Shown: positions 1 to 64,000 of the stretch, piece after piece
Layout of the letters: each line of letters starts with the position of its first letter
How positions within the stretch are numbered: the first letter of the stretch is position 1
NCBI GenBank assembly: GCA_028275105.1
Contig: JAQCNI010000008.1
Span: 764-64,763, forward strand
DNA length: 64,000 bases
Source: Halorubrum sp.
GTDB lineage: Archaea; Halobacteriota; Halobacteria; Halobacteriales; Haloferacaceae
Reading direction: 5' to 3'
Notes under the pieces: model-generated
The model's input: the letters and a program-made list of their open reading frames with translations, nothing else
What the model was told of the DNA's origin: nothing
Databases searched by the model: none
Position numbers and translations under genes: made by a program

Positions 1-278
1 TCTCCGTGGAGCAGGTCGAGCCGACCCACACATCCCAACGCTGTTCTCGGACGGACTGTGGCTTTACGCACGACGGCAACCGCCACGACGAACACTTCAA
101 GTGCCAGAAGTGTGGGTATGAAGTGAACGCGGATTACAACGCCGCAAAGAATATTGGCGTGCGGTACGCTCGGAAGCGACAACACAAACTCCGTTCCTCG
201 CCCAAGTCGGGGAGCGGAGACGCACAAGTAGACGTGCGTGTGAATGGTGGGACGTTCACGAGAGCAGAGCTCTCGTGA
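1..278 (+). CDS. tnpB: TnpB (IS200/IS605-family OrfB, RNA-guided endonuclease), C-terminal fragment cut by the window edge
   Basis: The frame of ORF 6..278 stays open to base 1. CSRTDCGF...[20 protein letters not shown] is a CxxC..CxxC zinc ribbon followed by the DxNAAxNI RuvC-III motif typical of TnpB. Confidence 0.8.
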
Positions 279-424
279 GCCAACCAGAACGCTCTGCGTT
301 CTGGTGACGTTGAACGGTGAGAGTCACCAGCCTCTTGCTGGCGACTGATTGCCGGGAGTCCACATCAAAGCCCTACCCTCAACGAGCGAACCCCGTATGA
401 GGTGAGCGAAGTAGGGTAGGGTAG
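257..424 (+). ncRNA. Candidate omega-RNA (reRNA) scaffold and right end of the IS element, overlapping the tnpB stop
   Basis: Consecutive perfect hairpins: cacgagag/ctctcgtg (257-277), ccagaacg/cgttctgg (284-304), ggtgac/gtcacc (303-328), ccagc/gctgg (327-341) and ccctaccc/gggtaggg (371-421). The location at the tnpB 3' end is where TnpB guide RNAs are encoded. The exact ends cannot be determined here. Confidence 0.4.
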
Positions 425-515
425 TTTACGGATTGCGTGCGGATAGATCAATCGTGTTGAATGTAGTCGACTTGGTCACTACGGGGTCATTGCTATCGGG
501 GTGACCACCGCCAGA

Positions 516-630
516 GCCCCAGCCGCTCGCTACGATGTCGTTGTTGACGCAGAGAACACCCACAAAGCCCCAGCCGCTCGCTACGATGTCGTTGTTGACG
601 CAGAGAACACCCACAAAGCCCCAGCCGCGA
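516..630. repeat. 51-bp tandem repeat, 2 full copies plus a partial third
   Basis: The string gccccagccgctcgctacgatgtcgttgttgacgcagagaacacccacaaa recurs with its register a at 521, 572 and 623. The third copy diverges into the foldback arm. Confidence 0.9.
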
Positions 631-1404
631 CGACTCACGGCTTCGCCGTTCGCCGGTCAAGGGCTCCCTTCAGTCGCCCTCGCACGGCTCGCGTGACTCG
701 TTGCGCTCCTCGTTCGCTCGCTTCACTCGCTCACTGCGGTGCTTACGTCGTCAAGCGTCGCCCTCGCGGCTGCCCCTTTGGGTCCCACCCTGACCGCACA
801 GCACCGCAGCCTCACGCCTCCCCAGCCTCGTCGCTCGCTCGTGGGCTCCCTTCGGTCGCCCACGTCGCTTACGACTCCCTCGCGCTCGGTTCGTGCCCGC
901 CGGGCACTCACCGGAGCGCGCCACCGCACGTCGGCTCGACCATTCCTTCGGCTGTACTGAGTGATTCCCGTGTGAGTATGAGAAGGCTTGTATGACACTC
1001 ACCCACATCCGGTCGGCGCACTCCGATGAGCGCCCGGCGGGCGCGAATCCGAGCGCGAGGGATGCCGCGAGCGGTGCGAGGTGCGAGTGAAACGAGCACC
1101 TCGATTGCGAGCGGTGAAACCGCGAGCAGTGAGCGGCGAGGTTGGGGAGGCGTGAGGCTGCGGTTGCGGGGCTGTCGGGGTGGGGCTCAAAGGGGCAGCC
1201 GTGATCCCCGCGAGCGGAGCGAGCGGGGGCACGGGAGACGAAGTCTCCCGGAGGGGCGAAGCACGGCGTAGCAAGGACCGCAGGAGCGAGTAACGCGAGC
1301 GACGAGACGCGCAGCGAGTCGCGCGAGTCGTGCGAGGGCGACTGAAGGGAGCCCTCGACTGGCGAACGGCGATGCCGTGAGTCGTCGCGGCTGGGGCTTT
1401 GTGG
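611..1404. repeat. Large imperfect inverted repeat (foldback). Arms are about 611-935 and about 1012-1404 around a spacer of about 75 bp
   Basis: The outer about 85 nt (ccacaaagccccagccgcgacgactcacggc...cagtcgccctcgcacg) are near-identical to the reverse complement of 1320-1404. Inner blocks (ggctgcccctttg.g.cccacc, gcagcctcacgcctcccca, ccctcgcgctcgg.ttcg..cccgccgggc) also match, with indels between them. Confidence 0.85.
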
Positions 1405-1494
1405 ACGGTCTCCGCGTCAGCGACGTATCCCGGAGCAATTTAACCCCAACCGGCGTTCACCACGAAAAATCTCGGGACCCAGCCTCACTCCCCC

Positions 1495-2649
1495 TTAAAC
1501 CCCGAACGTCGCCCGCAGCATGTCCCGCGTCCCGGGCCCAAGCCCGACGGCGAGCACGGTGAGGAGCAACAACAACGTGTAGCGCGGCGACTCCTCGAAC
1601 AGTTCCCCGTTGAATACCCACACGACGAACGTGGCCGCGACGAGCTTGACGAGGAGGAAGGGCCACGCGTCGCCGGTGATCGCCGCGATTGACGCCGGAA
1701 GGAACCGACCGGTCAGGTTCACCACCAGCTCGTTGACGACGTGTTTCGGGAAGAGGTCCGGCGTCCCGGTCAGCGCCGGCATCCAGTCGAGCCCGATCAC
1801 GTTGGCGACGCCGTCAACCGCGTGTCCCCAGATGATCACGAGCCCGGCGACCCCGGTTCCCCGGTTGATCGACGGCTCGAACGCCTCGATCAGTTTCCAC
1901 GTCGCCGCGGCGGCGGCGGTCGCGAGCACGAGCACCAGCGTGGCCACCTGCGGGTAGAAATCCACGTAGTCGGTCGTGGCCGCCAGGAACCCCAAGTAGC
2001 CGACCGCGAGGAGCAACACGGCGGTTCCGGCCCCGAACAGCGGCGTCGCGTAGTCGTCGACGATCCCCCGGTCCGCGGCCGCGTACGCGGCGAGCACACA
2101 GACGAGCGTCACGCCGAACACGGTGAAGTAGATGAACGGGCTGATGATCAGCGCGCTCCACGGGAACGCGATCAGCGGCTCGGTGCCGGCGTCCATCGCC
2201 GCAACCCCGGCGTCCTCGACGGTGCGCAACGCGCCGCCGAAGAGGACGAACGGGAACAGCGCGTAGAAGAACCGGTACTCCTCGCCGATCCGTAGCCGCC
2301 GGAGCAGGAACAGCACGCCGATCAACATCCCCAGAAGGATGACGATGTAACTCACCGTCGAAAAGGTCGTGTACCCCGGGGACGCGACGACCTTGCCGGC
2401 TGCGGCCGCCTCCGCACAGGCCTCGGCGCTCGTCACCAACGTCGTCTCGCCGCCGGCACGGACCGCGCACTCTGCGCCCCGTCCGTCGGCCACGACCGGC
2501 CCCCAGAAGTACCGCCAGAGGAACCGGTCGTACACGACCCGTGGAAAAACGATCGATCCGACGACGAGGAGCCCGGTGATGGCGGCGACCGCCGCCCCCC
2601 ACGCGCGCTCCGGGGAGAGTCCGAACCGGTCCGCCACCCATGTACTCAT
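1495..2649 (-). CDS. Polytopic membrane protein, DUF63-like
   Basis: 384-aa ORF with an ATG start and many hydrophobic segments. The [12 protein letters not shown]...PKHVVNE region recalls archaeal DUF63 proteins. Family assignment is from memory. Confidence 0.6.
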
Positions 2650-2746
2650 GGCTCACGTTCAGTGGGTTCGCGGGTTGAGCGTTCCGGTCCTGGACGGGGC
2701 GTGGGGGACGTGTCGTGCCCCTCCGAACCGGTCCCGCGCACCGGCC

Positions 2747-2801
2747 CCGCATCAACTCCGCATCGACTCCGCATCAACTCCGCATCGACTCCGCATCGAC
2801 C
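2747..2801. repeat. 11-bp direct repeat, 5 copies (ccgcatcRact)
   Basis: ccgcatc begins at 2747, 2758, 2769, 2780 and 2791. The repeat lies between the DUF63 gene start and the lrp stop. Confidence 0.9.
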
Positions 2802-2896
2802 CCACCAACCGCCGCGATTAGCTGAACACAGGCACTAAGCCCCCGTCCTCAACAAGCGAGGGGCGGGTAGCCCCGAGCGCGGTAGGGCAGGGTAGC

Positions 2897-3346
2897 TCAC
2901 ACCGGCGGTCCCGGTTCCTCGTAGTCGGTCCCGAGGACGATCATCGTCTGTGACCGGGAGAACCCGTCCATGTTCGCGACCCGCTCGAACATTAGCTCCC
3001 GGAGACGACCGGTGTCCGCGGCGGCGACCCGGAGGATCACGTCCCACTCGCCGGTCGTCAGGTGGATCGCGGTCACGCCATCGATCGCCCGGAGACTGTC
3101 GAGTGCGTCCTCCTCGCGCCCCTGCTCGACCCGGAGCCCGACGAGCGCGCTGACGCCGTATCCGACGGCCTTGGGGTCGATGGACGCGTGGTATCCCTCG
3201 ATGACCCCCTCGTCCTCCAGCCGGCCGACCCGGTCGTGAACCGTCGCACTCGACATGTCGATCCGGCGCGCGATCTCCGAGAACGGGGTCCGCGCGTCGG
3301 CCTGGAGGATCCGGAGGATGTCCCGGTCCGTCTCATCCAATTCCAT
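2897..3346 (-). CDS. Lrp/AsnC-family transcriptional regulator
   Basis: MELDETDRDILRILQADARTPFSEIARRIDMSSATVHDRVGRLEDEGVIEGY is an HTH followed by a RAM/ACT-like C-terminal domain. ATG at 3346. The upstream part of the track ORF is Arg/Pro-rich and unlikely to be coding. Confidence 0.9.
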   Translation of the reverse strand: MELDETDRDILRILQADARTPFSEIARRIDMSSATVHDRVGRLEDEGVIEGYHASIDPKAVGYGVSALVGLRVEQGREEDALDSLRAIDGVTAIHLTTGEWDVILRVAAADTGRLRELMFERVANMDGFSRSQTMIVLGTDYEEPGPPV

Positions 3347-3474
3347 ACATGATCGTCGCCGGCCGAGGACTTTGAACTTCCGGCACGACCCGGGCCACCC
3401 GTGTCCGGCGGGCCCCGGACCGGGGGCCACGCTTCGGCGGGGAACTTTTGCTACTCGCGGTAGTAGCATGGGTC

Positions 3475-4224
3475 ATGAATCTCCGGCCCGCAACCGCCGC
3501 CGACGTGGAATCGATCCGCAAAGTAGCCCGCAAATCGCTTACTGCCTCGTACGGCCACGTGCTCGACGAGACGCGCCTCGCCGACGCCGTCGAGAAGTGG
3601 TACGCCGCGGACGACGTCGACGAGGCGGTGACCGACCCGGACACCGTGTTCCCGGTGGCCGTCGTCGACGACGCGGTCGTCGCGTTCGCCGAGGGCTACG
3701 TGGTCGACCGCCGGGTGCGGGTCGGTGAGATAGACTGGATCCACGTCCACCCCGACCACCGTGAGCGGGGGATCGGCTCCGCGCTGCTGGAACGCCTCGA
3801 GTCGGCGCTCCGCGACCGCGACGCCGACAGCATCGAGGGGCGGGTGCTCGTCGACAACGAGGCCGGAGGCGTGTTCTACGAGCGTGAAGGGTACGAACCG
3901 TCCGGCGAGCGCGTCGTCGAGGTCGACACTGAGCAGTTCGATCAGCGGCACTACCGCAAGCAGATCGACCACGACGACGTCCTGCGAGAGGGGGTGTACG
4001 AGACGAGCGACGGGGAGACCGTGTACGTCGACTTCTCCACCGGGGATCGGGGGTCGGCGGCGCCGTTTTACGCCGCGTATGACGACGCGGGCCACGAGAA
4101 CCGATACGGCTACTTCTGCGGGAACTGTGAGGGGACGAACGTCGCCATCGACACGATGGATGCCGTCGAGTGTCTCGACTGTGACAACCGCCGGCAGCCG
4201 TCGCGCTGGGACGCGGCGTACTGA
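3475..4224 (+). CDS. GNAT-family N-acetyltransferase with a C-terminal Cys-rich (zinc-ribbon-like) tail
   Basis: IHVHPDHRERGIGSALLERLE is the GNAT motif A (Q/RxxGxG/A). The tail is YFCGNCEG...ECLDCDN. ATG at 3475. Confidence 0.8.
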   Translation: MNLRPATAADVESIRKVARKSLTASYGHVLDETRLADAVEKWYAADDVDEAVTDPDTVFPVAVVDDAVVAFAEGYVVDRRVRVGEIDWIHVHPDHRERGIGSALLERLESALRDRDADSIEGRVLVDNEAGGVFYEREGYEPSGERVVEVDTEQFDQRHYRKQIDHDDVLREGVYETSDGETVYVDFSTGDRGSAAPFYAAYDDAGHENRYGYFCGNCEGTNVAIDTMDAVECLDCDNRRQPSRWDAAY

Positions 4225-4293
4225 GCGGAACTCGTCGACCCGTTTCGTCGTCCCGGTTGCCCGTCCTGCCGTCCCCGTCGTCCGGCCTGCCGA

Positions 4294-5286
4294 TCAGCGC
4301 GTCTCCTTGACGCCCAACACGCGCTCCTCGGCCTCGCGACCGGGGTCCCACTCGCCGCCGTCACGGTCGGATTCCCGATGGTCCGCGACGGACCGGGCCA
4401 TCGCCTCCTCGACGGGCGTCGAGTCCCACCCGAGGTCGGCGAGCGCGCAGGTATCGAGCAGGTGCGGAAACTCCCGATACAGAATGAAGTCGTCCGGTTC
4501 GAGGTCGCCGGCCGCGAGGGCGTCCGGCCCCGCGGGGACCGGCGTACACTCCGTGTCGGCGACGTCCGCGATCATCTCCACCATCTCGGAGAGGGTGACC
4601 GCCCGCCGGTCGCCGACGTTGTACGCCGCGCCCGGATCGCCGTGCTCGGCGACGATCCGGAGCGCCCGAGCGACGTCCTCGACGTACGCCCGGTGCCAGA
4701 CGTTGTCGCCGTCGCCGGGGATCACCACCCGGTCGTACGACAGGACGCGGTCGATCCAGTAGTCGAACCGCTCGGTATAGTCGTGTGGGCCGTACACGAT
4801 ACACGGCCGGATGGACATCGCGTTCACCCCCTCCTCCGCGGCCGAAAACATCGCGCGGTCGCCCGCGGCCTTCCGGTTCCCGTACGTGGCGTCCCCGTCG
4901 TCGGTCGCCTGCTCGGGGGTACACGACCGGAGGGGCGTCTCGCCCTCGCGTTTCGGTATCTCCTCGGTCGCGTACGCGGCCCCCGAGGAGATGTACACGT
5001 AACCGTCGACGTCGGCGAACACGTCGGTCGCCGTCTCGACGTCCGCCGGGTGATAGGCCACACAGTCGATCACGACGTCGGGCTTGACGGAGAGTCGGGC
5101 GGTCCGGAGCGCCCGTTCGTTCGTGCGGTCGCCCTCGACGTGGCTGACGCGGTCGTCGGCCGCGAACGGGTTCTCGTGGGTCCCGCGATTGAGGATCGCG
5201 ACCTCGTAGTCGTGATCGAGAAGCTCCACGACGGTGTGTCGGCCGATGAACCGCGTACCGCCGATCACGAGCGCAGTCCGGGGCAT
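4294..5286 (-). CDS. NAD-dependent epimerase/dehydratase family protein
   Basis: The N-terminal ALVIGGTRFIGRH Rossmann GxxGxxG motif and an SDR-extended layout over 330 aa. Confidence 0.85.
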   Translation of the reverse strand: MPRTALVIGGTRFIGRHTVVELLDHDYEVAILNRGTHENPFAADDRVSHVEGDRTNERALRTARLSVKPDVVIDCVAYHPADVETATDVFADVDGYVYISSGAAYATEEIPKREGETPLRSCTPEQATDDGDATYGNRKAAGDRAMFSAAEEGVNAMSIRPCIVYGPHDYTERFDYWIDRVLSYDRVVIPGDGDNVWHRAYVEDVARALRIVAEHGDPGAAYNVGDRRAVTLSEMVEMIADVADTECTPVPAGPDALAAGDLEPDDFILYREFPHLLDTCALADLGWDSTPVEEAMARSVADHRESDRDGGEWDPGREAEERVLGVKETR

Positions 5287-5355
5287 ACCGGCCGTCCGCG
5301 GGGCGCGGTGAAAAAGGTGAACGAACCGGAACGGGAGTCGCGTGGACGCCGTCCG

Positions 5356-5508
5356 TCAGTCGTCGCCGGCATCGTCGGCGCGCGGACCGTCGCCGCGCCA
5401 CCGCTTGTAGAGGTAGTACGCCACCAGGAACCCGGAGCTCCAGAACGCCACGCCGAACAGCGCGGCGCGTATCCCGGGAAGAAGCTCGCTCGTCGGGAAG
5501 CCGAACAT
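5356..5508 (-). CDS. Small membrane protein (hypothetical)
   Basis: MFGFPTSELLPGIRAALFGVAFWSSGFLVAYYLYKRW has one or two TM segments and an acidic tail. ATG at 5508, with an alternative GTG at 5562. Confidence 0.4.
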   Translation of the reverse strand: MFGFPTSELLPGIRAALFGVAFWSSGFLVAYYLYKRWRGDGPRADDAGDD

Positions 5509-5586
5509 ACCATCGTTCGGTCGGTCGCGGACATAAACACTCGGAGGGCGGTAAGTACTCACCGTCGGAGTTCGTACCGCCCGAAC

Positions 5587-6144
5587 ATGAGCGAGATCAG
5601 TCGACGGCGACCGTGGCTCGCCGTGGTGCTAGCGCTCCTGATACCCGGCCTCGGGCACGCGTACCTCCGGCGGTGGGGGCGCGCGCTCGGCTGGTACGTG
5701 GGGATCACGGCGACCCTCGTCCTCCTCGTACCGGACGCGGCGATCGACCAGCTCCTGGCGCGTGAACCCCCGCCGCTGGCCGACGTCCTGCCGGCGTTGA
5801 TCGTCGGCGCCGGCAGCGTCGTCGACGCCTACGTCATCGCCGTCCGCAACAACCGGGAGTACGAACGACGGATGCGTGCTCGTTCGACCGGGGGCGGGGC
5901 CGGCGCGCGCGAGGACGACCGCAGCCCGGACGGCACGCGCGAGGACGACCGCAGCCCGGACGGCACGCGCGAGGACGACCGCAGCCCGGCCGGCCCGGCG
6001 GTCGGCGCGGACGAACCGGGGAACGCGGGGGATCCGGCCGCGGTGCTCGAGTGTCCCCACTGCGGACGGGAGACGGACCCGGATATCGACTTCTGTCACT
6101 GGTGTACCGAGCCGTTCGACGCCGGAGCCGGAACGGCCGAATAG
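5587..6144 (+). CDS. Membrane protein with an internal 10-aa tandem repeat and a C-terminal zinc ribbon
   Basis: ATG at 5587. Two TM helices (LAVVLALLIPGLGHAYL, GWYVGITATLVLLV), then REDDRSPDGT three times, then CPHCG...FCHWC. The rest of track ORF 4378..6144 is an antisense shadow of the epimerase gene. Confidence 0.6.
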   Translation: MSEISRRRPWLAVVLALLIPGLGHAYLRRWGRALGWYVGITATLVLLVPDAAIDQLLAREPPPLADVLPALIVGAGSVVDAYVIAVRNNREYERRMRARSTGGGAGAREDDRSPDGTREDDRSPDGTREDDRSPAGPAVGADEPGNAGDPAAVLECPHCGRETDPDIDFCHWCTEPFDAGAGTAE

Positions 6145-6203
6145 CCCGAACTCTCCACGGCTCGACCGGATTCGTCGCTACCGAGTGCGCCGATCCGGTC
6201 CCG

Positions 6204-6875
6204 CTATCGATACGTTTCGACGAACGCGACGACGTCGGTCAACTCGGCCTCGTCGATCCCGTGGCCGACGGGGTAGGTTTCGTGCGTAACGTCGGCGCCG
6301 ACGGCGGAGAGCCGCTCGGCCGCGGCCGCCGATCGGGATTCGGGGATCACTCGATCCCCGGTGCCGGCGCCGACGAACACGGGTTTCCCCGCGATCCCAT
6401 CCGGGTCAAGGTCGGCGTGCGAGTCGGGGAGGTAGCCGTGGAGCGCGACGACCCACGCGTAGCGCTCGGGCGACTCCAACACGGCCGCGAGGCTCGTGAT
6501 CGCGCCCTGACTGAAGCCGAGCAGGCCGAGGCGATCGGCATCGAGGTCGTACGCCTCGACCGCGGCCTCGACGCTCTCGACGATGCGGTCGAGGCTCCGG
6601 CGGAAGTCCGCCGCGTGCGGTTGACTCTCGTGGAGGCCGCCGCCGGAGAGGTCGAGTTCGTACCACGTGTACCCGCCCTGGAGTCGGTCCGGGGCACGGA
6701 GGCTAACGACGTGGAGGTCGTCCGGAAGCGCGTTCGCGACCGACAACAGATCCTCCTCGTCGGCCCCGCGACCGTGAAGGACGAAAACCGCCGGCGCGCT
6801 CGCCGGATCGTCGGGTGCGTTCGCCGAGTCGCCGTCGGGCGCGACGTGGACGTGTTCCAAGGGGAGTTCGGCCAT
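6204..6875 (-). CDS. Phospholipase/carboxylesterase-family alpha/beta hydrolase
   Basis: VFVLHGRGADEEDL, the nucleophile elbow GFSQGA, and GDRVIP...GHGI. ATG at 6875. Confidence 0.8.
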   Translation of the reverse strand: MAELPLEHVHVAPDGDSANAPDDPASAPAVFVLHGRGADEEDLLSVANALPDDLHVVSLRAPDRLQGGYTWYELDLSGGGLHESQPHAADFRRSLDRIVESVEAAVEAYDLDADRLGLLGFSQGAITSLAAVLESPERYAWVVALHGYLPDSHADLDPDGIAGKPVFVGAGTGDRVIPESRSAAAAERLSAVGADVTHETYPVGHGIDEAELTDVVAFVETYR

Positions 6876-6975
6876 GGCCACCGTTCGACGGCGTGGGGGT
6901 TGTATTCGTCGGCCGCGGCAGCGGTGGCAGCCAGCGGCAGCTGGAGGCTCAGTCCGCACCGACGAACGCGGACAC

Positions 6976-7770
6976 TCAGATGAACGCGAGGGGAAGCATG
7001 GCGAGGGTCCCGAGCAGGATCCCGCCCGCGAGCTCCGGCTTGCCGCCGTTCGGCAGTGCGCCGCCGGCGTCAAGCGCCTCGGGGATGAACTCGCTCACCA
7101 CGAGGTAGATCATCGCGCCGGCGGCGAAGCCGAAGCCGAACGGGAGGAACTCGCGCGCAACTCGAACGAACGCGAACGCGAGCACGGCCCCGATCGGCTG
7201 CGGGAGACTCGAGAACACCGCCCACCACACCATCCGCGGCTCGGAGACGTCCATCGCCCGCAACGGGATCGAGATCGCCGTCCCCTCCGGCACGTTGTGG
7301 ATCGAGATCGCGATGGTCATGAACACCGCAAGCGCGGGCACGGTGGCGCCGAGGATCGAGATTCCACCCTCGAGCCCGATGTCCGCGAACGACACTCCGA
7401 CGGCGACGCCCTCAGGGAAGCTATGGACGGTCAACACGCCGAGGATCAGGACGAGTTTCGTGAAGTCCGCCTCCTCGTACTCGCGCGGGTCGACCTCGGC
7501 GTCGACGAGGACTTCGTGGGCGAGCACGACGAGCGCGACGCCGACGAGCATCCCGAGCGCGACCTCCGGGATGGTCCCCTCGGCCAACCCCTCCTCGATC
7601 AGACCGAACAGCGATGCGGTCACCATGATCCCCGAGGAGATACCCCAGAGGACGACGTTCCCCCGATCGCTGATGCTGTCGAAGAAGAAGAACGGAATCG
7701 CCCCGAGTCCCGTCGCGAGCGCCGTGAGGAGTCCGGCGGCGAAGACGAACACGAGGTTCTCGGCGAGCAC
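6976..7770 (-). CDS. ZIP-family divalent metal transporter (ZupT-like)
   Basis: About 8 TM segments plus the HSFPEGVAVG and HNVPEG motifs. GTG start at 7770. Confidence 0.9.
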   Translation of the reverse strand: MLAENLVFVFAAGLLTALATGLGAIPFFFFDSISDRGNVVLWGISSGIMVTASLFGLIEEGLAEGTIPEVALGMLVGVALVVLAHEVLVDAEVDPREYEEADFTKLVLILGVLTVHSFPEGVAVGVSFADIGLEGGISILGATVPALAVFMTIAISIHNVPEGTAISIPLRAMDVSEPRMVWWAVFSSLPQPIGAVLAFAFVRVAREFLPFGFGFAAGAMIYLVVSEFIPEALDAGGALPNGGKPELAGGILLGTLAMLPLAFI

Positions 7771-7833
7771 TATTGGATCCGAAACTGATCGACGGAAGCC
7801 GATATCGATGTCGGATCCGGCATTCGATGCCGT

Positions 7834-8077
7834 CTACGTTCCGGTCCCCTCCGGCGCGCGCTCGGGGGTCACGATGAGGTCGAGCGGGACGTCATGCGGG
7901 TCCGGGTCACGCAGCCGCGGGTTAGCCACATGGAGCCACACGGAGAATTTTGTCCGCGCGCAACGTTGCCCGCCGGACCGGCAGTTGGGGCGCGTCGGGG
8001 GTGGCCGCGCGATTTCGCGCGATTCCGCGCGATTCGAGGTCGCCCCGGACGGCCTCGCGAAGCGCCTGTTTATCCAT
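7834..8077 (-). pseudogene. Decayed 5-formyltetrahydrofolate cyclo-ligase-family gene (internal deletions plus a frameshift)
   Basis: From ATG 8077: MDKQALREAVRGDLESRGIAR..TPDAPQLPVRRATLRADK, then a stop. A second frame continues PRLRDPDPHDVPLDLIVTPER to TAG 7834. These blocks match my recollection of full-length (about 200 aa) haloarchaeal homologs. The length is not a multiple of 3. Confidence 0.45.
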
Positions 8078-8195
8078 ACGCGTCGTCGGCCCGGCCACCG
8101 GGTGAACGGGTCGGCGGCGGGACCGGTCGATCGAGCCATCCGGGACGGTCGGCCCGTTCTCCGGGGTTTATACTCCATCGACGGAACTACCGGGT

Positions 8196-8891
8196 ATGCT
8201 CAAGGACGGACTCTCGTATCCGGTCCGCGGAGACTGGGTGGGGCGCATCGTGATCGGCGGCGTGTTGGGGTTTCTCTCGGTGTTGGTGCTCCCGGGGATC
8301 GTCGTGCTCGGGTACCTCGTTCGGGTGCTCGAAACCACCGTGTCCGGTGCCGATGTCCCGCCGGAGTTCATCGACTGGGGCGACCTCCTCGTGACGGGTA
8401 TCGTCGGGACCCTCATCGCCCTTGCGTACACGGTTCTCCCGGTCGTCGTGTACGCGGTCGCGGTCCTCGTCGTGTTCGGGACCGGCGGAGCGATCGGCGG
8501 CGACGCCGGGGCGTTCGTCGGCGTCGTCGGGGTCCTGATGGCTCTCGGGTTCCTGCCGGTGTTGTTGCTCGTCTACTACGCGGTCCCGGCGGCGTTGACG
8601 GCGTACGCGGTGAGCGGCGACGTCGGCGCCGCCTTCGATGTGGCGCGCCTGAAGCCGACGCTTCTCAGTAGCGCGTATTTCGTCTCGGTGCTCATGCCGC
8701 TCGTCGTGTCACTCCTACTCTGGGTCGTGACCGCCGTTCTCGCGGTTACCGTGGTCGGCTTGGTGCTCGTCCCGTTCGTCCAGTTTTACGGACAGGTAGC
8801 GGTGTTCCGGATGTTCGGCTCGGCGTTCGCGGCCGAGAGCGACCGGATCGATGCGGGGGTGCCGGGGACCGGCGGCGACGCCCCGGGGTGA
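8196..8891 (+). CDS. DUF4013-like membrane protein
   Basis: [21 protein letters not shown]...[31 protein letters not shown] plus about 6 TM segments. Confidence 0.7.
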
Positions 8892-8952
8892 CGCGCGTCC
8901 GCGGCGGGGATCCGACGCGCCGTTTAACCCCGTGGGGGATCCACGTCCGGGT

Positions 8953-9573
8953 ATGTTCGAAGACCGCCCGGACCGCGACGCCGAGGTCGTCCTCGTCGGC
9001 CGGTCGAACGTCGGCAAGTCGACCGTGATGCGCGGGCTGACCGGCCACGACTTCTCGACCGGCGGCAAGCCGGGGGTCACCCGCCAGCCCAACCACTTCG
9101 ACTGGTCGAGCGAGTCGTTCATGTTCACCGATCTGCCGGGGTTCGGCTTCATGTCGGGCGTCGAGGCCGACCGCCGCGAGGAGATCAAGACCGACGTGAT
9201 CCGATACGTCGAGGCCAACGCCGAGACCATCCTCGCGGGCGTCGTCGTCGTCGACGGAAAGAGCGCGGTCGACATCATCGATCGGCACCGGGAGCGCGGG
9301 AACGTTCCCCACGACGTCGAGATGTTCGAATTTCTCCGGGAGGTCGGTGCCGACCCGATCGTGGCGGTGAACAAGACCGACAAGATCGACGACCTCGACG
9401 ACCGGCTCGACGCGATCTGCGACCGGCTCGGGTTGTTCCCGCCGTGGCAACAGTGGTCCGAAACGATCGCGCCTATCTGTGCGAAGCACGACGACATCGG
9501 GGCGTTGGAGGAGTGTCTTCGAGACCGATTTCATGACCACAATCGCGACGACCTGCTGAAGTTCATTTCGTAG
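8953..9573 (+). CDS. engB: GTP-binding protein EngB (YihA family)
   Basis: G1 [10 protein letters not shown]3 DLPGFG, G4 NKTD. ATG at 8953. Confidence 0.85.
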
Positions 9574-9636
9574 GTTGCTGATGGGGTTTCCGTTCGGTAC
9601 TGCCTGGAAATCTTGTGCGATCTATATTGTCAAATC

Positions 9637-9977
9637 CCCACCCGCTCGCTACGGCTCAGTTGGTGGCACAGTGACCACCGCCAAAGCCCCAACCGCGAGG
9701 GCTCGGGGGCCTCGCTGTGGTCCTCAGTCGCTCACTCCGTTCGCTCCTTGCGGTCCTTGCGTCGGCCGCCATCGCCCTCGCGATTGCCCCTTTGAGTCCC
9801 ACCCGCACAGTACCGCGACCGCACCTCACGCCTCCCCAACCTCGCCGCTCGCTGCTCGCGGTTTCACCGCTCGCAATCGAGGTGCTCGTTTCACTCGCAC
9901 CTCGCACCGCTCGCGGCATCCCTCGCGCTCGGGTTCGCGCCCATGGGGCGCTCACCGGAGCGCGCCGCCGCATGATC
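9637..9977 (+). repeat. Third copy of the modular repeat that forms the 611-1404 foldback
   Basis: 9780-9960 is near-identical to the reverse complement of about 1020-1200 (cctcacgcctccccaacctcgccgctc.ctgctcgcggtttcaccgctcgcaatcgaggtgctcgtttcactcgcacctcgcaccgctcgcggcatccctcgcgctcgg). gtgaccaccgcca.agcccca.ccgc is shared with 501-528. Confidence 0.85.
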
Positions 9978-10055
9978 CTTTCTAGTATCACGTCGCCATC
10001 GACGTTTCTAGTATCACGTCGCCATCGACGTTTCTAGTATCACGTCGCCATCGAC
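9978..10055. repeat. 26-bp tandem repeat, 3 copies (tttctagtatcacgtcgccatcgacg)
   Basis: tttctag begins at 9978, 10004 and 10030. The repeat sits about 65 bp upstream of the coaBC ATG. Confidence 0.9.
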
Positions 10056-10121
10056 GGTCGGCGGGCCCATCCCGACCCGAACGCCACCATATAAGCCGCC
10101 GCGGCGGGAACGGTCCCGGTA

Positions 10122-11279
10122 ATGCTGGAGGGGGTCAACGTCGCGCTCGGCGTCTCGGGCAGCATCGCGGCCGTGAAGGTCGTCGAACTCGCCCACGAAC
10201 TGCGGCGTCATGGCGCAAGCGTCCGCGCAGTGATGTCGCCCGCAGCGACGAACATCGTTCACCCGTGGGCGGTCGACTTCGGGACCGACGAGCCCGTCAT
10301 CACGGAGATCACCGGCGACGTCGAGCACGTGGAACTTTGCGGCCGGGAGGGCTGGGCCGACGTGCTCCTGCTCGCGCCCGCGACCGCGAACACCGCCGGG
10401 AAGGTCGCGGCCGCGATCGACGACACCCCGGTGACGACGTGCGCAACGACGGCGCTGGGGGCCGGACTGCCGGTCGTGATGGCCCCGGCGATGCACGAAC
10501 CGATGTACGATCATCCCGGCGTGCTCGCCGCGCTCGACACCCTGTCGGCGTGGGGCGTGACGTTCGCCGACCCTCGGATCGAGGAGGGGAAAGCGAAGAT
10601 CGCGGCCGAGTCGACGATCGTAACCGAAGTCGCCCGCGCGACGACGCCGGACGCCCTCGCCGGAACCCACGTCGTCGTCACCGCGGGCGCAACCAGGGAG
10701 CGGATCGACCCGATCCGGATCCTGACGAACCGCGCGTCCGGGCGGACGGGCAGGGCGGTCGCCCGGGGCTGTTACGTCCGCGGCGCGGACGTGACCCTCG
10801 TCCACGACGGCGACGACGTCCCCTTTGCGGACGTGGTCCGGGTCGAGACCGCCGACGAAATGATCGCGGCCTGTCGCGAGGCGGCCGTCACGGCGAACGC
10901 GCTGGTCTCGGCCGCGGCCATCGCCGACTTCACCGCCGACGCGGTCGACGAGAAGATCCGCTCCGGCTCGCCGCTGTCGGTGGAACTTCACCCGACGCCG
11001 AAACTGCTCGACTCGGTCCGTGCCGAGCACCCCGACCTCCCGCTCGTGGGGTTCAAAGCCGAGACGTCGGGCGACGACGCGGCGATGATCTCGGAGGCGG
11101 AGCGGATCCGCGACCGCGTCAATCTCGCGTTCGTCGTCGCCAACGACGCGAGCGTGATGGGCAAATCCGACACTCGCGCGCTGGTCGTCGGACCGGACCA
11201 CACCGACGAGTACGTCGGCGATAAGGACGGGCTCGGCGGCCGGGTCGCGACCGAGGTCGCGGCCGTGCTCGACGACTGA
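10122..11279 (+). CDS. coaBC: Bifunctional phosphopantothenoylcysteine decarboxylase / phosphopantothenate-cysteine ligase
   Basis: An N-terminal flavoprotein domain (GVSGSIAAVK, PATANT) and a C-terminal DFP domain (TAGATRERIDPIR.LTNRASG). Confidence 0.9.
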   Translation: MLEGVNVALGVSGSIAAVKVVELAHELRRHGASVRAVMSPAATNIVHPWAVDFGTDEPVITEITGDVEHVELCGREGWADVLLLAPATANTAGKVAAAIDDTPVTTCATTALGAGLPVVMAPAMHEPMYDHPGVLAALDTLSAWGVTFADPRIEEGKAKIAAESTIVTEVARATTPDALAGTHVVVTAGATRERIDPIRILTNRASGRTGRAVARGCYVRGADVTLVHDGDDVPFADVVRVETADEMIAACREAAVTANALVSAAAIADFTADAVDEKIRSGSPLSVELHPTPKLLDSVRAEHPDLPLVGFKAETSGDDAAMISEAERIRDRVNLAFVVANDASVMGKSDTRALVVGPDHTDEYVGDKDGLGGRVATEVAAVLDD

Positions 11280-11406
11280 TCGGAACCGTTCTCGGCGGGT
11301 CGTCGGCGACGATCGGCCGATTCGAAATAGTTTTGCGTATCCCGTGGTTCGCTTCGGTTAACGACTCTCGTATCCCCGAAATACGTCGTGCCGACCGCTA
11401 CCCACA

Positions 11407-12453
11407 ATGACTGACCCCGATCCCGTCCGACTGTTGGTGCCGGTCGATGACTCCGTGACGCTACGGAACACGGTCGCGTACGCCGTCGAACGGGCGAGCG
11501 CGGCGGCGGCCGACCGGCCGGTCGAACTCCACTTCGTCGTCGTCACCAGAACGCGGTCGGTCAGCCCGGACGCGCCGTCGGAGCTGGGCGACGCGAGGGA
11601 CCTCCTCGAACGCGTGGCGCTCTGGGTCGACGAGGACGCGACCGAGGCGATTCGACCGTCGATCACGGTCGATACCGACGTGATCGGGGTGGACCGATAC
11701 CTGTTCAGCCCCGGCGACTACGCCGATACGCTACTCGAGTACGCGGCCGACGCGGACGTCGAGCGAATCATTCTCGACCCGGAGTACAGTCCCGGCGGAG
11801 CGGCCCCGCTGTTGCGCCCGCTGGAGTTCGAGTTGACCCGTGGCGACGTCACGGTCGAGGAGGCATCGGTCGACCGCCAGGCCAAGCGGACGGTTCTCGC
11901 CCGCGCGGCCCCCCTTTCGAAGTACTTCACCGTATTCGGGGCCGCGTACCTGTTTTATCTGCTGTTGAGCACGTGGAAGCCGCTCGATTTTTTCACCGGA
12001 TTCGTGACCGCGGCGATCGTGTCCGTCGTGCTCGCGCCGGTCGTCTCCGGGGAACCGGCGGCGGTGCGCCGGACCGGCGGGCGGCTCCTTCGGTTCGTCC
12101 TGTACGCGGTCTACCTGCTCAAGGAGATCGCGGTCGCCAACCTCCAGATCGCGTACGTCGTCCTCCACCCGGACCTTCCGATCGATCCGAAACTCGTCCG
12201 ATTCCAGGCCGCGGTGTGGAGCGATTCGGGCGTCACGACGCTCGCGAACAGCATCACCCTGACGCCCGGGACGCTGACGGTCAGGGTCGCCGAGGACGGG
12301 TTCGAGATCCATTCGCTGACCGAGGGCGCCCGCGAGGACCTCTTCGACGGCGGGCTCGAACGGGCGGTCCGGTTCGTGTTCTACGGCCGCGCGGCGGCGG
12401 TGATCCCGTCCCCGCGAGAGCGTGGCGACACCGGGGAGGGAGAGGATGGTTGA
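11407..12453 (+). CDS. mnhE: Mrp/Mnh antiporter subunit E fused to an N-terminal universal-stress-protein-like domain
   Basis: The N-terminus (LLVPVDDSVTLRNTVAYAV...ILDPEYSP) is USP-like. The C-terminus (LLKEIAVANLQIAYVVLHPDLPIDP...ANSITLTPGT) is MnhE. Confidence 0.8.
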   Translation: MTDPDPVRLLVPVDDSVTLRNTVAYAVERASAAAADRPVELHFVVVTRTRSVSPDAPSELGDARDLLERVALWVDEDATEAIRPSITVDTDVIGVDRYLFSPGDYADTLLEYAADADVERIILDPEYSPGGAAPLLRPLEFELTRGDVTVEEASVDRQAKRTVLARAAPLSKYFTVFGAAYLFYLLLSTWKPLDFFTGFVTAAIVSVVLAPVVSGEPAAVRRTGGRLLRFVLYAVYLLKEIAVANLQIAYVVLHPDLPIDPKLVRFQAAVWSDSGVTTLANSITLTPGTLTVRVAEDGFEIHSLTEGAREDLFDGGLERAVRFVFYGRAAAVIPSPRERGDTGEGEDG

Positions 12454-12721
12454 GTTCGAGACGGCGCTGCTGGCGGTCGCGGCCGCCTTCGTTCTGTTCG
12501 CGACCGTCGCGCTGTATCGCGTCTACGCCGGCCCGACGACCCACGATCGGGTCATCGCGGTCAACGTCGCGGGGACGAACACCGTCATCGCCATCGCGCT
12601 GGTCGCCGCCGCGTTCGGGCAGTCGGTGTTCCTCGACGTGGCGCTGGTGTACGCCCTGTTGAACTTCCTGCTGTCGATAGCGTTCTCCAAGTTCAACGTC
12701 GAACGGGGGAACGTGTTATGA
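12446..12721 (+). CDS. mnhF: Mrp/Mnh antiporter subunit F
   Basis: 91 aa with 3 TM segments and GPTTHDRVIAVN. ATG 12446 overlaps the mnhE end. Confidence 0.8.
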   Translation: MVEFETALLAVAAAFVLFATVALYRVYAGPTTHDRVIAVNVAGTNTVIAIALVAAAFGQSVFLDVALVYALLNFLLSIAFSKFNVERGNVL

Positions 12722-13041
12722 CGCCCTTCGAGTGGGTCATCGTCGGAATTGCGGTCGTCGGCGCCTTCTTCGGCGCGGTCGCGGCCATCGGCATCGTGCG
12801 GCTCCCGGACGTGTACACCCGGGCCCACGCGGCGTCGAAGAGCGACACGCTGGCGACCGTCCTCGCCGTGGGGGCGGCCGCGCTCACGCTCGACTCGGGA
12901 CTCTCGACGGTCAAGTCGGTGTTCCTCATCGTGTTCCTGTTCGTCACGAACCCCACGGCGGCACACGCGATCGCCCGGGCAGCACGGGACCAGGGAATCG
13001 AGCCGTGGACGACCGGCACGGAGGAGGGGGACGACCGATGA
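12718..13041 (+). CDS. mnhG: Mrp/Mnh antiporter subunit G
   Basis: GIVRLPDVYTRAHAASKSDTL...TNPTAAHAIARAA. Confidence 0.85.
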   Translation: MTPFEWVIVGIAVVGAFFGAVAAIGIVRLPDVYTRAHAASKSDTLATVLAVGAAALTLDSGLSTVKSVFLIVFLFVTNPTAAHAIARAARDQGIEPWTTGTEEGDDR

Positions 13042-13577
13042 CGCTGACGCTGCTCGAGGCGGCGCTACTACTCTTCGTCGTCGGCTGTGCGGTGGGCACG
13101 GCCCTCCTTGAGGACACGTTGGCCGCGGTGATGGCGTTCGCAGCCTACAGTCTTGGCGTCTCCGTCCTCTGGCTCGTCCTTCAGGCACCCGACGTCGGGC
13201 TGACCGAGGCCGCCGTCGGCGCCGGGATCATGACGATCCTGTTCTTGTTGGCGCTGTCGAACACCGTCACGCCGGACGCCGACCGCATTCTCGAACCGGT
13301 TCGCTGGCGGACGGTGGCGCTGGTCGGCGGGTTCGTTCTGCTGATCGGGGTGACCGTTCCCGCACTCCCCGCGGTCAGCGACCCGACCGCGCCGGTCGCC
13401 AGCGGTGAGGTCACGACGTACTACCTCGAGAACGCGTACGAACAGACGGACGTCCGGAACGCCGTCACGGCCGTGCTCGCGGCCTACCGCGGTTTCGACA
13501 CCCTCGGCGAGGCCGTCGTCGTATACGCGGCGGGCATCGTCGCGCTGTCGGTGCTCCGGCGGGAGGTGTTCGCATGA
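13038..13577 (+). CDS. MnhB-associated membrane protein (DUF4040-like N-terminal module of subunit B/A)
   Basis: ATG 13038 overlaps the mnhG stop. LQAPDVGLTEAAVGAGI and NAVTAVLAAYRGFDTLGE. Confidence 0.75.
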   Translation: MTLTLLEAALLLFVVGCAVGTALLEDTLAAVMAFAAYSLGVSVLWLVLQAPDVGLTEAAVGAGIMTILFLLALSNTVTPDADRILEPVRWRTVALVGGFVLLIGVTVPALPAVSDPTAPVASGEVTTYYLENAYEQTDVRNAVTAVLAAYRGFDTLGEAVVVYAAGIVALSVLRREVFA

Positions 13578-14128
13578 GCGCCGACGACGTCGCCGACGAC
13601 GTTGATGGTGACGGTGCCGGCGGCGGCGGTGCCGAACCCGGCAACGGTCCCACCGAAGCCGATGAGTTCGACGACCGCCCGGGACTGTACGTCGAATCCA
13701 CGGTGATCATGACGACCGTCCGCGTCGTCGCACCGTTCGTTCTCACCTTCGCGCTATTCATCATGTTCCATGGCGCGGACTCGCCCGGCGGCGGCTTCCA
13801 GGGCGGGGTGATCGCGGGGTCGGTCGTGATGATGCTCGCGTTCGCGTACGGGATCGAATCCACGCGGCGGTGGATTGACGTCCGGGCCGTCGTGGCGCTG
13901 GCGGCCGGGGGGGTACTCGCTTTCGTCGGCATCGGCGTCGGGGCCATCGTCCTCGGCGGGCAGTTCCTCCAGTACACCGAGTACGAGCGGCTGCTCGACC
14001 ACGCCAGCAAGTACGGCATCGAACTGGTCGAACTGGGCATCGGCGCCATCGTCGCCAGCGTCGCGATCGGGCTCTTCTTCCTGCTCGCGGCCGGGTTCAC
14101 GCATGCCGTGGAGGGGGAGACGGCGTGA
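13574..14128 (+). CDS. mnhB: Mrp/Mnh antiporter subunit B
   Basis: HGADSPGGGFQGGVIAGS is the MnhB signature. ATGA overlap with the preceding gene. Confidence 0.8.
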   Translation: MSADDVADDVDGDGAGGGGAEPGNGPTEADEFDDRPGLYVESTVIMTTVRVVAPFVLTFALFIMFHGADSPGGGFQGGVIAGSVVMMLAFAYGIESTRRWIDVRAVVALAAGGVLAFVGIGVGAIVLGGQFLQYTEYERLLDHASKYGIELVELGIGAIVASVAIGLFFLLAAGFTHAVEGETA

Positions 14129-14490
14129 CGCTGGACCCGAGCCTGCTGACGACCCATTACAACTACTACGCGGTGATCGTCCTGCTCGGCATCGGCCTGT
14201 ACACTCTCATCGAGTCGAGCGACCTCGTGAAGAAGGTGATCGGGATGAACGTGTTCCAGACGGCCATCTTCCTCTTTTTCATCACGCTGGCGTACCGCAG
14301 CGGCGCCAACCCCCCGGTCGTGACGGACGGCGGCGGCCCGTACGTCAGCCCGTTGCCCCACGTACTCATTCTGACCGCCATCGTCGTCGGGGTGAGCCTG
14401 ACGGCCGTCGCGCTCGCGCTCGTCGTCCGGATCTACGCGGAGTACGGCACGTTCGACGAGGAGACCCTAAGGGAACTCTACCATGATTGA
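14125..14490 (+). CDS. mnhC: Mrp/Mnh antiporter subunit C (NuoK-like)
   Basis: 121 aa with 3 TM segments, GMNVFQTAIFLFFI and PLPHVLILTAIVV. Confidence 0.85.
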   Translation: MTLDPSLLTTHYNYYAVIVLLGIGLYTLIESSDLVKKVIGMNVFQTAIFLFFITLAYRSGANPPVVTDGGGPYVSPLPHVLILTAIVVGVSLTAVALALVVRIYAEYGTFDEETLRELYHD

Positions 14491-15958
14491 CCACCTCATC
14501 GTCCTGCTCGTCGTCGTCCCGATAGTCGGGGCGACCGTGCCGCTCGTAGCGAGCCTCTACGCCGACCGTGGCGGCTGGCTCGTCGCGACGGCGACGACGC
14601 TGGTCCACGCCGCGATCGCCGGCGCGCTCGCCGTGACCGTCTGGACCGACGGCGTCGTCAGGTACGCCGTCGGCGGGTTCGTCGCGCCGTACGGGATCGA
14701 ACTCGTCGCCGACGGGCTCACGATAGCGGTCGTCGTCCTCATCGGCGCCGTGTCGGTCGGCGTGCTCGCGTACGCACATCACGCCGGTCCCCACACGAAC
14801 TCGTTTTACGGCCAGTTCCTCCTCCTCGTCGCCGGCCTGACCGGGATGACCGTCACCGGGGACGTGTTCAACCTCTACGTCTTCCTCGAGATCACCGGGT
14901 TGGCCGCCTACGGGCTCGTCGCGAGCGGCCCGGGGGCGCGGTCGGCGGTCGCGGCGCTGAAGTACCTGATCATCGGCACCATCGGGGCGTCGATGTACCT
15001 GCTCGGCGTCGGCTACGCGCTGGCGGCCACCGGCACCCTGAACATGGTCGATCTGAGCGAGAAACTCGCCGCGGTGGGCTACGACTCGACGCTCGTGGTG
15101 ACGTCGTTCGCGCTGATCGTCGGCGGGCTTGCGGTGAAGGTCGCGCTGTTCCCGCTTCACACCTGGCAGCCGGACGCCTACGCCGACGCGCCCGACAGCG
15201 TCAGCGCGTTCATTGCCGCGCTCGTGTCCACGGTGTCGGCGTACGCGATGGCCCGCGTGCTGTTCTCGGTGTTCACCGTCGACTTCCTCGCCGCCGTCCC
15301 GGTCGCCCGGTGGGCGCTGGTCGGCGTCGCGTCCGTCAGCATCGTGGCCGGAAGCGCGCTCGCGGTGTCCCAGTCGAGCATTCAACGGATGTTGGCGTAC
15401 TCGTCGGTCTCGCAGTTCGGCCTCGTGATCGCCGGGTTCGCCATCGCGACGCCGCTTGCCGTGGTCGGCGCGACGATCCACCTCGTCGGCCACGCCGTGA
15501 TGAAGGGCGGCCTCTTCGCCGCCGCCGGGATCATCGAGCGGAAGACGGGGGCGACGACCGTCGAGGGGTACGCCGGGATCGGGGGTCGCGCGCCTGTCGC
15601 GACCGGGGCGTTCACCGTGCTGGCGCTGGGGATGGTCGGGGTACCCCCCGCGGTCGGCTTCGTCGGCAAGTGGTACATTCTCGTCGGGGCCGTGAACGCC
15701 GGCGTCTGGCCGATCGTCGCCGTCCTGCTGGCGAGCACACTGTTGACGCTCGCGTACTTCGCCAAGCTCGGCGAGCGGCTCTACTTCACCGACTCGGTGA
15801 CCGGCGACGGGGCGGTCGCGGCCGACGGCGGCGAGCGCGTCTCGACCGCCATGGTCGTCGTCGTGGTCGTCGCCGCGGTCCTCGCGGTGGCGCTCACCGC
15901 GGCCGTTCCCGTTCTCGAACAGGTGCTCGAAGCGACGCTCCCGCCGCTGCTAGCGTAA
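14483..15958 (+). CDS. mnhD: Mrp subunit D-like proton-conducting membrane protein (NuoN/L/M family), copy 1
   Basis: 491 aa. FPLHTWQPDAYADAP and AYSSVSQFG are motifs of Complex-I antiporter-like subunits. Confidence 0.85.
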   Translation: MIDHLIVLLVVVPIVGATVPLVASLYADRGGWLVATATTLVHAAIAGALAVTVWTDGVVRYAVGGFVAPYGIELVADGLTIAVVVLIGAVSVGVLAYAHHAGPHTNSFYGQFLLLVAGLTGMTVTGDVFNLYVFLEITGLAAYGLVASGPGARSAVAALKYLIIGTIGASMYLLGVGYALAATGTLNMVDLSEKLAAVGYDSTLVVTSFALIVGGLAVKVALFPLHTWQPDAYADAPDSVSAFIAALVSTVSAYAMARVLFSVFTVDFLAAVPVARWALVGVASVSIVAGSALAVSQSSIQRMLAYSSVSQFGLVIAGFAIATPLAVVGATIHLVGHAVMKGGLFAAAGIIERKTGATTVEGYAGIGGRAPVATGAFTVLALGMVGVPPAVGFVGKWYILVGAVNAGVWPIVAVLLASTLLTLAYFAKLGERLYFTDSVTGDGAVAADGGERVSTAMVVVVVVAAVLAVALTAAVPVLEQVLEATLPPLLA

Positions 15959-15983
15959 TGACCCGTTACCGAACTCCCCATCC

Positions 15984-17666
15984 ATGACCGACCTCGTCTC
16001 CGTCCGACCGTTGTTCGCCGTGCTGATCTCGCTCGTCGCGATTCCCGCGATCCTCGCGGCGAAGTCGCGCCCGAATCTCCGGGAGGGGATCACTCTCGTC
16101 GTCGCCGTGACGAAGTTCGCGGTCGTCGCGAGCATGGTCCCCGGCGTCCTCGCGGGGACCCGCTACGTCGCCCGGATCGGCGAGTTCGGCGACGAGTTCG
16201 CGCTGGTGCTGCGCGCGGACCCGCTCGGGGTCCTCTTCGCGCTGCTGGCAAGCCTGTTGTGGATCGTCACCAGCTTCTACTCCATCGGATACATGCGGGG
16301 GCTGGACGAGCACGCACAGACGCGGTACTTCGCGTCGTTCGCCGCGAGCCTCGCCTCCGCCGTCGGCGTCGCGTTCGGCGCGAACCTGCTCACCCTGTTC
16401 GTCTTCTATGAACTACTGACGGTGTCGACGTACCCGCTCGTCACGCACGACGAGACCGACGAGGCGCGCGCGGCCGGCCGGAAGTACCTCGCGTACACCT
16501 TCGGTGGCGGCGTGGCGGTGCTCGGCGGGACGGCACTCGTCCACTTCGTCGCGGGGACCACCGCGTTCACGCCGGGCGGGATCGAGGCGCTCGCGACGGC
16601 GGACCCGGCGCTGGCGCGGGCCGCGTTCGTCCTGCTCGCGGGTGGGTTCGGCGTGAAGGCCGCGCTGATGCCCGTCCACTCCTGGCTCCCCGACGCGATG
16701 GTCGCCCCGACGCCGGTGTCCGGGCTACTCCACGCGGTCGCGGTCGTGAAAAGCGGCGTGTTCGGGGTCGCGCGGGTCGTCCTCGACGTGTTCGGTACGG
16801 ATACGATGGCCGAGTTGGGGGTCGCGACGCCGCTCGCGGCCGTCGCCGCGTTCACCCTTCTGACCGCGAGCGTCATCGCGTTGCGTCAGGACAACCTCAA
16901 GCGGCGGCTGGCGTACTCAACCATCAGCCAGCTCTCGTACATCGTCCTCGGGCTGGCGCTGCTCGGGGGGAACGCGCTCATCGGCGGACTGCTCCACATC
17001 CCCGCTCACGCGTTCATGAAGCTCACGCTGTTCTTCTGTGCGGGCGCGATCCACGTCGAGACCCACACCGATGACATCAGCGACATGGCGGGGATCGGTC
17101 GGCGGATGCCGCTGACGATGGGGGCCTTCGCCGTCGCCGCCGCGGGCATGGCCGGGATCCCGCTCGTCGCCGGGTTCGTCAGCAAGTGGTACCTCGTCAT
17201 CGGCGCGCTGGAGGGCGGCGGACTGGTCTTCGCCGCCGCGCTGCTCGTCTCGGGTGCCCTGAACATCGCGTACTTCTGGCCGGTGGTGTATCAGGCGTTC
17301 TTCGAGTCGCCCGCGGACCACGACGAAAAACCCCTGATCGGCGCGGCGCTCGGCGGGCGGGCCGCCGGCGATACGGTCCGTGCCGACGGCGGGCGTGAGG
17401 ACGGCGACGGCGACGACGATGGCACCGCCCATGCCGACCTCGACTCACACGACTACGCCGACATCCACGATCATCACGGCGGCGGACCGCCGGCCGGCGG
17501 CTGGGAGGCCCGCGGCTGGCGCGGCGGCGAGAGCACGTGGTTCATGCTTGGCCCGATCCTGACCGCGGCGACCCTGTCGCTGCTGCTCGGCGTCCTCCCG
17601 CGGGGCATTGTCTTCCTTCGGATCGTTGAGACGGTCGTCGGATCGCTCCCGGGGGTGGTGGGCTGA
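15984..17666 (+). CDS. Mrp subunit D-like proton-conducting membrane protein, copy 2
   Basis: MPVHSWLPDAMVAPTPVSGLLHA and AYSTISQLSY, plus an unusual Asp/His-rich loop near the C-terminus. Confidence 0.85.
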   Translation: MTDLVSVRPLFAVLISLVAIPAILAAKSRPNLREGITLVVAVTKFAVVASMVPGVLAGTRYVARIGEFGDEFALVLRADPLGVLFALLASLLWIVTSFYSIGYMRGLDEHAQTRYFASFAASLASAVGVAFGANLLTLFVFYELLTVSTYPLVTHDETDEARAAGRKYLAYTFGGGVAVLGGTALVHFVAGTTAFTPGGIEALATADPALARAAFVLLAGGFGVKAALMPVHSWLPDAMVAPTPVSGLLHAVAVVKSGVFGVARVVLDVFGTDTMAELGVATPLAAVAAFTLLTASVIALRQDNLKRRLAYSTISQLSYIVLGLALLGGNALIGGLLHIPAHAFMKLTLFFCAGAIHVETHTDDISDMAGIGRRMPLTMGAFAVAAAGMAGIPLVAGFVSKWYLVIGALEGGGLVFAAALLVSGALNIAYFWPVVYQAFFESPADHDEKPLIGAALGGRAAGDTVRADGGREDGDGDDDGTAHADLDSHDYADIHDHHGGGPPAGGWEARGWRGGESTWFMLGPILTAATLSLLLGVLPRGIVFLRIVETVVGSLPGVVG

Positions 17667-19456
17667 TGACGGGCGCGCTGACCGGAGCGATGACGGCGGT
17701 CCCGCCGGGGATCGTCCTGCTGGCGGTCGCGGCCCTCGTCGCGTTCCTTCCCCGGCGGGCCGGACACGCGCTCGGCGTCGTCGCCGCCGGCGTAACGGTC
17801 GCGTGGGCGTTGGCGGTTCCGGCCGGGGTACACGTCCGAGCGGCGTTCCTCGGCTTCGAGGCCGTCCTGCTCTACGTCGACGAGTTCTCGCGGCTGATGG
17901 GGCTGATATTCGGGATCATCGGCGTCGTCGCCGTACTGTACTCGTACGCGAGCGAGGCCGAGGGGATCCAGACCGCCTTCGCGCTCTCGTACGTCGCGAC
18001 GAGCTTCGGCGCGGTGTTCGCGGGCGACTGGCTCACCCTGCTGTTCTTCTGGGAGCTGATGGCCGTCACCAGCACGCTGTTGGTGTGGCACTACCGCGGG
18101 GCGGCGATCCGGGCCGGGTTCCGGTACGCTCTGCTCCACGGGCTCGGCGGCACGCTGTTCATGGCGGCGATCCTCGCGAACTACGTTGACGCGGGAACGT
18201 TCCTGTTCGCGTCGGTGCCGGGCGGCGCGGAGACCGCGGGGATCGCCGCCGGGTTGCCGGCCGCGCTCGCGGCGATCGGGATCGGCGTCAACGTGGGATT
18301 CATCGGGCTCCACGCGTGGCTCCCCGACACCTACCCGCGTCCCCACATCGCCGCGAGCGTCTTCCTCTGTGTGTTCACGACCAAGACCGGCGTTTACGGA
18401 ATGTACCGGGCGTTCCCGGACGGCCACGTCGCCATCGCGTACATGGGCGGCGGGATGGCCGTCTTCGGGGCGACGTTCGCGCTGTTCCAGAACGACATGC
18501 GACGGCTGCTCTCGTATCACATCCAGTCGCAGGTCGGGTACATGGTCGCGGGCGTCGGCATCGGGACGACGCTCTCGCAGGCCGGCGCGTTCGCCCATGT
18601 GTTCAACCACATCCTCTACAAGGGGCTTCTGTTCATGACCGCCGGCGTTGTGATCTACCGGACCGGCGAGGAGAGTTTGAAGAAGCTCGGCGGGCTCGCC
18701 CGCGAGATGCCGGTCACCGCCGGCGCGTTCACGGTCGCCGCGCTCTCGATCGCCGGATTCCCCGGATTCAACGGGTTCGTCAGCAAGGGGATCGTGATCT
18801 CGGCCAGCCACTACGACTTCGCGAACGGCCCGCTCGCGTTCGGCGGCCGGACGACCCTCGAGTGGCTACTCATGATCGGCGGCGTCGGCACGTTCATGTC
18901 GTTCATCAAGTTCGGGTACTACGCCTTCCTTCACGGGCCCGCGGAGCGGACGGTCGCCGACGCCAACCCCGGACAGAGCGTCGCGATGGTCGCCGTCGCC
19001 GCGCTCTGTGTCGTCTACGGGGTGTACGACGCCGCGCTGTTCACCATCCTCCCGTTCGACGTGACGACCGAAACCGTGGTCTCACACGCGTACGTCACCT
19101 ACACGCCCACCCACGTCGTGGAGGGGCTGGCGCTCGCCGCCGCCGGCCTGATCGGGTTCCTCGTCGTCAAGCGACCGCTCTCGAAGCTGGGGCGGGTCCC
19201 CGACGTCGACTCGCTGTACAACCCGGCGGTGTTCTACGGGACCCGCGGGCTCGTGGTCGGCGCCACGGAGCTGTACGCCGCGGTCGACCGGCTCATCGTC
19301 CGGCTCACACGCCTGACGGTTCAAGCGGTGCGGGACCCACAGGACGTCGTCCGACGCGTCGGTGCCGACGTCGAGATCCGAGCCGGAATCGGCCGGAGCG
19401 TGCTCGTGTTGACGCTCGCGGCGGCCGTCGCGATGCTCGTTCTCCTCGGGGCGTGA
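17666..19456 (+). CDS. Mrp subunit D/A-like proton-conducting membrane protein, copy 3
   Basis: GLHAWLPDTYPRPH and SYHIQSQVGYM. Its ATG overlaps the stop of the preceding gene. Confidence 0.85.
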   Translation: MTGALTGAMTAVPPGIVLLAVAALVAFLPRRAGHALGVVAAGVTVAWALAVPAGVHVRAAFLGFEAVLLYVDEFSRLMGLIFGIIGVVAVLYSYASEAEGIQTAFALSYVATSFGAVFAGDWLTLLFFWELMAVTSTLLVWHYRGAAIRAGFRYALLHGLGGTLFMAAILANYVDAGTFLFASVPGGAETAGIAAGLPAALAAIGIGVNVGFIGLHAWLPDTYPRPHIAASVFLCVFTTKTGVYGMYRAFPDGHVAIAYMGGGMAVFGATFALFQNDMRRLLSYHIQSQVGYMVAGVGIGTTLSQAGAFAHVFNHILYKGLLFMTAGVVIYRTGEESLKKLGGLAREMPVTAGAFTVAALSIAGFPGFNGFVSKGIVISASHYDFANGPLAFGGRTTLEWLLMIGGVGTFMSFIKFGYYAFLHGPAERTVADANPGQSVAMVAVAALCVVYGVYDAALFTILPFDVTTETVVSHAYVTYTPTHVVEGLALAAAGLIGFLVVKRPLSKLGRVPDVDSLYNPAVFYGTRGLVVGATELYAAVDRLIVRLTRLTVQAVRDPQDVVRRVGADVEIRAGIGRSVLVLTLAAAVAMLVLLGA

Positions 19457-19544
19457 TCGGGTAGTAGGGTCGTCTTCCGGGGGTCCGAAGTTCGTGCTGC
19501 GCTGCCGGTTCCCGCCGGCTTGGTGTACACTCCGCGGTCGCGAC

Positions 19545-19898
19545 TCAGTACTCCTCGTACGCGAGGTTCATCAGCCACTGGGAGAAGGCGTCCGACTGCG
19601 GGTCGATCTCCTCCTCGCCGATGAATGGCGACAGCATGTCACCCGCCATCAACAACGAGAACTTCAACTCGCGGGGGGCCGGCTCGAGGTAGTAGGTGTT
19701 GTGCCCCTTGTACACCGCGTCCTCCCGGCGGATGAGACCGGCCTCCTGTAACGCCTCCGCGATGCGGCTCCCCTTCCGTGAGGAGACGTCGAGCTCCTTC
19801 CAGAAGTCGCTCTGGTGGATCCCGCCGGTGTCGCGGATGAGTTCGAGGCCGGCGCGCTCGTCGGCCGACAGCTCGGACTCGGGCTCGGAAACGCTCAT
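19545..19898 (-). CDS. Small winged-helix DNA-binding protein (hypothetical)
   Basis: 117 aa, acidic. GIHQSDFWKELDVSSRKGSRIAEALQEAGLIRRE looks like a wHTH. Confidence 0.5.
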   Translation of the reverse strand: MSVSEPESELSADERAGLELIRDTGGIHQSDFWKELDVSSRKGSRIAEALQEAGLIRREDAVYKGHNTYYLEPAPRELKFSLLMAGDMLSPFIGEEEIDPQSDAFSQWLMNLAYEEY

Positions 19899-19984
19899 AT
19901 CAGTAACCCGCCCGCGACTCGCTTAAAACTGGCTTTCCGTGCCGTCGGCGGTTCGGGAGTCGTCGCTCGCCGCTTCCGATCCGA

Positions 19985-20773
19985 TCACTCGGCAGGATCC
20001 CGTCGAGGATCGTCGACCGCGAACCCGTCCGGAACGGAAACCGGCTCCGACGGCGTCTCACACGGGGGCCCGTCGGCGAAGGCGACGGCGGGATCGGGGC
20101 CGGTCCGGATCCGCGTGAACGACCGGGTGCCGAACCCGTCGCCGTGGCGGCACGCTCCGTACTCGTGGTCCGCGAGGACGTCGCTCGCGCGGTCGAGCCA
20201 GCCTCTCCCCGACTCGCCCGGCTCCGGAACGACGGCGGCCGCGACCCGTCTCGCGCTGTCAGCGATCTCCGCGCCGTCCGAACCGAGTCCCGTCGGGATC
20301 GCAAACCGCTCCCGCCCGTTGAGCACGCCGCCGACGTTGCCGACGACGTGGACGCCCGGATTAAGTCGCGTAATCGACGGCACCCCGTCGTACGAGATCA
20401 CGAACGCCGCGACGGGATCGGCAAGGAGGAGGGAGAACCCGTCGTACGTGCGGTCGGCGACCTCGCGCTCGACCGTCCGGACCGCGGCCTCCGCGGAGTG
20501 CTCACGGAGACAGTCGTCGACGAGCAGTCCCCGGGACCGTTCCCCCTCCCAATCGGCGTCGAGCGGGCGGTTCGTGATCGCGGCGACGAGGCCGGTTTCG
20601 GTCAGGCCGATCCACGTCCCGCCCGCCTCGACGTCGCGCGGCGCGAGATGGCAGTTCGGTCCCTCGCGAATCGCCGGGGGTTCCGACCCGCGGTCCGGCG
20701 ACTCATCGCGGGTGGCGGCGAGCGCGACCGGCGTTCGAGCGAAGGCCCGCCAGGCCAGCGTGAGGGTACACAC
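19985..20773 (-). CDS. NRDE-family (TANGO2/DUF833-like) protein
   Basis: A GTG at 20773 gives the family-typical N-terminus MCTLTLAW, followed by an AATRDE motif. Confidence 0.7.
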   Translation of the reverse strand: MCTLTLAWRAFARTPVALAATRDESPDRGSEPPAIREGPNCHLAPRDVEAGGTWIGLTETGLVAAITNRPLDADWEGERSRGLLVDDCLREHSAEAAVRTVEREVADRTYDGFSLLLADPVAAFVISYDGVPSITRLNPGVHVVGNVGGVLNGRERFAIPTGLGSDGAEIADSARRVAAAVVPEPGESGRGWLDRASDVLADHEYGACRHGDGFGTRSFTRIRTGPDPAVAFADGPPCETPSEPVSVPDGFAVDDPRRDPAE

Positions 20774-20880
20774 GCGCAGCAAGTTCGTGCGCTCGAGTGA
20801 AAAATCCGCCGTCGTCCGCCGACGAATAGTTTACTCGCGATAAAAGAAATCTTTTGATGGCCCGGCCCCTCGGCCCGAAT

Positions 20881-21951
20881 ATGAAGGCCATCGCCGTGTA
20901 CGAGGACGGGGACGAACCGGTCCTGATGGAAAAACCCCGACCGGAGCCGAGCGGGGGGGAAGCGCTGATCCGGACGCTCCGCGTCGGCGTCGACGGGACC
21001 GATCACGAGGTGATCGCCGGCGAGCACGGCGGGACGCCGGAGGGGGAGGACCACATCGTTCTCGGTCACGAGGCGATAGGCGTCGTCGAGGACCCCAACG
21101 ACACGCCGTTCGAGGTCGGCGATCTAGTCGTTCCGACGGTCCGCCGGCCGCCGAACGGCGCAAACGAGTACTTCGCGCGGGGGGAGCCGGACATGGCCCC
21201 GAGCGGCCGCTACCACGAGCGGGGCATCGAGGGCGACCACGGATTCATGTCGGAGTACTTCACGAGCCCGGCGGAGTACCTCGTTCCGGTCCCCCGCGAG
21301 CTCGTCGAACTGGGGTTCCTCGTCGAGCCGGCGTCGATCGCGGAGAAGGCGATCGAACACACGGTCGCGAGTCGCTCGGCATTCCACTGGGAGCCCGAGT
21401 CCGCGGTCGTGTTGGGGAACGGGTCGCTCGGGCTGCTCACCCTCGCGATCCTCGGCGACACCTTCGACCGACGGTACTGTCTCGGTCGTCGGGACCGCCC
21501 GGACCCCACGATCGACGTGATCGAGTCGCTCGGGGCGACGTACATCAACTCCAACGAAACGCCCGTCTCCGGGATCCCGGCGGCGTACGAGGCGGTCGAC
21601 TTCGTCTTCGAGGCGACCGGGCACGCCCCACACGCGTTCGAGTGTATCGAGGCGCTCGCGCCGAACGGCGCCGCGGCCCTGCTCGGCGTTCCCGGCGACT
21701 GGACGTTCGAGATCGATGGCGGGAAACTCCACCGGGAGCTCGTGCTCCACAACAAGGCACTCGTCGGGAGCGTCAACTCCGGGTACGACCACTTCGAGGC
21801 GGCCGTCGAGTCGCTCTCGCGGCTTCCGCGGGGGTACCTCGACGACCTCGTCACCGGCGTCTACCCGGTCGAGGAGTTCGAGGCCGCCTTCGTCGATGAC
21901 GACACGACTATTAAAACGGCGGTCGAATTCGGGAGATATGAAGAGCGTTGA
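20881..21951 (+). CDS. gdh: Glucose 1-dehydrogenase (zinc-dependent MDR family)
   Basis: MKAIAV...EKPRPEPSGGEALIRTLRVGVDGTDHEVIAGEHGG.PEGEDH.VLGHEA.GVV..PND...GD.VVPTVRRPP closely follows the haloarchaeal GDH sequence as I recall it. Confidence 0.9.
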   Translation: MKAIAVYEDGDEPVLMEKPRPEPSGGEALIRTLRVGVDGTDHEVIAGEHGGTPEGEDHIVLGHEAIGVVEDPNDTPFEVGDLVVPTVRRPPNGANEYFARGEPDMAPSGRYHERGIEGDHGFMSEYFTSPAEYLVPVPRELVELGFLVEPASIAEKAIEHTVASRSAFHWEPESAVVLGNGSLGLLTLAILGDTFDRRYCLGRRDRPDPTIDVIESLGATYINSNETPVSGIPAAYEAVDFVFEATGHAPHAFECIEALAPNGAAALLGVPGDWTFEIDGGKLHRELVLHNKALVGSVNSGYDHFEAAVESLSRLPRGYLDDLVTGVYPVEEFEAAFVDDDTTIKTAVEFGRYEER

Positions 21952-22570
21952 CGACCTGATCGACAGCGCGGCAGAGCTCGCCGGCCACGGCCTCTCGAAG
22001 GGGGAGATCGCCGACGAACTGAACGTCTCCCGGGAGACCGCAAGCTGGCTCGTCGAGCGAGCCGGCGGAAATGACGCCGGCGGCGGCACGGACGGGACCG
22101 GGTCGACCGCGGACATCCACGTCGACTGGTCCGCGATCGGCCGCGACTCAGCCCGGCTGGCGTACGCCGCGAGGTCGATGGCGGACCTGCTCGTGAAGGA
22201 AGGTGAGGCGGTCGACCTCACCGTCGGCATCGAGAAGGCCGGCGCGCCGCTCGCGACCGCGGTCGCCAACGAGCTCGACACGGACCTCGGGACGTACGCG
22301 CCCGCAAAACACCAGTGGGACGAGGGGGACATCGCCGACCACGGCGGCGGGTTCTCGCGGAACTTCGCGGCCATCCGCGACCGCGACTGCTACGTCGTCG
22401 ACGACATCATCACCTCGGGGACGACGATGCGCGAGTCGATCGACGCCATTCGCGAGCACGGCGGCAACCCGGTCGCCTGCGTCGTGCTCGTGGACAAGGT
22501 CGGCTACGACGACATCGACGGCGTCCCCGTGTACTCGCTCATCGACGTCGTCAGCGTCGACCACGAGTAG
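21938..22570 (+). CDS. gfcR: PyrE-like (phosphoribosyltransferase-domain) transcriptional regulator, GfcR type
   Basis: An N-terminal HTH (GLSKGEIADELNVSRETASWLVERA) plus a PRTase loop (CYVVDDIITSGTTM). ATG 21938 overlaps the gdh end. Confidence 0.75.
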   Translation: MKSVDDLIDSAAELAGHGLSKGEIADELNVSRETASWLVERAGGNDAGGGTDGTGSTADIHVDWSAIGRDSARLAYAARSMADLLVKEGEAVDLTVGIEKAGAPLATAVANELDTDLGTYAPAKHQWDEGDIADHGGGFSRNFAAIRDRDCYVVDDIITSGTTMRESIDAIREHGGNPVACVVLVDKVGYDDIDGVPVYSLIDVVSVDHE

Positions 22571-22661
22571 TCGGCGTTCACCACGGGCTGGACCGCAGGA
22601 AAGTCCGCCGGGGATCCGGTTCGTCGGAACCCATTTGAATCGGCGTCGTCTATGGTGGAGT

Positions 22662-23006
22662 ATGACGTTTCAGCCCGAAAGTGACATGAGCCCCGAGGCG
22701 GTGTCCGAGCGGGTCGACGCGGCAATCACCGACAACGACGTGGTGCTCTTCATGAAGGGGAACCGGCTGATGCCCCAGTGTGGGTACTCGAAGCGCGCGA
22801 TCGAGCTGATCGGCCAGCACGTCGAGGAGTTCGAGACGGTCGACGTCCTTCCGGCCCTCCCGGAGTTCCGTGACGCGCTCTCGGACCACAGCGAGTGGGA
22901 GACGATCCCACAGACGTACGTTGACGGGGAGTTCGTCGGCGGCAGCGACGTGCTCGCGGAACTCGACGAACGAGGAGAGCTGGCGGCCGAACTCGGCGCC
23001 GAGTGA
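22662..23006 (+). CDS. Monothiol glutaredoxin (Grx4 type)
   Basis: VVLFMKGNRLMPQCGYSKRA (CGYS active site) and TIPQTYVDGEFVGGSD. Confidence 0.85.
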   Translation: MTFQPESDMSPEAVSERVDAAITDNDVVLFMKGNRLMPQCGYSKRAIELIGQHVEEFETVDVLPALPEFRDALSDHSEWETIPQTYVDGEFVGGSDVLAELDERGELAAELGAE

Positions 23007-23137
23007 ACCGTGTGATCGACGATCCCGTCCCTAGAAAAGCAGGCCATATAAACCCACGTCCCGTACGGACCGTAGGTGCTGTCGTTCCCGTCGGCGACAC
23101 GAGGAGCGCTTCGATCCACCATCCACCCCAGTAAACA

Positions 23138-23707
23138 ATGACAGGCCGCGTGTTCCGACTCCATTCGACGCTCGAACTGCCACTCGAAGACGTAGAGACG
23201 TACTTCGATGAAGCCCCGGATCTCCCCACCGAGATCGACGACATCGACATTACGCGTCGAAACAACACACTCATCATCAAGGCCCTGTCCGACGACGAGA
23301 GCATCAGCAAGTACACCCCGACCGCCCAGCTCAAGGCGTCCGTCACGGAGACGCGCGTTTGGGAGGAGGAGCCGCCCCGGGCCGGCGGCCCGCAGTGGAT
23401 GGACGACGAAGAGGAGGAGATCCCCTCCGAACTCGTCGAGTTCGCCTGCTTCAAGGGTGACCGTGAGACGGTGCTTCAGAACACCGCGATCCAGTACCCG
23501 ATGTTCCTCGTCCTGCGCGAGCTGGCGACGCGCGCCGAGAAGGGAACGCTAACCGCGATCACCGAGGCCGACGGCGAGCTCGAGGCGACCCGCATCGTCG
23601 AGGGCGAGCCGCGTCCCGCGAGCATCGAGGTCGTCGAGAGCCCGCAAGGGGCCGGCGACGGCGACGGCGGCGTGAACTGGCGCGACAACGAGTTCATTTC
23701 CGATTAA
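23138..23707 (+). CDS. Acidic hypothetical protein
   Basis: 189-aa ORF with haloarchaeal acidic composition and no competing gene on the other strand. No family recognised. Confidence 0.5.
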   Translation: MTGRVFRLHSTLELPLEDVETYFDEAPDLPTEIDDIDITRRNNTLIIKALSDDESISKYTPTAQLKASVTETRVWEEEPPRAGGPQWMDDEEEEIPSELVEFACFKGDRETVLQNTAIQYPMFLVLRELATRAEKGTLTAITEADGELEATRIVEGEPRPASIEVVESPQGAGDGDGGVNWRDNEFISD

Positions 23708-23896
23708 GGCCGTCGCTGCCGCGGACCGTCGCCGTCGGTGCCCGCGCGGCATGATCCGTGTTTCGTCCGCCGCTTCCTCCCGCGTCTCGTTTCGCCGTTT
23801 TTCCTCGTTCTTGCGTCCCCACCTTTTGTCGCTTCCGCGTTCCCGTTCTCACGTCAGTTCCCGCGATGTTTTAACCCGGTCCGTCCTACGCCCGGT

Positions 23897-24619
23897 ATGA
23901 CCGGGGACTGGGTCAGCCTCTTTTCGGGCGGCAAGGACTCGTCGTGGGCGCTGTACCGGGCGCTCGAAACGGGACTCGACGTTTCGCGACTGCTGACCGT
24001 CCATCCTGACGGCGACTCGTACATGTATCACACGCCCGCAACGCACCTTGCGGGCCTCGCCGCCGAGAGCATCGGGGTCGAGCGATACGACGTGGAACCG
24101 GACGCGTTCGGGGCCGCCGACGTCGACGACGCGGGCGAACAGGGGGACGCCGAACTGGAGCCGATGGAGGCCGCGCTCCGGGAGTTGGCCGCAAGCGACG
24201 GCTTCGACCTGGCTGGCGTCACTGCGGGGGCGGTCGAAAGCGAGTTCCAGACGAACCGGATCCGCGGGATGTGCGACCGGCTCGGGATCGACCTGTTCGC
24301 CCCCCTGTGGGGTGAAGACCCCGTCGCGCTCGCGGAGTCCATGTTCGACGCCGGCTTCGAGGTTCGGATCGTTCAGGTGGCCGCCTACGGGCTCGACGAG
24401 TCCTGGCTCGGACGACGGTACGACCTCGACGCGCTCGCCGACCTCCTCGACCTCCGCGAGGAGTACGGGGTTCACCCGCTCGGCGAGGGTGGCGAGTTCG
24501 AGACGGTCGTCGTCGACGGGCCGCACATGAGCCGGCGGGTCGACCTGACCTACGGGACGGTGTGGGAGGGGGACCGCGGTCACATCGAGGTGACGGACGC
24601 GAAACTGGTCGAGCAGTGA
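23897..24619 (+). CDS. dph6: Diphthine-ammonia ligase (Dph6 / MJ0570-family ATP pyrophosphatase)
   Basis: SLFSGGKDSSWAL PP-loop and EGGEFETVVVDGP. ATG at 23897. Confidence 0.8.
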   Translation: MTGDWVSLFSGGKDSSWALYRALETGLDVSRLLTVHPDGDSYMYHTPATHLAGLAAESIGVERYDVEPDAFGAADVDDAGEQGDAELEPMEAALRELAASDGFDLAGVTAGAVESEFQTNRIRGMCDRLGIDLFAPLWGEDPVALAESMFDAGFEVRIVQVAAYGLDESWLGRRYDLDALADLLDLREEYGVHPLGEGGEFETVVVDGPHMSRRVDLTYGTVWEGDRGHIEVTDAKLVEQ

Positions 24620-24708
24620 ACGGAAGCGGCGGCGGTTCGGCCGCAAGTCCGCCTACCTCCGTCCCAAGTGTATATGATTTTTTATTACCTGACTCCTACG
24701 TACGGGAT

Positions 24709-25179
24709 ATGGAGTTCGATCGGTACCGCGAGACGGTTGCCACGAACCGGCGGAAACACGGCTTCGACGACGTCAAGGGAACCGAAGCCGGGGTTGACGA
24801 GCTGTGGAGCACGCGGGACGAGGACTCGACGGTCGGACGGGTGTCGCTTTTCGCGACCGTCGTTGACGGGAGCGACCACGATGCGTCTGACGTCGTCGCG
24901 GACGCCGACCGGTTCCGCGACGTCATCGGCGGCCGGATCGACGACCATCGGGAGTCGACGACCCCGATCGGCTACATCACATTCGTGGTTCCGGATCCGT
25001 CGGACGACGTCGTCTCGGCGGCGACCTCGTACACGGTCGCCGAACGCCGAACGAACGTGTTCCCGCTGGTGTATGCCGGTGACGACGGAACGCTCCACAC
25101 CCACCCGGTACCGCGGCTGAAGGGGCGCGGGATCTACCGCCGACAGGAGGGCGACGCCGAGCGACTGTTCGACGTCTGA
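24709..25179 (+). CDS. Hypothetical protein
   Basis: ATG at 24709 preceded by an AT-rich stretch (tatatgattttttatta). 156 aa, acidic. Confidence 0.5.
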   Translation: MEFDRYRETVATNRRKHGFDDVKGTEAGVDELWSTRDEDSTVGRVSLFATVVDGSDHDASDVVADADRFRDVIGGRIDDHRESTTPIGYITFVVPDPSDDVVSAATSYTVAERRTNVFPLVYAGDDGTLHTHPVPRLKGRGIYRRQEGDAERLFDV

Positions 25180-25254
25180 CCGAGGTCAGCCTCGATCCGC
25201 TCGATTCGCCTGCTTTGTCCGATCCGCTCGATTCATCCGGTCCGTTCGATCGTA

Positions 25255-26508
25255 TCAGGGCCAGTTGCCGCCCTGTTCGTAGGCGTCGGCGACCCGTTCG
25301 ATCGCGACGACGTACGCGGCGGTCCGAAGGTTCGGGAGATCGTTCGCCTCGTACGTCTCGATTATCCCCTCGAAGGCGTCGGTGATGATCCGTTCGAGCT
25401 CCTCGTTGACGCGCTCTTCGGTCCAGTGGAACCGCTGCCGGTTCTGAACCCACTCGAAGTACGACACCGTCACGCCCCCCGCGTTCGCGAACACGTCGGG
25501 GACGACCGTTACGCCACGCTCGGTGAGCACGTCGTCGGCGTCGGGCGTGAGCGGGCCGTTCGCCGCCTCGGCGATGACGTCCGCGTCCACGTCGGTCGCG
25601 AGGTCGGCGTCGACGGCGTTCTCGAGGGCCGCCGGCACGAGGAGGTCGACGTCCAACGTTAACAGCTCGTCGTTCGTGATCGACTCGGCGTCGCCGTACC
25701 CCGAGACGGCGCCGGTTTCGGTCTTGTGCGCCTTGACCGCGCGGGTGTCGAACCCGGACCCGTCGTGGATCCCGCCGCTGGAGTCGGAGACGGCGACGAC
25801 GTCCGCACCGAGGTCCTCGAGGAGCGCGGCCGCGACCGACCCCGCGTTCCCGTACCCCTGAACGGCGACGGTCGCGCCCTCGATCTCGCGGCCGAGCCAA
25901 TCGAACGTCTCGCGCGCGGCAAGAGTCGTCGATCGCCCGGTCGCCTCGACGCGCCCCGCACTCCCGCCGGAGTCGATGGCCTTCCCGGTTATCACGCCGG
26001 GAGCCGTCGTGTTCTCCAGCGTCTCATAGGTGTCTTTGATCCAGTTCATCTCCCGTTGACCCGTGTTCACGTCGGGCGCGGGGATGTCACGGTCCTCGCC
26101 GATTATCGGGCGGAGTTCGGTCGCGAACGCGCGGGTAAGCCCCTCCAGTTCGGCCGGGGAGTGATCGGCGGGGTCGACCGCGATTCCGCCCTTCCCGCCG
26201 CCGTACGGGATGTCGACGATGGCGCACTTGTACACCATCCAGCCCGAAAGCGCCTTCACCTCGTCACGGGTGACGCCCGGGTGATACCGGATACCACCCT
26301 TGTACGGTCCCCTGTCCCCGTTGAACTGCGAACGATACGCACGAACCGTCTTCAAGGATCCGTCGTCGCGCTCGAACGTCAGGTTCGTCTCCAACACCCG
26401 TTCCGGGGACTTCAACCGGTCGATGACCCCATCGTCGATGTCGAGATACACCGCGGCGTCGTCTATCTGCTCTTGGAGGCTCTCGAACGGATTCGCTTCC
26501 TCGCTCAT
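25255..26508 (-). CDS. gdhA: Glutamate dehydrogenase
   Basis: [11 protein letters not shown] and IPYGGGKGG signatures plus a GYGNAGS Rossmann motif. Confidence 0.9.
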
Positions 26509-26657
26509 AGCGACCGTTTTCGAGCGCACAAGTTAACGGTACCGACTGTCGGGTGGGACGCGTTCACCGCCCGCCGGCTGGATACGGGCCCTGGGCCTCC
26601 GGGGTCGGCGTTCGGGCATCGACTCCCCCTGATCTCCCACCGGACGAGTCCCGGTTA

Positions 26658-27221
26658 TCAGTCGTCCGCGAGCAGTAGACCGAGGTAGGAGGTCCGGACC
26701 TGTTCCGTGGGGTCGAGCCCCAGCGCCTCGAGCGCCGTCGCCGCCGCCTCGCGGGTCGCGTCGATCCGGTCGGGGTCGTCGATGGCCCGCTCGATTTCGA
26801 CGAACTCGCCGACGCCGTCGACGACGTCAAGAGTCACCGTGAACCCGTCGAACGTCCAGCGTTCGCGGCGTTTCTCGACGGTCGCCGCCGGTTCAAATCC
26901 GAGCCCCGAGAGGATTCCCTCGGCCGCGTCGGAGTCGCCCACGCCCGTCTCGTGTTCCGTCCGCGTCTTCGAGTCGTCGTCGATGAGCGGCCCCTTATAC
27001 GTGAGCCGCGTTTCCGCGGCGGGGTCGGGATCCGCTTCCGAACCCGGGTCCGTCTCGTGTCGGATCCGGAGCGCCTCGTCCGTCTCGGCGAAATTTCGGT
27101 GGGGCGCGTCGTAGTAGACGTCGCGCTGCCGCCGCATTCCCGTTCGTTCGGCATCGGCGTCGCGGAGCCGGTCCCGGACCGCGTCGATGTCGGCCGGGAC
27201 CTTGATCTCGACCTCGTACAT
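26658..27221 (-). CDS. CYTH-domain protein (class IV adenylate cyclase / triphosphatase, CyaB-like)
   Basis: An MYEVEIKV start (ExExK motif) and EFVEIE near the C-terminus. Confidence 0.8.
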   Translation of the reverse strand: MYEVEIKVPADIDAVRDRLRDADAERTGMRRQRDVYYDAPHRNFAETDEALRIRHETDPGSEADPDPAAETRLTYKGPLIDDDSKTRTEHETGVGDSDAAEGILSGLGFEPAATVEKRRERWTFDGFTVTLDVVDGVGEFVEIERAIDDPDRIDATREAAATALEALGLDPTEQVRTSYLGLLLADD

Positions 27222-27357
27222 ACTCGCGAGTCGTCGGGACGGCCCAAAAGTCGACGGGTCCGAGCGTGGGGGCCGCTCGACGATGTCGCTGATGCGATAC
27301 CGGCCGGACCCTCGGACGAACCGTGCGCCTTAAGAGTGTAACGGGTGATACTTAGCT

Positions 27358-28311
27358 ATGAGCGATCAGGAGCAGGCGGACGCGGCCGAGACCGACGACG
27401 GGGGCGACGCCGGCGGCGAGGTCGAAGCCGACCCCGAAACTGAATCCGATGGACTCGCCGACGGCGACTTCGTTCGCCTCGCGTACACCATCCGGACGGC
27501 GGACGACGACCGCGTCATCGACACGACCGACGAGGAGATCGCGGCCGATTCGCAGATCGACACCGACGAGTACGAGTTCGAGCCGCGGATCGTCGCGATC
27601 GGTGCCGGCCACGTGTTCCCGTCCGTCGAGGAGGCCCTGACCGGCGCGTCAGTCGGCGACGAGGGGACCGTCGACGTCCCCGCCGACGAAGCGTTCGGCG
27701 AGTACGACGCCGAGGAGGTCGAGACCGTCAAGGCCGACAAGATCCCCGAGGACGACCGCTACCCCGGCGCACAGATCCAGATCGACAACCAGCAGGGGTA
27801 TCTCGAAACGATCATCGGCGGCCGCGCCCGGGTCGACTTCAACCACCCGCTCGCGGGCGAGGACCTCGAGTACGAGTACGAGGTGCTCGAAGTCATCGAG
27901 GACCGCGAGGAGAAGGCGTCCGGAATGCTCGGGATGCACCTTCAGGAGGCCCCCAAGGTCCGGATCGAGACGGTCACCGAGTCGGAGGAGACCGTCACCG
28001 AGGACGACGAGGGCGAGGAAGTCGTCGAAACTGAGGCGGTCGAGAAGGACGTCCTCTACGTGACGGCAACCCAAGCGATGCAGATGAACCAGCAGTGGAT
28101 GTTCCAGAAACAGCAGATCGCCCAGGACCTCATGGGCCGGCTTGATCTCGGCCGCGTCGTCGTCGAGGAGGTCATCGAGGGGGGCGGCATGGGCGGCCTC
28201 GGCGGCATGATGGGCGGCATGGGTGGCGCCGACGCCGGTGACATCGAGGAGGCCCTCGAGGACGTCGACGTCGACACCGACGAGATCGTCGACGAACTGG
28301 ACGAGGAGTAA
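27358..28311 (+). CDS. FKBP-type peptidyl-prolyl cis-trans isomerase (long archaeal type)
   Basis: FVRLAYT...FEPRIVAIGAGHVFPSVEEAL.G...G...V..P.EAFGEYD, with NHPLAGEDLEYEYEVLEV and an acidic/Gly-Met-rich tail. Confidence 0.85.
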   Translation: MSDQEQADAAETDDGGDAGGEVEADPETESDGLADGDFVRLAYTIRTADDDRVIDTTDEEIAADSQIDTDEYEFEPRIVAIGAGHVFPSVEEALTGASVGDEGTVDVPADEAFGEYDAEEVETVKADKIPEDDRYPGAQIQIDNQQGYLETIIGGRARVDFNHPLAGEDLEYEYEVLEVIEDREEKASGMLGMHLQEAPKVRIETVTESEETVTEDDEGEEVVETEAVEKDVLYVTATQAMQMNQQWMFQKQQIAQDLMGRLDLGRVVVEEVIEGGGMGGLGGMMGGMGGADAGDIEEALEDVDVDTDEIVDELDEE

Positions 28312-28387
28312 CCGAAGTCCGCGACGGGTTCGACGGAGAGTCGGACCGAACCGATCCTTTCGAGTTCCCCCGTTCCGACTCCCGAGT

Positions 28388-28654
28388 ATGGGAATCGAAC
28401 GGGCCCGCAGTGAGGTCGTCGTCGCCGCCGGTGCCGGCGGAACGACGGTCGCGATCGCCGTCATCTCGAGCATCATCGCCGGCGTTTCGGTCGACGCCTT
28501 CCCGTCCGTCGCGCCGCTCCTCGTATACGCGACGTACATGTTCTCCCGGAAGGGCGGTCCGTACGGATCGTGGGACAGGCCGCGAAACTGGGCGGCCGCC
28601 GCCGTGATCGTCGGCGTCGTCGTTCTCGCCGTCGCGGCGGCCCGCGGCGCGTGA
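28388..28654 (+). CDS. Small membrane protein (hypothetical)
   Basis: ATG at 28388. 88 aa with 2-3 TM segments. Confidence 0.45.
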   Translation: MGIERARSEVVVAAGAGGTTVAIAVISSIIAGVSVDAFPSVAPLLVYATYMFSRKGGPYGSWDRPRNWAAAAVIVGVVVLAVAAARGA

Positions 28655-28725
28655 CCGGTTCGCGGACCCCGAAACCCACCGCGGCCCAGCAGACGTCGGG
28701 ACCGATTGGCGGCCCGAGTCGACGC

Positions 28726-29346
28726 TCACGAGATGTCCCGGCTGGTGTCGACGGAGACGACGTCGGTGAGTTTCAGCTTCACCGGCTCCTCGAGCGCGGC
28801 CCCGCCGCGGAACTTCGGGACGGCGAGTCGGTTCACGATTTCGGTTCCCGTGACGCTCGTTCGCAGGTCGAACACGACGTCCGCGACCTGCTCCGTGAGG
28901 AGGCGATTCCGCGACCGTTCTCCCCGCTTGAGCGCGTGGATCACCCCTATCGACCCGGCGTCGTCGACCCGCGAGCGGAGGTCCGACAGACAGGACCGGT
29001 AGCGGTTGCGGTCGGCCGCCTCGAGCGGCTCCACGGAGTCGAGGATTAACGTCCCGTCGTCGGGGAGCCCCTCGAGACGGTCGAGCGTCCCGTCGATCGG
29101 GTCATCGTCGACCGACTCGACGATCGGATCCCCCGTCTGGACGGTCGACTCCGCGAGCGCGTCGGAGACCGCGTCGGCCGACCGCACGGTCGTGAGGTAC
29201 AGCGTCTCCCGGACGTGGGTGAACGTGTTCAAGAATAGCTCCGACTGGCTCGCCGGGTCGGCCTTCAGGACGACGACGCTACCCGCCGGAAGCCCGCCGT
29301 CGAGTTCCCGGTCCAGTATCGGGATTCCCGTCGGCAGCCACTCCAT
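28726..29346 (-). CDS. RecA-superfamily (KaiC/Rad55-like) protein with a degenerate Walker A
   Basis: TGIPILDRELDGGLPAGSVVVLKADPASQSELF has the KaiC/RadB-type N-terminal layout, but the GxxGxGKT box is replaced by KADPASQS. ATG at 29346. Confidence 0.6.
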   Translation of the reverse strand: MEWLPTGIPILDRELDGGLPAGSVVVLKADPASQSELFLNTFTHVRETLYLTTVRSADAVSDALAESTVQTGDPIVESVDDDPIDGTLDRLEGLPDDGTLILDSVEPLEAADRNRYRSCLSDLRSRVDDAGSIGVIHALKRGERSRNRLLTEQVADVVFDLRTSVTGTEIVNRLAVPKFRGGAALEEPVKLKLTDVVSVDTSRDIS

Positions 29347-29438
29347 ATCGTTCGTTGGCCCCCGCTGCGGTTTGTCTCTGTCGGTGGCGGCGGAGACACG
29401 GCGGGCGGCCGAGCCGGCCGCCGAACCGGTTCGGCGGG

Positions 29439-30323
29439 TCACGCGACCCGCCACCGCTCGGTCCCGTACGCTTCGACGAGCCGGCGGGCGACCGAATCGT
29501 ACGCCGCCCGCACCGTCGGATCGGCGAGCGGCGGCGACGGCGCGGGCGGGACCCCGCCGAGCACCGGACAGTCGAGCAGGTCGGCGAGCGGGTCGGGAAC
29601 CGACCGGGTCCGAACCGCCACGACCCCGAGCGGCGGACAGTCGAGTCGGCGAGCGATGGCGGCAGTCTTCGCGGCGTCACGGAGCGCCGGCCGACGGAGC
29701 GGCGTGACCAGCACGGACCGGTCGGCCGCACGGAGGGGCGCGGCCGCGTCCGGCGACGCCCCGGCCGGACAGTCGAGCAACACCGGCGCGTCGTCGGCCA
29801 CCGCGTCGTCGAGGTCGGCGAGTACGGCCGCCGCGTCGACGTCCCGCGGCCGGACCGGTGCGGCGAGCACCGTCGGTGCGGACCGATCGCCGCGAGGAAG
29901 CGTTGGCCGACCCGTGGGGTCGTTCCCCTCGCGGGCGACCGCCAAAATCGTCGTCGTTCCCGGCTCGGCCGTGAGTCCCTCCGGCGTCGAGTTCCCCCGG
30001 TGATTTGCCGGAGGACCGCCGGCCGGAGCCGCGGCCGGCTCGGCGGTCTCGGTCGCCAGCCGCGAGAGATTTGGGAGGTCCCAGTCGGCGTCGGCGGCGA
30101 CCGCGGGCGCGCCGCGCCGGGAGAGCGCACGCGCAAGCCCGACGGTCGTGGTCGTCTTCCCGCTGCCACCTTTCCCGCCGGCGATGGCTATCACGCGGTC
30201 GAGTGCGTCGCTATCGGGGATAAACGACGGGGATGGGGAGAGACCGACGGCGGGGAGAGTGAAAATCGACGGCGGGCGTTCGGGCGGATTAGTCCTGACA
30301 ACAGCCGCCCGCCTCGCCGCCAA
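29439..30323 (-). CDS. MinD/ParA-family P-loop ATPase
   Basis: Deviant Walker A IAIAGGKGGSGKTTTT and Walker B LLDCPAG. The start is uncertain because the track start at 30323 overlaps the upstream gene by 35 nt. Confidence 0.7.
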   Translation of the reverse strand: MAARRAAVVRTNPPERPPSIFTLPAVGLSPSPSFIPDSDALDRVIAIAGGKGGSGKTTTTVGLARALSRRGAPAVAADADWDLPNLSRLATETAEPAAAPAGGPPANHRGNSTPEGLTAEPGTTTILAVAREGNDPTGRPTLPRGDRSAPTVLAAPVRPRDVDAAAVLADLDDAVADDAPVLLDCPAGASPDAAAPLRAADRSVLVTPLRRPALRDAAKTAAIARRLDCPPLGVVAVRTRSVPDPLADLLDCPVLGGVPPAPSPPLADPTVRAAYDSVARRLVEAYGTERWRVA

Positions 30324-30663
30324 AGTCGACCGCGAGCGGCTCCGAGATGGCCTCGTTGAGGGTCTCCAGCGTCTCCGTGAGTTCGTCCTGTGCGTCGAGG
30401 AACTCCCCCATCGTCGGCATCGAGTGGAGCTCTTGCTGTGCCGACTCGATCCGCTGGAGGTCGGATTGGGTCGCGTCGCCGGTCCGTCTCGCCTGCATGA
30501 ACTCCTCGCGGAGCCGCTCGAACTCGTCGATCCGTTCCTGGAGGTCGTCGTCGCGCTGGACCGCTTCGCGTGCCTCCTCGAACCGTTCGTACTCGGACGT
30601 GCGGGCGATCCGATCGCCGAGTTCTCGGCCGAGCTCCTCGATTGAGGCCTGTTCGACGCTCAT
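30289..30663 (-). CDS. YlbF/YmcA-like (UPF0342-type) helical protein with a C-terminal GGCCQD
   Basis: 124 aa, coiled and helical. YERFEEAREAVQRDDDLQERIDEF...EFLDAQDEL resembles YlbF-family proteins. Assignment is from memory. Confidence 0.55.
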   Translation of the reverse strand: MSVEQASIEELGRELGDRIARTSEYERFEEAREAVQRDDDLQERIDEFERLREEFMQARRTGDATQSDLQRIESAQQELHSMPTMGEFLDAQDELTETLETLNEAISEPLAVDFGGEAGGCCQD

Positions 30664-30720
30664 ACCCGAGATTACGCGGCGATCCGTTTTAATCTGCCGG
30701 ACGACGGAACCGACCGCGCG

Positions 30721-30873
30721 TCACTCCCCGTCGTCGGGAAGCCGTGCGTCGTCGTCGACAAACTTGTCACAGGTAGCGCAGTAATCACGATCCTCCTTAA
30801 GTTCTGAGGGTTCGATGATCGCCAGCCGACTGGTCGTTTCGTTCCCGCAGCCTGGACACGTCATGGCGATCAT
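30721..30873 (-). CDS. Small zinc-ribbon protein
   Basis: M(IAM)TCPGCGNE...YCATCDKF is two CxxC pairs with an acidic tail. ATG at 30873 or 30864. Confidence 0.5.
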   Translation of the reverse strand: MIAMTCPGCGNETTSRLAIIEPSELKEDRDYCATCDKFVDDDARLPDDGE

Positions 30874-30978
30874 TAACCGTGGAGAAATAAAAACGTGAGC
30901 CGGTTGGGCGCCCGGACGGCGGACCGGCGCCCGGGAACATACGCCGGGACTTTTGCCCGCTCCCGTCCAACACATTGT

Positions 30979-31800
30979 ATGGCCGACGAGCCAGCCGAAA
31001 ACATCAGCGGCGGCGCGGACGGTGGCGGCAGAACCGACGAGTTCCCGGCCGGCGATGCCGACTCGCGCGTGGAGGCGGTCGTCGACGAACTGGGCGAGCT
31101 GTACTGGCGGAAGGCGTACGGGGGCCGCGACGGCTTCGAATGTCTCGTGCGGACGATCCTTTCACAGAACACCTCCGACACGGCGAGCCAGCCCGCCCAC
31201 GATTCGTTGATGAACCGATACGGTCCCGCCGATCGGCTGGCGGAAACGCTCGCCGCCGCCGACCGCGACGAACTCGTCGAGACGATCGCGTCGGCGGGGC
31301 TGTACAACCGGAAGTCGGCGGTCATTCAGGATGCGTCCGACTGGGCCCTCGAGGAGTTCGGGTCGACCGCCGCGTTCGACTCGTTCGTCGCCGAGGCCGA
31401 GCCCGACGAGGTTCGCGAAACCCTGCTGTCGGTAACGGGTGTCGGGCCGAAAACGGCGGACTGCGTACTGCTATTCGCCGGCGGCCGCGGTGGTGTTTTC
31501 CCCGTCGACACGCACGTCCACCGGATCGCGCGACGGATGGGGCTCGCCCCGCCGGAGGCCGACCACGAGGGCGTCCGCGAGGCGATTGAGGCCGCGATCC
31601 CGCCGGCAAAGTGCGGCTTCGGGCACACGGCGATGATCCAGTTCGGCCGCGAGTGCTGTTCGGCTCGCGAACCCGCCTGCCTGGAGGGACCGGAGGCCTG
31701 TCCGCTGTACGACCTGTGTGACCGCGTCGGTATCGACGAGATCGACGGAACGGTCGCCGATCCCGCGGACGCCGCGGAGGCCACGGGCGGCGGCGACTAG
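30979..31800 (+). CDS. nth: Endonuclease III-family (HhH-GPD) DNA glycosylase
   Basis: LVRTILSQNTSD, GVGPKTADCVLLF, VDTHVHRIARR and the C-terminal Cys cluster CSAREPACLEGPEACPLYDLC. Confidence 0.85.
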   Translation: MADEPAENISGGADGGGRTDEFPAGDADSRVEAVVDELGELYWRKAYGGRDGFECLVRTILSQNTSDTASQPAHDSLMNRYGPADRLAETLAAADRDELVETIASAGLYNRKSAVIQDASDWALEEFGSTAAFDSFVAEAEPDEVRETLLSVTGVGPKTADCVLLFAGGRGGVFPVDTHVHRIARRMGLAPPEADHEGVREAIEAAIPPAKCGFGHTAMIQFGRECCSAREPACLEGPEACPLYDLCDRVGIDEIDGTVADPADAAEATGGGD

Positions 31801-31858
31801 CCCGCCGGTCCTACTCTTCGTTGTCGGCCTTCTCGCGGGGCGGCTCGCGGACGCCGGC

Positions 31859-32068
31859 GTGCCGATCGACGGGGCTCGGGCCGGCGCGTTCATCGTCGTC
31901 GGCTATCTTCCGCTCGCGCTCGTCGGCACGGTCGTCTTCGGGTACTCGGTGGGCAACGGGACGATCGGACCGGTGCTCTCGACGGCGGTGCTGCTCACGG
32001 GGATCGCCTATCCGGCCGTGTTCGGCGCGCTCGGCGGCGCGACCGCGACGCTTCTCGACAACGAGTAA
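31859..32068 (+). CDS. Small membrane protein (hypothetical; start uncertain)
   Basis: The hydrophobic frame AFIVVGYLPLALVGTVVFG...VLLTGIAYPAVFGALGG. The first in-frame start after the nth stop is GTG 31859. The track start at 31718 lies inside nth. Confidence 0.35.
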   Translation: MPIDGARAGAFIVVGYLPLALVGTVVFGYSVGNGTIGPVLSTAVLLTGIAYPAVFGALGGATATLLDNE

Positions 32069-32124
32069 AGCCACGGAGGGGCCCAAGCGGCGGGAAACGC
32101 GTCGTGACGACCGTCGAACTCCCG

Positions 32125-32571
32125 TCAGTATCCCCCTGGATCGGTCCGGTCGCCGTACTCTCGGACCGGGTCGACCGGTTGTCCCTCGTCAGTCTCGGGG
32201 GCCACGTAGTCGACGAACGACTCGACGTCCGGCTCCCGGACGCGGACCACCACGTCGATATCGCCGAGTTCGTCGGGGTCGCCGACCGCGAAGTTGACGA
32301 CACCCTCGAAGGCCGCCTGTTTTTTCAACGCGAACGCGAATCCTTCGTCGGTCGCGTTCCGGAGGAACACCCGGCGGGCGGTATCGAGGATCTCCTGATC
32401 GTAGAGGACGTCCGAGAACGCGTCGAGCGTATGCGTCTCGGCGACTAGCCGACCGTCCTCGTGGACCGGTTCCGCGTCGGGAAACACGGTTCCGATCGCG
32501 TCGGCAACCCGATCGGTGACCTCGGTGTCGTTGACGGGCGCGACGATCCGGGCGTCGACGCTGTAGATCAC
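32125..32571 (-). CDS. UPF0201-like putative RNA-binding protein
   Basis: The ARIVAPVNDTEVTDRVADAIGTVFP...QEILDTARRVF pattern matches archaeal UPF0201. It overlaps the upstream kinase-like gene by 4 nt. Confidence 0.55.
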   Translation of the reverse strand: MIYSVDARIVAPVNDTEVTDRVADAIGTVFPDAEPVHEDGRLVAETHTLDAFSDVLYDQEILDTARRVFLRNATDEGFAFALKKQAAFEGVVNFAVGDPDELGDIDVVVRVREPDVESFVDYVAPETDEGQPVDPVREYGDRTDPGGY

Positions 32572-33170
32572 GGACGACCACCACCGGTATCCGGATCGAC
32601 CGATTCGGGGTCGGCCGCCTCGTCGGCGACGCCGAGGACCTCGCGGACCCGGTCGCGGAACGCCGACAGTGACCCCGTGTTGTCGATCTCAACGTCGGCC
32701 CGGTCGAGCGTCTCGTCCAACCCGAGTTCGATCTCGCGGGCGTCGCGCTCGCGGAGCGCCTCGCGGTCGGCGTCGGAGTCATCGCGGCCGCGCTCGCCGA
32801 GCCGCTCCGCCCGGAGTTGGAACGGGGCATGGACCGCCACGAGCGTGAACCCGTCGCCGAACGCCTCCCGGAACCGTGCCAGTTCGACGGTCGACCGGAG
32901 GCCGTCGACGAGAACCGCCCCGCTCTCGTCGTCGTTGGCGGCCTCGCGAACCCGCGGGACCGTCCGCTCGGCGATCGCGTCGTCGCCCTCCTCCTCGCGG
33001 AGACGGCCCGCGATCCGGCCGTGGTGTTCGGACGGCTCGAGTCCCCGGTCGCGGCACTCCGCTCGGATGACGTCGCCCATCACGACGACCGGCACGCCGG
33101 CCGCCTCGGCGACGGCCGCCGCTTCGCCCTTACCGCTGCCCGGGAGACCGACGGTGCCGATAACGTTCAT
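32568..33170 (-). CDS. P-loop nucleotide-kinase-like protein (UPF0200 / dephospho-CoA-kinase-like)
   Basis: MNVIGTVGLPGSGKGE (P-loop) followed by VVMGDVIRAE. Confidence 0.65.
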   Translation of the reverse strand: MNVIGTVGLPGSGKGEAAAVAEAAGVPVVVMGDVIRAECRDRGLEPSEHHGRIAGRLREEEGDDAIAERTVPRVREAANDDESGAVLVDGLRSTVELARFREAFGDGFTLVAVHAPFQLRAERLGERGRDDSDADREALRERDAREIELGLDETLDRADVEIDNTGSLSAFRDRVREVLGVADEAADPESVDPDTGGGRP

Positions 33171-33285
33171 TACCGTTTGCTACTGGTCTGGCGGACTTAG
33201 GTCTGCTGTTGACGGTCGCCTGCGACCTCGAGACCCGGAACGAACCACGGCCGTTTTTAATCCGACGGCGCCGAGAACGTGGTGA

Positions 33286-33360
33286 GGGCACGTAGCTCAG
33301 CCAGGAGAGAGCGTCGGACTTCTAATCCGATGGTCGTGGGTTCGAATCCCACCGTGCCCG
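33286..33360 (+). tRNA. tRNA-Arg (anticodon TCT)
   Basis: Manual cloverleaf: acceptor gggcacg/cgtgccc, D stem gctc/gagc, anticodon stem tcgga/tccga with loop cttctaa, T arm gtggg-ttcgaat-cccac. 75 nt. Confidence 0.9.
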
Positions 33361-33535
33361 TCATCCGCGGGTGAAACGACGGTGACGGCACCGGGATTCG
33401 AGCTACGCGAGGCGAGCGAAGCGAGCGAGTCCGGCCGATTTCGGCTCGTACCATCCGCCCCGTCAGCGTGAACACCGTTTGACGGGCACGATCCGTCCGT
33501 CGCCCGGTATTTTTAATAGTACGAGGGGCGGCAAT

Positions 33536-33784
33536 ATGGCAATGAGTGGACGACCCCTCGACGTGCTCGAAGCGTCGCTCGAGGATCCCGTGACGGTACA
33601 CCTGAAGGACGGCACGACGTACTACGGCATCCTCGCCGGCTACGACCAGCATATGAACGTCGTCCTCGATCCCGAGGCCGACGTCGACGACCGCGTCGAC
33701 GACGAACTCGACGGGGAGTTCGCCGTCGCCATCGAAGACACAACGATTATACGCGGCGATAACGTCGTCACGATCAAAGCATGA
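33536..33784 (+). CDS. lsm: Sm-like archaeal protein (LSm/SmAP1)
   Basis: [33 protein letters not shown] is the Sm1/Sm2 fold. The TATA-like tttttaatag lies about 25 nt upstream of ATG 33536. Confidence 0.9.
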
Positions 33785-33957
33785 CCGGATCCGGTACGCC
33801 CTCTCAGGGAAAAAAGAACAAGACGGTCCACGTGAAATGCCGCCGCTGTGGCGAAGCCTCCTATCACCTCACCAAGGAGCGCTGCTCCTCGTGCGGGTTC
33901 GGCAAGTCGGCGAAGCGGCGCGACTACGCCTGGCAGTCGAAGACCGGCGACAACTGA
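33781..33957 (+). CDS. rpl37e: 50S ribosomal protein L37e
   Basis: Absent from the ORF track (58 aa). [54 protein letters not shown]. Its ATG overlaps the lsm stop (ATGA). Confidence 0.9.
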
Positions 33958-34095
33958 CGACGGCGCAGCGTCGCGCTCTCGTATCCAGGTAAATCCCATA
34001 GCGACGGCTTCGTTCGGACTCGTGGCGGGTCTCTCGGATCCGCTCGAACCCGTCGCCGGTCCAATCCGTACCATTCGGCATCACCGACGCCGGAC

Positions 34096-34565
34096 ATGGA
34101 CCCCTCCGTCGTCGACGTCTCGGCGGTTCCCGCGGGCGGAACCGCGGCCAATGCTCTCGCGAACACCGTTAAGGCCGCCGAACGGGCGGAGCAACTCGGC
34201 TACTCCCGGTTCCGGGTCGCCGAACACCACGGCAGGACCGATCGGCTTGCCGGAACGATCCCGGAGGTGCTTCTCGACCGGCTCGCGGCGGCGACCGACA
34301 CGATCCGGATCGGCAGCGGCGCCGTCCTGCTCGACCGCTACCGGCCGTTCAAGATCGCCGAGGGATTCGGGACGCTCGACGCCGACGAGTGGCCGCGGTC
34401 ACTGTCGGGGAGTCCCGAGACGGTCGCGAGCCTCCTCGGCCAGCTCGCCGACCGTGTCAGCGTCGACGAGATGATTATCCGGCACACGGTACCGGACCAC
34501 GAGATGCGCTGCGGTCGCTCGAACTGCTGGCCGAGGCCGCCGGACGTGGATCTGAGGGCGACTGA
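34096..34565 (+). pseudogene. LLM-class (luciferase-like) flavin-dependent oxidoreductase, decayed
   Basis: The N-terminal LGYSRFRVAEHH...IRIGSGAVLL...FKIAEGFGTLDA joins directly to the C-terminal GSPETVASLLGQLADRVSVDEMII...PDHE, so about half the usual length is missing. A 1-nt frame change near 34505 is needed to read ALRSLELLAEAAGRG. Confidence 0.55.
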
Positions 34566-34571
34566 TAGTGA

Positions 34572-34787
34572 TTATCGACCGTGCGGCGGATTCCTGAACA
34601 GACCGTCGATCATCAGCAGCAGACACACGAGCGAGGCGGTCGCGACGGCGGCGGACCACGTGCCGAAGACCGCGGCTCCGACGCCGTAGCCGCCGACGAA
34701 CGACACCGGCATGCCGCCGAGCGTCAGATCCGCCCGGGAAAGTCGCTCAAACGGTTCGGCAGGGTTTTCACCCTCCGTTCCGGTCAT
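34572..34787 (-). CDS. Small membrane protein (hypothetical)
   Basis: Its ATG overlaps the stop of the upstream RHH gene (ATGA at 34784-34787). Two predicted TM segments. Confidence 0.35.
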   Translation of the reverse strand: MTGTEGENPAEPFERLSRADLTLGGMPVSFVGGYGVGAAVFGTWSAAVATASLVCLLLMIDGLFRNPPHGR

Positions 34788-34984
34788 TCGACGTATCCCA
34801 AGTCCCGGAGTTTTTGCCCGATCCGACGGGCCTCCGACTCGCCGATCTCGTCGTCAGATTCCATCTCCCGGACGACGACGTGTTTCACGAACTCCTTGAC
34901 CGAGCCGAACGGTTCGTCCTCGATGTACTCCTCGACGTCCGCAACGAACTCCTTGCGCAACGAGACCGTCGTGTACTCGCTCAT
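34784..34984 (-). CDS. Ribbon-helix-helix (CopG-like) protein
   Basis: MSEYTTVSLRKEFVADVEEYI is an N-terminal beta-strand plus helices. An AT-rich TATA-like block (35016-35032) lies about 30 nt upstream of the ATG. Confidence 0.6.
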   Translation of the reverse strand: MSEYTTVSLRKEFVADVEEYIEDEPFGSVKEFVKHVVVREMESDDEIGESEARRIGQKLRDLGYVE

Positions 34985-35037
34985 CGACCCGATAGGGACG
35001 GTCCAGTGTAAAAAATTTAATTATATCTAATTACCGT

Positions 35038-36117
35038 TCACTCCACCCGCTCCCTGGCGGCGGCGACGAGCAGCGGCAGCATGACCGTTGCGTCGCCGTA
35101 GACGGAGGCGTTGCGCGCGTCCTTCTCCAACTTCCCCCACGAGCGGGCCTCCTCCAGCGTCGCCCCGGAGAGCCCGCCGGTCGCCTCCGGGTCCATCGTG
35201 ACCTGAACGGCGTAGTCGTATGCCCGCGGAGTGACGAGCATCGTCTGGAGGGTGAAGTTCTTCGGGACGCCGCCGCCGACGAGCAGACAGCCCGCGTCGT
35301 CGGCCTCGAACGCGAGGTCGGTTAGCGGGCCCATGTCCGCGAGCGCATCGAGCGTGAACTCGGCGGTCTGACCGTACATCCACGCCTGGAGGCCCAACAC
35401 GGAGTCCTGGATCGCCGGACAGTAGACGGGAACGTTCGACTCGGAGGCGGCGGCGACGACGCCGGGGTCCTCGGCAACCCCCTCACGCGCGTTGACCGCG
35501 GCGTTCGCCCGGCCCAACTCCGCGCACAGCTCCGCGATCGACACCGATTCCGCACCCTCGAACGCCGGGAACACCGCCTCGCGGAGGTGTCCCTCGAACT
35601 CGGCGAAGTGCTCCTGCGGGAGGTACACGTTGTAGATCCGGTCAACGCCCTCGTCGCGGAGCGTCTCGTCGTGCTCCCGGAGGCTCCGATCCGGGTCGTG
35701 CGTGCGGCCGTGGTGGTGTTTTCCGCCGATCGCCTCGATCGTGTCGTGGGTGAGGTTCGCGCCGGTGGTCACCAGCGCGTCGACGTAGCCGTCGCGGATC
35801 AGCTCCGAGACGACTCGGCGCATCCCGGCGGGGACCATCGCGCCCGCGAGCGAAAGGAACACCGTACAGTCCGGCGAGCCGAACATCTCGGCGAGCACGT
35901 CGCCCGCCTCGTGGACGTCGGCCGCGCCGATCCCCGCCTCGCCGTACGCCTCGACGAGTTCGCCGACGGTCATGCCGGCCGCCACGCGAGTGTGACCGAC
36001 CGGATCCGGGGAGAACTCCTCGCGGGAGTGTTCGTCCGCGGAAGCGGCGTCGTCAGCGGCGTCGTCCCTCCCGTCGGCGTCGCTTCCGGCGTCGTCCCGG
36101 CCCTCGAAGTCGGTCAT
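35038..36117 (-). CDS. dys: Deoxyhypusine synthase
   Basis: FLSLAGAMVPAGMR, DALVTTGANLTHD and GGGVPKNF. ATG at 36117. Confidence 0.9.
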   Translation of the reverse strand: MTDFEGRDDAGSDADGRDDAADDAASADEHSREEFSPDPVGHTRVAAGMTVGELVEAYGEAGIGAADVHEAGDVLAEMFGSPDCTVFLSLAGAMVPAGMRRVVSELIRDGYVDALVTTGANLTHDTIEAIGGKHHHGRTHDPDRSLREHDETLRDEGVDRIYNVYLPQEHFAEFEGHLREAVFPAFEGAESVSIAELCAELGRANAAVNAREGVAEDPGVVAAASESNVPVYCPAIQDSVLGLQAWMYGQTAEFTLDALADMGPLTDLAFEADDAGCLLVGGGVPKNFTLQTMLVTPRAYDYAVQVTMDPEATGGLSGATLEEARSWGKLEKDARNASVYGDATVMLPLLVAAARERVE

Positions 36118-36154
36118 GACCGTGCGTGGAGGTGCGTCGGTTTGAAACGACCGA

Positions 36155-36427
36155 TCAGCCGCCACTGACCGGCGGGAACAGCGCGAGCTCATCCCCGGCC
36201 TCCAGCGTCGTCGAGAGTCCGTCCTCGTGGTGGACGTTCAGCCCGTTCCGGAGGAGGTTGATGTGGTCGGCCACCTCGCCGTCATCGAGGACGCGGTCGC
36301 GTAACGCCGGATGTGCCGAGAGCAGGTCGTCGAGCGCGGCCCCGACCGTGTCCCCGGGGGCGGCGTCCACTTCGACGACACGGTCGCCCGCTCTCTCGGC
36401 GAGGTCCGCGAACAACTTCCACTCCAT
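36155..36427 (-). CDS. samp1: Ubiquitin-like small archaeal modifier protein, SAMP1 type (MoaD/ThiS fold)
   Basis: MEWKLFADLAE...HINLLRNG...GDELALFPPVSGG ends in a diglycine and closely follows Haloferax SAMP1 as I recall it. Confidence 0.85.
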   Translation of the reverse strand: MEWKLFADLAERAGDRVVEVDAAPGDTVGAALDDLLSAHPALRDRVLDDGEVADHINLLRNGLNVHHEDGLSTTLEAGDELALFPPVSGG

Positions 36428-36708
36428 ACATATCCTCCGACGCGGATGCCTCATGAGCGTTCCGTCCCACGTCGATCGGCGGCGACGCCCGACCGACGGC
36501 GGAGGCGCTCCGGACCGCGGCCGACGCGCGCAGTAGCTCGACGACGACGCTCCACTCATCGCCCCGCGCGTGGGCGTACAACGAGAGCAACAGCACGGCG
36601 ATGATTCGGTTCCGTATCAACGAGGATCGGCCCGGGGCACCGCGCCGGCGGAATCGACTGTAGCGTCCACCTCGGGAGATTTAAGACCGGTGTCGGTCAC
36701 CGGACCGT

Positions 36709-37875
36709 ATGGAGTGGAGCCGTGGGTGGATTTCGGTCCGGGCGTCGGTTCTCCTGACGTTCGGCGTGGCGATGCTCTCCATCGTGGTCGGCCTTCTCCA
36801 TATCAGCGGGTTCAACGTTCAGGGACCACTCTCTCCGTACATCCCCGACGCCGTTCGACGAATCGTCGGGTTCACCGGAACGATCACGGGCTTCGCGATG
36901 CTCGGGAGCGGCTTCTCCCTGCGGCGGGGGTATCGAGTCGGGTGGTACTCCGCGGTGGTCCTGCTCCCCCTGACCGCGATCCAGGGGTTGCTACAGGTTT
37001 CGGTGTTCTCGTTTCCCCTCGTAGTGCTCTCACTCGTGTCGGTCCTGGCGCTCGTGCTCAACCGTGGCCGGTTCGACCGCGAGTTCATGCCGTCGCCGAC
37101 GCAGCTCGCCGCGGCCGCCGCCCTCGTCGCCGCGATCCTCTACGGCACCCTCGGCTCGTACGCGCTCCGCGAGGAGTTCACGAACCTGGACACCATCGTC
37201 GACGCGTTCTACTTCACCGTCGTCACCGCCTCGACGGTGGGGTACGGGGACGTGACGCCGGCGTCGGAGATCGCCCGGCTGTTCGCGGTCTCAGCGCTCG
37301 TGATGAACGTCGCCGCGTTCGCGGTCGCACTCGGGGTCCTGCTCACGCCGGCGATCGAAGCGCAGCTCTCCAAGGCGCTCGGAAAGATGACAGCAAAACA
37401 GTTCGACCTCCTCGACGACCACGTCCTCGTGTTGGGATACGGGGACCTGACGGAACCGCTACTCGAAGAACTCTCCGACCGCGACGGCGTCACGTACGCG
37501 ATCGTGACCACGGACGAAACCGTCGCGCGCCGGCTCGACGGGCGGTCGGTCCCGGTGCTCACCGCGGACCCGAGCGACGTCGAACCGCTCCACCGGGCGC
37601 GGCTCGAGGATGCGCGCGCGGTCGTCGTCGCGACCGAGGACGACGCGCGCGACGCGCTCGCGATCCTCACCGCCCGACAGCTCAACCCGGACGTCCGGAT
37701 CGTCGCGGCAGCGACACAGCGGGAGAACATCGATAAGCTCCGACGGGCGGGCGCGGATCAGGTGATCTCGCCGTCGACGCTGGGGGGCCAGATCCTCGTC
37801 GACTTCGCGTTCGGCGAGGACGGCGACGGCGCGATGTCGGGGGGGTTGCGCGACGCGTTCGACTCGGGAGAGTAA
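36709..37875 (+). CDS. Potassium channel with a C-terminal RCK/TrkA-N domain (MthK-like)
   Basis: The selectivity filter TASTVGYGD, then VLVLGYGDLTE with a Rossmann-like RCK domain. The TATA-like tttaag lies about 27 nt upstream. Confidence 0.85.
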   Translation: MEWSRGWISVRASVLLTFGVAMLSIVVGLLHISGFNVQGPLSPYIPDAVRRIVGFTGTITGFAMLGSGFSLRRGYRVGWYSAVVLLPLTAIQGLLQVSVFSFPLVVLSLVSVLALVLNRGRFDREFMPSPTQLAAAAALVAAILYGTLGSYALREEFTNLDTIVDAFYFTVVTASTVGYGDVTPASEIARLFAVSALVMNVAAFAVALGVLLTPAIEAQLSKALGKMTAKQFDLLDDHVLVLGYGDLTEPLLEELSDRDGVTYAIVTTDETVARRLDGRSVPVLTADPSDVEPLHRARLEDARAVVVATEDDARDALAILTARQLNPDVRIVAAATQRENIDKLRRAGADQVISPSTLGGQILVDFAFGEDGDGAMSGGLRDAFDSGE

Positions 37876-37883
37876 CGACCCCG

Positions 37884-38519
37884 TTAGCGGCTTCGCCGCC
37901 CCTTCGTCTGGCGGTAGTCCCGACTCAACACGTTCTCGCGCACGTGCTCACGGAACGCGGTCGCCTCGGCGTCGGTCATCGCCGCGGGGTCACGCATGGG
38001 GACGAGTTCGAATCCCCGGCCGCGGACCGTCGTCGCGTGTTCCGTCCCGATGTCGAACGAACCGGGATTCCGGGTCGTGTATGCGATCGCAAGCTCGCGG
38101 AGAACCCGCTCGCCGACCGGCACGATGATCTGCGGGTTGATCATCCGGATCTCCGCGTTCAAGAACGGCTCGCAGGTCGCCACCTCCTCGTCGGTCGGGT
38201 CCCGCTCCGGATGCCGACAGCGCGTGAGGTTCGTGAAAAAGACGTTCTGGACGTCGGGTTCGGTCGCGGCCGGGCCCGAGCGAACGAAGCCGAGGTCCGC
38301 AAACAGCGATTGAACCCGCTCGCCGCCGTCCGCTCCGGTGAAGGGAATCCCGTTGCGTTCGGCGGCCGCGGTCGGGCGGTCGCCGACCACGAGAAACTCC
38401 GCGCCGACGTCGCCATAACCGTGGACGACGCGGTCCCGCCGGTCGCACAGCGCCGGACAGTTCTCGCAGTCGGGATCCATCCCGAACGGGTTGCTGAACT
38501 TCGTCTGTTGTGCGTCCAC
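37884..38519 (-). CDS. Uracil-DNA glycosylase superfamily protein (family 4/5-like)
   Basis: CENCPALC, LVVGDRP....NGIPFTG and FFTNLTRCRHP. GTG start. Confidence 0.75.
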   Translation of the reverse strand: MDAQQTKFSNPFGMDPDCENCPALCDRRDRVVHGYGDVGAEFLVVGDRPTAAAERNGIPFTGADGGERVQSLFADLGFVRSGPAATEPDVQNVFFTNLTRCRHPERDPTDEEVATCEPFLNAEIRMINPQIIVPVGERVLRELAIAYTTRNPGSFDIGTEHATTVRGRGFELVPMRDPAAMTDAEATAFREHVRENVLSRDYRQTKGRRSR

Positions 38520-38584
38520 GGCAGTTGTACGGTTCTCGGCGGTCTAAAGGCTGTGGGGTCGGGGGGTTGAGCGGCCGAGCCGAA

Positions 38585-38845
38585 CTACGTCGGACGGGTC
38601 GACCCTGCCGGCGCGTACGCGTCGCCGTCACGGGCCACCATGTCCTGCTTTCGGAGCGCCTTCAGGATGCTGTACAGGGACATCTTCTTCATACAGAGCG
38701 AGTCGCCCATCTCGGAGACGGTCGCATGGCCATTCGTCGTCAGGTACAGATACACCAGTTTCGCTCGGGGAGACTGCAACTCCGGCGGAAGTGTCGGGGC
38801 CGCCGTGGGCGCCGTCTCTTGCTCCATCATCTTACTTGGAGCCAT
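38585..38845 (-). CDS. Small winged-helix (MarR/TrmB-like) DNA-binding protein
   Basis: KLVYLYLTTNGHATVSEMGDSLCMKKMSLYSILKALRKQDMVARDGD. ATG at 38845. The track start at 38875 is TTG. Confidence 0.5.
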   Translation of the reverse strand: MAPSKMMEQETAPTAAPTLPPELQSPRAKLVYLYLTTNGHATVSEMGDSLCMKKMSLYSILKALRKQDMVARDGDAYAPAGSTRPT

Positions 38846-39059
38846 GGGTTCGACGATAATAAACCCCCCATACAACGATCGTCGAAATCATCTCGAACCG
38901 CCGGAAACGTCCGACGGAGCGACGATCCGAGCCGATTCCACGATCGTTCCCGGCGAGATGACGCGCGATTCGACCCGATCCGGTGGCGGTTTTCGACCGT
39001 TGACGGACGCGAAACCGCGAGCGATCCGTCGCCGGCGGTTTCGACCGGCGGCGGCCCCG

Positions 39060-40889
39060 TCAGTACGATCGAACTTTCGGCTCGTAGGTCCGCGCCTCGC
39101 CCTCGAGGATCGCCGGCTTGTACCAGAGTTCGGGCTCGCCGCCGTTCCACGAGACGAGGGTGTGTTTCAGCCAGTTCTCGTCGTCGCGCTCCTGACGCTC
39201 CTTGCGCCAGTGAGCCCCGCGGAACTCTCGACGCGCGAGCGCGCCCATCGTCAACGCCTCCGCGATGTCGAGGATGTTCCGGGTCTCCATCGTGTGGATG
39301 AGGTCCGTGTTGAACGTCCGGGACGGGTCCGAGACCGCGACGTCGGTGTACCCCTCGCGCGCCTCGCGGAGGTCGGAGAGGGCCTGCTCAAGCCCCGGCT
39401 CCTCGCGGAACACGTTGACGTGAGCGGTCATCGTTTCCTGGACCGCCGACCGGATCTCGGCGTGGTTGCGTCCGCGCCGCTCGAGCAGCGTTTCGACGCG
39501 GTCGCGGGCCCGCTCGACCGCCGTTCCGAGCACGGCCTCGGCGTCGCTCGCAACCGCACCGCCGTCGGCGGCGGCCGGGCCGGGGCCGCCGGTCTCGCCG
39601 ACTGTCGTCTCGAACTCGTAGTCGGCCGGCTCCCAGTTGCCGGACTTCCCGGTCGGGATTTCCGCCTTACCGAGGTCCCTCCCGGCGGCGTGGTACCCCG
39701 CGCGTTTTCCGAAGACGATGAGCTCCGGCAGCGCGTTGCCGCCGAGGCGGTTCGCGCCGTGGACCGACGCGCAGGCACACTCGCCGGCGGCGTACAACCC
39801 GTCGACGGCGGTCTCGCCGTGCTCGTTCGTCTCGATTCCGCCCATCGCGTAGTGCTGGCCGGGTTTGACCGGCATCGGCTCCTCGAGCCCGTCCGCGCCC
39901 TCGAAGTCCTCCGCGAGGTGGAGGATGTTCTCCAGCCGGTCGAGGATCCGCTCCTCGCCCAGATGCCGCATGTCGAGGTGGACGTACTCGTCCTCGATGC
40001 CGCGCCCCTCGTTGACTTCGGTGAGCTCGGCGCGCGAGACGACGTCGCGGGAGGCGAGTTCGCCGTCGTTGTTGGCGTAGCCGTGCTCGAATAGGAACCG
40101 CTCGCCCTCCGCGTTGTAGAGGATTCCGCCTTCGCCGCGGACCCCCTCGGAGATGAGCACCCCGGTCGAGGGGAGCGTCGTCGGGTGGAACTGGATGAAC
40201 TCCATGTCCTCCATGGGGACGCCCGCACGGTACGCCATCGCGACGCCGTCGCCGGTGTTCGCGACCGCGTTGGTGGTGTGATCGAACACCTGTCCCATCC
40301 CGCCGGTGGCGAGGATGACGCCGTTGTCGGCGCGGAACCCGCTCACCTCGCCGGTTTGAATATCGTAGGCAACGACGCCATGACACGTCCGGTCGGCGGA
40401 GTCGGGCTCGTTCGTCACCGCGAGGTCCATCACGTACCACTCGTCGTACACCGTGACCCCGCGTTTGACCACCTGCTCGTACATCGTGTGGAGCATCTGG
40501 TGGCCGGTCTCCGCGCCGGCGTACGTCGTCCGCGGGAACGAGAGTCCGCCGAACGGCCGCTGGGAGACGCGCCCGTCGTCCTCCCGCGAGAACGGCATCC
40601 CCCAGTGTTCGAGTCGGATCACTTCCTCCGGGCTCTCCTTACACAGCGCCTCGACCGCCGGCGCGTCGCCGAGGTAGTCCGACCCCTTCATCGTGTCGTA
40701 CGCGTGATCCTCCCAGGAGTCGGCATCCCGGAGCGCCGCGTTGATCCCGCCCTCGGCCGCCCCCGTGTGCGAGCGGACCGGGTGTAGCTTCGAGACGATC
40801 GCCACGTCCGCCCCTGCTTCCTGTGCCGCTATCGCCGCGCGGAGTCCGGCCCCGCCCGCGCCGACAACGACGACGTCGTGTTCGTACAT
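39060..40889 (-). CDS. sdhA: Succinate dehydrogenase flavoprotein subunit
   Basis: VVVVGAGGAGLRAA, SHTGAAEGG (the FAD-linking His context) and the catalytic RxxxGG regions. Confidence 0.95.
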   Translation of the reverse strand: MYEHDVVVVGAGGAGLRAAIAAQEAGADVAIVSKLHPVRSHTGAAEGGINAALRDADSWEDHAYDTMKGSDYLGDAPAVEALCKESPEEVIRLEHWGMPFSREDDGRVSQRPFGGLSFPRTTYAGAETGHQMLHTMYEQVVKRGVTVYDEWYVMDLAVTNEPDSADRTCHGVVAYDIQTGEVSGFRADNGVILATGGMGQVFDHTTNAVANTGDGVAMAYRAGVPMEDMEFIQFHPTTLPSTGVLISEGVRGEGGILYNAEGERFLFEHGYANNDGELASRDVVSRAELTEVNEGRGIEDEYVHLDMRHLGEERILDRLENILHLAEDFEGADGLEEPMPVKPGQHYAMGGIETNEHGETAVDGLYAAGECACASVHGANRLGGNALPELIVFGKRAGYHAAGRDLGKAEIPTGKSGNWEPADYEFETTVGETGGPGPAAADGGAVASDAEAVLGTAVERARDRVETLLERRGRNHAEIRSAVQETMTAHVNVFREEPGLEQALSDLREAREGYTDVAVSDPSRTFNTDLIHTMETRNILDIAEALTMGALARREFRGAHWRKERQERDDENWLKHTLVSWNGGEPELWYKPAILEGEARTYEPKVRSY

Positions 40890-40940
40890 TTGTGGTATAG
40901 TATCGTGTTGGAACTGGAATGACTTATACTGTCTCCCGAT

Positions 40941-41837
40941 TCACCAGAATTTCAGATTGCTTTTGACGGCCTCGCGTTTCAGCTCCTGGATGTGCTCCGT
41001 CAGCGGGATGTCCTTGGGACACACCTCCGTACAGGAGAACTGGGTCTGACACCGCCAGACGCCGTGCTCCTGTTCGATGATCTCCAGCCGCTTCTGCTTG
41101 ACGTCCTCGCCCTCGCGCTCGTCCATGGCGAACCGGTACGCCTTGTTGATCGCGGCGGGCCCGAGGTACTCGTTGTCGCCGGCGGCCACGTTACACGAGG
41201 ACATACACGCGCCACACCAGATACACCGGGTCGACATCTTCACCTTCTCGCGGTTCTCCCGACTCTGCCGCTGTTCTTCCAGTTCGCCCTCCGGGAGCTC
41301 GTCCGTCTGGAAGTACGGCTCGACCGCCTCCATCTGGTCGTAGAAGTGCTCCATGTCGACGACGAGGTCCTTCCGGACGTCGGCGTGGGGAAGCGGCTCG
41401 ATGCGGATCGGCTCCTCGAGGTCGACGATCTGGGTCTTACACGCGAGCTTCTGGCCGCCGTTGACGAACATCGCGTCCGAGCCACAGACCGCCTGCCGGC
41501 AGGAGTGCCGGAACGTGAGCGAGGAGTCGTACGTGTCCCGGGCGTATATCAGCGTGTCGAGCACGGTCATCCCCTTCTCGAACGGGACGTGATAGGTGTC
41601 GAACCGGGGCTCCTGTTTTTCCTCGACGTCCGGGTCGTACCGAAACACGCGCAACTCGATCGTGTGTTCGGCGGCGGCCGCCCGCTCGGCTTCCTCGGCC
41701 CGTCGCTCTTCCCGCTTCTCGGCCGCGCGTCGACGTTTCTCCGCGCGGCGGACGTCGCCTTTCGACGGGACGCCGGCCTCGGCATCCGCCTTCGATCCCT
41801 CCGTTTCCTCGGTCTCCTTCGGTATCTGTGTGCTCAT
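40941..41837 (-). CDS. sdhB: Succinate dehydrogenase iron-sulfur subunit
   Basis: Three Cys clusters: SCRQAVCGSD, CIWCGACMSSC and CTEVCPK. Confidence 0.95.
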   Translation of the reverse strand: MSTQIPKETEETEGSKADAEAGVPSKGDVRRAEKRRRAAEKREERRAEEAERAAAAEHTIELRVFRYDPDVEEKQEPRFDTYHVPFEKGMTVLDTLIYARDTYDSSLTFRHSCRQAVCGSDAMFVNGGQKLACKTQIVDLEEPIRIEPLPHADVRKDLVVDMEHFYDQMEAVEPYFQTDELPEGELEEQRQSRENREKVKMSTRCIWCGACMSSCNVAAGDNEYLGPAAINKAYRFAMDEREGEDVKQKRLEIIEQEHGVWRCQTQFSCTEVCPKDIPLTEHIQELKREAVKSNLKFW

Positions 41838-41876
41838 GGGTTCGATGTGTCAGGATTTGCTGAGTCGATCAACGGG

Positions 41877-42248
41877 TCAGTAGAGTGGGATCCCCGCCCA
41901 GGCGTTCGCGGTCCGGATCCCTTGGACGATCAACACGGCGCTCGCGGCGACGAGCGTCCACTTGACGACGGTTCGTTTCCGGCCCGAGAGCCCCTGATTC
42001 ACGAGGGCGTTGTACACGCCGTTGACCCCGTGAAACGTCGCCGTCAGGAGGAACAGCACCATCAGCGAGTAGTAGCTCACGGTTCCCATCCGGGCGGAAC
42101 TCGCCAGGAATGACACCTCGTTGGCGTGGTTGACGAAGTGGAGCAGGAAGAAGTGGAACGCCAGGACGACGAGCAGGAACGCGGCCGTGATCCGCTGGAG
42201 TAGCCACAGCCGGCCGCCCTGCTTGAACGAGGAGTAGCGCGTCGCCAT
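41877..42248 (-). CDS. sdhD: Succinate dehydrogenase membrane subunit D
   Basis: 123 aa with 3 TM segments, sitting between sdhC and sdhB. Confidence 0.8.
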   Translation of the reverse strand: MATRYSSFKQGGRLWLLQRITAAFLLVVLAFHFFLLHFVNHANEVSFLASSARMGTVSYYSLMVLFLLTATFHGVNGVYNALVNQGLSGRKRTVVKWTLVAASAVLIVQGIRTANAWAGIPLY

Positions 42249-42249
42249 C

Positions 42250-42675
42250 TCAGAACGCCCCCGCGACGAACGTCGGCACCGACGCGACCGTAATGGCCCC
42301 CGTCAGCACGAGCGACGCGTAGAAGCTCCTGTCCTGTGATTCCAGCCCGACGCCGAGGTCGACGAGGAGGAGCCGGGTCCCGTTAAGCATGTGGAACACG
42401 GCCACCGCCAGCAGGCCGACCTCGAGGATCCGCACCAGCAACAACTGCTCGAGGGAAACGATCGTCTGCGTGTACACGTCGGTTCCGGCCTGTAACACGG
42501 CCGTCTCCGCGCCCGACGCCGGGATCCCCGTACTCAACACGGCAATGTGAGTAAACAGGTACCCGATGAGCACCCACCCCGTGAACTTGTGGAAGATCCA
42601 CGCCCACATCCCGGCCTCGAACTCCCGCCACCGGCTGAAGTCCTCGATGAGGCCTCGATCATACGACTGGCTCAT
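42250..42675 (-). CDS. sdhC: Succinate dehydrogenase membrane subunit C
   Basis: 141 aa with 3 TM segments. First gene of the sdhCDBA order on the minus strand. Confidence 0.8.
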
Positions 42676-42872
42676 GCGTATTAATATAGCACTGTGGTGG
42701 TATAGTAGTTTCTACCACGGTCGATCCGACCCCGTTTCTCGGGGCGTACCAACTTGTTTCGTTCCGTTCCCGAATCGTGCCAACTCGTTTCGTTCCCGAA
42801 TCGTGTCACCGATTCTCTCACCCGAGTCGTCGCGGAAGCCTTTTGTCTTCCCCCCTCGCCTCTACGGACGCA

Positions 42873-43067
42873 ATGGCGCAAGGCGAAGTTGACTTCTTCA
42901 ACGACACTGGCGGCTACGGATTCATCGAAACTGACGACGCTGACGAGGACGTGTTCTTCCACATGGAGGACGTCGGCGGCCCGGACCTCGAAGAGGGACA
43001 GGAGGTCGAGTTCGACATCGAGGAGGCGGACAAGGGCCCGCGCGCGACGAACGTCACGCGTCTGTAG
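42873..43067 (+). CDS. cspA: Cold-shock protein (CspA family)
   Basis: GEVDFFNDTGGYGFIE (RNP1) and VFFH (RNP2). 64 aa. Confidence 0.9.
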   Translation: MAQGEVDFFNDTGGYGFIETDDADEDVFFHMEDVGGPDLEEGQEVEFDIEEADKGPRATNVTRL

Positions 43068-43279
43068 ACCCCCGTAGACCCCGAGCGGACGACAGTCGCA
43101 TCGGCTTTTCGATCGATCACGTCCCGAGCGGCAGCGCCGTGAGTGAACTATCACGAAACGACGGACTCCCGCGCGTCGACGTCGAACCCCACCCGTCAAC
43201 GTCGGATCCAACCCGTCGACGTTCTCTCCGGGCCATTCCGGCGATCTCCACACGCAATCGATAGGAATTTGCGTGTTGC

Positions 43280-43297
43280 TGACTGACCGGTCAGTCA
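43280..43297. promoter_or_regulatory. Perfect 18-bp palindrome tgactgaccggtcagtca abutting the TetR start codon (candidate operator)
   Basis: The halves tgactgacc and ggtcagtca are exact reverse complements. The palindrome ends 1 nt before ATG 43298. Confidence 0.6.
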
Positions 43298-44209
43298 ATG
43301 AGCGATGAGTCGGACGGTCGGTCGGACGCGACCGACGAGATCATGGACGGGATTTATCGCGCTTTGTGTACCCACGGGTACGCGGACCTCACGATGCGTG
43401 ACATCGCCGATGAGTGTTCGAAGAGCAAGTCCCTGCTCCACTACCACTACGACACCAAGGAGGACCTCCTCGTGGCGTTTCTCGACCACATTCTCTCCGG
43501 GTTCGAGGCGTGGGTCGACGAGGGGGCGGACCGCCCGCCCGCCCGGCGGATCGTGGAGTTCGTCGGCTGGTTCGTCTTCGAGTCGGCCGAGACGGACCGG
43601 GAGGCGTTCCATATCGCGCTGTTGGAGCTCCGGTCACAGGGTCCGTTCAACGACCGGATCCGCGAACGACTGCTCCGGAGCGACCGGCTCCTGCGCGGCA
43701 CCGTCACAAACGTCCTCATGGACGGGGTCGAAGCGGGCGTCTTCCGCGAGGTCGACGTCGAAGAGACGGCGGCGCTGCTCGTGGCGACCCTCGACGGCGC
43801 ACGGACCCGACAGATAACGCTCGAGACCGGACTCGGGACCGCCGAGGGCGACGCTGACGCCGACGACGACGCCGACGACGCCGACGGCGGCGCCGACCGA
43901 GGACGACGGGGCGACACGGGCCACGACGCTCCGGAGTCGTCGAACGGCGATGGGTCCGGGATCGATGACGACGTTTCGGACGTCCCCGAGGGGGCGTACA
44001 CGCGAACCGTCGCCGAGGCGACCCTCCAGCGGATCGTCGACCCGCTGCTCGTCGAGGGCGAGACGCGACCGTCGCTCGCCGAGACCCTCGACACGCTCTC
44101 GGCGAGAACCGGCCAGAACCCGGCGGCCGGGAGCGGGAGTGGAGACCGGGGAACGGACGGGACCGGCGGGACCGACGGATCGACCCAAACCGACGGGAAC
44201 GGGGCGTAG
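43298..44209 (+). CDS. TetR/AcrR-family transcriptional regulator with a long acidic C-terminal extension
   Basis: GYADLTMRDIADECSKSKSLLHYHYDTKEDLL is the TetR HTH. Confidence 0.85.
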   Translation: MSDESDGRSDATDEIMDGIYRALCTHGYADLTMRDIADECSKSKSLLHYHYDTKEDLLVAFLDHILSGFEAWVDEGADRPPARRIVEFVGWFVFESAETDREAFHIALLELRSQGPFNDRIRERLLRSDRLLRGTVTNVLMDGVEAGVFREVDVEETAALLVATLDGARTRQITLETGLGTAEGDADADDDADDADGGADRGRRGDTGHDAPESSNGDGSGIDDDVSDVPEGAYTRTVAEATLQRIVDPLLVEGETRPSLAETLDTLSARTGQNPAAGSGSGDRGTDGTGGTDGSTQTDGNGA

Positions 44210-44211
44210 CG

Positions 44212-45579
44212 GTGGACGGGTTCCCGACGTTCGGCGCCGAACGGCTCCCGACCGTGTTGCTCGCGGTCATCGCCAGCACGTTCTTCGTCGGGTTCGGCGG
44301 CGGCGTCGTCTTCCCCATCCTGCCGAATCTCGGCGCAGTCCTCGGAATCTCGGCGTTCACCGTCGGCGTCATTCTCTCCGCGAACCGCTGGGTTCGACTC
44401 GTCGCCAACGCGCCGGCCGGCGCGCTCGTCGACCGGTACGGGACGCGAAAACCGTTCATTTACGGCCTGTTGATCGAGGGAGTTGCCACGTTCGGCTACG
44501 TCGCCGCGCTGGTGATGCTGCCGGCGGACTCGCTCGGCTCCATCGTGACCGCGCTGCCGACGGTCGCGCTCGGTCCGCTTGTCGTCGGTACGGACGAATG
44601 GACCGTCCTTGCCGGGATCGCCGTCGCGTCCGAGACGTGGTTCATCCTCGCACGCGTGCTCTGGGGCGTCGGGTCGGCCGCGGTGTTCGCGACCGCGTAC
44701 ACCATCGCGGCCGACGTCTCCGACGGCGGCACCCGGGGGACGAACATGGGCGTCGTCCGCGGCGGCATCACGATGGGGTTCCCCGCGGGGCTCGTGCTCG
44801 GCGGCGTCGTCTCCTCGCTGGCGGGCAACGTGGCGGCGTTCGTCGTCGCCGCCGCGTTCGCGCTCGCCGCCAGCGTCGTCGCCCACCGGCTCGTCCCGGA
44901 AACCCACGTCACGTCCGTCGGGGAACGGACGTCGGTCAAACCGTGGGACATCGACACGTCGGCGCCGGCCGTGACCGTCGGGCTGGTCAACTTCGGGCTG
45001 ATGCTCGCGTACGTCGGAGCGCTGTTCGCCACCCTCGTGCTCTTCTTGGCCGCGAACGAGATATCGTTGCTCGGGCTCGACGCACAGGGGACCTCCGGAC
45101 TTTTCATGGCCGGCACGGTCGTGTCGGCGGCCGTGTTCATGCTGGTCGGGGGGCGAGTCTCGGACACCCGCGACTCGCGGACCCCAGTTCTCCTTGGGTT
45201 CCTCGTCGTCTCGTTCGTGGGGTTTCTGCTCCTGGCGCGGGTGGGGTCGGTCATCGATCTCGGGCTCGCGTGCGTGTTCATCGGGGCCGGACAGGGCGGA
45301 ACGAGCGGACCGATGATGGCGCTGCTCGCCGACCTCACCCCCGACGAGCGGATGGGACGAGCAACCGGGACGAACAACGTTTTCGGCGACGTTGGTGGGG
45401 GACTCGGCCCGATGGTCTCGCTCCCGCTGGTCGAGGCGGTCGGGTTCGCCCCGATCTATGCGGCGTGTGCGGCGATCCCGCTCGTCGCCGGCGTCGCCCT
45501 GCTGGTCGGGGTTCGGCGGGAGACCGGGTCGTTCGTGCCGGGGCGGGCCGCGACCGATGCGGCCGCCGCCGAGGCATGA
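44212..45579 (+). CDS. MFS transporter
   Basis: About 12 TM segments and a GALVDRYGTRKP-type loop between TM2 and TM3. The GTG start lies 3 nt after the TetR stop. Confidence 0.85.
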   Translation: MDGFPTFGAERLPTVLLAVIASTFFVGFGGGVVFPILPNLGAVLGISAFTVGVILSANRWVRLVANAPAGALVDRYGTRKPFIYGLLIEGVATFGYVAALVMLPADSLGSIVTALPTVALGPLVVGTDEWTVLAGIAVASETWFILARVLWGVGSAAVFATAYTIAADVSDGGTRGTNMGVVRGGITMGFPAGLVLGGVVSSLAGNVAAFVVAAAFALAASVVAHRLVPETHVTSVGERTSVKPWDIDTSAPAVTVGLVNFGLMLAYVGALFATLVLFLAANEISLLGLDAQGTSGLFMAGTVVSAAVFMLVGGRVSDTRDSRTPVLLGFLVVSFVGFLLLARVGSVIDLGLACVFIGAGQGGTSGPMMALLADLTPDERMGRATGTNNVFGDVGGGLGPMVSLPLVEAVGFAPIYAACAAIPLVAGVALLVGVRRETGSFVPGRAATDAAAAEA

Positions 45580-45690
45580 CCCCGGCCGCGAACCCGCCAC
45601 CGAGGCATGACCCCGGCCGCGAACCCGCCACCGAGGCATGACCCCGGCCGCGAACCCGCCGCCGAGGCATGACCCCGGCCGCGAACTCGT
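45571..45690. repeat. 31-bp tandem repeat, about 3.7 copies (gaggcatgaccccggccgcgaacccgccacc)
   Basis: gaggcatga begins at 45571, 45602, 45633 and 45664. The first copy contains the MFS stop codon. Confidence 0.9.
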
Positions 45691-45774
45691 CGTCCCGGAC
45701 CATCGTATGCGAACCGCTTGCGCCCGCTGTGTGAAAGAACAACCGTTAAAAGTCGTCACCGGGTTCATATGGAT

Positions 45775-46251
45775 ATGGCTGGAACTATCGAAGCGCTCGT
45801 CCCCGGCGGGCAGGCTACCCCCGGGCCGCCGCTCGGTCCGGAGCTCGGCCCGACGCCGGTTGACGTCCAAGAGGTCGTGAGCCGGATCAACGAGGAGACC
45901 GACGCGTTCGACGGAATGGAAGTCCCGGTCACCGTCGAGTACGACGACGACGGATCCTTTTCGATCGACGTCGGCGTCCCGCCGACGGCGGAACTGATCA
46001 AGGACGAGGCCGGCTTCGAGACCGGATCGGGCGAACCGCAAGCGGACTTCGTCGCCGACATGACCGTCGAACAGGTGCGGACGGTCGCCGAGCAGAAGTC
46101 GACCGACCTCCTGTCGTACGACACGAAAAACGCCGCCAAGGAGGTCGGTGGCACGTGTGCCTCGCTCGGCGTCACGATCGACGGCGAGGACGCCCGGAGC
46201 TTTGACGACCGCGTCGACGCCGGCAAGTACGACGACGTCCTCGAGGCGTAA
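45775..46251 (+). CDS. rpl11: 50S ribosomal protein L11
   Basis: VPGGQATPGPPLGPELGP and FSIDVGVPPTAELIK. Confidence 0.9.
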   Translation: MAGTIEALVPGGQATPGPPLGPELGPTPVDVQEVVSRINEETDAFDGMEVPVTVEYDDDGSFSIDVGVPPTAELIKDEAGFETGSGEPQADFVADMTVEQVRTVAEQKSTDLLSYDTKNAAKEVGGTCASLGVTIDGEDARSFDDRVDAGKYDDVLEA

Positions 46252-46584
46252 CGCCGACCCTTCCCGGCGATCGACCCGGCCGTGGCCGGGGATGGCCGCG
46301 AGGGCGGCCGCAAGGGGTGTTCTGCTGAGGAATTTCGGGCGCTTCGGACGAATCCCCGTCCAAGTGGGAATCCATATCGGTTGAGCAGCGCCTCGCCACC
46401 GTGTTCGGGTCAAATCCGGATCGCGGACCGACGACGGCGCTCCCGATGCCGGAACGGCTTGACAACCCCGACGAAACTGACCCCCACGGCACCGACCGCG
46501 ACGGATGTCGGTCGTTCACTGCTTCGGGACGATCCCCGGGCCGTGTCGCCTCCGGGGCGACATCGTTCGGACGGGTGTACCGGC

Positions 46585-47040
46585 TCAGCGGACGACGGTG
46601 ACCGGGACCGCCGCCCGACGGACGACTCCCTCCGCGACGCTTCCGAGCACGACGCGAGAGAGGCCGGTCCGGCCGCGGCTGGCAAGCGCGATGTGGTCGA
46701 ACGGCTCCGGGTCGGTCCCGTCCGCCCCAGTGCCGGAAGCGTCGCCGTCGGCAACGTCGAGGATCGTCGCGGCGGGACGACCGACTTCCAGCCGCGTGGC
46801 GATCTCGCGATCGAACCGGTCCGTCGCCTCGGAGAGAACCCGCTTGCCCCGCACTCTCGCGCTGTCGTACCACTGATCGACGGCGCCGGGGAACCCGCCC
46901 TCCGCACCGGTCGTCGACTCCGCCGGGTTGATCACGTGGAGGGCGGTCAGTTCGGCGTCGGGCCACTCCTCGGCCGCGAACCGGAGCGCCTCGGTCGCCT
47001 CCGCCGACCCGTCGACCGCCACGAGGATCCGTTTCGACAT
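46585..47040 (-). CDS. Universal stress protein (UspA family)
   Basis: ILVAVDGS..A..AL.FA and G.RGR.G..R..LGSVAE.V.R.A..PV.VV. Confidence 0.85.
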   Translation of the reverse strand: MSKRILVAVDGSAEATEALRFAAEEWPDAELTALHVINPAESTTGAEGGFPGAVDQWYDSARVRGKRVLSEATDRFDREIATRLEVGRPAATILDVADGDASGTGADGTDPEPFDHIALASRGRTGLSRVVLGSVAEGVVRRAAVPVTVVR

Positions 47041-47121
47041 GGGCGCCGATTCTCCGAGGGGTGACAAAAATCCGTCGTCGGGTCACCGGACGACTGCCCG
47101 GGGTGGCGGCGGCGACCCGGT

Positions 47122-49080
47122 TCAATCCCCGTGACGCGTGACGCACGTGGACAGGCCGACCAGCTCCACGGGCTCGGAGTTGTCCGGCGAGTAGACGACC
47201 ATCTGTCCCTGTTCCATGTACGGGACCTTGCCGGCGAGGCTCGTCGGAATGTTCACGCTCTTGATGGCGTCCTCGTCGCCGAGGTTCAACACCACCTTCG
47301 TGTTGACCTGCTTGAACACCGACTCGGCGACGTCCTGTGGGTCCTGCGTGATGAGAAACAGTCCGAGTCGCTCCTTGCGCCCCTGTTTGGCGGCCTCGGT
47401 GAACTTCCCGATCACCCTGTTCGCCTGAACCGTATCGGCGTCAGTCAGGAAGTTGTGTGCCTCGTCCATCCCGATCAGCAACGGGGTCTCCTTGATCCGG
47501 TCGCTTCCCGGGTCGTTCGACAGTTTGTCGTCGATGAGCAGCGTCGACGCCACAAGCACGAACATCTCCTTCTGGCGCGAGGAGGCGAGGTGATACGTCG
47601 GGATCACCGTCAGCCCGCCCGGTCGAACGAGCGTGTGATCGAGGTCCGTGATCGGTTTCGCGTCGCCGTCGAAGACCCCGCCGGGCACCGCCCGGACGCG
47701 ACGCATCACGGCCTCGAACGTCTTCTCGTGGACCCGACCGGTCTCGTCGAGCTCCGTTTTCAGCGCCGGGTCGTCGAGGAACGAGAGGAACTGCCGGTAC
47801 GTCCCCGAGTCGCCGTGGCCGTCGAAGAACCGGTTCAGCAGGGTGAGCAACCCGGAGTACTGGTTGTCGTTGAGGCCGCTCCCCGCGATGAGCCACGGCA
47901 TGTCGTACTCGTTCACCATCGAGAACGGGATCGTGAACTCGACCTGCTCGGCACGGTGGCCGTCGGCGGAGTACGTCGCGTTCGGCACGGTGGGCACGAG
48001 CGCGACCGTGTCCTCGTGGCCGCCATGGGCGATCCCCTCCCGTTCCAGCCGCCGTGCGGTCGCCGCGTCGAGCGCGGGGTTGTCGTCGTGCATCTGGGCG
48101 TACTCGTCCTGTGGGTCGAACTGGACGACGGCCATCCGCGCCTCGCGGCCGTCGTCCATCGGGTAGGTCCGGTCGGAGTCGAGATACTGCCGGAGGACGT
48201 TCTTCGAGGCGTGGGTCTTCCCCGACCCGGTCCCGCCGGCGACGAGGGTGTGTCTGAACGCGAGCGGATCGCCGTCATCGTAGTCGTCGGTGATCCGGTA
48301 GTCGACGGTCGGAGGCTCCGCGGCGGTCCGGACCGTCTCGCCGCCGACCGAGAGATGCCCCAGGAACACGCCCGTTTCGGGGATCTTCAGGCCCGTCTTG
48401 ATCTCCGCGTCGTCCGCGGCCGCCTCGACCACCGCGCCCGGTTTCGGCACGCGGTCGGTCATCCGGCGGCTGAGCCCGTCGCCGTCGGCGTACACGACGG
48501 ACATCGGCTCCAGTTCGGCCATGAACTTGTAGTCGCGTTCCGCGAAGTCGTCGCGGCGCATCTGCCGCCGGGCGTGGATCTCCGTTGCGTCGTCGGAGCG
48601 AAACTCCTGGGCGTACTCGAGGGCGGTGATCCGACAGAACAGCCGTTCCCCGTCCGGGTACGGAACGATGAGGTACTTCCCGAGTCGAACCGAGTCGCGG
48701 TTGTCGGTCGTCACGAACGCCCGCAACGTCGTGTCCTCCGCCTCCTCGGCGACCCGGAGCCCCTGCGAGACGGAGACGACGCCGAGCCCGGCGTCGCTTC
48801 CGGCCGCCTCGGCGTCGTACGGGGCGAACTCGGCGTCACCCTCGGGGGCGCGGTCGGCGGCGACCCCCGGGTCCGGATCGGCCTGCGTCGCCCGCCCGGC
48901 GCCGCCGTCCACGGCATCCGAACCGTCCGACGTGCCGACGTCACCCGTCCCGTCGACGTCGGCCGACTCACCCTCGTCCGGGTCGGCCGACTCACCCTCG
49001 TCCGGGTCGGCCGACTCACCCTCGTTCGGGTCGGCCGACCCCTCGTCGTCGGTGAACTCGCTGAAATCCTCCAGGGTCAT
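47122..49080 (-). CDS. HerA-like (DUF87/FtsK-HerA superfamily) ATPase with an acidic repeat N-terminus
   Basis: An N-terminal barrel-like region, then Walker A LVAGGTGSGKTH and Walker B LIGMDEAHNF. EGESADPD occurs three times near the N-terminus (24-bp DNA repeat, about 48958-49045). Confidence 0.75.
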   Translation of the reverse strand: MTLEDFSEFTDDEGSADPNEGESADPDEGESADPDEGESADVDGTGDVGTSDGSDAVDGGAGRATQADPDPGVAADRAPEGDAEFAPYDAEAAGSDAGLGVVSVSQGLRVAEEAEDTTLRAFVTTDNRDSVRLGKYLIVPYPDGERLFCRITALEYAQEFRSDDATEIHARRQMRRDDFAERDYKFMAELEPMSVVYADGDGLSRRMTDRVPKPGAVVEAAADDAEIKTGLKIPETGVFLGHLSVGGETVRTAAEPPTVDYRITDDYDDGDPLAFRHTLVAGGTGSGKTHASKNVLRQYLDSDRTYPMDDGREARMAVVQFDPQDEYAQMHDDNPALDAATARRLEREGIAHGGHEDTVALVPTVPNATYSADGHRAEQVEFTIPFSMVNEYDMPWLIAGSGLNDNQYSGLLTLLNRFFDGHGDSGTYRQFLSFLDDPALKTELDETGRVHEKTFEAVMRRVRAVPGGVFDGDAKPITDLDHTLVRPGGLTVIPTYHLASSRQKEMFVLVASTLLIDDKLSNDPGSDRIKETPLLIGMDEAHNFLTDADTVQANRVIGKFTEAAKQGRKERLGLFLITQDPQDVAESVFKQVNTKVVLNLGDEDAIKSVNIPTSLAGKVPYMEQGQMVVYSPDNSEPVELVGLSTCVTRHGD

Positions 49081-49172
49081 GCCCGATCCACCGGCCCCCG
49101 AGCCGAAAGCGTTTCCCCCCGTGCCACGGCCGACCGCGGACGGTTTTTAACTGGGGACTCCCTAACTGACTC

Positions 49173-49508
49173 ATGTTACTCGTTTGCGGTAGCGGCGGCG
49201 GGACGGACCTCACCGGCACGGTGTTCGAGCGGGGTGAGGACCCGCCGAGTTACAAGGGCGCTCCGGACGAGGACGCCCCGTACGTCTGGGTGTGCGACTC
49301 CTTCTATCAAGTCGAGAGCGGCGGGTCGGCGCTTCGCGTCGACGGCTCCGAGATCCGGGTCGCGTTCGAGGAGCCGATGCCGCGCGGGTTCGACACCAAG
49401 GACACGGCGGTGACGGCCGCCGAGGAGCACGTCCGGACGCAGTTCGCGCGGATCGGCGTCGATCCCGGAACCGTCGACGTCGAAGTGACGAAGGCGGATC
49501 CGGTCTGA
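49173..49508 (+). CDS. Hypothetical protein, divergent from the HerA-like gene
   Basis: 111 aa, acidic. No family recognised. Confidence 0.4.
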   Translation: MLLVCGSGGGTDLTGTVFERGEDPPSYKGAPDEDAPYVWVCDSFYQVESGGSALRVDGSEIRVAFEEPMPRGFDTKDTAVTAAEEHVRTQFARIGVDPGTVDVEVTKADPV

Positions 49509-49787
49509 GCGGGGGTTTGATCGGGCGTTGAACGGAGAGCAAAGGGTGGTGTCCGTCGGAAGAAGATTGACACGATCCCCGGGGGATCGGGATCGTTGCT
49601 CGACGGGCCCGCCGCTCACGGCGAGCGTCGGCCGCGTTCACGAGTTCGGGCAGGCGATACCGCCGAGCGGGGGCCAGTGCGTCGGGGCGACGCGCTCGGA
49701 GGGATACCGCGCTGCCCGGTGATCCGCTCGGGGATCGGCGATCAAAACGTTTTGACGGCGGTGCGACGGCCGTCCGACCGCCCGGTC

Positions 49788-50756
49788 TCAGCGTCGGACC
49801 GCTTCGGCCTCGGGTCGCGTCGGTAACGCCGCCATCGCTCCCTTGGCGGTCGTCGAACGCGCCGCCACGGCGTTGGCGAACGCCAGCGCCTCGTCGAGCG
49901 AGTCGCCGTCGGACAGCGCCGCGATCACGCCCGCGGTGAACGCGTCGCCCGCACCGGTCACGTCGACGGCGTCAACCGAGTACCCGCCGTGTTGGACGAC
50001 GATCGGCTCCGGCGTCCGATTCCACGGGGCCTCGGGCGTCACCCGCGCGAGGGCGCCGTCGGCCCCCCGAGTGATGACCGCCGTATGCGGGCCCCGTTCG
50101 CAGATGGTCCGCGCGAGGGCCGGCGCGTCGTCGTCGGTCGCGATCCCGTCGGCCAGGTCCGCGGCCACGAGATCCGTGGTCGTCGCCTTCACCACGTCCG
50201 CGAGGTCGAACGCGCGCCGACAGGTTCCGGCGAAGTCGACGCCGTCGAACAGTTCCGGACGGGCGTTCGGGTCGAACGAGACGACCGCGTCGTCGCCGGC
50301 CCGCGACATGAGGTCGAAGGTCGTCGTCCGGCTCGGGTCGGTCGCGAGGGCGACGCCACCGGGGTGAACCCAGCCGACGTCCGCGAGGATATCGTCGTCG
50401 ACGGTCCCCCGATCCATCCGGGTATCGGCGGTCCCATCCCGATAGAAACTGAACGCCCGGTCCGCATCGGGGGCATGGTTGAGGAACGCGAGCGTCGTGT
50501 CCGCGTCGGGATCCCGTTCGATCAGGGCCTCACGGACGCCGGCCTCGCTGAGAGTGTCGACCAGGTGATCGCCGAACGGGTCGTCGCCGACGCGGGTCCA
50601 AAACAGCGGAGGGTTGCCGAGTCGGGCGAGACCGACGGCGACGTTGGCGGGCGCACCGCCGGCGCGTCGGTGGAACGTCTCGACGTCGTCGAGCGTTCCG
50701 TGGCCGTCCGGAATGAAGTCAATGAGCGTCTCGCCGGTCACGAGGAGTCCGGTCAT
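49788..50756 (-). CDS. PfkB-family carbohydrate kinase (KDG kinase / fructokinase-like)
   Basis: GETLIDF, GGAPANVAVGLARLG and the C-terminal DVTGAGDAF motif. ATG at 50756, with an alternative at 50780. Confidence 0.8.
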   Translation of the reverse strand: MTGLLVTGETLIDFIPDGHGTLDDVETFHRRAGGAPANVAVGLARLGNPPLFWTRVGDDPFGDHLVDTLSEAGVREALIERDPDADTTLAFLNHAPDADRAFSFYRDGTADTRMDRGTVDDDILADVGWVHPGGVALATDPSRTTTFDLMSRAGDDAVVSFDPNARPELFDGVDFAGTCRRAFDLADVVKATTTDLVAADLADGIATDDDAPALARTICERGPHTAVITRGADGALARVTPEAPWNRTPEPIVVQHGGYSVDAVDVTGAGDAFTAGVIAALSDGDSLDEALAFANAVAARSTTAKGAMAALPTRPEAEAVRR

Positions 50757-51105
50757 GGATTCCCATCCGAACGGATCCATGGAAGACGTTGGGGTTCCCG
50801 GGCAGGGATCGTGCTCGCTCCGGACCCACGATCACTCCGTTCCGTCGTCGTCCCCGCAGACGCCGTGCGGGAGTCTCGTTGACTCCAAGAGCGATGGGAC
50901 GCGGAAGTTCCTGACGCCGTTCGAGCGCTGCCGCTGGGGAACCTACCCCCGGTATCACGCGCTGCTCGTCCTCGGCGACATCGATGGGTCGTTCGATCTC
51001 GTCGCGGAGCGGCGGCTTCCGGAAGGGAGGGCTGAACCGAATGCCTAGCCGCGATCCCGAGGGGGCGACTCGCCCGGCCTCAAACGGCCGACTACCACCA
51101 CCCGA

Positions 51106-51693
51106 TCACTCCGACCAGCCGGGCTGCGTGTCCCAGTCCGGAGCCGGAGCAAGCCAGTGTTCGTCGTTCCACCCGTCGGTGTCGTCCCGGAGGAAGGCGG
51201 TGTCCGCCGGGGTGTTCATGATCTCGAGTTGGAGCCCCCAAGACGTCGTAAAGTAGACGAACGTCTGTCCCGCCTCGGGTCCCTCCTCGGCGGTTCGCGG
51301 TTCGCCCTGAATCTCGACGCCGTCGGCGTCGCGGAGGTACTCCAGGGCCGCATCGATGTCGTCGACCTGAAAACAGAGGTGTGCCGCGCCGTTGTCGCTG
51401 TTCGTCGGAGTCCCTTCGCGCCGCTCCGGGTCGTCGTAGTCCAACAGCTCGACCATGGTGTTCGGTCCACAGCGGAGCTTCACGAGGCGCATCGTCGAGT
51501 CCGGATGGACGCCGAGGTTTCGCTCCATCCAGTCCTGCGTCGAATCGTCGATTGGCGGGGTCGTTTCGAACACCGTTTCACAGCCGAGAACGTCGACGAA
51601 GAACTCGTGAGCTTCGTCCAAGTCGGGAACGGAAATGCCGACGTGGTCGATGCTTCGAGCCGTGGGAATACCCGTGTGCGTGCTGTCGGACAT
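51106..51693 (-). CDS. VOC (glyoxalase/bleomycin-resistance/dioxygenase) family protein
   Basis: IDHVGISVPDLDEAHEFFVDVLG and AHLCFQVDDIDAALEYL. ATG at 51693. Confidence 0.75.
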   Translation of the reverse strand: MSDSTHTGIPTARSIDHVGISVPDLDEAHEFFVDVLGCETVFETTPPIDDSTQDWMERNLGVHPDSTMRLVKLRCGPNTMVELLDYDDPERREGTPTNSDNGAAHLCFQVDDIDAALEYLRDADGVEIQGEPRTAEEGPEAGQTFVYFTTSWGLQLEIMNTPADTAFLRDDTDGWNDEHWLAPAPDWDTQPGWSE

Positions 51694-52088
51694 CGGTTCG
51701 GACGTCGACGAACGGGCATAAACGTCTGGTGTTTGGAGAGGGGAGCGTCGTCGCGACGAGCGTCTTTCCACGCTCGCCGACGGGGGATTCGTTGACACGA
51801 GGACGGGAACCCACGGTGCGACCCTGTACCGACGGTCGGCGGGGTCGCTCGTCGTCGAACGGCCGGCGGACATCCTCTCGGAGGTTTCGATCGGCGGGCT
51901 CCGAGATCGGATCGCGGAGATGCGGGAACGGATCACGAAATACGACGGCAGTGTGTCGTTGCGTCACCGGAGGTGCCGGCGGTCGAACGAACTCCTCGAC
52001 GGGTCCGATGCCGACGGAGCCGAGCCCGATGAGTCCGAACCGGGACTTGTGCCGACGGTTTATATCGTTGAGACGTTGATGAGCGTGT

Positions 52089-52793
52089 ATGAGTGTTGTA
52101 TACGATTTCAGCGATCAGGTAGCCGTCGTCACTGGAAGTTGCGGAGCGCTTGGCAGTGCGGTCGCTACTGCGTTCGCTGATGCCGGGGCAACCGTCGCTG
52201 CCTGTGATATCGTCGACATCAACGCTGAAGAATCACTGCTCGAATCACGAGAGAACATCGCGTTTTATCAAGCGGACTTTACTGATAACGCCGTTGTCGC
52301 GGACACCATCGACCGAATCCTGAACGATCACGGGCGAATTGACTGTCTACTCAATGTTGCTGGGACGTGGCGTGGTGGCGACCCGGTTGAAGAGACCGAC
52401 GCTGACCTCTTCGAGATGTTGTTTGATGTTAATCTCAAGACGATGTTTCTTGCAACGAAACATGCGCTCCCCTCGCTTCAAGAGACGGAAGGCGCTATTG
52501 TGAGCGTCTCTGCGCGCTCCGGTACTGAGGGTGGAACTGGCGATGGACTGTACCGGGCGACGAAGGCGAGCGTCCGAATCATGACGGAGACGATCGCTGA
52601 GGAGAATCTTGGAACGGTAGAGGCGAACTGTGTCATGCCGAGCGTATTGGACACACCGATGAACCGTGAGATGATGACACCGAGCGATGAGTGGGTCGAT
52701 CCTGCTGATGTTGCCGAGGTGATCCTGTTCCTCTGTTCCGAAGCCGCATCAGTCACAAGCGGCGCGGCCGTCCCTGTCTACGGTGAAGCCTGA
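52089..52793 (+). CDS. SDR-family oxidoreductase
   Basis: VAVVTGSCGALGSAV (TGxxxGxG), NVAG and the Y...K catalytic pair (YRATK). Confidence 0.85.
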   Translation: MSVVYDFSDQVAVVTGSCGALGSAVATAFADAGATVAACDIVDINAEESLLESRENIAFYQADFTDNAVVADTIDRILNDHGRIDCLLNVAGTWRGGDPVEETDADLFEMLFDVNLKTMFLATKHALPSLQETEGAIVSVSARSGTEGGTGDGLYRATKASVRIMTETIAEENLGTVEANCVMPSVLDTPMNREMMTPSDEWVDPADVAEVILFLCSEAASVTSGAAVPVYGEA

Positions 52794-52807
52794 TCCCATA
52801 CACCGCG

Positions 52808-55675
52808 CTACCGGGTAATGGTCAGCGGTGATAGTTCGACCGTTTCGTCGTCGGCAGTATAGAAGATCTGTATCGAAATGTCCCGATTAGGGTATTCGTT
52901 CGCCACAACGTGGTAGTACACGCTGAGTTGCTTCCGGTATTCAGATTCAGCGTGACGGCCACGATCAGTTTTGTAGTCGATAATCTGAACCTGTTCCGGG
53001 GTAGTTACCAGTAGATCAATGATCCCGACGAGCGTAATCTGTGGCTCCAGATCAAGTGGCAAGATCGCTGTGATCTCCGGTTTAAGTGTACCATCGAGAG
53101 AATCAAGCAGCGTTTTGACGTGTTCTTGATCGCTACCGACGGGCGAAACGTCTTTTCTCCGAACGTAGTCTTCTGCGAACTGATGTAGTCGGTCTCCGAA
53201 CTCCGTTCCTCGTCCTTCGTCCACGTCGTCGTAGATACTGTCGTCCATAATCTCGTGGACGCTCAGTCGACGCGAACGGGAGCGTTCTGGAACCGTAACG
53301 GAGAACGCTTCATCGTCGACCTCTTCGAGTTCTCGCGCGGTAACGGATGGGTCAATCTCCGTTGAATCAACGGATAATTCTGTGAAGAATGGACTTGGAT
53401 TGTCTCCAGCGGTGAAGAACAAGTGTCGCTTCGCTCGTGTGACGGCGACGTAGAAGAGTCGGCGCTCTTCATCGTAGTCGGATGGAAGACAACCTGTTAG
53501 AAGATCGTACGACCAATGCTTGTACACGTACGGGCGTCCGTTCGAGTCATCATATACTGAGCGTTGTCTGAGACCGATCGGCTCCTGATACTGGATTGTC
53601 CCTGATGATGGCTTTCCGTAGTGGGGAAAGGCACGACGATTCATGTTTGCGCAGAAGACGATTGGATACTCTAGTCCCTTCGCGCCGTGGATCGTCTGTA
53701 GCGTCACGGAGTCATCACCTGGACTCGAATCGATCTCAACCGTCGACCCGGCTTCGAGAGTTGATTCAATGTACGCGATCGCTTCGCTCCAAGTCGAAAG
53801 CGTTGCGTCGTACATCCCGGTGAGTTCCCGAAGCAGGCCATTTGCATACGCCCCATCGTAGCCGTATTCATCAAAGACGGTTCGAGCGAACCCACCGAGC
53901 GTTTCACACTCACGGAGTTCGTCTCGAAACGCGATCATCGACTCGGGATACGCGTCCGTTTTGAGGGTCTCCTTGGCTCGTGGAAGCGTGTATCCAGCAT
54001 CTTCCAGTACTGCTGCCCATCCCCGTTTCTCATTGGCTTCACAGATTCGGAGCCACGCGAGGAGTAGCTTTGCTTGGTCGGTGTCGAACAGTTCGATTCC
54101 ACCTTCGTAGGCGATCGGAATCCCGTATTCCTGGGCCGTTTCGAGGAGTTCTCTGGCGAACGATCGCGTCCGTGTGAAGACGGCGATGTCGTCGTAGGAT
54201 GGCTTTCCAAGCCGTTCGCGTTCGGCAGCCGCTTTCTCGGAAGAAGACATCTCGTCGGTCGTTTTCGGCTCGTCTCGAACCTCAACGCTATACGTTTCGT
54301 TGTCGACGACGTGCTGTATCCGATCGAGAATTACTTCGGGTTCATCCTCGTGTGTCACCGCCTCGGTCCGGCTGTTATCGACGTGATTTGTCGCTTTTAG
54401 CGGCGTGAGTTCCTTCTCAATCGCGTCCTCATCGATCGATTCACTGCTAGTAGCTGGAACGGTCAGCGTTTCCGTGGCCAGCGACAGGATTGACTCCGTC
54501 GATCGGTAATTCAACTGTAGCGGGATCTCTTCGATGTCGTCGACTGGATACGTGATCCTGTCTTCGCCGCGGTTCAGTTCGGCTTTGTAGCGGGCGATTC
54601 GTTCGTCGAACCGTTGAATGTTTTCGACGGTGGTATACTGGAACCCGTAGATGCTCTGCTTCCAGTCCCCGACGACACAGATGTTGTCTCGCTCGGAGAG
54701 GAGCAGCGTGAGCTTGAACTGGAGTTCATTAGTATCTTGGAACTCGTCGACCATCACGTACTGATGTTGTACTCCCTTGCGGACGCCCGGATTTTCACAC
54801 AGCATCACGAACGCAAACGCGAGCATGAGGCCCTGTGTGAGGTAATTGCGTTCCAGTGTATGCTGTAGATACTCGAAGTACACGTCGTGGACGAACTCAA
54901 ACAGCTCTTCGCGGTCTTCATCGAATGCTTGCTCGACCGGGTCGGCGTGTACCTGCGGGTAGCCGACGATCTCGTCTGCAGTCGGTGCATCGGGTGCGTA
55001 TTCCGTGTTCTCCCAACCACTTACTGACGAGCGGGCATCGGATTGTATTGGACCGTTTGCGCCATCGTTCGGCTGATTCTGGCGCTCGAAAAGTTCCATG
55101 AACTCGTCCCGGTTTCCGTCGAGTGCCGCACCGGTCTCTCGATACCAGCCATCTCGGTGTGGGATCACGCCCTTTGCAGCGAGTTCAGCGACCAACGATC
55201 GAAGCGAACTGGGCGTGTCGATGGCAGCAAACAACTGTTCGTACTCCGGGTGTTGGTCCTCGAACCGCGAAGCAAATGTTTTGAACAGCGTTCGTTCCCG
55301 AAGTTCGTCCTCGATCAGATCCAGTGACTGTGGGATCTGGTCATTGATCCCGAGGTCGCTCGGTGTCTCGTGCCCGTATCGTCGGAGCAGTTGATAACAG
55401 TAGCCGTGGAACGTGCTGATCGGAGCGTCCTGTAGTTGGACGGGATCATAGGGAGATTGCTGAGCAATGCGATCTGCCATTTCCTCAGCCGCATTCCGGG
55501 TGAACGTGACTAACAGAATGTCATCCGGTTCGATTCCCGGCTGTTCGAGGATATTCGCGTACCGATGTGTGATGGTGAACGTTTTCCCGGTTCCAGCGCC
55601 GGCATTAACGAGATAGATCCCATCGGTACTATTGATCAACTTTTGCTGATCGGGATTGGGTGAAATCCTAGTCAT
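52808..55675 (-). CDS. UvrD/PcrA/AddA-like SF1 helicase fused to a C-terminal PD-(D/E)XK (RecB-type) nuclease
   Basis: Motifs: I NAGAGTGKT, Ia LLVTFTRNAAEEM, II VMVDEFQDTN, III VVGDWKQSIYGF, IV LNYRS, V TIHGAKGLEYPIVF, VI LFYVAVTRAKRHL. The nuclease part has GDRLHQFAE, GIIDLL, IIDYKTD and QLSVYYHV. Confidence 0.85.
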   Translation of the reverse strand: MTRISPNPDQQKLINSTDGIYLVNAGAGTGKTFTITHRYANILEQPGIEPDDILLVTFTRNAAEEMADRIAQQSPYDPVQLQDAPISTFHGYCYQLLRRYGHETPSDLGINDQIPQSLDLIEDELRERTLFKTFASRFEDQHPEYEQLFAAIDTPSSLRSLVAELAAKGVIPHRDGWYRETGAALDGNRDEFMELFERQNQPNDGANGPIQSDARSSVSGWENTEYAPDAPTADEIVGYPQVHADPVEQAFDEDREELFEFVHDVYFEYLQHTLERNYLTQGLMLAFAFVMLCENPGVRKGVQHQYVMVDEFQDTNELQFKLTLLLSERDNICVVGDWKQSIYGFQYTTVENIQRFDERIARYKAELNRGEDRITYPVDDIEEIPLQLNYRSTESILSLATETLTVPATSSESIDEDAIEKELTPLKATNHVDNSRTEAVTHEDEPEVILDRIQHVVDNETYSVEVRDEPKTTDEMSSSEKAAAERERLGKPSYDDIAVFTRTRSFARELLETAQEYGIPIAYEGGIELFDTDQAKLLLAWLRICEANEKRGWAAVLEDAGYTLPRAKETLKTDAYPESMIAFRDELRECETLGGFARTVFDEYGYDGAYANGLLRELTGMYDATLSTWSEAIAYIESTLEAGSTVEIDSSPGDDSVTLQTIHGAKGLEYPIVFCANMNRRAFPHYGKPSSGTIQYQEPIGLRQRSVYDDSNGRPYVYKHWSYDLLTGCLPSDYDEERRLFYVAVTRAKRHLFFTAGDNPSPFFTELSVDSTEIDPSVTARELEEVDDEAFSVTVPERSRSRRLSVHEIMDDSIYDDVDEGRGTEFGDRLHQFAEDYVRRKDVSPVGSDQEHVKTLLDSLDGTLKPEITAILPLDLEPQITLVGIIDLLVTTPEQVQIIDYKTDRGRHAESEYRKQLSVYYHVVANEYPNRDISIQIFYTADDETVELSPLTITR

Positions 55676-58431
55676 CGCTCTCGGTTTATCAGGATACAGT
55701 CGCGGTGAGTAACTCGATCCCAGTTCGGTCCATCGTCCCGATACGCGACCGGGAATCGGCTCGTTCGGTACTCGTTTAGTGCATCGAGTTGCTCGTCGAC
55801 GAACGCTTCGAAGGCCTCGAGATCGGATTCGAGCACGTAGCCGGTCGGTACGTCGTCAAGGTCGTCGATGACCATTTCACAGCCATCTCGAACGTACTTG
55901 TATTCCCCAACTCGTTCTTGCGTGTATTCGATGAACCGCTCAGTCACCAGATCGCGCTGATCTGGATCCTCACCGGCCCGTGGGAGCGCGTTGGCCTCGA
56001 AGAAGTCTCGATATGCGTCGTAGCCGAGCGACTGTAGGGCTTTACAACGATTGTTCGAATCGGCGTAGTCTGTCACCGTCTCGAACGTGTCCCGGCTGGC
56101 AACGAATTCATCAAACGTCGCCGGGACGTAGGTTATCGTCGTCACGAGATCAGCGGGATCAGGGGGTGTTCCTGCGAGGGCTTGTTCAATGTCGTGAAGC
56201 AGGTGAACGAAGTGTATCTCAAGGCGTTGGTCAGGGTGTTCTTCTCTGTGCTTTGCCAGGTAGGTGAGTACCTGAAAGTCGGGATACTCATCGACTGGAT
56301 CGATCGAGGCGGCATCGAGAATATCCGAAGCGTCGTTCTTGCGGCCGGTCTTGTAGTCCACGACCGACGTTTCATTTTGGAGCAGATCCACGTAGCCGTG
56401 AACCCCGATCGAGGGGGATGCAAACCACCGTTCAATGAGTGGCGAGTCAATTTCGACGCCGAGTTCGGTTGCGAGTTCATTCTCGCGGTCTCGATGATCA
56501 TACGTCCCGTGCGACGCTGGTTCCGCCGGGTTTTCGTCGAGGTACGCCATAATCGCATCTAAACCGACTTCGAGATGCGTGCGCTGGATGGATCGCTTGG
56601 CATCTCCGAGATACGGATCCAGTCGCTCGCACATCGCATCAAGCGCGTCTTGGCGTCGTCCCACCAAGACCGAGGGGTCACAAACATGGATCTCCGCTGC
56701 TTCATGGAGAACCGTACCTCGAACCATCGGGAGTGACTCGGGAGATTTGACGAGCCGGTCGAAATACGCGTCTCTTGGGGCGTTAACAAGCGATTTTAAT
56801 CGTGATTGACTGATCGTTGTCTTCGGCGTCGTTGATGCCTCGTCTGCCGCTGGGGAAGCGAACGGGTATGTCGGCGTCCCGGTCGTGTGCCCGCCGTGAC
56901 GCTCGTGGGGGAGATCGTCAAACCTTTCAAACGAATCATCAAGGAGCCGACGGAGATACACGCAGGGGGGTATATCATCTCCGGCCTGTGTTTCTTGTAC
57001 GAAGTAGTACCGCTGGTCGCCGTTTTGAAGCAGTCGTTCGAACCGTGCGACATCAGCTTCGAGAAACTCCGCTGGATCAACCCACGGGTAATCCGGTGGC
57101 GTTCGCGCCCACTCCGGGCCAAGACCGACGTAAAACACGATCGGCCTGTCAACGTACGCTGTCGAGGTGGCTCCCGTCAAGAGGACGCCGTCTCGATCGT
57201 TGGTATCCGTTGGTACGGTGAATGCATTCAGGTAATACTCGAAGTGGGTGACACGATCCTCGGTGACTGCTTCATCCAACAGTCCGAGAGCGTCAAGTTC
57301 TCGGCGAAGGTCCGTGAGCTGGGTATCGGCTGTCGCCTCGTAGACCGACAGGCTGTCACGGAAGGTCCCATTCCTGACGGTCTCTCGAAATTCATCGTAG
57401 CGACCCAACTGCTCAGAAGCGAGTGAATCGACCCGCCTTTTATCCAGTTCTCGGGGAATGTCGATTCCGGCCGTCGTGAGCACGGGACGGATTTCGGAGA
57501 GCCGCTGATTTGAGCCGGTAAACGTCGTTTCCAACAGGCGTAGTAGGCCTCGTACGTCCTCGTCTGCTTCGAATCCCGGGCCGCCACTGTATGGAATCCC
57601 TTCCGCTTCAAGTACTGATTCGATGAGTGCGCTATACAGGCTTCCCTCGGCGAGAACGATGCCGAATTGCTCCGCTGTATCGGCATCGATCTGTTCAATG
57701 ATGGTCTTAACAATCGATGTTGCCGATGGAAAGATTCGAAGTTCCGGGAACGAGGTCTGGGCGTCGGTTAGTGACGAGTACGTCTCATACTCGGTCGGCG
57801 GGGGTAGCATTTCCTGATCGAGTCTCGACAGTTGTTGTTCATCGACGACAGCAACATCCTGGTCTGCAGGGATCTTCGTCCGGTCGGCGGCGAGATAGCT
57901 GCTGTCCAGTTTGTCCAACAGCGCTACAACCGTCCGTGTGGCTGGCGTGTCGAACTCCGAGTAGTCGAGGATTGCTTCACGGTCACCGGTTGCGGTCCAG
58001 CAATCGATCGAAAGTTCGAGCGATCTGACAGCCTGTTTCCATGAGAGATCCGTTTGTTCGATCACCTCGAAAAACATCGGCCGGATGTCATCAGGGAACA
58101 TCTCTTGGGTGGCATAACTGCGAGGCGTCGCAGACAACCGGCCAATCCGTGGAGTCTGCACGCGGTTATCGAGGGCGAGGGAAAGCGGTGCATCAGTAGT
58201 GAGAACAATATCGTGATCTGTAACCGACGAATAGAGGTGATCGATTGAGCGCGCTTCACGTAATGGCACGTTCGGAACACTCACCGGACCGTCTTGAAGA
58301 TAACTCCGCGGTCGACTCGAAAATACACTCACAATAGATTCCGGATTACGCTCATCTGTAGCAACGAATACCCGGCATAGGATAGTCTCCGTTCCGTCAG
58401 CGAGAGCGTCTATCGCCGGCGAGTTCAGCAC
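55672..58431 (-). CDS. AddB-like partner: degenerate helicase-like N-terminal region (no Walker A) plus a C-terminal PD-(D/E)XK nuclease
   Basis: ISQSRLKSLVNAPRDAYF, GTVLHEAAE, GYVDLL, VVDYKTG and QVLTYLAK make up a RecB-family nuclease core. VAVVDEQQ and GIPYSGG recall helicase remnants. The stop overlaps the AddA-like ATG (ATGA at 55672-55675). GTG start at 58431. Confidence 0.65.
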   Translation of the reverse strand: MLNSPAIDALADGTETILCRVFVATDERNPESIVSVFSSRPRSYLQDGPVSVPNVPLREARSIDHLYSSVTDHDIVLTTDAPLSLALDNRVQTPRIGRLSATPRSYATQEMFPDDIRPMFFEVIEQTDLSWKQAVRSLELSIDCWTATGDREAILDYSEFDTPATRTVVALLDKLDSSYLAADRTKIPADQDVAVVDEQQLSRLDQEMLPPPTEYETYSSLTDAQTSFPELRIFPSATSIVKTIIEQIDADTAEQFGIVLAEGSLYSALIESVLEAEGIPYSGGPGFEADEDVRGLLRLLETTFTGSNQRLSEIRPVLTTAGIDIPRELDKRRVDSLASEQLGRYDEFRETVRNGTFRDSLSVYEATADTQLTDLRRELDALGLLDEAVTEDRVTHFEYYLNAFTVPTDTNDRDGVLLTGATSTAYVDRPIVFYVGLGPEWARTPPDYPWVDPAEFLEADVARFERLLQNGDQRYYFVQETQAGDDIPPCVYLRRLLDDSFERFDDLPHERHGGHTTGTPTYPFASPAADEASTTPKTTISQSRLKSLVNAPRDAYFDRLVKSPESLPMVRGTVLHEAAEIHVCDPSVLVGRRQDALDAMCERLDPYLGDAKRSIQRTHLEVGLDAIMAYLDENPAEPASHGTYDHRDRENELATELGVEIDSPLIERWFASPSIGVHGYVDLLQNETSVVDYKTGRKNDASDILDAASIDPVDEYPDFQVLTYLAKHREEHPDQRLEIHFVHLLHDIEQALAGTPPDPADLVTTITYVPATFDEFVASRDTFETVTDYADSNNRCKALQSLGYDAYRDFFEANALPRAGEDPDQRDLVTERFIEYTQERVGEYKYVRDGCEMVIDDLDDVPTGYVLESDLEAFEAFVDEQLDALNEYRTSRFPVAYRDDGPNWDRVTHRDCILINRER

Positions 58432-58552
58432 GGATCAGGAGCAAGTACTCACGTCTACAGATGAGCGTACGGAAATACATGGATGTGGGTACGGGGTTCT
58501 GTCTGGTAACTGGCTCGGTGAATATTGGATTACACAGGCGAAAAATCCGCTA

Positions 58553-58663
58553 CTACGGCTTACCGCGGGCAACCATCCGACGCTTTTCCTTTTCCTCTTC
58601 ACTGCTGTCATTTGGGCTTGCTTCTGACCGCTCACCAAACCGGTCGGAGATTATCTTCGTCAT
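58553..58663 (-). CDS. Candidate leaderless micro-ORF (36 aa) upstream of the AddB-like gene
   Basis: MTKIISDRFGERSEASPNDSSEEEKEKRRMVARGKP, not in the ORF track. The AT-rich block tatatatttaat (58691-58702) lies about 30 nt upstream of ATG 58663, which is the spacing expected for a haloarchaeal leaderless transcript. No homology evidence. Confidence 0.25.
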   Translation of the reverse strand: MTKIISDRFGERSEASPNDSSEEEKEKRRMVARGKP

Positions 58664-58707
58664 GTCCACCTGAACGTACAAGTTACACGCGTATATATTT
58701 AATTGTT

Positions 58708-58746
58708 GACACGTGCGCGTATGGGCGTTTCACGCGCTCTCACGTG
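58708..58746. promoter_or_regulatory. Imperfect inverted repeat acacgtgcgcgt-N11-acgcgctctcacgtgt in the divergent control region
   Basis: The arms at 58708-58719 and 58731-58746 are complementary apart from a 2-nt bulge. The repeat lies between the minus-strand helicase-nuclease operon and the plus-strand zinc-ribbon gene. Confidence 0.4.
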
Positions 58747-58842
58747 TGAATGCGCCCTTACGCGGTCGCCCGCGTGCGTGCTGGTGTTGTTAGGGCTATG
58801 GAATAGAACCAAGCCGAGCGAACCCCACAGACGAACGAACAC

Positions 58843-59184
58843 ATGGACTGTCCCATTTGCGGCGCGATGGTTGGCGAGTCAAATTATCCGAATCAGGTGT
58901 GCGACGAGTGCGACCGGCAAGCGGTGAATGAGAATGGTGACGAGCCGTGGCATGGGTGGCCGCCCGGTGAAGAGCCGGAGTCAGAAGACGGGACGATTCA
59001 CATGGCTCCCGACCGAGGTGAGAATCCTGTGTTCATTGACGGCGAGAAGTGCTGGCGGAGATACCGGTTCGGGGGTTGGGTAACGATGTTAGACAAGCAT
59101 GACTGTGAATCGCTCGAAGAGTTCTACCGAGAACACGATATAATCGCAGGATGTGACGGGCCCGGATGCGCCGACCGAATGTGA
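58843..59184 (+). CDS. Zinc-ribbon protein (hypothetical)
   Basis: MDCPICG...VCDECD is two CxxC pairs. 113 aa. No family recognised. Confidence 0.5.
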   Translation: MDCPICGAMVGESNYPNQVCDECDRQAVNENGDEPWHGWPPGEEPESEDGTIHMAPDRGENPVFIDGEKCWRRYRFGGWVTMLDKHDCESLEEFYREHDIIAGCDGPGCADRM

Positions 59185-59189
59185 GTGAA

Positions 59190-59235
59190 AGTAGATTTCC
59201 CCCGAAACCGCATGAATGCGGCGGGGCTATCTACT
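59190..59235 (+). terminator. Extended imperfect hairpin downstream of the zinc-ribbon gene
   Basis: Nested pairs agtagat/atctact, cccc/gggg and ccgcat/atgcgg between 59190 and 59235. A role as terminator or small RNA is inferred only. Confidence 0.3.
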
Positions 59236-59257
59236 TCAGGAAACTGCGGTAACGAAG

Positions 59258-59332
59258 TGGGTCGGGGCGGATTCGAACCGCCGGCCTGCTCCGTGTGAAG
59301 GAGCCGTCATAACCGGACTAGACCACCGACCC
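59258..59332 (-). tRNA. tRNA-Val (anticodon CAC)
   Basis: The reverse complement folds manually: acceptor gggtcgg/ccgaccc, anticodon stem gctcc/ggagc with loop ttcacac, T arm ggcgg-ttcgaat-ccgcc. 75 nt. Confidence 0.85.
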
Positions 59333-59496
59333 GGACACGACATATTTTCCGACGTCAACTCTTAAGCGTTGCTGTGTGGCCCGAATTCGACCCCGGAGAA
59401 CGCGGGCCGTTCCGCGACGAACCGCCGGAATCAACCGTCAGCAACCCGCAGCCAACGCGAGACGGGATCCGGCGGTCGGTCCACGCTCCGATACTA

Positions 59497-59775
59497 CTGC
59501 GCTTCAGCTCCTTCGTCCCGACCGCGGTACGCCGCGATCCGTTCACGAGCCGACGTCACCGCCTCGCGGGCCTCGCCCTCGGCGCGCTCCTCAAGTTCCT
59601 TGAGGTCGGCCTGAAGCGCCTCCAGTCGCGAGGGCTCGGGCTCCTCCTCGGGTTCGTCGCCGACGAGCTTTGCGACCCGGTCCTCGAGCGGCTCGAGCTA
59701 CTCTTTGATCCCCGCTTTGGCGTGTTCGGCGGCTCGGCCGAGGTAGTACCGTGCGTCCTCGAAGTGTTTACTCAT
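59497..59775 (-). pseudogene. Small conserved-looking ORF interrupted by an in-frame TAG (codon 26 of 93)
   Basis: MSKHFEDARYYLGRAAEHAKAGIKE-TAG-LEPLEDRVAKLVGDEPEEEPEPSRLEALQADLKELEERAEGEAREAVTSARERIAAYRGRDEGAEAQ-TAG. Both parts share one frame (59698-59700 is cta on the plus strand). Confidence 0.5.
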
Positions 59776-59836
59776 ACTTGTCCTTTGGCGAAGGACAAAT
59801 ATAATCCTTGTGGGGTCGTCGTGCGAGCCGGTCCCC

Positions 59837-60370
59837 TCAGTACGACGGCGAATCCGCGGATTCACCGTCGCGCGCGTTGGCGACCCGCCCGAGCGTGAAC
59901 AGGAGGTCCGAGAGGCGGTTGAGATAGGTGACGACCGCCCCGTTGATCGGCTCCGACGCCGCGAGTTCGACGGTCCGCCGCTCCGCACGGCGAACCACCG
60001 TCCGCGCGTGATGGAGCGCCGCACCGCTCCTGCCGCCTCCCGGCAACACGAACGACCGCAACGGTTCGAGTTCCTCGTCAAACCCGTCGATACGCTCCTC
60101 CAGTTCGGCCGTGTGTGCCGGTTCGACGCTCGGATCGTCCGGGTCCGGGTCGGGGTTCGCGAGGTCGGCCTGAACGATGTGGAGATGGTTCTGGATCGTG
60201 GCGAGGAGGTCGTCGACGTCGTCGTAGCCGGTCGGCCGGACCGTTCCGATCAGCGCGTTCGCCTCGTCGACGGTGCCGTACGCCTCGATCCGGAGGCTGG
60301 ACTTCGACACTCGGCTGGTATTACCGAGGTCCGTCCGTCCCTCGTCGCCGCGGCCGGTGTAGATGGTCAT
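59837..60370 (-). CDS. ATP:cob(I)alamin adenosyltransferase (PduO type)
   Basis: MTIYTGRGDEGRTDL, NHLHIVQADLA and FVLPGG...AALHHARTVVRRAER. Confidence 0.85.
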   Translation of the reverse strand: MTIYTGRGDEGRTDLGNTSRVSKSSLRIEAYGTVDEANALIGTVRPTGYDDVDDLLATIQNHLHIVQADLANPDPDPDDPSVEPAHTAELEERIDGFDEELEPLRSFVLPGGGRSGAALHHARTVVRRAERRTVELAASEPINGAVVTYLNRLSDLLFTLGRVANARDGESADSPSY

Positions 60371-60606
60371 GCGAGCGTCCGGTCGACGTATGCGAGGATG
60401 TTCGCGCTCTCGGACATGGTCACGCCGCGCGCCTCGTCGATCAGGACGGGGACGCCGCGTTGCCCGCTCACGCGCTTGACCGCGTCGCGATCGGAGTGGA
60501 GCGCGTCGACCCACTCGGTCTCGTACTCGATCCCGGCGTCGGCGAGCGCATCGTGGACTTTCTCGCACCACGGACACCCGTCCAAGGCGTACAGTCGGAC
60601 TGACAT
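60367..60606 (-). CDS. Glutaredoxin-like protein
   Basis: LYALDGCPWCEKV (CPWC) and GQRGVPVL. Its stop overlaps the adenosyltransferase ATG. Confidence 0.75.
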   Translation of the reverse strand: MSVRLYALDGCPWCEKVHDALADAGIEYETEWVDALHSDRDAVKRVSGQRGVPVLIDEARGVTMSESANILAYVDRTLA

Positions 60607-60762
60607 GGATCGATCGTCGGCGTCCGCGGTCAAGAATGTACGTGTCTCAACGGATGGGTGAAGACGAGAGCGGGGCGTCACGGGGTCACGACTACGACGG
60701 ACCGAGTTGATCCGACGGACCAAGAAAATCCAGCGGGACGGGAGGATCCGGCGGACTCCGTT

Positions 60763-61014
60763 TCAGTACAACAGCGCGTCGTCGTTCTCGATCATGTACA
60801 GCCCCCGAGCGGCGATGTTGACGGCGTGGTCGCCGACCCGCTCGAGGTCACGGATCGGTACCAACAGCCGGGAGACGTTCCGCATCGTCCCCTCGACGCC
60901 GCCGGCGTCGCCGAGATTCTCACTCTCGATGAGGTCGCGGACGACGAGCTCGCTCATGTAGAGGACGTCGTCGCGGAGCCCCTCTAGTTTCGCCTGATAC
61001 CGTTCGCGTGGCAT
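60763..61014 (-). CDS. Short PhoU-domain protein (single repeat; possibly truncated)
   Basis: The N-terminal YQAKLEGLRDDVLYMSELV and the C-terminal DLERVGDHAVNIA are PhoU-like, but the protein is only 83 aa. Confidence 0.5.
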   Translation of the reverse strand: MPRERYQAKLEGLRDDVLYMSELVVRDLIESENLGDAGGVEGTMRNVSRLLVPIRDLERVGDHAVNIAARGLYMIENDDALLY

Positions 61015-61127
61015 TCGTTGGTTCGGACGCCACCCCGGATGGGTAAAAGCACGTCGCTGGCCGGGCCGACGTCAGGGTTGATCGTGAACGTCGGTCGCAC
61101 GGGTGCGATCCACTACGGCCCCAGTCC

Positions 61128-62111
61128 CTACAGCTTGAGTCCGCGGACCGCGACCGTGCCGGACCCGTTACCGTCCTCGACCCGGCCGATCACGCGTCCG
61201 CCGGTCGCCGCCGCCAGCGGCTCGGCGGCGTCGGGGTCGACGGCGGCGACGAACCCGGTTCCCATGTTGAACGTCCGGTACATCTCCTCGTCGGGGACGT
61301 TCCCCGCGGATCGAACGAAATCGAACACCGGCTGTGGATCGAACGGGTCGTCGACGACGTACCGGCGGTCACCGAGGCGCGTAAGGTTGGTCCAGCCGCC
61401 GCCGGTGACGTGTGCGGCCCCGCGCACGCCGTGATCGCGCATCGGGTCGAGCAGGTCGGTGTAAATCCGCGTCGGCTCCAGGAGGGCCTCCCCGAGCGTG
61501 TCGTAGTCCGGAAACGGCGCGGGGTCCGTGTAGTCGTGCTCGCGGGTGGTCGCCTCGCGCGCGAGGGTCAGCCCGTTCGAGTGGATCCCCGAGGACCGCC
61601 ACCCGACGAGCGCGTCGCCGGGACGCGCTGTGCCGTCAAACACGCCGCCCTTCGCGGCGAGGCCGGCACAAGTGCCGGCTAGGTCGAGCTCCCGGACGAC
61701 CTCCGGCATCACCGCGGTTTCGCCGCCGACGAGTTCGACGTCGGCGAGTTCGGCCCCCCGAGCGAGTCCCTCGCCGACCTGCTCGGCGAACCGTTCGTCC
61801 GGGTCGTCGACCGCGAGGTAGTCGACGAACGCGACCGGCCTGACGCCGGCGGCGACGAGGTCGTTAACGTTCATCGCGATACAGTCGATCCCGACCGTGG
61901 AGTAGTCCGACAGCGCCGATGCGACGAGCAGTTTCGTCCCGACCCCGTCGGTCGCCAGCGCGAGGTAGCGGTCGCCGATGTCGAGCAGCCCGGCGTAGTC
62001 GCCCTCGCCTTCCCCGACGACGTCAAGGAGCGCCGCGGTCGCCGCCTCGCTCGCCTCGATGTCGACACCGGCGTCCGCGTAGGTGAGTTCGTCGCGGTCG
62101 TCTTCGGCCAT
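61128..62111 (-). CDS. purM: Phosphoribosylformylglycinamidine cyclo-ligase (AIR synthetase)
   Basis: YADAGVDI, ATDGVGTK, NDLVAAG and GIHSNG. ATG at 62111. The remainder of track ORF 61128..63266 is an off-frame shadow. Confidence 0.9.
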   Translation of the reverse strand: MAEDDRDELTYADAGVDIEASEAATAALLDVVGEGEGDYAGLLDIGDRYLALATDGVGTKLLVASALSDYSTVGIDCIAMNVNDLVAAGVRPVAFVDYLAVDDPDERFAEQVGEGLARGAELADVELVGGETAVMPEVVRELDLAGTCAGLAAKGGVFDGTARPGDALVGWRSSGIHSNGLTLAREATTREHDYTDPAPFPDYDTLGEALLEPTRIYTDLLDPMRDHGVRGAAHVTGGGWTNLTRLGDRRYVVDDPFDPQPVFDFVRSAGNVPDEEMYRTFNMGTGFVAAVDPDAAEPLAAATGGRVIGRVEDGNGSGTVAVRGLKL

Positions 62112-62194
62112 ACCGATGGCGGAACCCGCCGGAGCAAAAGGACACCGCTTGTCGTGGGCGGAACGGACGGCCCCACCGAACCGGCCGGATCCCC

Positions 62195-62869
62195 TCAGAA
62201 CGGCCCGCCGAACCCGAGCCCGTAGCCGAACACCAGAACGACCGCGAGGACGGCCGAAACGGCGAACGACGCCGCCCAGACGCCCCGGCTCCAGTTCATG
62301 ACCGTCTTCCCATCGAGCGGGCCGTACGGGACCAAATTGAACGCCGCGAGGAAGACGTTGATCGCGATCCCACGCTCGCCGACCAGCGTCACGATCCCGT
62401 TGCCGGCGGTGAGGCCGGCGAGGAGCACCGGGGCAAAGAGCAGCATCAACAGGAGGTTGACGGCCGGGCCGGCGAGCGCGATCCGACCGTGTTCGCCCGG
62501 GGTCACGCGCCCCCGGTGATGGACCGCTCCGGGCGCGGCGAAGATGAATCCGAGCAGCGAGCTCATCACCGCGAGGAACAACATCCCGGTGTCGGCGCGG
62601 AACTCCGCGACCTGTCCGTAATGGACGGCAACGACCTTGTGAGCCACCTCGTGGAGCAGGAACGCGACGCCGGCCGTCGAGAGCCCGACGGCGACCGGGA
62701 GCACGACCCCGGCCGCAAGGAGGCGGTCGAAACCGGCGATGCCGCCGACGAAAAACAGGGTGAACGCCACACCCAACGCCAGCCACGCGACGAGGAGATC
62801 CCTGAGTTCGGTCCCGCTGAAATAGAGGCCACCGATCCGGCGGCCGCGAGGGCTCGTGTTCGTTCCCAT
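62195..62869 (-). CDS. M50-family (site-2 protease-like) membrane metalloprotease
   Basis: The HEVAHKVVA HExxH motif inside a TM helix, about 6 TM segments, and NLVPYGPLDG. Confidence 0.8.
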   Translation of the reverse strand: MGTNTSPRGRRIGGLYFSGTELRDLLVAWLALGVAFTLFFVGGIAGFDRLLAAGVVLPVAVGLSTAGVAFLLHEVAHKVVAVHYGQVAEFRADTGMLFLAVMSSLLGFIFAAPGAVHHRGRVTPGEHGRIALAGPAVNLLLMLLFAPVLLAGLTAGNGIVTLVGERGIAINVFLAAFNLVPYGPLDGKTVMNWSRGVWAASFAVSAVLAVVLVFGYGLGFGGPF

Positions 62870-62875
62870 GTCGTG

Positions 62876-64000
62876 TTAGACCGCCGTCACCAGTCCGCGG
62901 AGCTGTTCGACGCTGTTTTGTGCGCCTCGTACCATGAGCCGTGACACCTCGTCGACGCTGCCGACTTCCGCGCCGAACATCGCCGGGACGACGTACACGG
63001 CGAATAGCAGGCTCGCGACGATGCTGCCGACGTTCGTCATCGCGACGACCATGATAAGCCTGAACAGCGGGACGTCGAGCATCGCCGAGAGAAGGGCCGA
63101 CGGCGACCGCGTCTCGTCGGACAGCAGCTCGTTGAGCGTGCCGATGTCGGCGACGTTCACCGTGAGGTGGCGGAGCTCGACGTACCCGGTGAACCAGCCC
63201 GGCGCGAGCAACGGGTTGATGGAGGTCATCCACGCGACCGCCCCGCCGACGCCGGCGGACGACCACCGCGCCCCGGCAAGCTTCGCGAACGTGAACGCGA
63301 ACGCGGCGTTAATTAGGAACCACGCCCCGAACAGCCGGAGCAGGAACCCGTTGCGGACGCCGGCCATCGCGAGCAGGAGAAAGAAGCCGACGAACCCGAC
63401 CGTGATCGCGTATCCGATCGCCTTCTTCCACGGGAAGCCCCGAGTGCCCTCCCGTCCGGTCAGACTCTCGACCGGCGGGAGCGACTCGGGGTCGGCGAGG
63501 TAGCGCTCAATCCCCGCCCGATGGCCCGCGCCGACCACGGCGACCACGTCGTGGCCGGCGTTCCGGATGGCGACGAGCCGGTGGGCAATGAACGCGTCGC
63601 GTTCGTCGATGAGCGCCTCCGCGCCGCCCGGCGAGAACCGCCGGAACTCCTCCATCATCATCGTCACCACGTCGGTGTCCGTGAGCTCCGCCATGTCGAG
63701 CGACTCGATCCCGCCGTATTCGGCCGAGTCGGTTCGGAGGAGGGGCCCGAGCAGCACCGCGGCGACGGCGCCGACGCCGAGCCCGAACGCGACGCCGATC
63801 CCGAGGCTCCCGATCGCCCGCACGGTGAACCCGCCCAAGTACGCCGTGACCAGGCCGTCGGCGACCCCGAGGACTGCGACGGCGACGCCCGCGGTCGCGC
63901 CGATCCCGGCTGCGGCGTACAGCCTGCCGTCCGGGGAGAGCCCCGCCTTGCCGACCTGGTCGACGGCGGCCGCGACCACGACGGCGGCAAGCACGCCCGC
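62876..64000 (-). CDS. TraB/GumN-family protein, partial (N-terminus beyond the window)
   Basis: ERDAFIAHRL...VVAVVGAGHRAGI, then a C-terminal multi-TM region. The frame stays open to the window end. Confidence 0.7.
   Translation of the reverse strand, partial: AGVLAAVVVAAAVDQVGKAGLSPDGRLYAAAGIGATAGVAVAVLGVADGLVTAYLGGFTVRAIGSLGIGVAFGLGVGAVAAVLLGPLLRTDSAEYGGIESLDMAELTDTDVVTMMMEEFRRFSPGGAEALIDERDAFIAHRLVAIRNAGHDVVAVVGAGHRAGIERYLADPESLPPVESLTGREGTRGFPWKKAIGYAITVGFVGFFLLLAMAGVRNGFLLRLFGAWFLINAAFAFTFAKLAGARWSSAGVGGAVAWMTSINPLLAPGWFTGYVELRHLTVNVADIGTLNELLSDETRSPSALLSAMLDVPLFRLIMVVAMTNVGSIVASLLFAVYVVPAMFGAEVGSVDEVSRLMVRGAQNSVEQLRGLVTAV

Follow-up and report, generated by a model that had tools for sequence, protein, structure and literature searches.

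What is a 7-kb stretch of lower G+C content doing beside a tRNA gene of a haloarchaeon in or near the genus Halorubrum, and how did it get there? We addressed this question within a window of 64,000 nt (the whole stretch of DNA that was analysed), which lies in a 72.5-kb contig, its junctions being known from the assembly alone. The segment is probably a mosaic genomic island downstream of tRNA-Val(CAC) that was acquired horizontally and is now immobile, with an AddAB-type gene pair as the main cargo (Table 1). Overall, it is a degraded island of an ordinary kind, and its cargo is of moderate interest.

Table 1. Features of the island and its immediate surroundings (positions in the window)
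Feature	Position	Strand	Description
DUF7342 (HTH) remnant	51764..52045	+	host-type, decayed; G+C 0.67; codons 62-158 of 204
SDR	52089..52793	+	short-chain dehydrogenase/reductase, 234 aa; GC3 0.59; Pfam adh_short 4e-38
AddA-like subunit	52808..55675	-	955 aa; UvrD/PcrA-type SF1 helicase and C-terminal RecB-family nuclease
AddB-like subunit	55672..58269	-	~865 aa; probable GTG start at 58269
Spacer	58270..58842		divergent intergenic; G+C 0.53
Zinc-ribbon ORF	58843..59184	+	113 aa; chimeric 3′ end
Stub	59141..59256		116 bp directly 3′ of tRNA; G+C 0.55
tRNA-Val(CAC)	59257-59332	-	ARAGORN; Rfam 63.8 bits

Composition and edges of the block

The DNA of the block is compositionally foreign. Its 7098 bp (52043-59140) have a G+C content of 0.550 (0.5496 exactly), compared with 0.6795 (sd 0.0091, minimum 0.657) in 180 same-size windows elsewhere, that is, z = -14.3. 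Along the window, the G+C profile drops from ~0.68 to ~0.55 across 52.0-59.2 kb, and in 200-nt windows it varies between 0.48 and 0.605 inside the block, the median outside being 0.68. The raw tetranucleotide distance reaches its maximum over the island (z = 10-11), and the four island genes differ from six flanking genes in both GC3 (0.59-0.64 vs 0.81-0.91) and CAI calculated with a host reference (0.35-0.40 vs 0.61-0.74). The sequence-only reading, which had proposed a lower-G+C island of ~7 kb at this tRNA with shifted codon usage, is thus borne out on both counts, G+C, tetranucleotide composition and codon adaptation all being strongly different from the host. When normalised for composition, the tetranucleotide signature of the island shifts only by z = -1.4, indicating a donor among the haloarchaea.

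The left edge, previously put at ~52040, was computed at 52042/52043, at most 3 nt away, and falls inside a DUF7342 pseudogene, the truncated end of which marks the border. This remnant aligns with L014 (positions 736-1016) at 80% nucleotide identity in blastn, the match ending at window position 52042, and at 67% amino-acid identity in tblastn; it is broken by three indels, with gaps of 1, 3 and 5 nt in the pairwise alignment. On the right, the low-G+C drop was correctly described, but the island had been extended up to the tRNA, whereas the block ends at 59140/59141, with the stub intervening. This junction takes off the last codons and the native stop of the zinc-ribbon gene, fusing it to the older stub, which now supplies 14 codons and a stop after the native family sequence ends at ~59140. 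Relatives of ~100 aa end in EEFYEAHGMM and a stop, and the window copy in EEFYREHD-IIAGCDGPGCADRM and a stop; in 16 metagenome loci, zinc-ribbon homology ends at 59075-59144. Both block junctions look like scars of illegitimate or homologous recombination.

The stub, which contains an imperfect hairpin, is ~90% identical to the DNA that follows a duplicated tRNA core in a sister population (contigs L017-L022); in blastn, window positions 59141-59281 align with 11469-11329 of L017 at 90%. It is what is left of an element that integrated earlier, or of a different one, and it differs in ancestry from the low-G+C block.

The tRNA-Val locus in related genomes

As the sequence-only reading had it, the tRNA is encoded on the minus strand, with the 3′ end towards the island. 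The terminal 23 nt of the gene (59258-59280, CGGTTCGAATCCGCCCCGACCCA) form an att-type core that is duplicated in the sister population, each of the six contigs having an exact copy 97 bp downstream. Given this duplication, tRNA-Val is used for attachment in the lineage, these 23 nt acting as the core in the sister population. In the 64 kb of the window, the tRNA 3′ end has no further copy, even with 5 mismatches allowed in 23 nt, so that this sensitive repeat search agrees with the earlier statement that the left edge carries no convincing direct repeat of the tRNA 3′ half.

The site is empty in one relative (L023), in which PduO (94% identical to that of the window), DUF7553 and tRNA-Val (2767-2841) are followed by 87 bp and then by the glyoxalase gene that, in the window, lies next to the island. 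In blastn, window segments 59258-60955 and 50944-51757 align on either side of these 87 bp, which occupy the place of 51758-59257, and the G+C content of the relative is flat at ~0.68. The sister population has, at the same tRNA, a low-G+C island with a Fic-domain gene, and Halorubrum aquaticum a PAS/response-regulator gene, so that four different states are found downstream of the same tRNA-Val across related genomes; the locus appears, from these comparisons, to be hypervariable. The left flank of the island is also rearranged relative to Halorubrum proper. The proposal that an island was acquired horizontally at the tRNA-Val 3′ end, and is degraded or was otherwise mobilised, is therefore supported by composition, by the empty site, by the lack of synteny of the segment in related genomes and by the att duplication in the sister population. 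The relative with the empty site could have lost an island instead of never having carried one and, because the relatives compared are related at species level, with flanks 84-92% identical in nucleotide sequence, and are not strains, the order of events is beyond reconstruction.

The locus resembles the tRNA-linked islands and “homeocassettes” of Halorubrum, described in the H. ezzemoulense pan-genome (PMC11078007), and the archaeal tyrosine-recombinase integrative elements, as outlined in a review (PMC8371274). Common traits are the atypical composition, the position beside a tRNA, the patchy occurrence in relatives, a cargo that varies from genome to genome between constant flanking genes, and the use of a tRNA 3′ segment as att core, seen in the sister population. 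Unlike both kinds of elements, insofar as these two sources portray them, the window copy has no integrase, distal att or mobility genes, the ends of the island are scars inside genes, and a 116-bp relic separates cargo from tRNA.

Cassettes of the block and their route of entry

Homology to ten addAB loci is restricted to 52818-58306, the addB-addA operon, which is the only part of the block common to the addAB loci of other haloarchaea, and zinc-ribbon loci match the window only at 58800-59144. Within the spacer, the first ~37 nt (to 58306) belong with the addB cassette and the last 43 nt (from 58800) with the zinc-ribbon cassette, the middle ~490 bp yielding no matches; the spacer also has an inverted repeat of 15 nt with perfectly matching arms (58347-58361 and 58455-58469). 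No other locus links the SDR gene to addAB, and the gene has no DNA homology to any addAB locus; its best plasmid relatives are haloarchaeal (53-54%), and no NCBIfam model is reached at its cut-off. Homologues of the zinc-ribbon protein, for which Pfam, PHROG and PADLOC returned no match, are confined to haloarchaeal plasmids and low-G+C patches. The block is a mosaic of cassettes that circulate separately, one with the SDR gene, one with the addB-addA operon and one with the zinc-ribbon gene. The contents listed in the sequence-only reading hold for the SDR, the “AddA” (UvrD and PD-(D/E)XK), the “AddB” (PD-(D/E)XK) and the zinc-ribbon ORF, whereas the micro-ORF candidate is without support: none of the 18 six-frame peptides of 58261-58842 has a counterpart in any related locus, and the spacer (58270-58842) holds no conserved small ORF. 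At least three cassettes, gene-truncating junctions and the lack of direct contact with the tRNA are features that the earlier description did not include.

The addB-addA operon retains 71-86% nucleotide identity across unrelated haloarchaeal families, and addAB DNA is found on 42 haloarchaeal plasmids, the AddB partner on 35. The AddA tree is not congruent with taxonomy: Halorubrum sequences fall in three places, and the closest clade is found in Salinarchaeum, Natrinema, Haloterrigena, Natronorubrum and Halohasta. In other haloarchaea, addAB also adjoins tRNA-Glu genes; a 15-nt repeat of the tRNA-Glu end adjoins addA in a Salinarchaeum MAG, and an integrase abuts tRNA-Glu at the end of the addAB island of Halohasta litorea. 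Operon neighbours are not conserved between loci.

We propose that one or more elements formerly integrated site-specifically at tRNA-Val, that their mobility module was later lost by deletions or recombination, and that the present cargo, which would stem from the pool of lower-G+C genes found on plasmids and islands of other haloarchaea, was brought in or rearranged. The stub separates the block from the tRNA core, which, like the scar-like junctions, counts against site-specific entry of the block itself.

Alternatively, homologous recombination, not site-specific integration, could have brought the block in. The donor would have been a related haloarchaeon in which the block was already present, and exchange in the conserved flanks (the tRNA-side stub and the DUF7342/glyoxalase side), following cell fusion or mating, would have swapped cargoes. 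Such a route is attractive in that both junctions lie in host-like or shared sequence and not in att sites, the other cargo of the sister population meets the shared stub at the identical nucleotide, integrase and distal core are missing, and Halorubrum is reported to have different islands between the same core genes, with tRNAs enriched near insertion points (PMC11078007). However, a donor with the SDR-addA-addB-zinc-ribbon order is absent from all collections searched, the truncated genes at both junctions suggest illegitimate events instead of clean allelic exchange, and the core duplication indicates that site-specific integration does occur at tRNA-Val. Although the two routes are not mutually exclusive, we consider entry by homologous recombination the less probable one.

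It is very improbable that the segment is native, vertically inherited DNA with locally low G+C, or an assembly chimera. The haloarchaeal character of the normalised signature would fit the former, and junctions known from a single assembled contig the latter, but native DNA is at odds with the empty site, with the addAB phylogeny and distribution, which are out of step with taxonomy, and with the shifted codon usage common to all four genes, whereas a chimera would need two false joins, both returning to DNA that is adjacent in a relative, and would not account for biological scars such as the in-frame fusion and the decayed pseudogene. Least credible is an integrative element or provirus that is intact and still mobile; it would adjoin the tRNA 3′ end and have atypical composition, as the segment does, but is contradicted by the absence from the segment of integrase (as the earlier reading had remarked and gene annotation of the window confirmed), excisionase, replication, conjugation and virion genes, of a distal att copy and of terminal repeats, by the lack of matches in phage records or IMG/VR, and by the truncated genes at both junctions.

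An AddAB-type module in haloarchaea

Two genes that form a self-contained module of AddAB architecture are the main cargo of the island. AddA matches the Pfam families UvrD-helicase (9e-54), UvrD_C and PDDEXK_1, has a complete UvrD-type motor and RecB nuclease, predicted to be active, with all of the motifs GAGTGKT, DEFQD, GDWKQSIY, VAVTRA, GIIDL, IIDYKT and QLSVY, and is matched by sequence to PcrA, UvrD, AddA (3u44_A) and AdnB in the PDB, scoring well under the NCBIfam AddA cut-offs (161.8 vs 707.65 bits). The start of AddB was chosen from the homologue alignment and the codon at 58269, and its stop codon overlaps the addA start (ATGA). AddB matches only PDDEXK_1 in Pfam and shows no PDB or NCBIfam sequence match to known AddB. 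A Foldseek search with its AlphaFold model (pLDDT 93.2) returned AddB chains of Bacillus AddAB as the top five hits (E ~1e-12), followed by AdnA, UvrD and RecC. The nuclease motifs GYVDL, VVDYKT and QVLTY are present, and Walker A and B motifs and a conserved Cys cluster (Fe-S) are absent; the model and motifs suggest an inactive SF1-like scaffold joined to an intact RecB-family nuclease. The UvrD-nuclease fusion is always paired and translationally coupled with such a dedicated partner, whose family comprises 337 representative clusters and extends to Methanococcus.

The pair most resembles Bacillus subtilis AddAB (PDB 3U44, 3U4Q, 4CEH-4CEJ), with the same order of overlapping addB and addA genes, an SF1 UvrD-type motor with a RecB nuclease in AddA, and a helicase-like non-motor scaffold with a RecB nuclease in AddB. 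Unlike the Bacillus system, the pair resides in an archaeal host as an accessory plasmid- or island-borne module, AddA is far under equivalog cut-offs, and the partner is ~300 aa shorter, without Walker A motif or four-cysteine Fe-S module. Mycobacterial AdnAB and E. coli RecBCD are likewise heteromeric SF1 helicase-nucleases processing DNA ends, AdnA and RecC being the next-best fold matches for the AddB partner and AdnB a sequence match for AddA. However, AdnAB has two motor-competent subunits, whereas the window partner lacks ATP-binding motifs; RecBCD needs RecD, of which the module has no counterpart; and RecC has no active nuclease, whereas the nuclease motifs of the partner are intact. 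AddA further resembles the UvrD-Cas4-like fusions of Hudaiberdiev et al. 2017 (PMC5704561), which join a UvrD helicase to a pfam12705 nuclease in bacteria and mesophilic archaea, in non-conserved, often defence-like contexts. In the account given there, these are stand-alone genes or are linked to restriction-modification or Dcm/Vsr genes, unlike the window-type fusion with its dedicated AddB-like partner.

By analogy with bacterial AddAB, AddA and AddB most likely form a heterodimer loading on double-stranded DNA ends, in which the AddA motor would unwind alone and each nuclease would cut one strand. Bacterial RecBCD and AddAB also restrict phage. It is conceivable, if doubtful, that the pair is primarily an anti-virus or anti-plasmid defence, destroying incoming linear or foreign DNA, and not a repair enzyme; a defence role would explain its travel on plasmids and islands. 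The pair is found repeatedly on plasmids, within low-G+C islands and next to tRNAs or integrases, its plasmid neighbours include the Hachiman gene hamA, AAA ATPases, IS and an integrase in Haloferax lucentense and CRISPR-Cas in Halosegnis, and UvrD-Cas4-like fusions have been argued, in the account cited above (PMC5704561), to be components of defence systems. Conversely, PADLOC gave only generic UvrD-type matches for AddA (GajB and DRT helicase models) and none for AddB, GajA or a similar partner is missing, the neighbourhood is in some cases purely metabolic (nos genes in Halogeometricum), and the pair is on no virus or provirus contig. Defence versus repair is a matter of emphasis, both roles coexisting in bacterial AddAB and RecBCD.

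The island thus belongs to a wider picture in which a bacterial-style AddAB pair travels among salt-loving archaea on plasmids and islands. If the pair indeed forms an AddAB-like heterodimer, it would act on breaks, resecting them for recombination, and could break down linear DNA that enters the cell as well.

Composition, content and edges of the block

Beside tRNA-Val(CAC), the G+C content falls to 0.53-0.57 across 52-59 kb, as against 0.61-0.74 elsewhere in the window (1-kb windows), the fall starting at about 52.0-52.1 kb and the rise at about 59.2-59.4 kb when viewed at 200-nt resolution. The block of foreign DNA (52043-59140, 7098 bp) has a G+C content of 0.5496, whereas 180 same-size windows elsewhere in the 64 kb have a mean of 0.6795 (sd 0.0091, minimum 0.657), so that the drop reported in the sequence-only reading is indeed sharp, with z = -14.3. 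The shift in codon usage described in the same reading is equally evident, the four island genes having GC3 values of 0.59-0.64 and CAI values of 0.35-0.40, compared with 0.81-0.91 and 0.61-0.74, respectively, in six flanking genes. The raw tetranucleotide distance from the rest of the window peaks over the island at z = 10-11; the composition-normalised signature changes little there (z about -1.4), pointing to a donor whose tetranucleotide signature is of the haloarchaeal type rather than to an exotic source.

Separately, the normalised signature deviates at 14000-19500 (correlation z = -3.6), where G+C is normal (0.69); AT skew is strongly negative across 12-20 kb, and 14483-19456 is taken up by three plus-strand ORFs in succession (491, 560 and 596 aa).

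Features of the low-G+C block and of the adjacent tRNA gene, in window coordinates
Feature	Coordinates	Strand	Remark
SDR	52089-52793	+	
UvrD-helicase/PD-(D/E)XK protein (AddA)	52808-55675	-	
PD-(D/E)XK protein (AddB-like)	55672-58269	-	
Zinc-ribbon ORF	58843-59184	+	113 aa
tRNA-Val(CAC)	59257-59332	-	3' end towards island

The gene content largely matches the earlier description: the SDR, the AddA/AddB-like pair and the zinc-ribbon protein are all present, but the micro-ORF proposed for the 58261-58842 spacer has to be dropped, no small ORF there being conserved at the protein or DNA level. The tRNA gene does lie on the minus strand with its 3' end facing the island, and, as also noted previously, an integrase is absent, with neither an ORF nor a Pfam match for an integrase or recombinase in 52043-59256. 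Searches for terminal direct or inverted repeats of the block returned chance-level matches only, and the tRNA is the sole member of a known RNA family in the window.

On the left, window positions 51771-52042 match the middle of a DUF7342 gene in a relative (contig L014) with 80% identity, and the match ends at 52042. At the protein level, codons 62-158 of 204 are left, with indels of 1, 3 and 5 nt, so that the block starts where a host-type gene, now decaying, breaks off. The junction at 52042/52043 is at most 3 nt away from the edge of about 52040 that had been estimated by eye.

On the right, metagenomic relatives of the zinc-ribbon protein are about 100 aa long and end in EEFYEAHGMM*, and their DNA homology to the window ends at 59075-59144. 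Between 59141 and the tRNA, by contrast, the window shares about 90% identity with positions 11469-11353 of L017, one of six contigs from a sister population (L017-L022), where this DNA comes after a further copy of the 3'-terminal 23 nt of tRNA-Val (hereafter, the core). This change of homology places the end of the block at 59140/59141 and sets apart a stub of 116 bp, which has replaced the native 3' end of the zinc-ribbon ORF; having thereby lost its native stop, the ORF reads 14 foreign codons (IIAGCDGPGCADRM*) from the stub. The block does lie on the 3' side of the tRNA, but DNA of different ancestry separates the two. The stub itself is a relic of an earlier or different element. The L017 cargo meets the stub at the same nucleotide as the cargo of the window, which could mean either that recombination has reused an ancestral junction common to both or that the site is a defined one for recombination.

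The block itself is a mosaic. At ten loci with the closest AddA relatives, DNA homology to the window is confined to 52818-58306 (71-86% identity), that is, to the addB-addA operon and almost nothing beyond. The SDR has no counterpart at these ten loci, and its best plasmid relatives are haloarchaeal, with about 54% identity. In the spacer between addB and the zinc-ribbon gene, the middle of about 490 bp is without any match. Upstream of addB, the spacer contains a perfect 15-nt inverted repeat with a 93-nt loop (58347-58361/58455-58469; TACGCTCATCTGTAG/CTACAGATGAGCGTA); none of the related loci conserves this stretch. The zinc-ribbon family is found only on haloarchaeal plasmids and in low-G+C patches, and its domain also forms the N-terminal part of longer proteins, one of them annotated as a macro-domain protein. 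The longer proteins are encoded at 4965-6626 of L028, a Natronorubrum aibiense plasmid, and from about 9995 of contig L039; the gene for the one with the macro-domain annotation adjoins an IS1595 transposase and has a BREX gene nearby.

The tRNA-Val locus in relatives and its attachment sites

Judged by the protein identities of its flanking genes, the window belongs in or close to Halorubrum: PfkB and the PduO-type adenosyltransferase are, respectively, 73-76% and 81-84% identical to those of many Halorubrum species, and up to 87% and 92-94% identical to those of closer metagenomic relatives. Exact-match queries with the PfkB and AddA of the window returned no record, and the genome is not among the GTDB representatives scanned. 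One of these relatives, L023 (PduO 94% identical), has an empty site, with the gene order PhoU, glutaredoxin, PduO, DUF7553, tRNA-Val(CAC) (2767-2841), 87 bp and a glyoxalase gene. In blastn alignments, window 59258-60955 corresponds to L023 2841-1202, and window 50944-51757 to L023 3716-2929, so that 7.5 kb in the window (51758-59257) stand against 87 bp in L023, from which the G+C dip is absent. In L017-L022 (PduO 92%), the right flank and the tRNA are as in the window, but the cargo is a different low-G+C segment (G+C 0.47-0.58; about 11158-15000) that encodes a Fic-domain protein, two hypothetical proteins and an HTH protein, and Halorubrum aquaticum has a PAS/response-regulator gene at the corresponding position. 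In L014 (PfkB 87%), an intact DUF7342 (HTH) gene and a TumE-family toxin gene lie upstream of the glyoxalase gene at 112-1206, followed by the contig end; set against the DUF7342 pseudogene fragment of the window, this arrangement suggests that a toxin-antitoxin-like pair once occupied the locus.

Given the empty site and the differing cargo, the DNA downstream of tRNA-Val(CAC) is a hypervariable locus among species-level relatives, whose flanks share 84-92% nucleotide identity. The comparison at this tRNA, proposed in the sequence-only reading, accordingly yields a presence/absence polymorphism, with L023 empty and other content in L017-L022 and H. aquaticum; locus content varies between relatives, and the segment is not a syntenic, vertically inherited one.

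The core (CGGTTCGAATCCGCCCCGACCCA) is exactly repeated 97 bp downstream of tRNA-Val in all six L017-L022 contigs; the window and L023 have one copy each. That the left edge lacks a repeat of the tRNA 3' end, as had been noted by eye, withstood a sensitive search of the whole window for full or partial copies, which found no second one with up to 3 and then 5 mismatches, nor by shared 11-14-nt k-mers. The layout of the sister contigs, namely, tRNA, short spacer, core repeat and cargo, recurs in a Salinarchaeum MAG, where the last 15 nt of tRNA-Glu(CTC) are repeated 134 bp from the tRNA and 46 bp past the addA stop. In Halohasta litorea, the low-G+C island that contains addAB spans at least 17 kb and extends to tRNA-Glu(TTC); besides an integrase adjoining this tRNA, it carries another integrase, MazEF and a Dam methylase gene. 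Together, the core repeats and the H. litorea integrase indicate that site-specific integration at tRNA 3' ends is active in these lineages.

The block resembles tRNA islands mobilised by tyrosine recombinases in its position at a tRNA 3' end, albeit with 116 bp of other ancestry in between, in its atypical composition and codon usage, in the presence/absence polymorphism at the site, and in that the same tRNA segment serves as the att core in the lineage, as seen in the six sister contigs. It differs from such islands in lacking a distal att repeat and an integrase. The window preserves what tRNA integration events left behind rather than a working element.

To the left of the island, the flank is a zone of rearrangement in its own right: the window is collinear with H. 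aquaticum at 37.1-46.3 kb, but the segment at 46589-50757 (Usp/HerA-like (DUF87)/DUF7113/PfkB) is inverted relative to both H. aquaticum and Halorubrum sp. 48-1-W, and the luciferase-like gene that precedes PfkB in these two species is missing from the window.

An intergenic repeat family occurs at 476-1425 and 9631-9972 of the window and also in intergenic DNA of H. aquaticum (L012, about 19.1-19.5 kb) and Halorubrum sp. 48-1-W (L015, about 19.5-19.7 kb). It comprises 51-nt tandem units at 476-628, a 154-nt direct repeat (686-839/9700-9853, 76%), and two inverted repeats, one of 144 nt (1014-1157/9824-9967, 95% complementarity) enclosing about 8.7 kb and the other of 124 nt (590-713/1302-1425, 89%). 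This family may be a MITE-like element or the marker of an invertible segment.

A divergent AddAB-type pair and its spread

AddA has all the SF1 motifs checked (GAGTGKT at residues 26-32, DEFQD, GDWKQSIY and VAVTRA) and a C-terminal RecB-type nuclease (GIIDL, IIDYKT from residue 898, and QLSVY), and its sequence matches in the PDB are PcrA, UvrD, AddA and AdnB. Its NCBIfam scores are 161.8 bits against a cut-off of 707.65 (addA_Gpos) and 142.5 against 860.75 (addA_alphas). The AddB-like partner has no sequence match in the PDB or NCBIfam. Its AlphaFold model, built on 91 diverse homologues (pLDDT 93.2, pTM 0.84), retrieved in Foldseek the AddB chain of Bacillus AddAB as the top five matches (E about 1e-12, TM-score 0.45-0.49 on the query), the next matches being AdnA, UvrD and RecC. 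The nuclease residues G622, D625, D635, K637, Q663 and Y667 (numbered on an 862-aa protein) are invariant among 91 family members. Neither a Walker A (GK[ST]) nor a Walker B motif was found in the partner, nor was a conserved CxxC-type cysteine cluster, and the single 'CPR' cysteine of the family is an alanine in the window protein. The addB stop overlaps the addA start (ATGA, 55672-55675), and the order and overlap are the same in all related loci and plasmids.

Bacillus AddB holds an iron-sulfur cluster by four cysteines that bracket the nuclease domain, and has a Walker A motif as well (structures 3U44/4CEH). The window pair shares with AddAB an SF1 UvrD-type helicase with complete ATPase motifs and a C-terminal RecB-family nuclease, a predicted motorless helicase-like scaffold that also ends in a RecB-family nuclease, and the addB-addA operon. 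Thus, the architecture is that of AddAB, with one motor and two nucleases. Unlike its Bacillus counterpart, however, the partner lacks both the Fe-S cysteines and Walker A, and the pair falls below all curated equivalog cut-offs for bacterial AddA and AddB, with no NCBIfam match for AddB. The pair is best described as a divergent archaeal branch that probably works like AddAB, not as an orthologue.

Other known machines fit less well. Both AdnAB subunits are motor-competent, whereas the window partner has neither Walker motif; compared with RecBCD, a RecD-like third gene is missing from the block and from the conserved operon, and RecC is nuclease-dead, whereas the nuclease motifs of the partner are intact. 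Assignment to a catalogued defence system was rejected: PADLOC gave AddA only generic UvrD-type matches (GajB and DRT helicase models) and the AddB-like, SDR and zinc-ribbon proteins none, and, in contrast to Gabija, there is no cognate partner such as GajA.

Going by this architecture, the pair would load on DNA ends, AddA would unwind the duplex, and each nuclease would cut one strand. Its role may equally lie in repair or recombination or in restriction of foreign linear DNA.

The closest AddA clade (74-90% amino-acid identity) is spread across Salinarchaeum, Natrinema, Haloterrigena, Natronorubrum and Halohasta, in each case within DNA of about 0.53-0.60 G+C, and Halorubrum sequences fall in three separate places in the AddA neighbour-joining tree. 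DNA of the addAB operon is present on 42 haloarchaeal plasmids and megaplasmids, and the AddB-like partner on 35, carriers of the latter including Haloferax lucentense, H. larsenii, Halogeometricum borinquense and strain DL31; on plasmids examined by annotation, the two genes are adjacent. The neighbours are diverse, with the Hachiman gene hamA, an IS and an integrase on the Haloferax lucentense plasmid, nos genes in Halogeometricum borinquense, and ExoVII and CRISPR-Cas genes in Halosegnis marinus. The AddB-like family is small, accounting for 337 of 1.84 billion representative clusters; nearly all its members have a length of about 860 aa, and they include a Methanococcus maripaludis protein (WP_011976415.1, 22% identical).

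The idea that a xenologue took the place of a native addAB at a conserved position was rejected, as the neighbourhood differs in every genome examined and L023 is empty here. A virus origin is ruled against by negative searches: no blastn match in phage records and, in IMG/VR, no relative of AddA or of the zinc-ribbon protein and no exact match to the stub, the core-stub junction or the 23-nt core. The pair is present in none of the phage records or IMG/VR contigs.

Implications for haloarchaeal islands and DNA-end processing

The original finding is correct, and most of it is ordinary: at a tRNA-linked hotspot, a Halorubrum-like genome carries a genomic island that is decayed and mosaic. In Halorubrum ezzemoulense, compositionally atypical islands occur near tRNAs, and different islands lie between the same core genes ('homeocassettes'; PMC11078007), so that the block is a textbook case in a genus already known for such islands. 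The present analysis contributes the precise position of both junctions, an empty site in a relative, the duplicated att of the sister population, and the recognition of the cargo as a mobile archaeal AddAB-type module. The window documents, base by base, how tRNA-linked islands become immobile mosaics.

The cargo is more useful than the island itself. The available part of PMC5704561, which deals with UvrD-Cas4-like nuclease fusions as components of defence systems, mentions no dedicated AddB-like partner, whereas the window AddA has one, and we found no description of an archaeal AddAB-type heterodimer in the literature searched, the incomplete coverage of which leaves novelty unproven. Taken as a whole, we regard as doubtful the joint proposition that haloarchaea and some methanogens own a distinct, Fe-S-free archaeal AddAB-type branch, a self-contained mobile cassette of two genes disseminated by plasmids and tRNA-linked islands, and that the tRNA-Val locus is a possible cassette-exchange hotspot where different cargos are joined at one fixed nucleotide (59140/59141) by a trans-acting site-specific mechanism. 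If true, such a branch would run counter to the frequent assertion that AddAB and RecBCD are missing from archaea. A 2026 preprint on Haloferax CRISPR adaptation states that these complexes 'are not present in archaea', Haloferax volcanii having no direct homologues (10.64898/2026.05.08.723854), yet pairs of AddAB-like structure occur widely in Halobacteria, both chromosomally and on no fewer than 35 plasmids. If active, the pair would bear on archaeal DNA-end resection, on the handling of incoming linear DNA and on CRISPR spacer acquisition, questions that are approachable in species of commonly cultured genera.

What the first reader, a model, noticed from the sequence alone, without database searches (positions are those of the whole stretch)
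52808..58431. Translationally coupled AddA/AddB-like dual-nuclease helicase pair in an archaeon
Gene 1 (955 aa) has all seven SF1A UvrD/PcrA helicase motifs plus a C-terminal RecB-type nuclease (GIIDLL, IIDYKTD, QLSVYY).

Gene 2 (919 aa) has no Walker A, keeps helicase-like remnants, and carries a second RecB-type nuclease (GYVDLL, VVDYKTG, QVLTYL) preceded by the SxSxL...Y entry motif. It has no obvious Cys cluster like the Fe-S cluster of Bacillus AddB.

Its stop overlaps the start of gene 1 (ATGA). This is the bacterial AddAB/RexAB architecture. Archaea normally resect DNA ends with Mre11-Rad50 and HerA-NurA, and the pair sits in a compositionally foreign island.

Possible roles are an acquired double-strand-break processing machine, or, as with bacterial RecBCD/AddAB, degradation of invading linear (viral or plasmid) DNA. 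I cannot tell from the sequence whether this family has been characterised in archaea.
Basis: partly seen in the sequence, partly recalled or inferred. Interest (0 to 1): 0.8.

Follow-up and report, generated by a model that had tools for sequence, protein, structure and literature searches.

The report
Archaeal AddAB-like helicase-nuclease gene pair
Two overlapping genes in a low-GC island of a salt-loving archaeon encode what looks like the bacterial AddAB DNA-end-chewing machine, in a stripped-down archaeal lineage that nobody seems to have studied, although archaea are usually said to lack such enzymes.

Summary
Two minus-strand genes overlap by ATGA. Gene 1 (52808-55675, 955 aa) is a complete UvrD-type helicase with a C-terminal RecB-type nuclease. 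Gene 2 is a helicase-shaped protein with no ATP-binding loop and a second RecB-type nuclease. Its true start is probably GTG 58269 (865 aa), not 58431 (919 aa).

Predicted structures match AddB best for gene 2 (Foldseek E 3.5e-10, full length) and AddA best for gene 1 (E 2.5e-28). Sequence profiles do not reach AddB, and gene 1 scores far below the curated AddA cut-off.

The pair is a conserved module. In 81 of 83 related loci (the other two end inside the first gene) the genes are adjacent, and 79 of 81 junctions overlap by 4 or 8 nt. Catalytic residues are invariant.

The family looks archaeal. In Halobacteria it sits in variable, mobile-element-rich contexts (at least 131 loci, 35 plasmids). 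In Methanomassiliicoccales it is chromosomal and syntenic. Those relatives keep the four-cysteine iron-sulfur motif of AddB/Cas4, which the haloarchaeal branch has lost.

Best reading: a one-motor, two-nuclease DNA-end processor of the AddAB type, accessory in haloarchaea. Whether it serves repair or defence is open. I found no characterisation. It is a new variant of a known kind, of moderate to high interest.

The parts
55672..58269 (-). Gene 2, the AddB-like subunit (865 aa from GTG 58269). It has an inactivated SF1-helicase-like N-terminal part and a RecB-family nuclease.
   Evidence: Homologs are about 863 aa and start here. AF2 model pLDDT is 79.7. Foldseek top hit is AddB 4ceh_B, E 3.5e-10.
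58270..58431 (-). Upstream extension of the ORF (54 codons). It is probably 5' leader or promoter region, not coding.
   Evidence: It is absent from all homologs. pLDDT is about 25. Nucleotide homology to the closest relative L087 ends at 58320.
56887..58269 (-). Helicase-like domain of gene 2 (ORF residues 55 to about 515). It has no P-loop: 'LTTDAPLS' occupies the position after strand 1. It keeps a 'GVLL...YVDRPxVFYxGLG' remnant.
   Evidence: Invariant columns are. None of 294 family members has a Walker A. Foldseek hits UvrD/PcrA at E about 1e-9 over about 620-660 alignment columns.
56194..56817 (-). RecB-family (PD-(D/E)XK) nuclease domain of gene 2. Motifs are SxSxL..(C/A)PR, G..H..AE, GxVDLL, DYK(T/S)G and Q...YL.
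   Evidence: Pfam PF12705, E 5.2e-11. Invariant residues (919-aa numbering) are S543, P552, R553, G572, H576, A579, E580, G679, D682, D692, K694, G696, Q720, Y724 and L725.
55672..55675 (-). ATGA stop/start overlap between gene 2 and gene 1.
   Evidence: Sequence. The same ATGA occurs in 58 of 81 related loci, and an 8-nt overlap in 21 of 81.
52808..55675 (-). Gene 1, the AddA-like subunit (955 aa). It is an active-looking SF1A UvrD-type helicase with a C-terminal RecB-family nuclease.
   Evidence: Pfam finds UvrD-helicase (9.1e-54), UvrD_C and PDDEXK_1. Foldseek top hit is AddA 4cej_A, E 2.5e-28.
53408..55657 (-). Helicase motor of gene 1 (residues 7-756). Motifs are Q10, GAGTGKT 26-32, TFT 57-59, DEFQD 310-314, GDWKQSIY 336-343, NYRS 389-392, TIHGAKGLE 661-669 and VAVTRA 743-748.
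   Evidence: All are invariant in 18- and 22-sequence alignments.
52856..53200 (-). RecB-family nuclease domain of gene 1 (residues 826-940). Motifs are H831..AE835, GIIDLL 884-889, DYKTD 900-904 and QLSVYY 916-921.
   Evidence: Pfam PF12705, E 1e-09.
52050..59256 (.). Low-GC island (GC about 0.52-0.58 against 0.68). It holds the pair, a convergent SDR gene (52089-52793, +) and an orphan Cys-rich ORF (58843-59184, +).
   Evidence: Composition profiles. There is no integrase and no att-type repeat.
59257..59332 (-). tRNA-Val(CAC). Its 3' end abuts the island.
   Evidence: ARAGORN, Rfam 63.8 bits. No second copy of its 3' end exists in the window.

Best explanation
The two genes most likely encode a heterodimeric, ATP-driven helicase-nuclease of the AddAB type that acts on double-stranded DNA ends.

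Shown here:
- Gene 1 has every catalytic motif of a UvrD/PcrA-type (SF1A, 3'-5') motor and a RecB-type nuclease.
- Gene 2 has the fold of such a helicase but no nucleotide-binding loop, followed by a second, catalytically intact RecB-type nuclease.
- The two genes are always adjacent, in the order addB-like then addA-like, with overlapping stop and start codons. Their divergence from the window's proteins rises and falls together across loci.

Inferred by analogy with B. subtilis AddAB:
- The two proteins form a 1:1 complex.
- The gene 1 motor pulls the 3'-ended strand through the complex and its nuclease cuts that strand.
- The 5'-ended strand passes over the dead helicase domain of gene 2 and is cut by the gene 2 nuclease.
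- The dead helicase domain is the obvious candidate for reading a regulatory (Chi-like) sequence.

At cell level the enzyme would resect broken ends for recombination and, as a by-product or as its main job, destroy unprotected linear DNA. In haloarchaea it is an accessory, horizontally moving two-gene module, not part of the core repair set. The haloarchaeal branch works without the iron-sulfur 'staple' that its Methanomassiliicoccales relatives and bacterial AddB carry.
For: Domain content comes from Pfam.

Fold matches are reciprocal. Gene 2 matches AddB (4ceh_B E 3.5e-10, 1238 alignment columns, TMq 0.42), ahead of AdnA (1.1e-9), UvrD/PcrA and RecC (7e-7). Gene 1 matches AddA (2.5e-28), ahead of RecB (about 1e-25) and PcrA/UvrD (about 1e-22).

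Catalytic residues of the motor and of both nucleases are invariant. None of 294 gene-2 relatives has a Walker A.

An adjacent gene-1 homolog follows on the same strand in 81 of 83 loci; the other two end inside gene 2. There are 58 ATGA and 21 eight-nucleotide overlaps among 81 junctions. Identity of the two proteins to the window's proteins across loci correlates at Pearson r = 0.97, which mostly reflects clade structure (Spearman 0.40).

Methanomassiliicoccales relatives have four invariant Cys (C516, C866, C869, C875 of P0054) in the AddB/Cas4 pattern C...CxxCx5C. hhalign places that segment on the C1121/C1124/C1130 region of AddB.

Short motifs line up with verified B. subtilis AddB: SQSRLKSLVNAPRDAYF with SVSRMETFNACPFSHF (my reading of the two sequences), and VVDYKTG...QVLTYL with IVDYKSS...QMLTYL.

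The accessory nature in haloarchaea rests on several results. No flanking gene family is shared by more than 9 of 83 loci. The recurring ones look by eye like ParA, Orc1/Cdc6, integrase, TnpB, SNF2 and McrBC proteins; those names are my reading of the sequences, not a family search. Thirty-five PLSDB plasmids, all haloarchaeal, carry the family. The nearest relative (87.7% nt identity) shares only the two genes plus about 50 nt upstream. One species, Halorubrum sp. CSM-61, has three copies.
Against: No sequence-based method links gene 2 to AddB. phmmer and an HMM profile against PDB sequences find nothing. NCBIfam AddB models hit neither branch. hhalign probability is 10.6% against a one-sequence template. 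BLASTP gives E 0.74.

Gene 1 scores below every curated cut-off: addA_Gpos 161.8 bits against 707.65. It scores higher against PcrA, at 214.9 bits.

TM-scores are modest (0.36-0.43), and the gene 1 model is only moderately confident (pLDDT 64).

Complex formation, ATPase activity, nuclease polarity and any Chi-like control are inferred, not shown.

B. subtilis AddB needs its Fe-S cluster for DNA-end binding (PMC3321194). The haloarchaeal protein has none, and its conserved C-terminal tail is modelled with pLDDT below 50.
Confidence: 0.7

Rival explanations
1. The enzyme is the same, but its selected role in haloarchaea is defence. It would be a mobile anti-virus or anti-plasmid module that degrades incoming linear or nicked DNA, and would not be a repair factor.
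For: Distribution is patchy. The pair is often on plasmids or megaplasmids (35 PLSDB records) and can be multi-copy within a genome. Flanks are variable and low in GC, and contain genes that look like integrases, IS elements and ParA, plus genes that look like McrBC, SNF2 and SMC proteins. The closest relative shares only the two genes. [quoted passage not shown]
Against: Gene 2 has no PADLOC hit, and gene 1 hits only generic UvrD-type models. No sensor or self-marking partner is conserved next to the pair. In Methanomassiliicoccales the pair is chromosomal and syntenic, which looks like housekeeping. Bacterial AddAB does both jobs, so the two roles are not exclusive.
Confidence: 0.3
2. The pair serves the mobile elements or megaplasmids that carry it. 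It might process replication or recombination intermediates, or degrade competitors, with no benefit to the host.
For: The pair is frequent on plasmids and sits next to genes that look like plasmid partition (ParA) and replication (Orc1/Cdc6) genes in subsets of loci.
Against: No single flanking family recurs in more than 9 of 83 loci. The window's copy lies in a chromosome-like context of housekeeping genes, with no replication or partition gene in the island. No phage record carries it.
Confidence: 0.12
3. The two proteins do not form an AddAB-like complex. Gene 1 would be a stand-alone UvrD-Cas4-type helicase-nuclease of the kind described in bacteria and mesophilic archaea, and gene 2 an unrelated PD-(D/E)XK nuclease that merely shares the operon.
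For: UvrD-Cas4 fusions that act in varied contexts are known (PMC5704561). Gene 1 scores best against PcrA-type models. No sequence profile links gene 2 to AddB.
Against: Co-occurrence with overlapping codons is strict, at 79 of 81 junctions. Divergence of the two proteins is correlated across loci. Gene 2 has a full helicase-like fold whose best match is AddB over its whole length. The Type III restriction-modification or Dcm/Vsr context typical of UvrD-Cas4 was not seen among recurring flank families.
Confidence: 0.06

Closest known systems
Bacillus subtilis AddAB (PDB 3U44, 4CEH and related entries)
   Same: The gene order is addB then addA. One subunit has a full SF1A motor plus a RecB nuclease. 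The other has an inactivated helicase fold plus a second RecB nuclease. AddB and AddA are the best structural matches for gene 2 and gene 1 respectively. The nuclease motifs are shared: SxSx(L/M)...(C/A)P, DYK and Q..TYL.
   Different: The archaeal proteins are much shorter: 955 and 865 aa against 1232 and 1166 aa. The AddB-like subunit lacks the Walker A that B. subtilis AddB keeps. The haloarchaeal branch lacks the four Cys of the Fe-S cluster. Sequence similarity is below the reach of HMM methods. The pair is accessory and mobile in haloarchaea, not core.
Bacteroides fragilis AddAB (short AddB, biochemically validated; PMC2887965)
   Same: [quoted passage not shown] It has the same Cys...CxxCx5C layout as the Methanomassiliicoccales branch of this family.
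   Different: It is bacterial and keeps the Fe-S cluster.
RecBCD (RecB with RecC)
   Same: RecC, like gene 2, is a helicase-shaped protein with no nucleotide-binding site. RecB has the architecture of gene 1. Both are significant structural matches.
   Different: The nuclease-like domain of RecC is inactive (PMC3321194), whereas gene 2 has invariant catalytic residues. No RecD-like third gene accompanies the pair.
Mycobacterial AdnAB
   Same: It is a heterodimer of two helicase-nuclease-shaped subunits. AdnA is the second-best fold match of gene 2, at E 1.1e-9.
   Different: [quoted passage not shown] Gene 2 has no Walker A.
UvrD-Cas4 fusion proteins of bacteria and mesophilic archaea (Hudaiberdiev et al. 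2017, PMC5704561)
   Same: A UvrD-type helicase is fused to a PF12705 nuclease, and the authors suggested a link to defence.
   Different: Those are described as single proteins, stand-alone or next to Type III restriction-modification or Dcm/Vsr genes. Here an obligatory second, AddB-like subunit is present.
Archaeal Mre11-Rad50 and HerA-NurA
   Same: They are the accepted archaeal end-resection machinery, and so perform the same overall task that AddAB performs in bacteria.
   Different: They are unrelated proteins. A HerA-family ATPase gene lies in native high-GC DNA of this window at 47122-49080.

Membership tests
AddAB-type helicase-nuclease | Two adjacent co-directional genes, with addB upstream of addA | tested here: met
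   Window. An adjacent downstream gene-1 homolog is present in 81 of 83 related loci; the other two end inside gene 2. 79 of 81 junctions overlap by 4 or 8 nt.
AddAB-type helicase-nuclease | AddA: a complete SF1A (UvrD/PcrA-like) motor with a C-terminal RecB-family nuclease | tested here: met
   Pfam domains. All motifs are invariant. The best fold match is AddA.
AddAB-type helicase-nuclease | AddB: an inactivated UvrD-like helicase fold followed by an active RecB-family nuclease | tested here: met
   AF2 model with pLDDT 79.7. Foldseek top hit is AddB over the full length. Nuclease residues are invariant.
AddAB-type helicase-nuclease | AddB retains helicase motif I (Walker A), as in B. subtilis | tested here: not met
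   There is no P-loop in the window protein or in any of 294 relatives. The feature is described in PMC3321194.
AddAB-type helicase-nuclease | 4Fe-4S 'iron staple' (Cys...CxxCx5C) flanking the AddB nuclease; present in many AddBs, not all | tested here: not met
   It is absent from the window protein and from all 126 best-scoring clusters. It is present in 54 of the 73 lower-scoring clusters listed and invariant in the Methanomassiliicoccales alignment.
AddAB-type helicase-nuclease | Match to the curated NCBIfam AddA or AddB equivalog models above their cut-offs | tested here: not met
   addA_Gpos scores 161.8 bits against 707.65, and addA_alphas 142.5 against 860.75. No AddB model hits gene 2 or the Fe-S branch.
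AddAB-type helicase-nuclease | Heterodimer with ATP-dependent dsDNA-end unwinding and degradation, modulated by Chi | not testable with these tools
   This needs multimer modelling and biochemistry.
RecBCD | A RecC subunit with an inactive nuclease-like domain, and a RecD second motor | tested here: not met
   The gene 2 nuclease motifs are invariant. No third conserved gene accompanies the pair.
AdnAB | Both subunits carry Walker A and Walker B motor motifs | tested here: not met
   Gene 2 lacks a Walker A.
Known anti-phage defence systems (PADLOC-DB 2.0) | Both proteins match models of one catalogued system | tested here: not met
   Gene 2 has no hit. Gene 1 hits only generic UvrD-type models (GajB, DRT helicase).

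The most novel reading that the evidence does not exclude
Archaea have their own AddAB-like lineage. It is inherited vertically, with an iron-sulfur cluster, in the anaerobic Methanomassiliicoccales. In haloarchaea it has lost the cluster and become a freely exchanged two-gene cassette whose main selected role is to destroy invading linear DNA, or to feed CRISPR adaptation. Its dead helicase subunit may read an archaeal Chi-like self-marker. That would bring RecBCD/AddAB-style discrimination between self and foreign DNA into a domain of life where it is currently stated to be absent.
Probability: 0.3. Interest if true: 0.75.

Novelty: new variant of a known kind. Interest (0 to 1): 0.6.

Why it matters
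Current descriptions of archaeal DNA-end processing rest on Mre11-Rad50 and HerA-NurA. A 2026 preprint on haloarchaeal CRISPR adaptation states that RecBCD and AddAB nucleases are not present in archaea. An older paper only mentions in passing that addAB may have been transferred 'even into the archaea'.

This scan found an AddAB-shaped enzyme pair in at least 131 loci in species-representative haloarchaeal genomes and on 35 haloarchaeal plasmids. It is also a syntenic chromosomal pair in Methanomassiliicoccales.

If the pair is active, it matters in four ways:
- It adds a bacterial-style end-resection and DNA-degradation route to archaea.
- It makes the search for archaeal Chi-like sequences concrete.
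- It bears on how archaeal CRISPR systems get spacer substrates.
- It offers a natural experiment on how an 'iron-staple' nuclease can dispense with its iron-sulfur cluster.

It is also a compact AddAB (955 + 865 aa), which may be convenient for structural work.

Tried and rejected
- **Sequence links from gene 2 to AddB.** All failed or were not significant: phmmer and an HMM profile against PDB sequences, NCBIfam on both branches, hhalign against verified B. subtilis AddB (prob 10.6%, C-terminal Cys region only) and BLASTP of the nuclease domains (E 0.74).
- **A conserved third gene (RecD-like, sensor or methylase).** None found. No flank family is shared by more than 9 of 83 loci. The P-type ATPase downstream in Methanomassiliicoccales is synteny, not an obvious partner.
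- **Integration at tRNA-Val.** The tRNA abuts the island, but there is no duplicated tRNA 3' end, no direct repeat and no integrase.
- **Viral origin.** tblastn finds nothing in 50,697 phage records. BFVD fold hits are only generic helicases or small nucleases. PHROGs hits are generic helicase and exonuclease families.
- **Known defence system.** PADLOC has nothing for gene 2.
- **The 324-aa ORF downstream of the HerA-like gene as a NurA-like partner.** Rejected. Its translation is Arg/Pro-rich off-frame junk.
- **The small ORFs upstream of gene 2 as parts of the module.** The 113-aa Cys-rich ORF is not found near the pair in other loci. For the 36-aa ORF the test used a mis-framed query, so its conservation is untested.
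- **Cromie 2009 (J Bacteriol 191:5076) and Yeeles 2009 (JBC).** These would say which archaea were already noted and which AddBs lack the cluster. Neither is held in the library.
Full report
**What is in the sequence**

On the minus strand there are two long ORFs: 52808-55675 (955 aa, ATG) and 55672-58431 (919 aa, GTG). The junction reads CGAGAGCGATGACTAGG, so the TGA stop of the upstream gene overlaps the ATG of the downstream gene as ATGA.

GC falls from about 0.68 to 0.52-0.58 between roughly 52100 and 59300. A tRNA-Val(CAC) at 59257-59332 abuts the island with its 3' end. The tRNA 3' end is not duplicated anywhere in the window, no direct repeat brackets the island, and there is no integrase gene.

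**One correction to the gene model**

The 54 clusters of gene 2 homologs found by word-indexed search are about 863 aa long. They all begin at residue 55 of the window ORF, which is a GTG at 58269 reading VPLREARSID (MPLREA... in relatives). The first 54 residues have pLDDT around 25 in the structure model. Nucleotide homology to the closest relative ends at 58320. Gene 2 is therefore most likely 55672-58269, 865 aa.

**What the proteins are**

Gene 1 carries Pfam UvrD-helicase (E 9.1e-54), UvrD_C and a C-terminal PDDEXK_1 domain. In alignments of 18 and 22 homologs down to 31% identity, these helicase motifs are invariant: the Q motif, GAGTGKT, TFT, DEFQD, GDWKQSIY, NYRS, TIHxxKGLE and VAxTRA. 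So are the nuclease motifs H..AE, GxxDLL, DYKTD and QxSxY.

Gene 1 scores below every curated NCBIfam cut-off: PcrA 214.9 bits against 911, addA_Gpos 161.8 against 708, recB 140 against 696. It is not an equivalog of any named enzyme. Its predicted structure is only moderately confident (pLDDT 64). That structure matches AddA best (4cej_A, E 2.5e-28), then RecB (about 1e-25), then PcrA/UvrD (about 1e-22).

Gene 2 has only a PDDEXK_1 hit (residues 539-746, E 5.2e-11). It has no NCBIfam or PADLOC hit. Neither the single sequence nor a 24-sequence profile finds anything among PDB sequences.

Its predicted structure is good (pLDDT 79.7 overall, mostly 80-96 in the core). The model matches the AddB chain of B. 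subtilis AddAB best, over the whole length (4ceh_B, E 3.5e-10, 1238 alignment columns, TMq 0.42). Next come AdnA (1.1e-9), UvrD/PcrA over the N-terminal half (about 1e-9 to 1e-7) and RecC (7e-7).

So the N-terminal 460 or so residues have an SF1 helicase fold. The P-loop position after the first strand reads LTTDAPLS. None of 294 full-length family members has a Walker A-like motif.

The nuclease motifs are invariant across the family: S543, P552-R553, G572/H576/A579-E580, G679/D682, D692/K694/G696 and Q720/Y724-L725, in 919-aa numbering.

I checked a recalled B. subtilis AddB sequence against 3u44_B. It matched over residues 1-1166 at 2644 bits, identical in the printed part of the alignment apart from one active-site position. 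Against it, only short motifs align. VVDYKTG...QVLTYL aligns with IVDYKSS...QMLTYL at BLASTP E 0.74. By my own reading of the two sequences, SQSRLKSLVNAPRDAYF parallels SVSRMETFNACPFSHF.

The relation to AddB is therefore established at the level of fold and motifs, not by sequence statistics.

**Is it a unit?**

A scan of one genome per species found 131 confirmed loci, of which 80 were kept. In 81 of the 83 related loci then in hand, the gene 2 homolog is followed directly, on the same strand, by a gene 1 homolog. The other two end inside gene 2.

Fifty-eight of 81 junctions are ATGA and 21 are 8-nt overlaps of the form ATGNNTGA (two end in TAA). Identities of the two proteins to the window's proteins co-vary across loci. 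Pearson r is 0.97, driven mainly by clade structure; Spearman is 0.40.

Nothing else is conserved. No flanking family is shared by more than 9 of 83 loci. The closest relative is a metagenomic contig with 87.7% nucleotide identity. It shares exactly the two genes plus about 50 nt upstream, and its flanks are unrelated. This is a self-contained two-gene module.

**Where the family lives**

All named relatives of the window's branch are Halobacteria from many genera. Several are on plasmids or secondary chromosomes, and one species (Halorubrum sp. CSM-61) has three copies. tblastn finds the family on 35 PLSDB plasmids, all haloarchaeal, and in no phage record.

The flanks in haloarchaea are mostly low in GC (0.50-0.60). 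Read by eye rather than by a family search, the recurring flank proteins look like ParA, Orc1/Cdc6, tyrosine recombinases, TnpB, SNF2 helicases and McrBC-like and SMC-like proteins.

An exhaustive profile search of 1.84 billion representatives gives 562 clusters at E <= 1e-3 and 287 at E <= 1e-30. None of the 126 best-scoring clusters, which are acidic and halophile-like, has a C-terminal Cys motif. Fifty-four of the next 73, which are less acidic and 880-900 aa long, end in CxxCx5C.

In an alignment of 23 of these, four Cys are invariant: C516 in a CPR context, C866, C869 and C875. This is the pattern of the AddB/Cas4 iron-sulfur 'staple'. hhalign places this segment on the C1121/C1124/C1130 region of AddB, though with low probability. 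The Cas4 model gives weak hits in 17 of 23 members.

Sources name these proteins as coming from Methanomassiliicoccaceae, Ca. Methanoplasma, Methanomethylophilaceae and other Thermoplasmata. In three of their chromosomes and one metagenomic contig the pair sits in the same neighbourhood: a thioesterase gene upstream, then the pair, then a P-type ATPase. An RNase_T-family gene follows the ATPase in the three chromosomes.

So the family looks archaeal. It is syntenic and probably inherited vertically in Methanomassiliicoccales, and mobile and accessory in Halobacteria.

The four-Cys motif is shared with AddB, Cas4 and Dna2 (PMC3321194). About half of the haloarchaeal proteins listed from the first search (27 of 53) also contain a Cys-(Pro/Ala)-Arg triplet, which in the aligned members falls at the CPR position. 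The simplest reading is that the haloarchaeal branch lost the cluster. I found no bacterial member. One locus is labelled 'uncultured bacterium' (L080), but it is a metagenome bin.

**How it most likely works**

By analogy with B. subtilis AddAB (PMC3321194), the two proteins would form a heterodimer that binds a duplex end.

- The gene 1 SF1A motor translocates 3'-5' on the 3'-ended strand, and its nuclease cuts that strand.
- The displaced 5'-ended strand runs along the dead helicase domain of gene 2 to the second nuclease.
- In AddB and RecC the dead helicase domain is the Chi scanner, so it is the natural candidate for any sequence control here.

The domain content, the catalytic conservation, the fold matches and the obligatory pairing are shown. 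Complex formation, polarity and regulation are inferred.

Two features differ from the textbook enzyme. The AddB-like subunit has no Walker A, which B. subtilis AddB retains and RecC lacks. The haloarchaeal branch also has no Fe-S cluster, which in B. subtilis is needed for nuclease-domain integrity and DNA-end binding. The conserved C-terminal tail that replaces the Cys motif (FP...GPNWDRVxHRD) is modelled with low confidence. How the domain is stabilised is unexplained.

**Biological role**

Bacterial AddAB both prepares breaks for recombination and destroys unprotected linear DNA. The haloarchaeal distribution is patchy, plasmid-rich, multi-copy and set in variable contexts rich in mobile elements. 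That argues against a core repair role and fits a defence or accessory function. The syntenic chromosomal position in Methanomassiliicoccales fits housekeeping. I cannot separate these roles computationally, so I give the defence-first reading about 0.3.

**What is already known**

Some pipelines already label gene 1 homologs 'ATP-dependent helicase/nuclease subunit A' or 'exodeoxyribonuclease V subunit beta'. Gene 2 homologs are only 'PD-(D/E)XK nuclease family protein' or hypothetical.

A 2010 paper cites Cromie (2009) for the possible transfer of addAB 'even into the archaea'. That paper is not in the library. A Cas4 phylogenomics study notes UvrD-Cas4 fusions in mesophilic archaea, but not this pair. 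A 2026 preprint states that RecBCD and AddAB are not present in archaea and that H. volcanii has no direct homologs. Six literature searches found no characterisation of the archaeal pair.

I therefore rate it a new variant of a known kind. It is an AddAB-type machine in a distinct archaeal lineage, with a P-loop-less B subunit, which is also free of the Fe-S cluster in haloarchaea.

**Verdict**

The AddAB-like interpretation is supported by structure, motifs, gene order and strict co-inheritance. Membership of the curated AddA/AddB families is not met at sequence level. The implied recent bacterial origin is not supported. Interest 0.6.

Noticed in passing
window 59257-59332 (-): tRNA-Val(CAC) sits with its 3' end directly against the low-GC island, which is the usual geometry of tRNA-targeted integration. 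There is no duplicated tRNA 3' segment, no flanking direct repeat and no integrase in the window.
   Followed up: yes
window 58843-59184 (+): A 113-aa Cys-rich ORF (MDCPICG...CDECD...) lies inside the island, divergent from gene 2. It has no hit in Pfam or PHROGs and is not found next to the pair in any other locus.
   Followed up: partly
window 58553-58663 (-): A 36-aa ORF (MTKIISDRFGERSEASPNDSSEEEKEKRRMVARGKP) lies upstream of gene 2. It is preceded by an A/T-rich TTAAATATATA stretch about 35 nt before its ATG, which may be an archaeal TATA box. Its conservation elsewhere is untested, because my one tblastn check used a mis-framed query.
   Followed up: no
window 58349-58468; L072 1886-2005: A 121-nt stretch just upstream of the true gene 2 start is 82% identical to a spot about 8 kb upstream of the pair in Halorubrum salipaludis (L072). 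No other locus matches. It may be a small repeated or mobile element.
   Followed up: no
window 47122-49080 (-): A 652-aa HerA-family ATPase (Pfam DUF87 35.3 bits and HerA_C 26.4 bits, both above cut-off; weak matches to anti-phage and repair HerA models) lies in native high-GC DNA 3.7 kb from the island. Its 90%-identity cluster has no other member. The 324-aa ORF downstream of it is off-frame junk, so no NurA-like partner is evident.
   Followed up: partly
window 52089-52793 (+): A short-chain dehydrogenase gene with island-like GC (about 0.55) converges on gene 1 with a 14-nt gap. It is not associated with the pair elsewhere; only distant SDR paralogs (about 28% identity) occur far from the pair in three loci.
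   Followed up: partly
L084, L085, L086 and L001: In Methanomassiliicoccales the homologous pair sits in conserved synteny: a 4HBT thioesterase gene upstream, then the pair, then a P-type ATPase. RNase_T follows in L084-L086, and exonuclease VII genes lie nearby in two. The AddB-like protein there has four invariant Cys in the Fe-S pattern.
   Followed up: yes
L009, L037 and L069 (Halorubrum sp. CSM-61): One haloarchaeal genome carries three divergent copies of the pair on different contigs (58%, 36% and 35% identity to the window's gene 2). Natrinema pallidum and Haloterrigena sp. H1 carry two.
   Followed up: no
window residues 892-919 of the gene 2 ORF (about 55675-55758): The C-terminal tail that occupies the place of the CxxCx5C motif is well conserved in haloarchaea (F893 and P894 invariant; P902, R906, V907, R910 and D911 at 90% or more). 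AlphaFold models it with pLDDT below 50. It may fold only against a partner or DNA.
   Followed up: no
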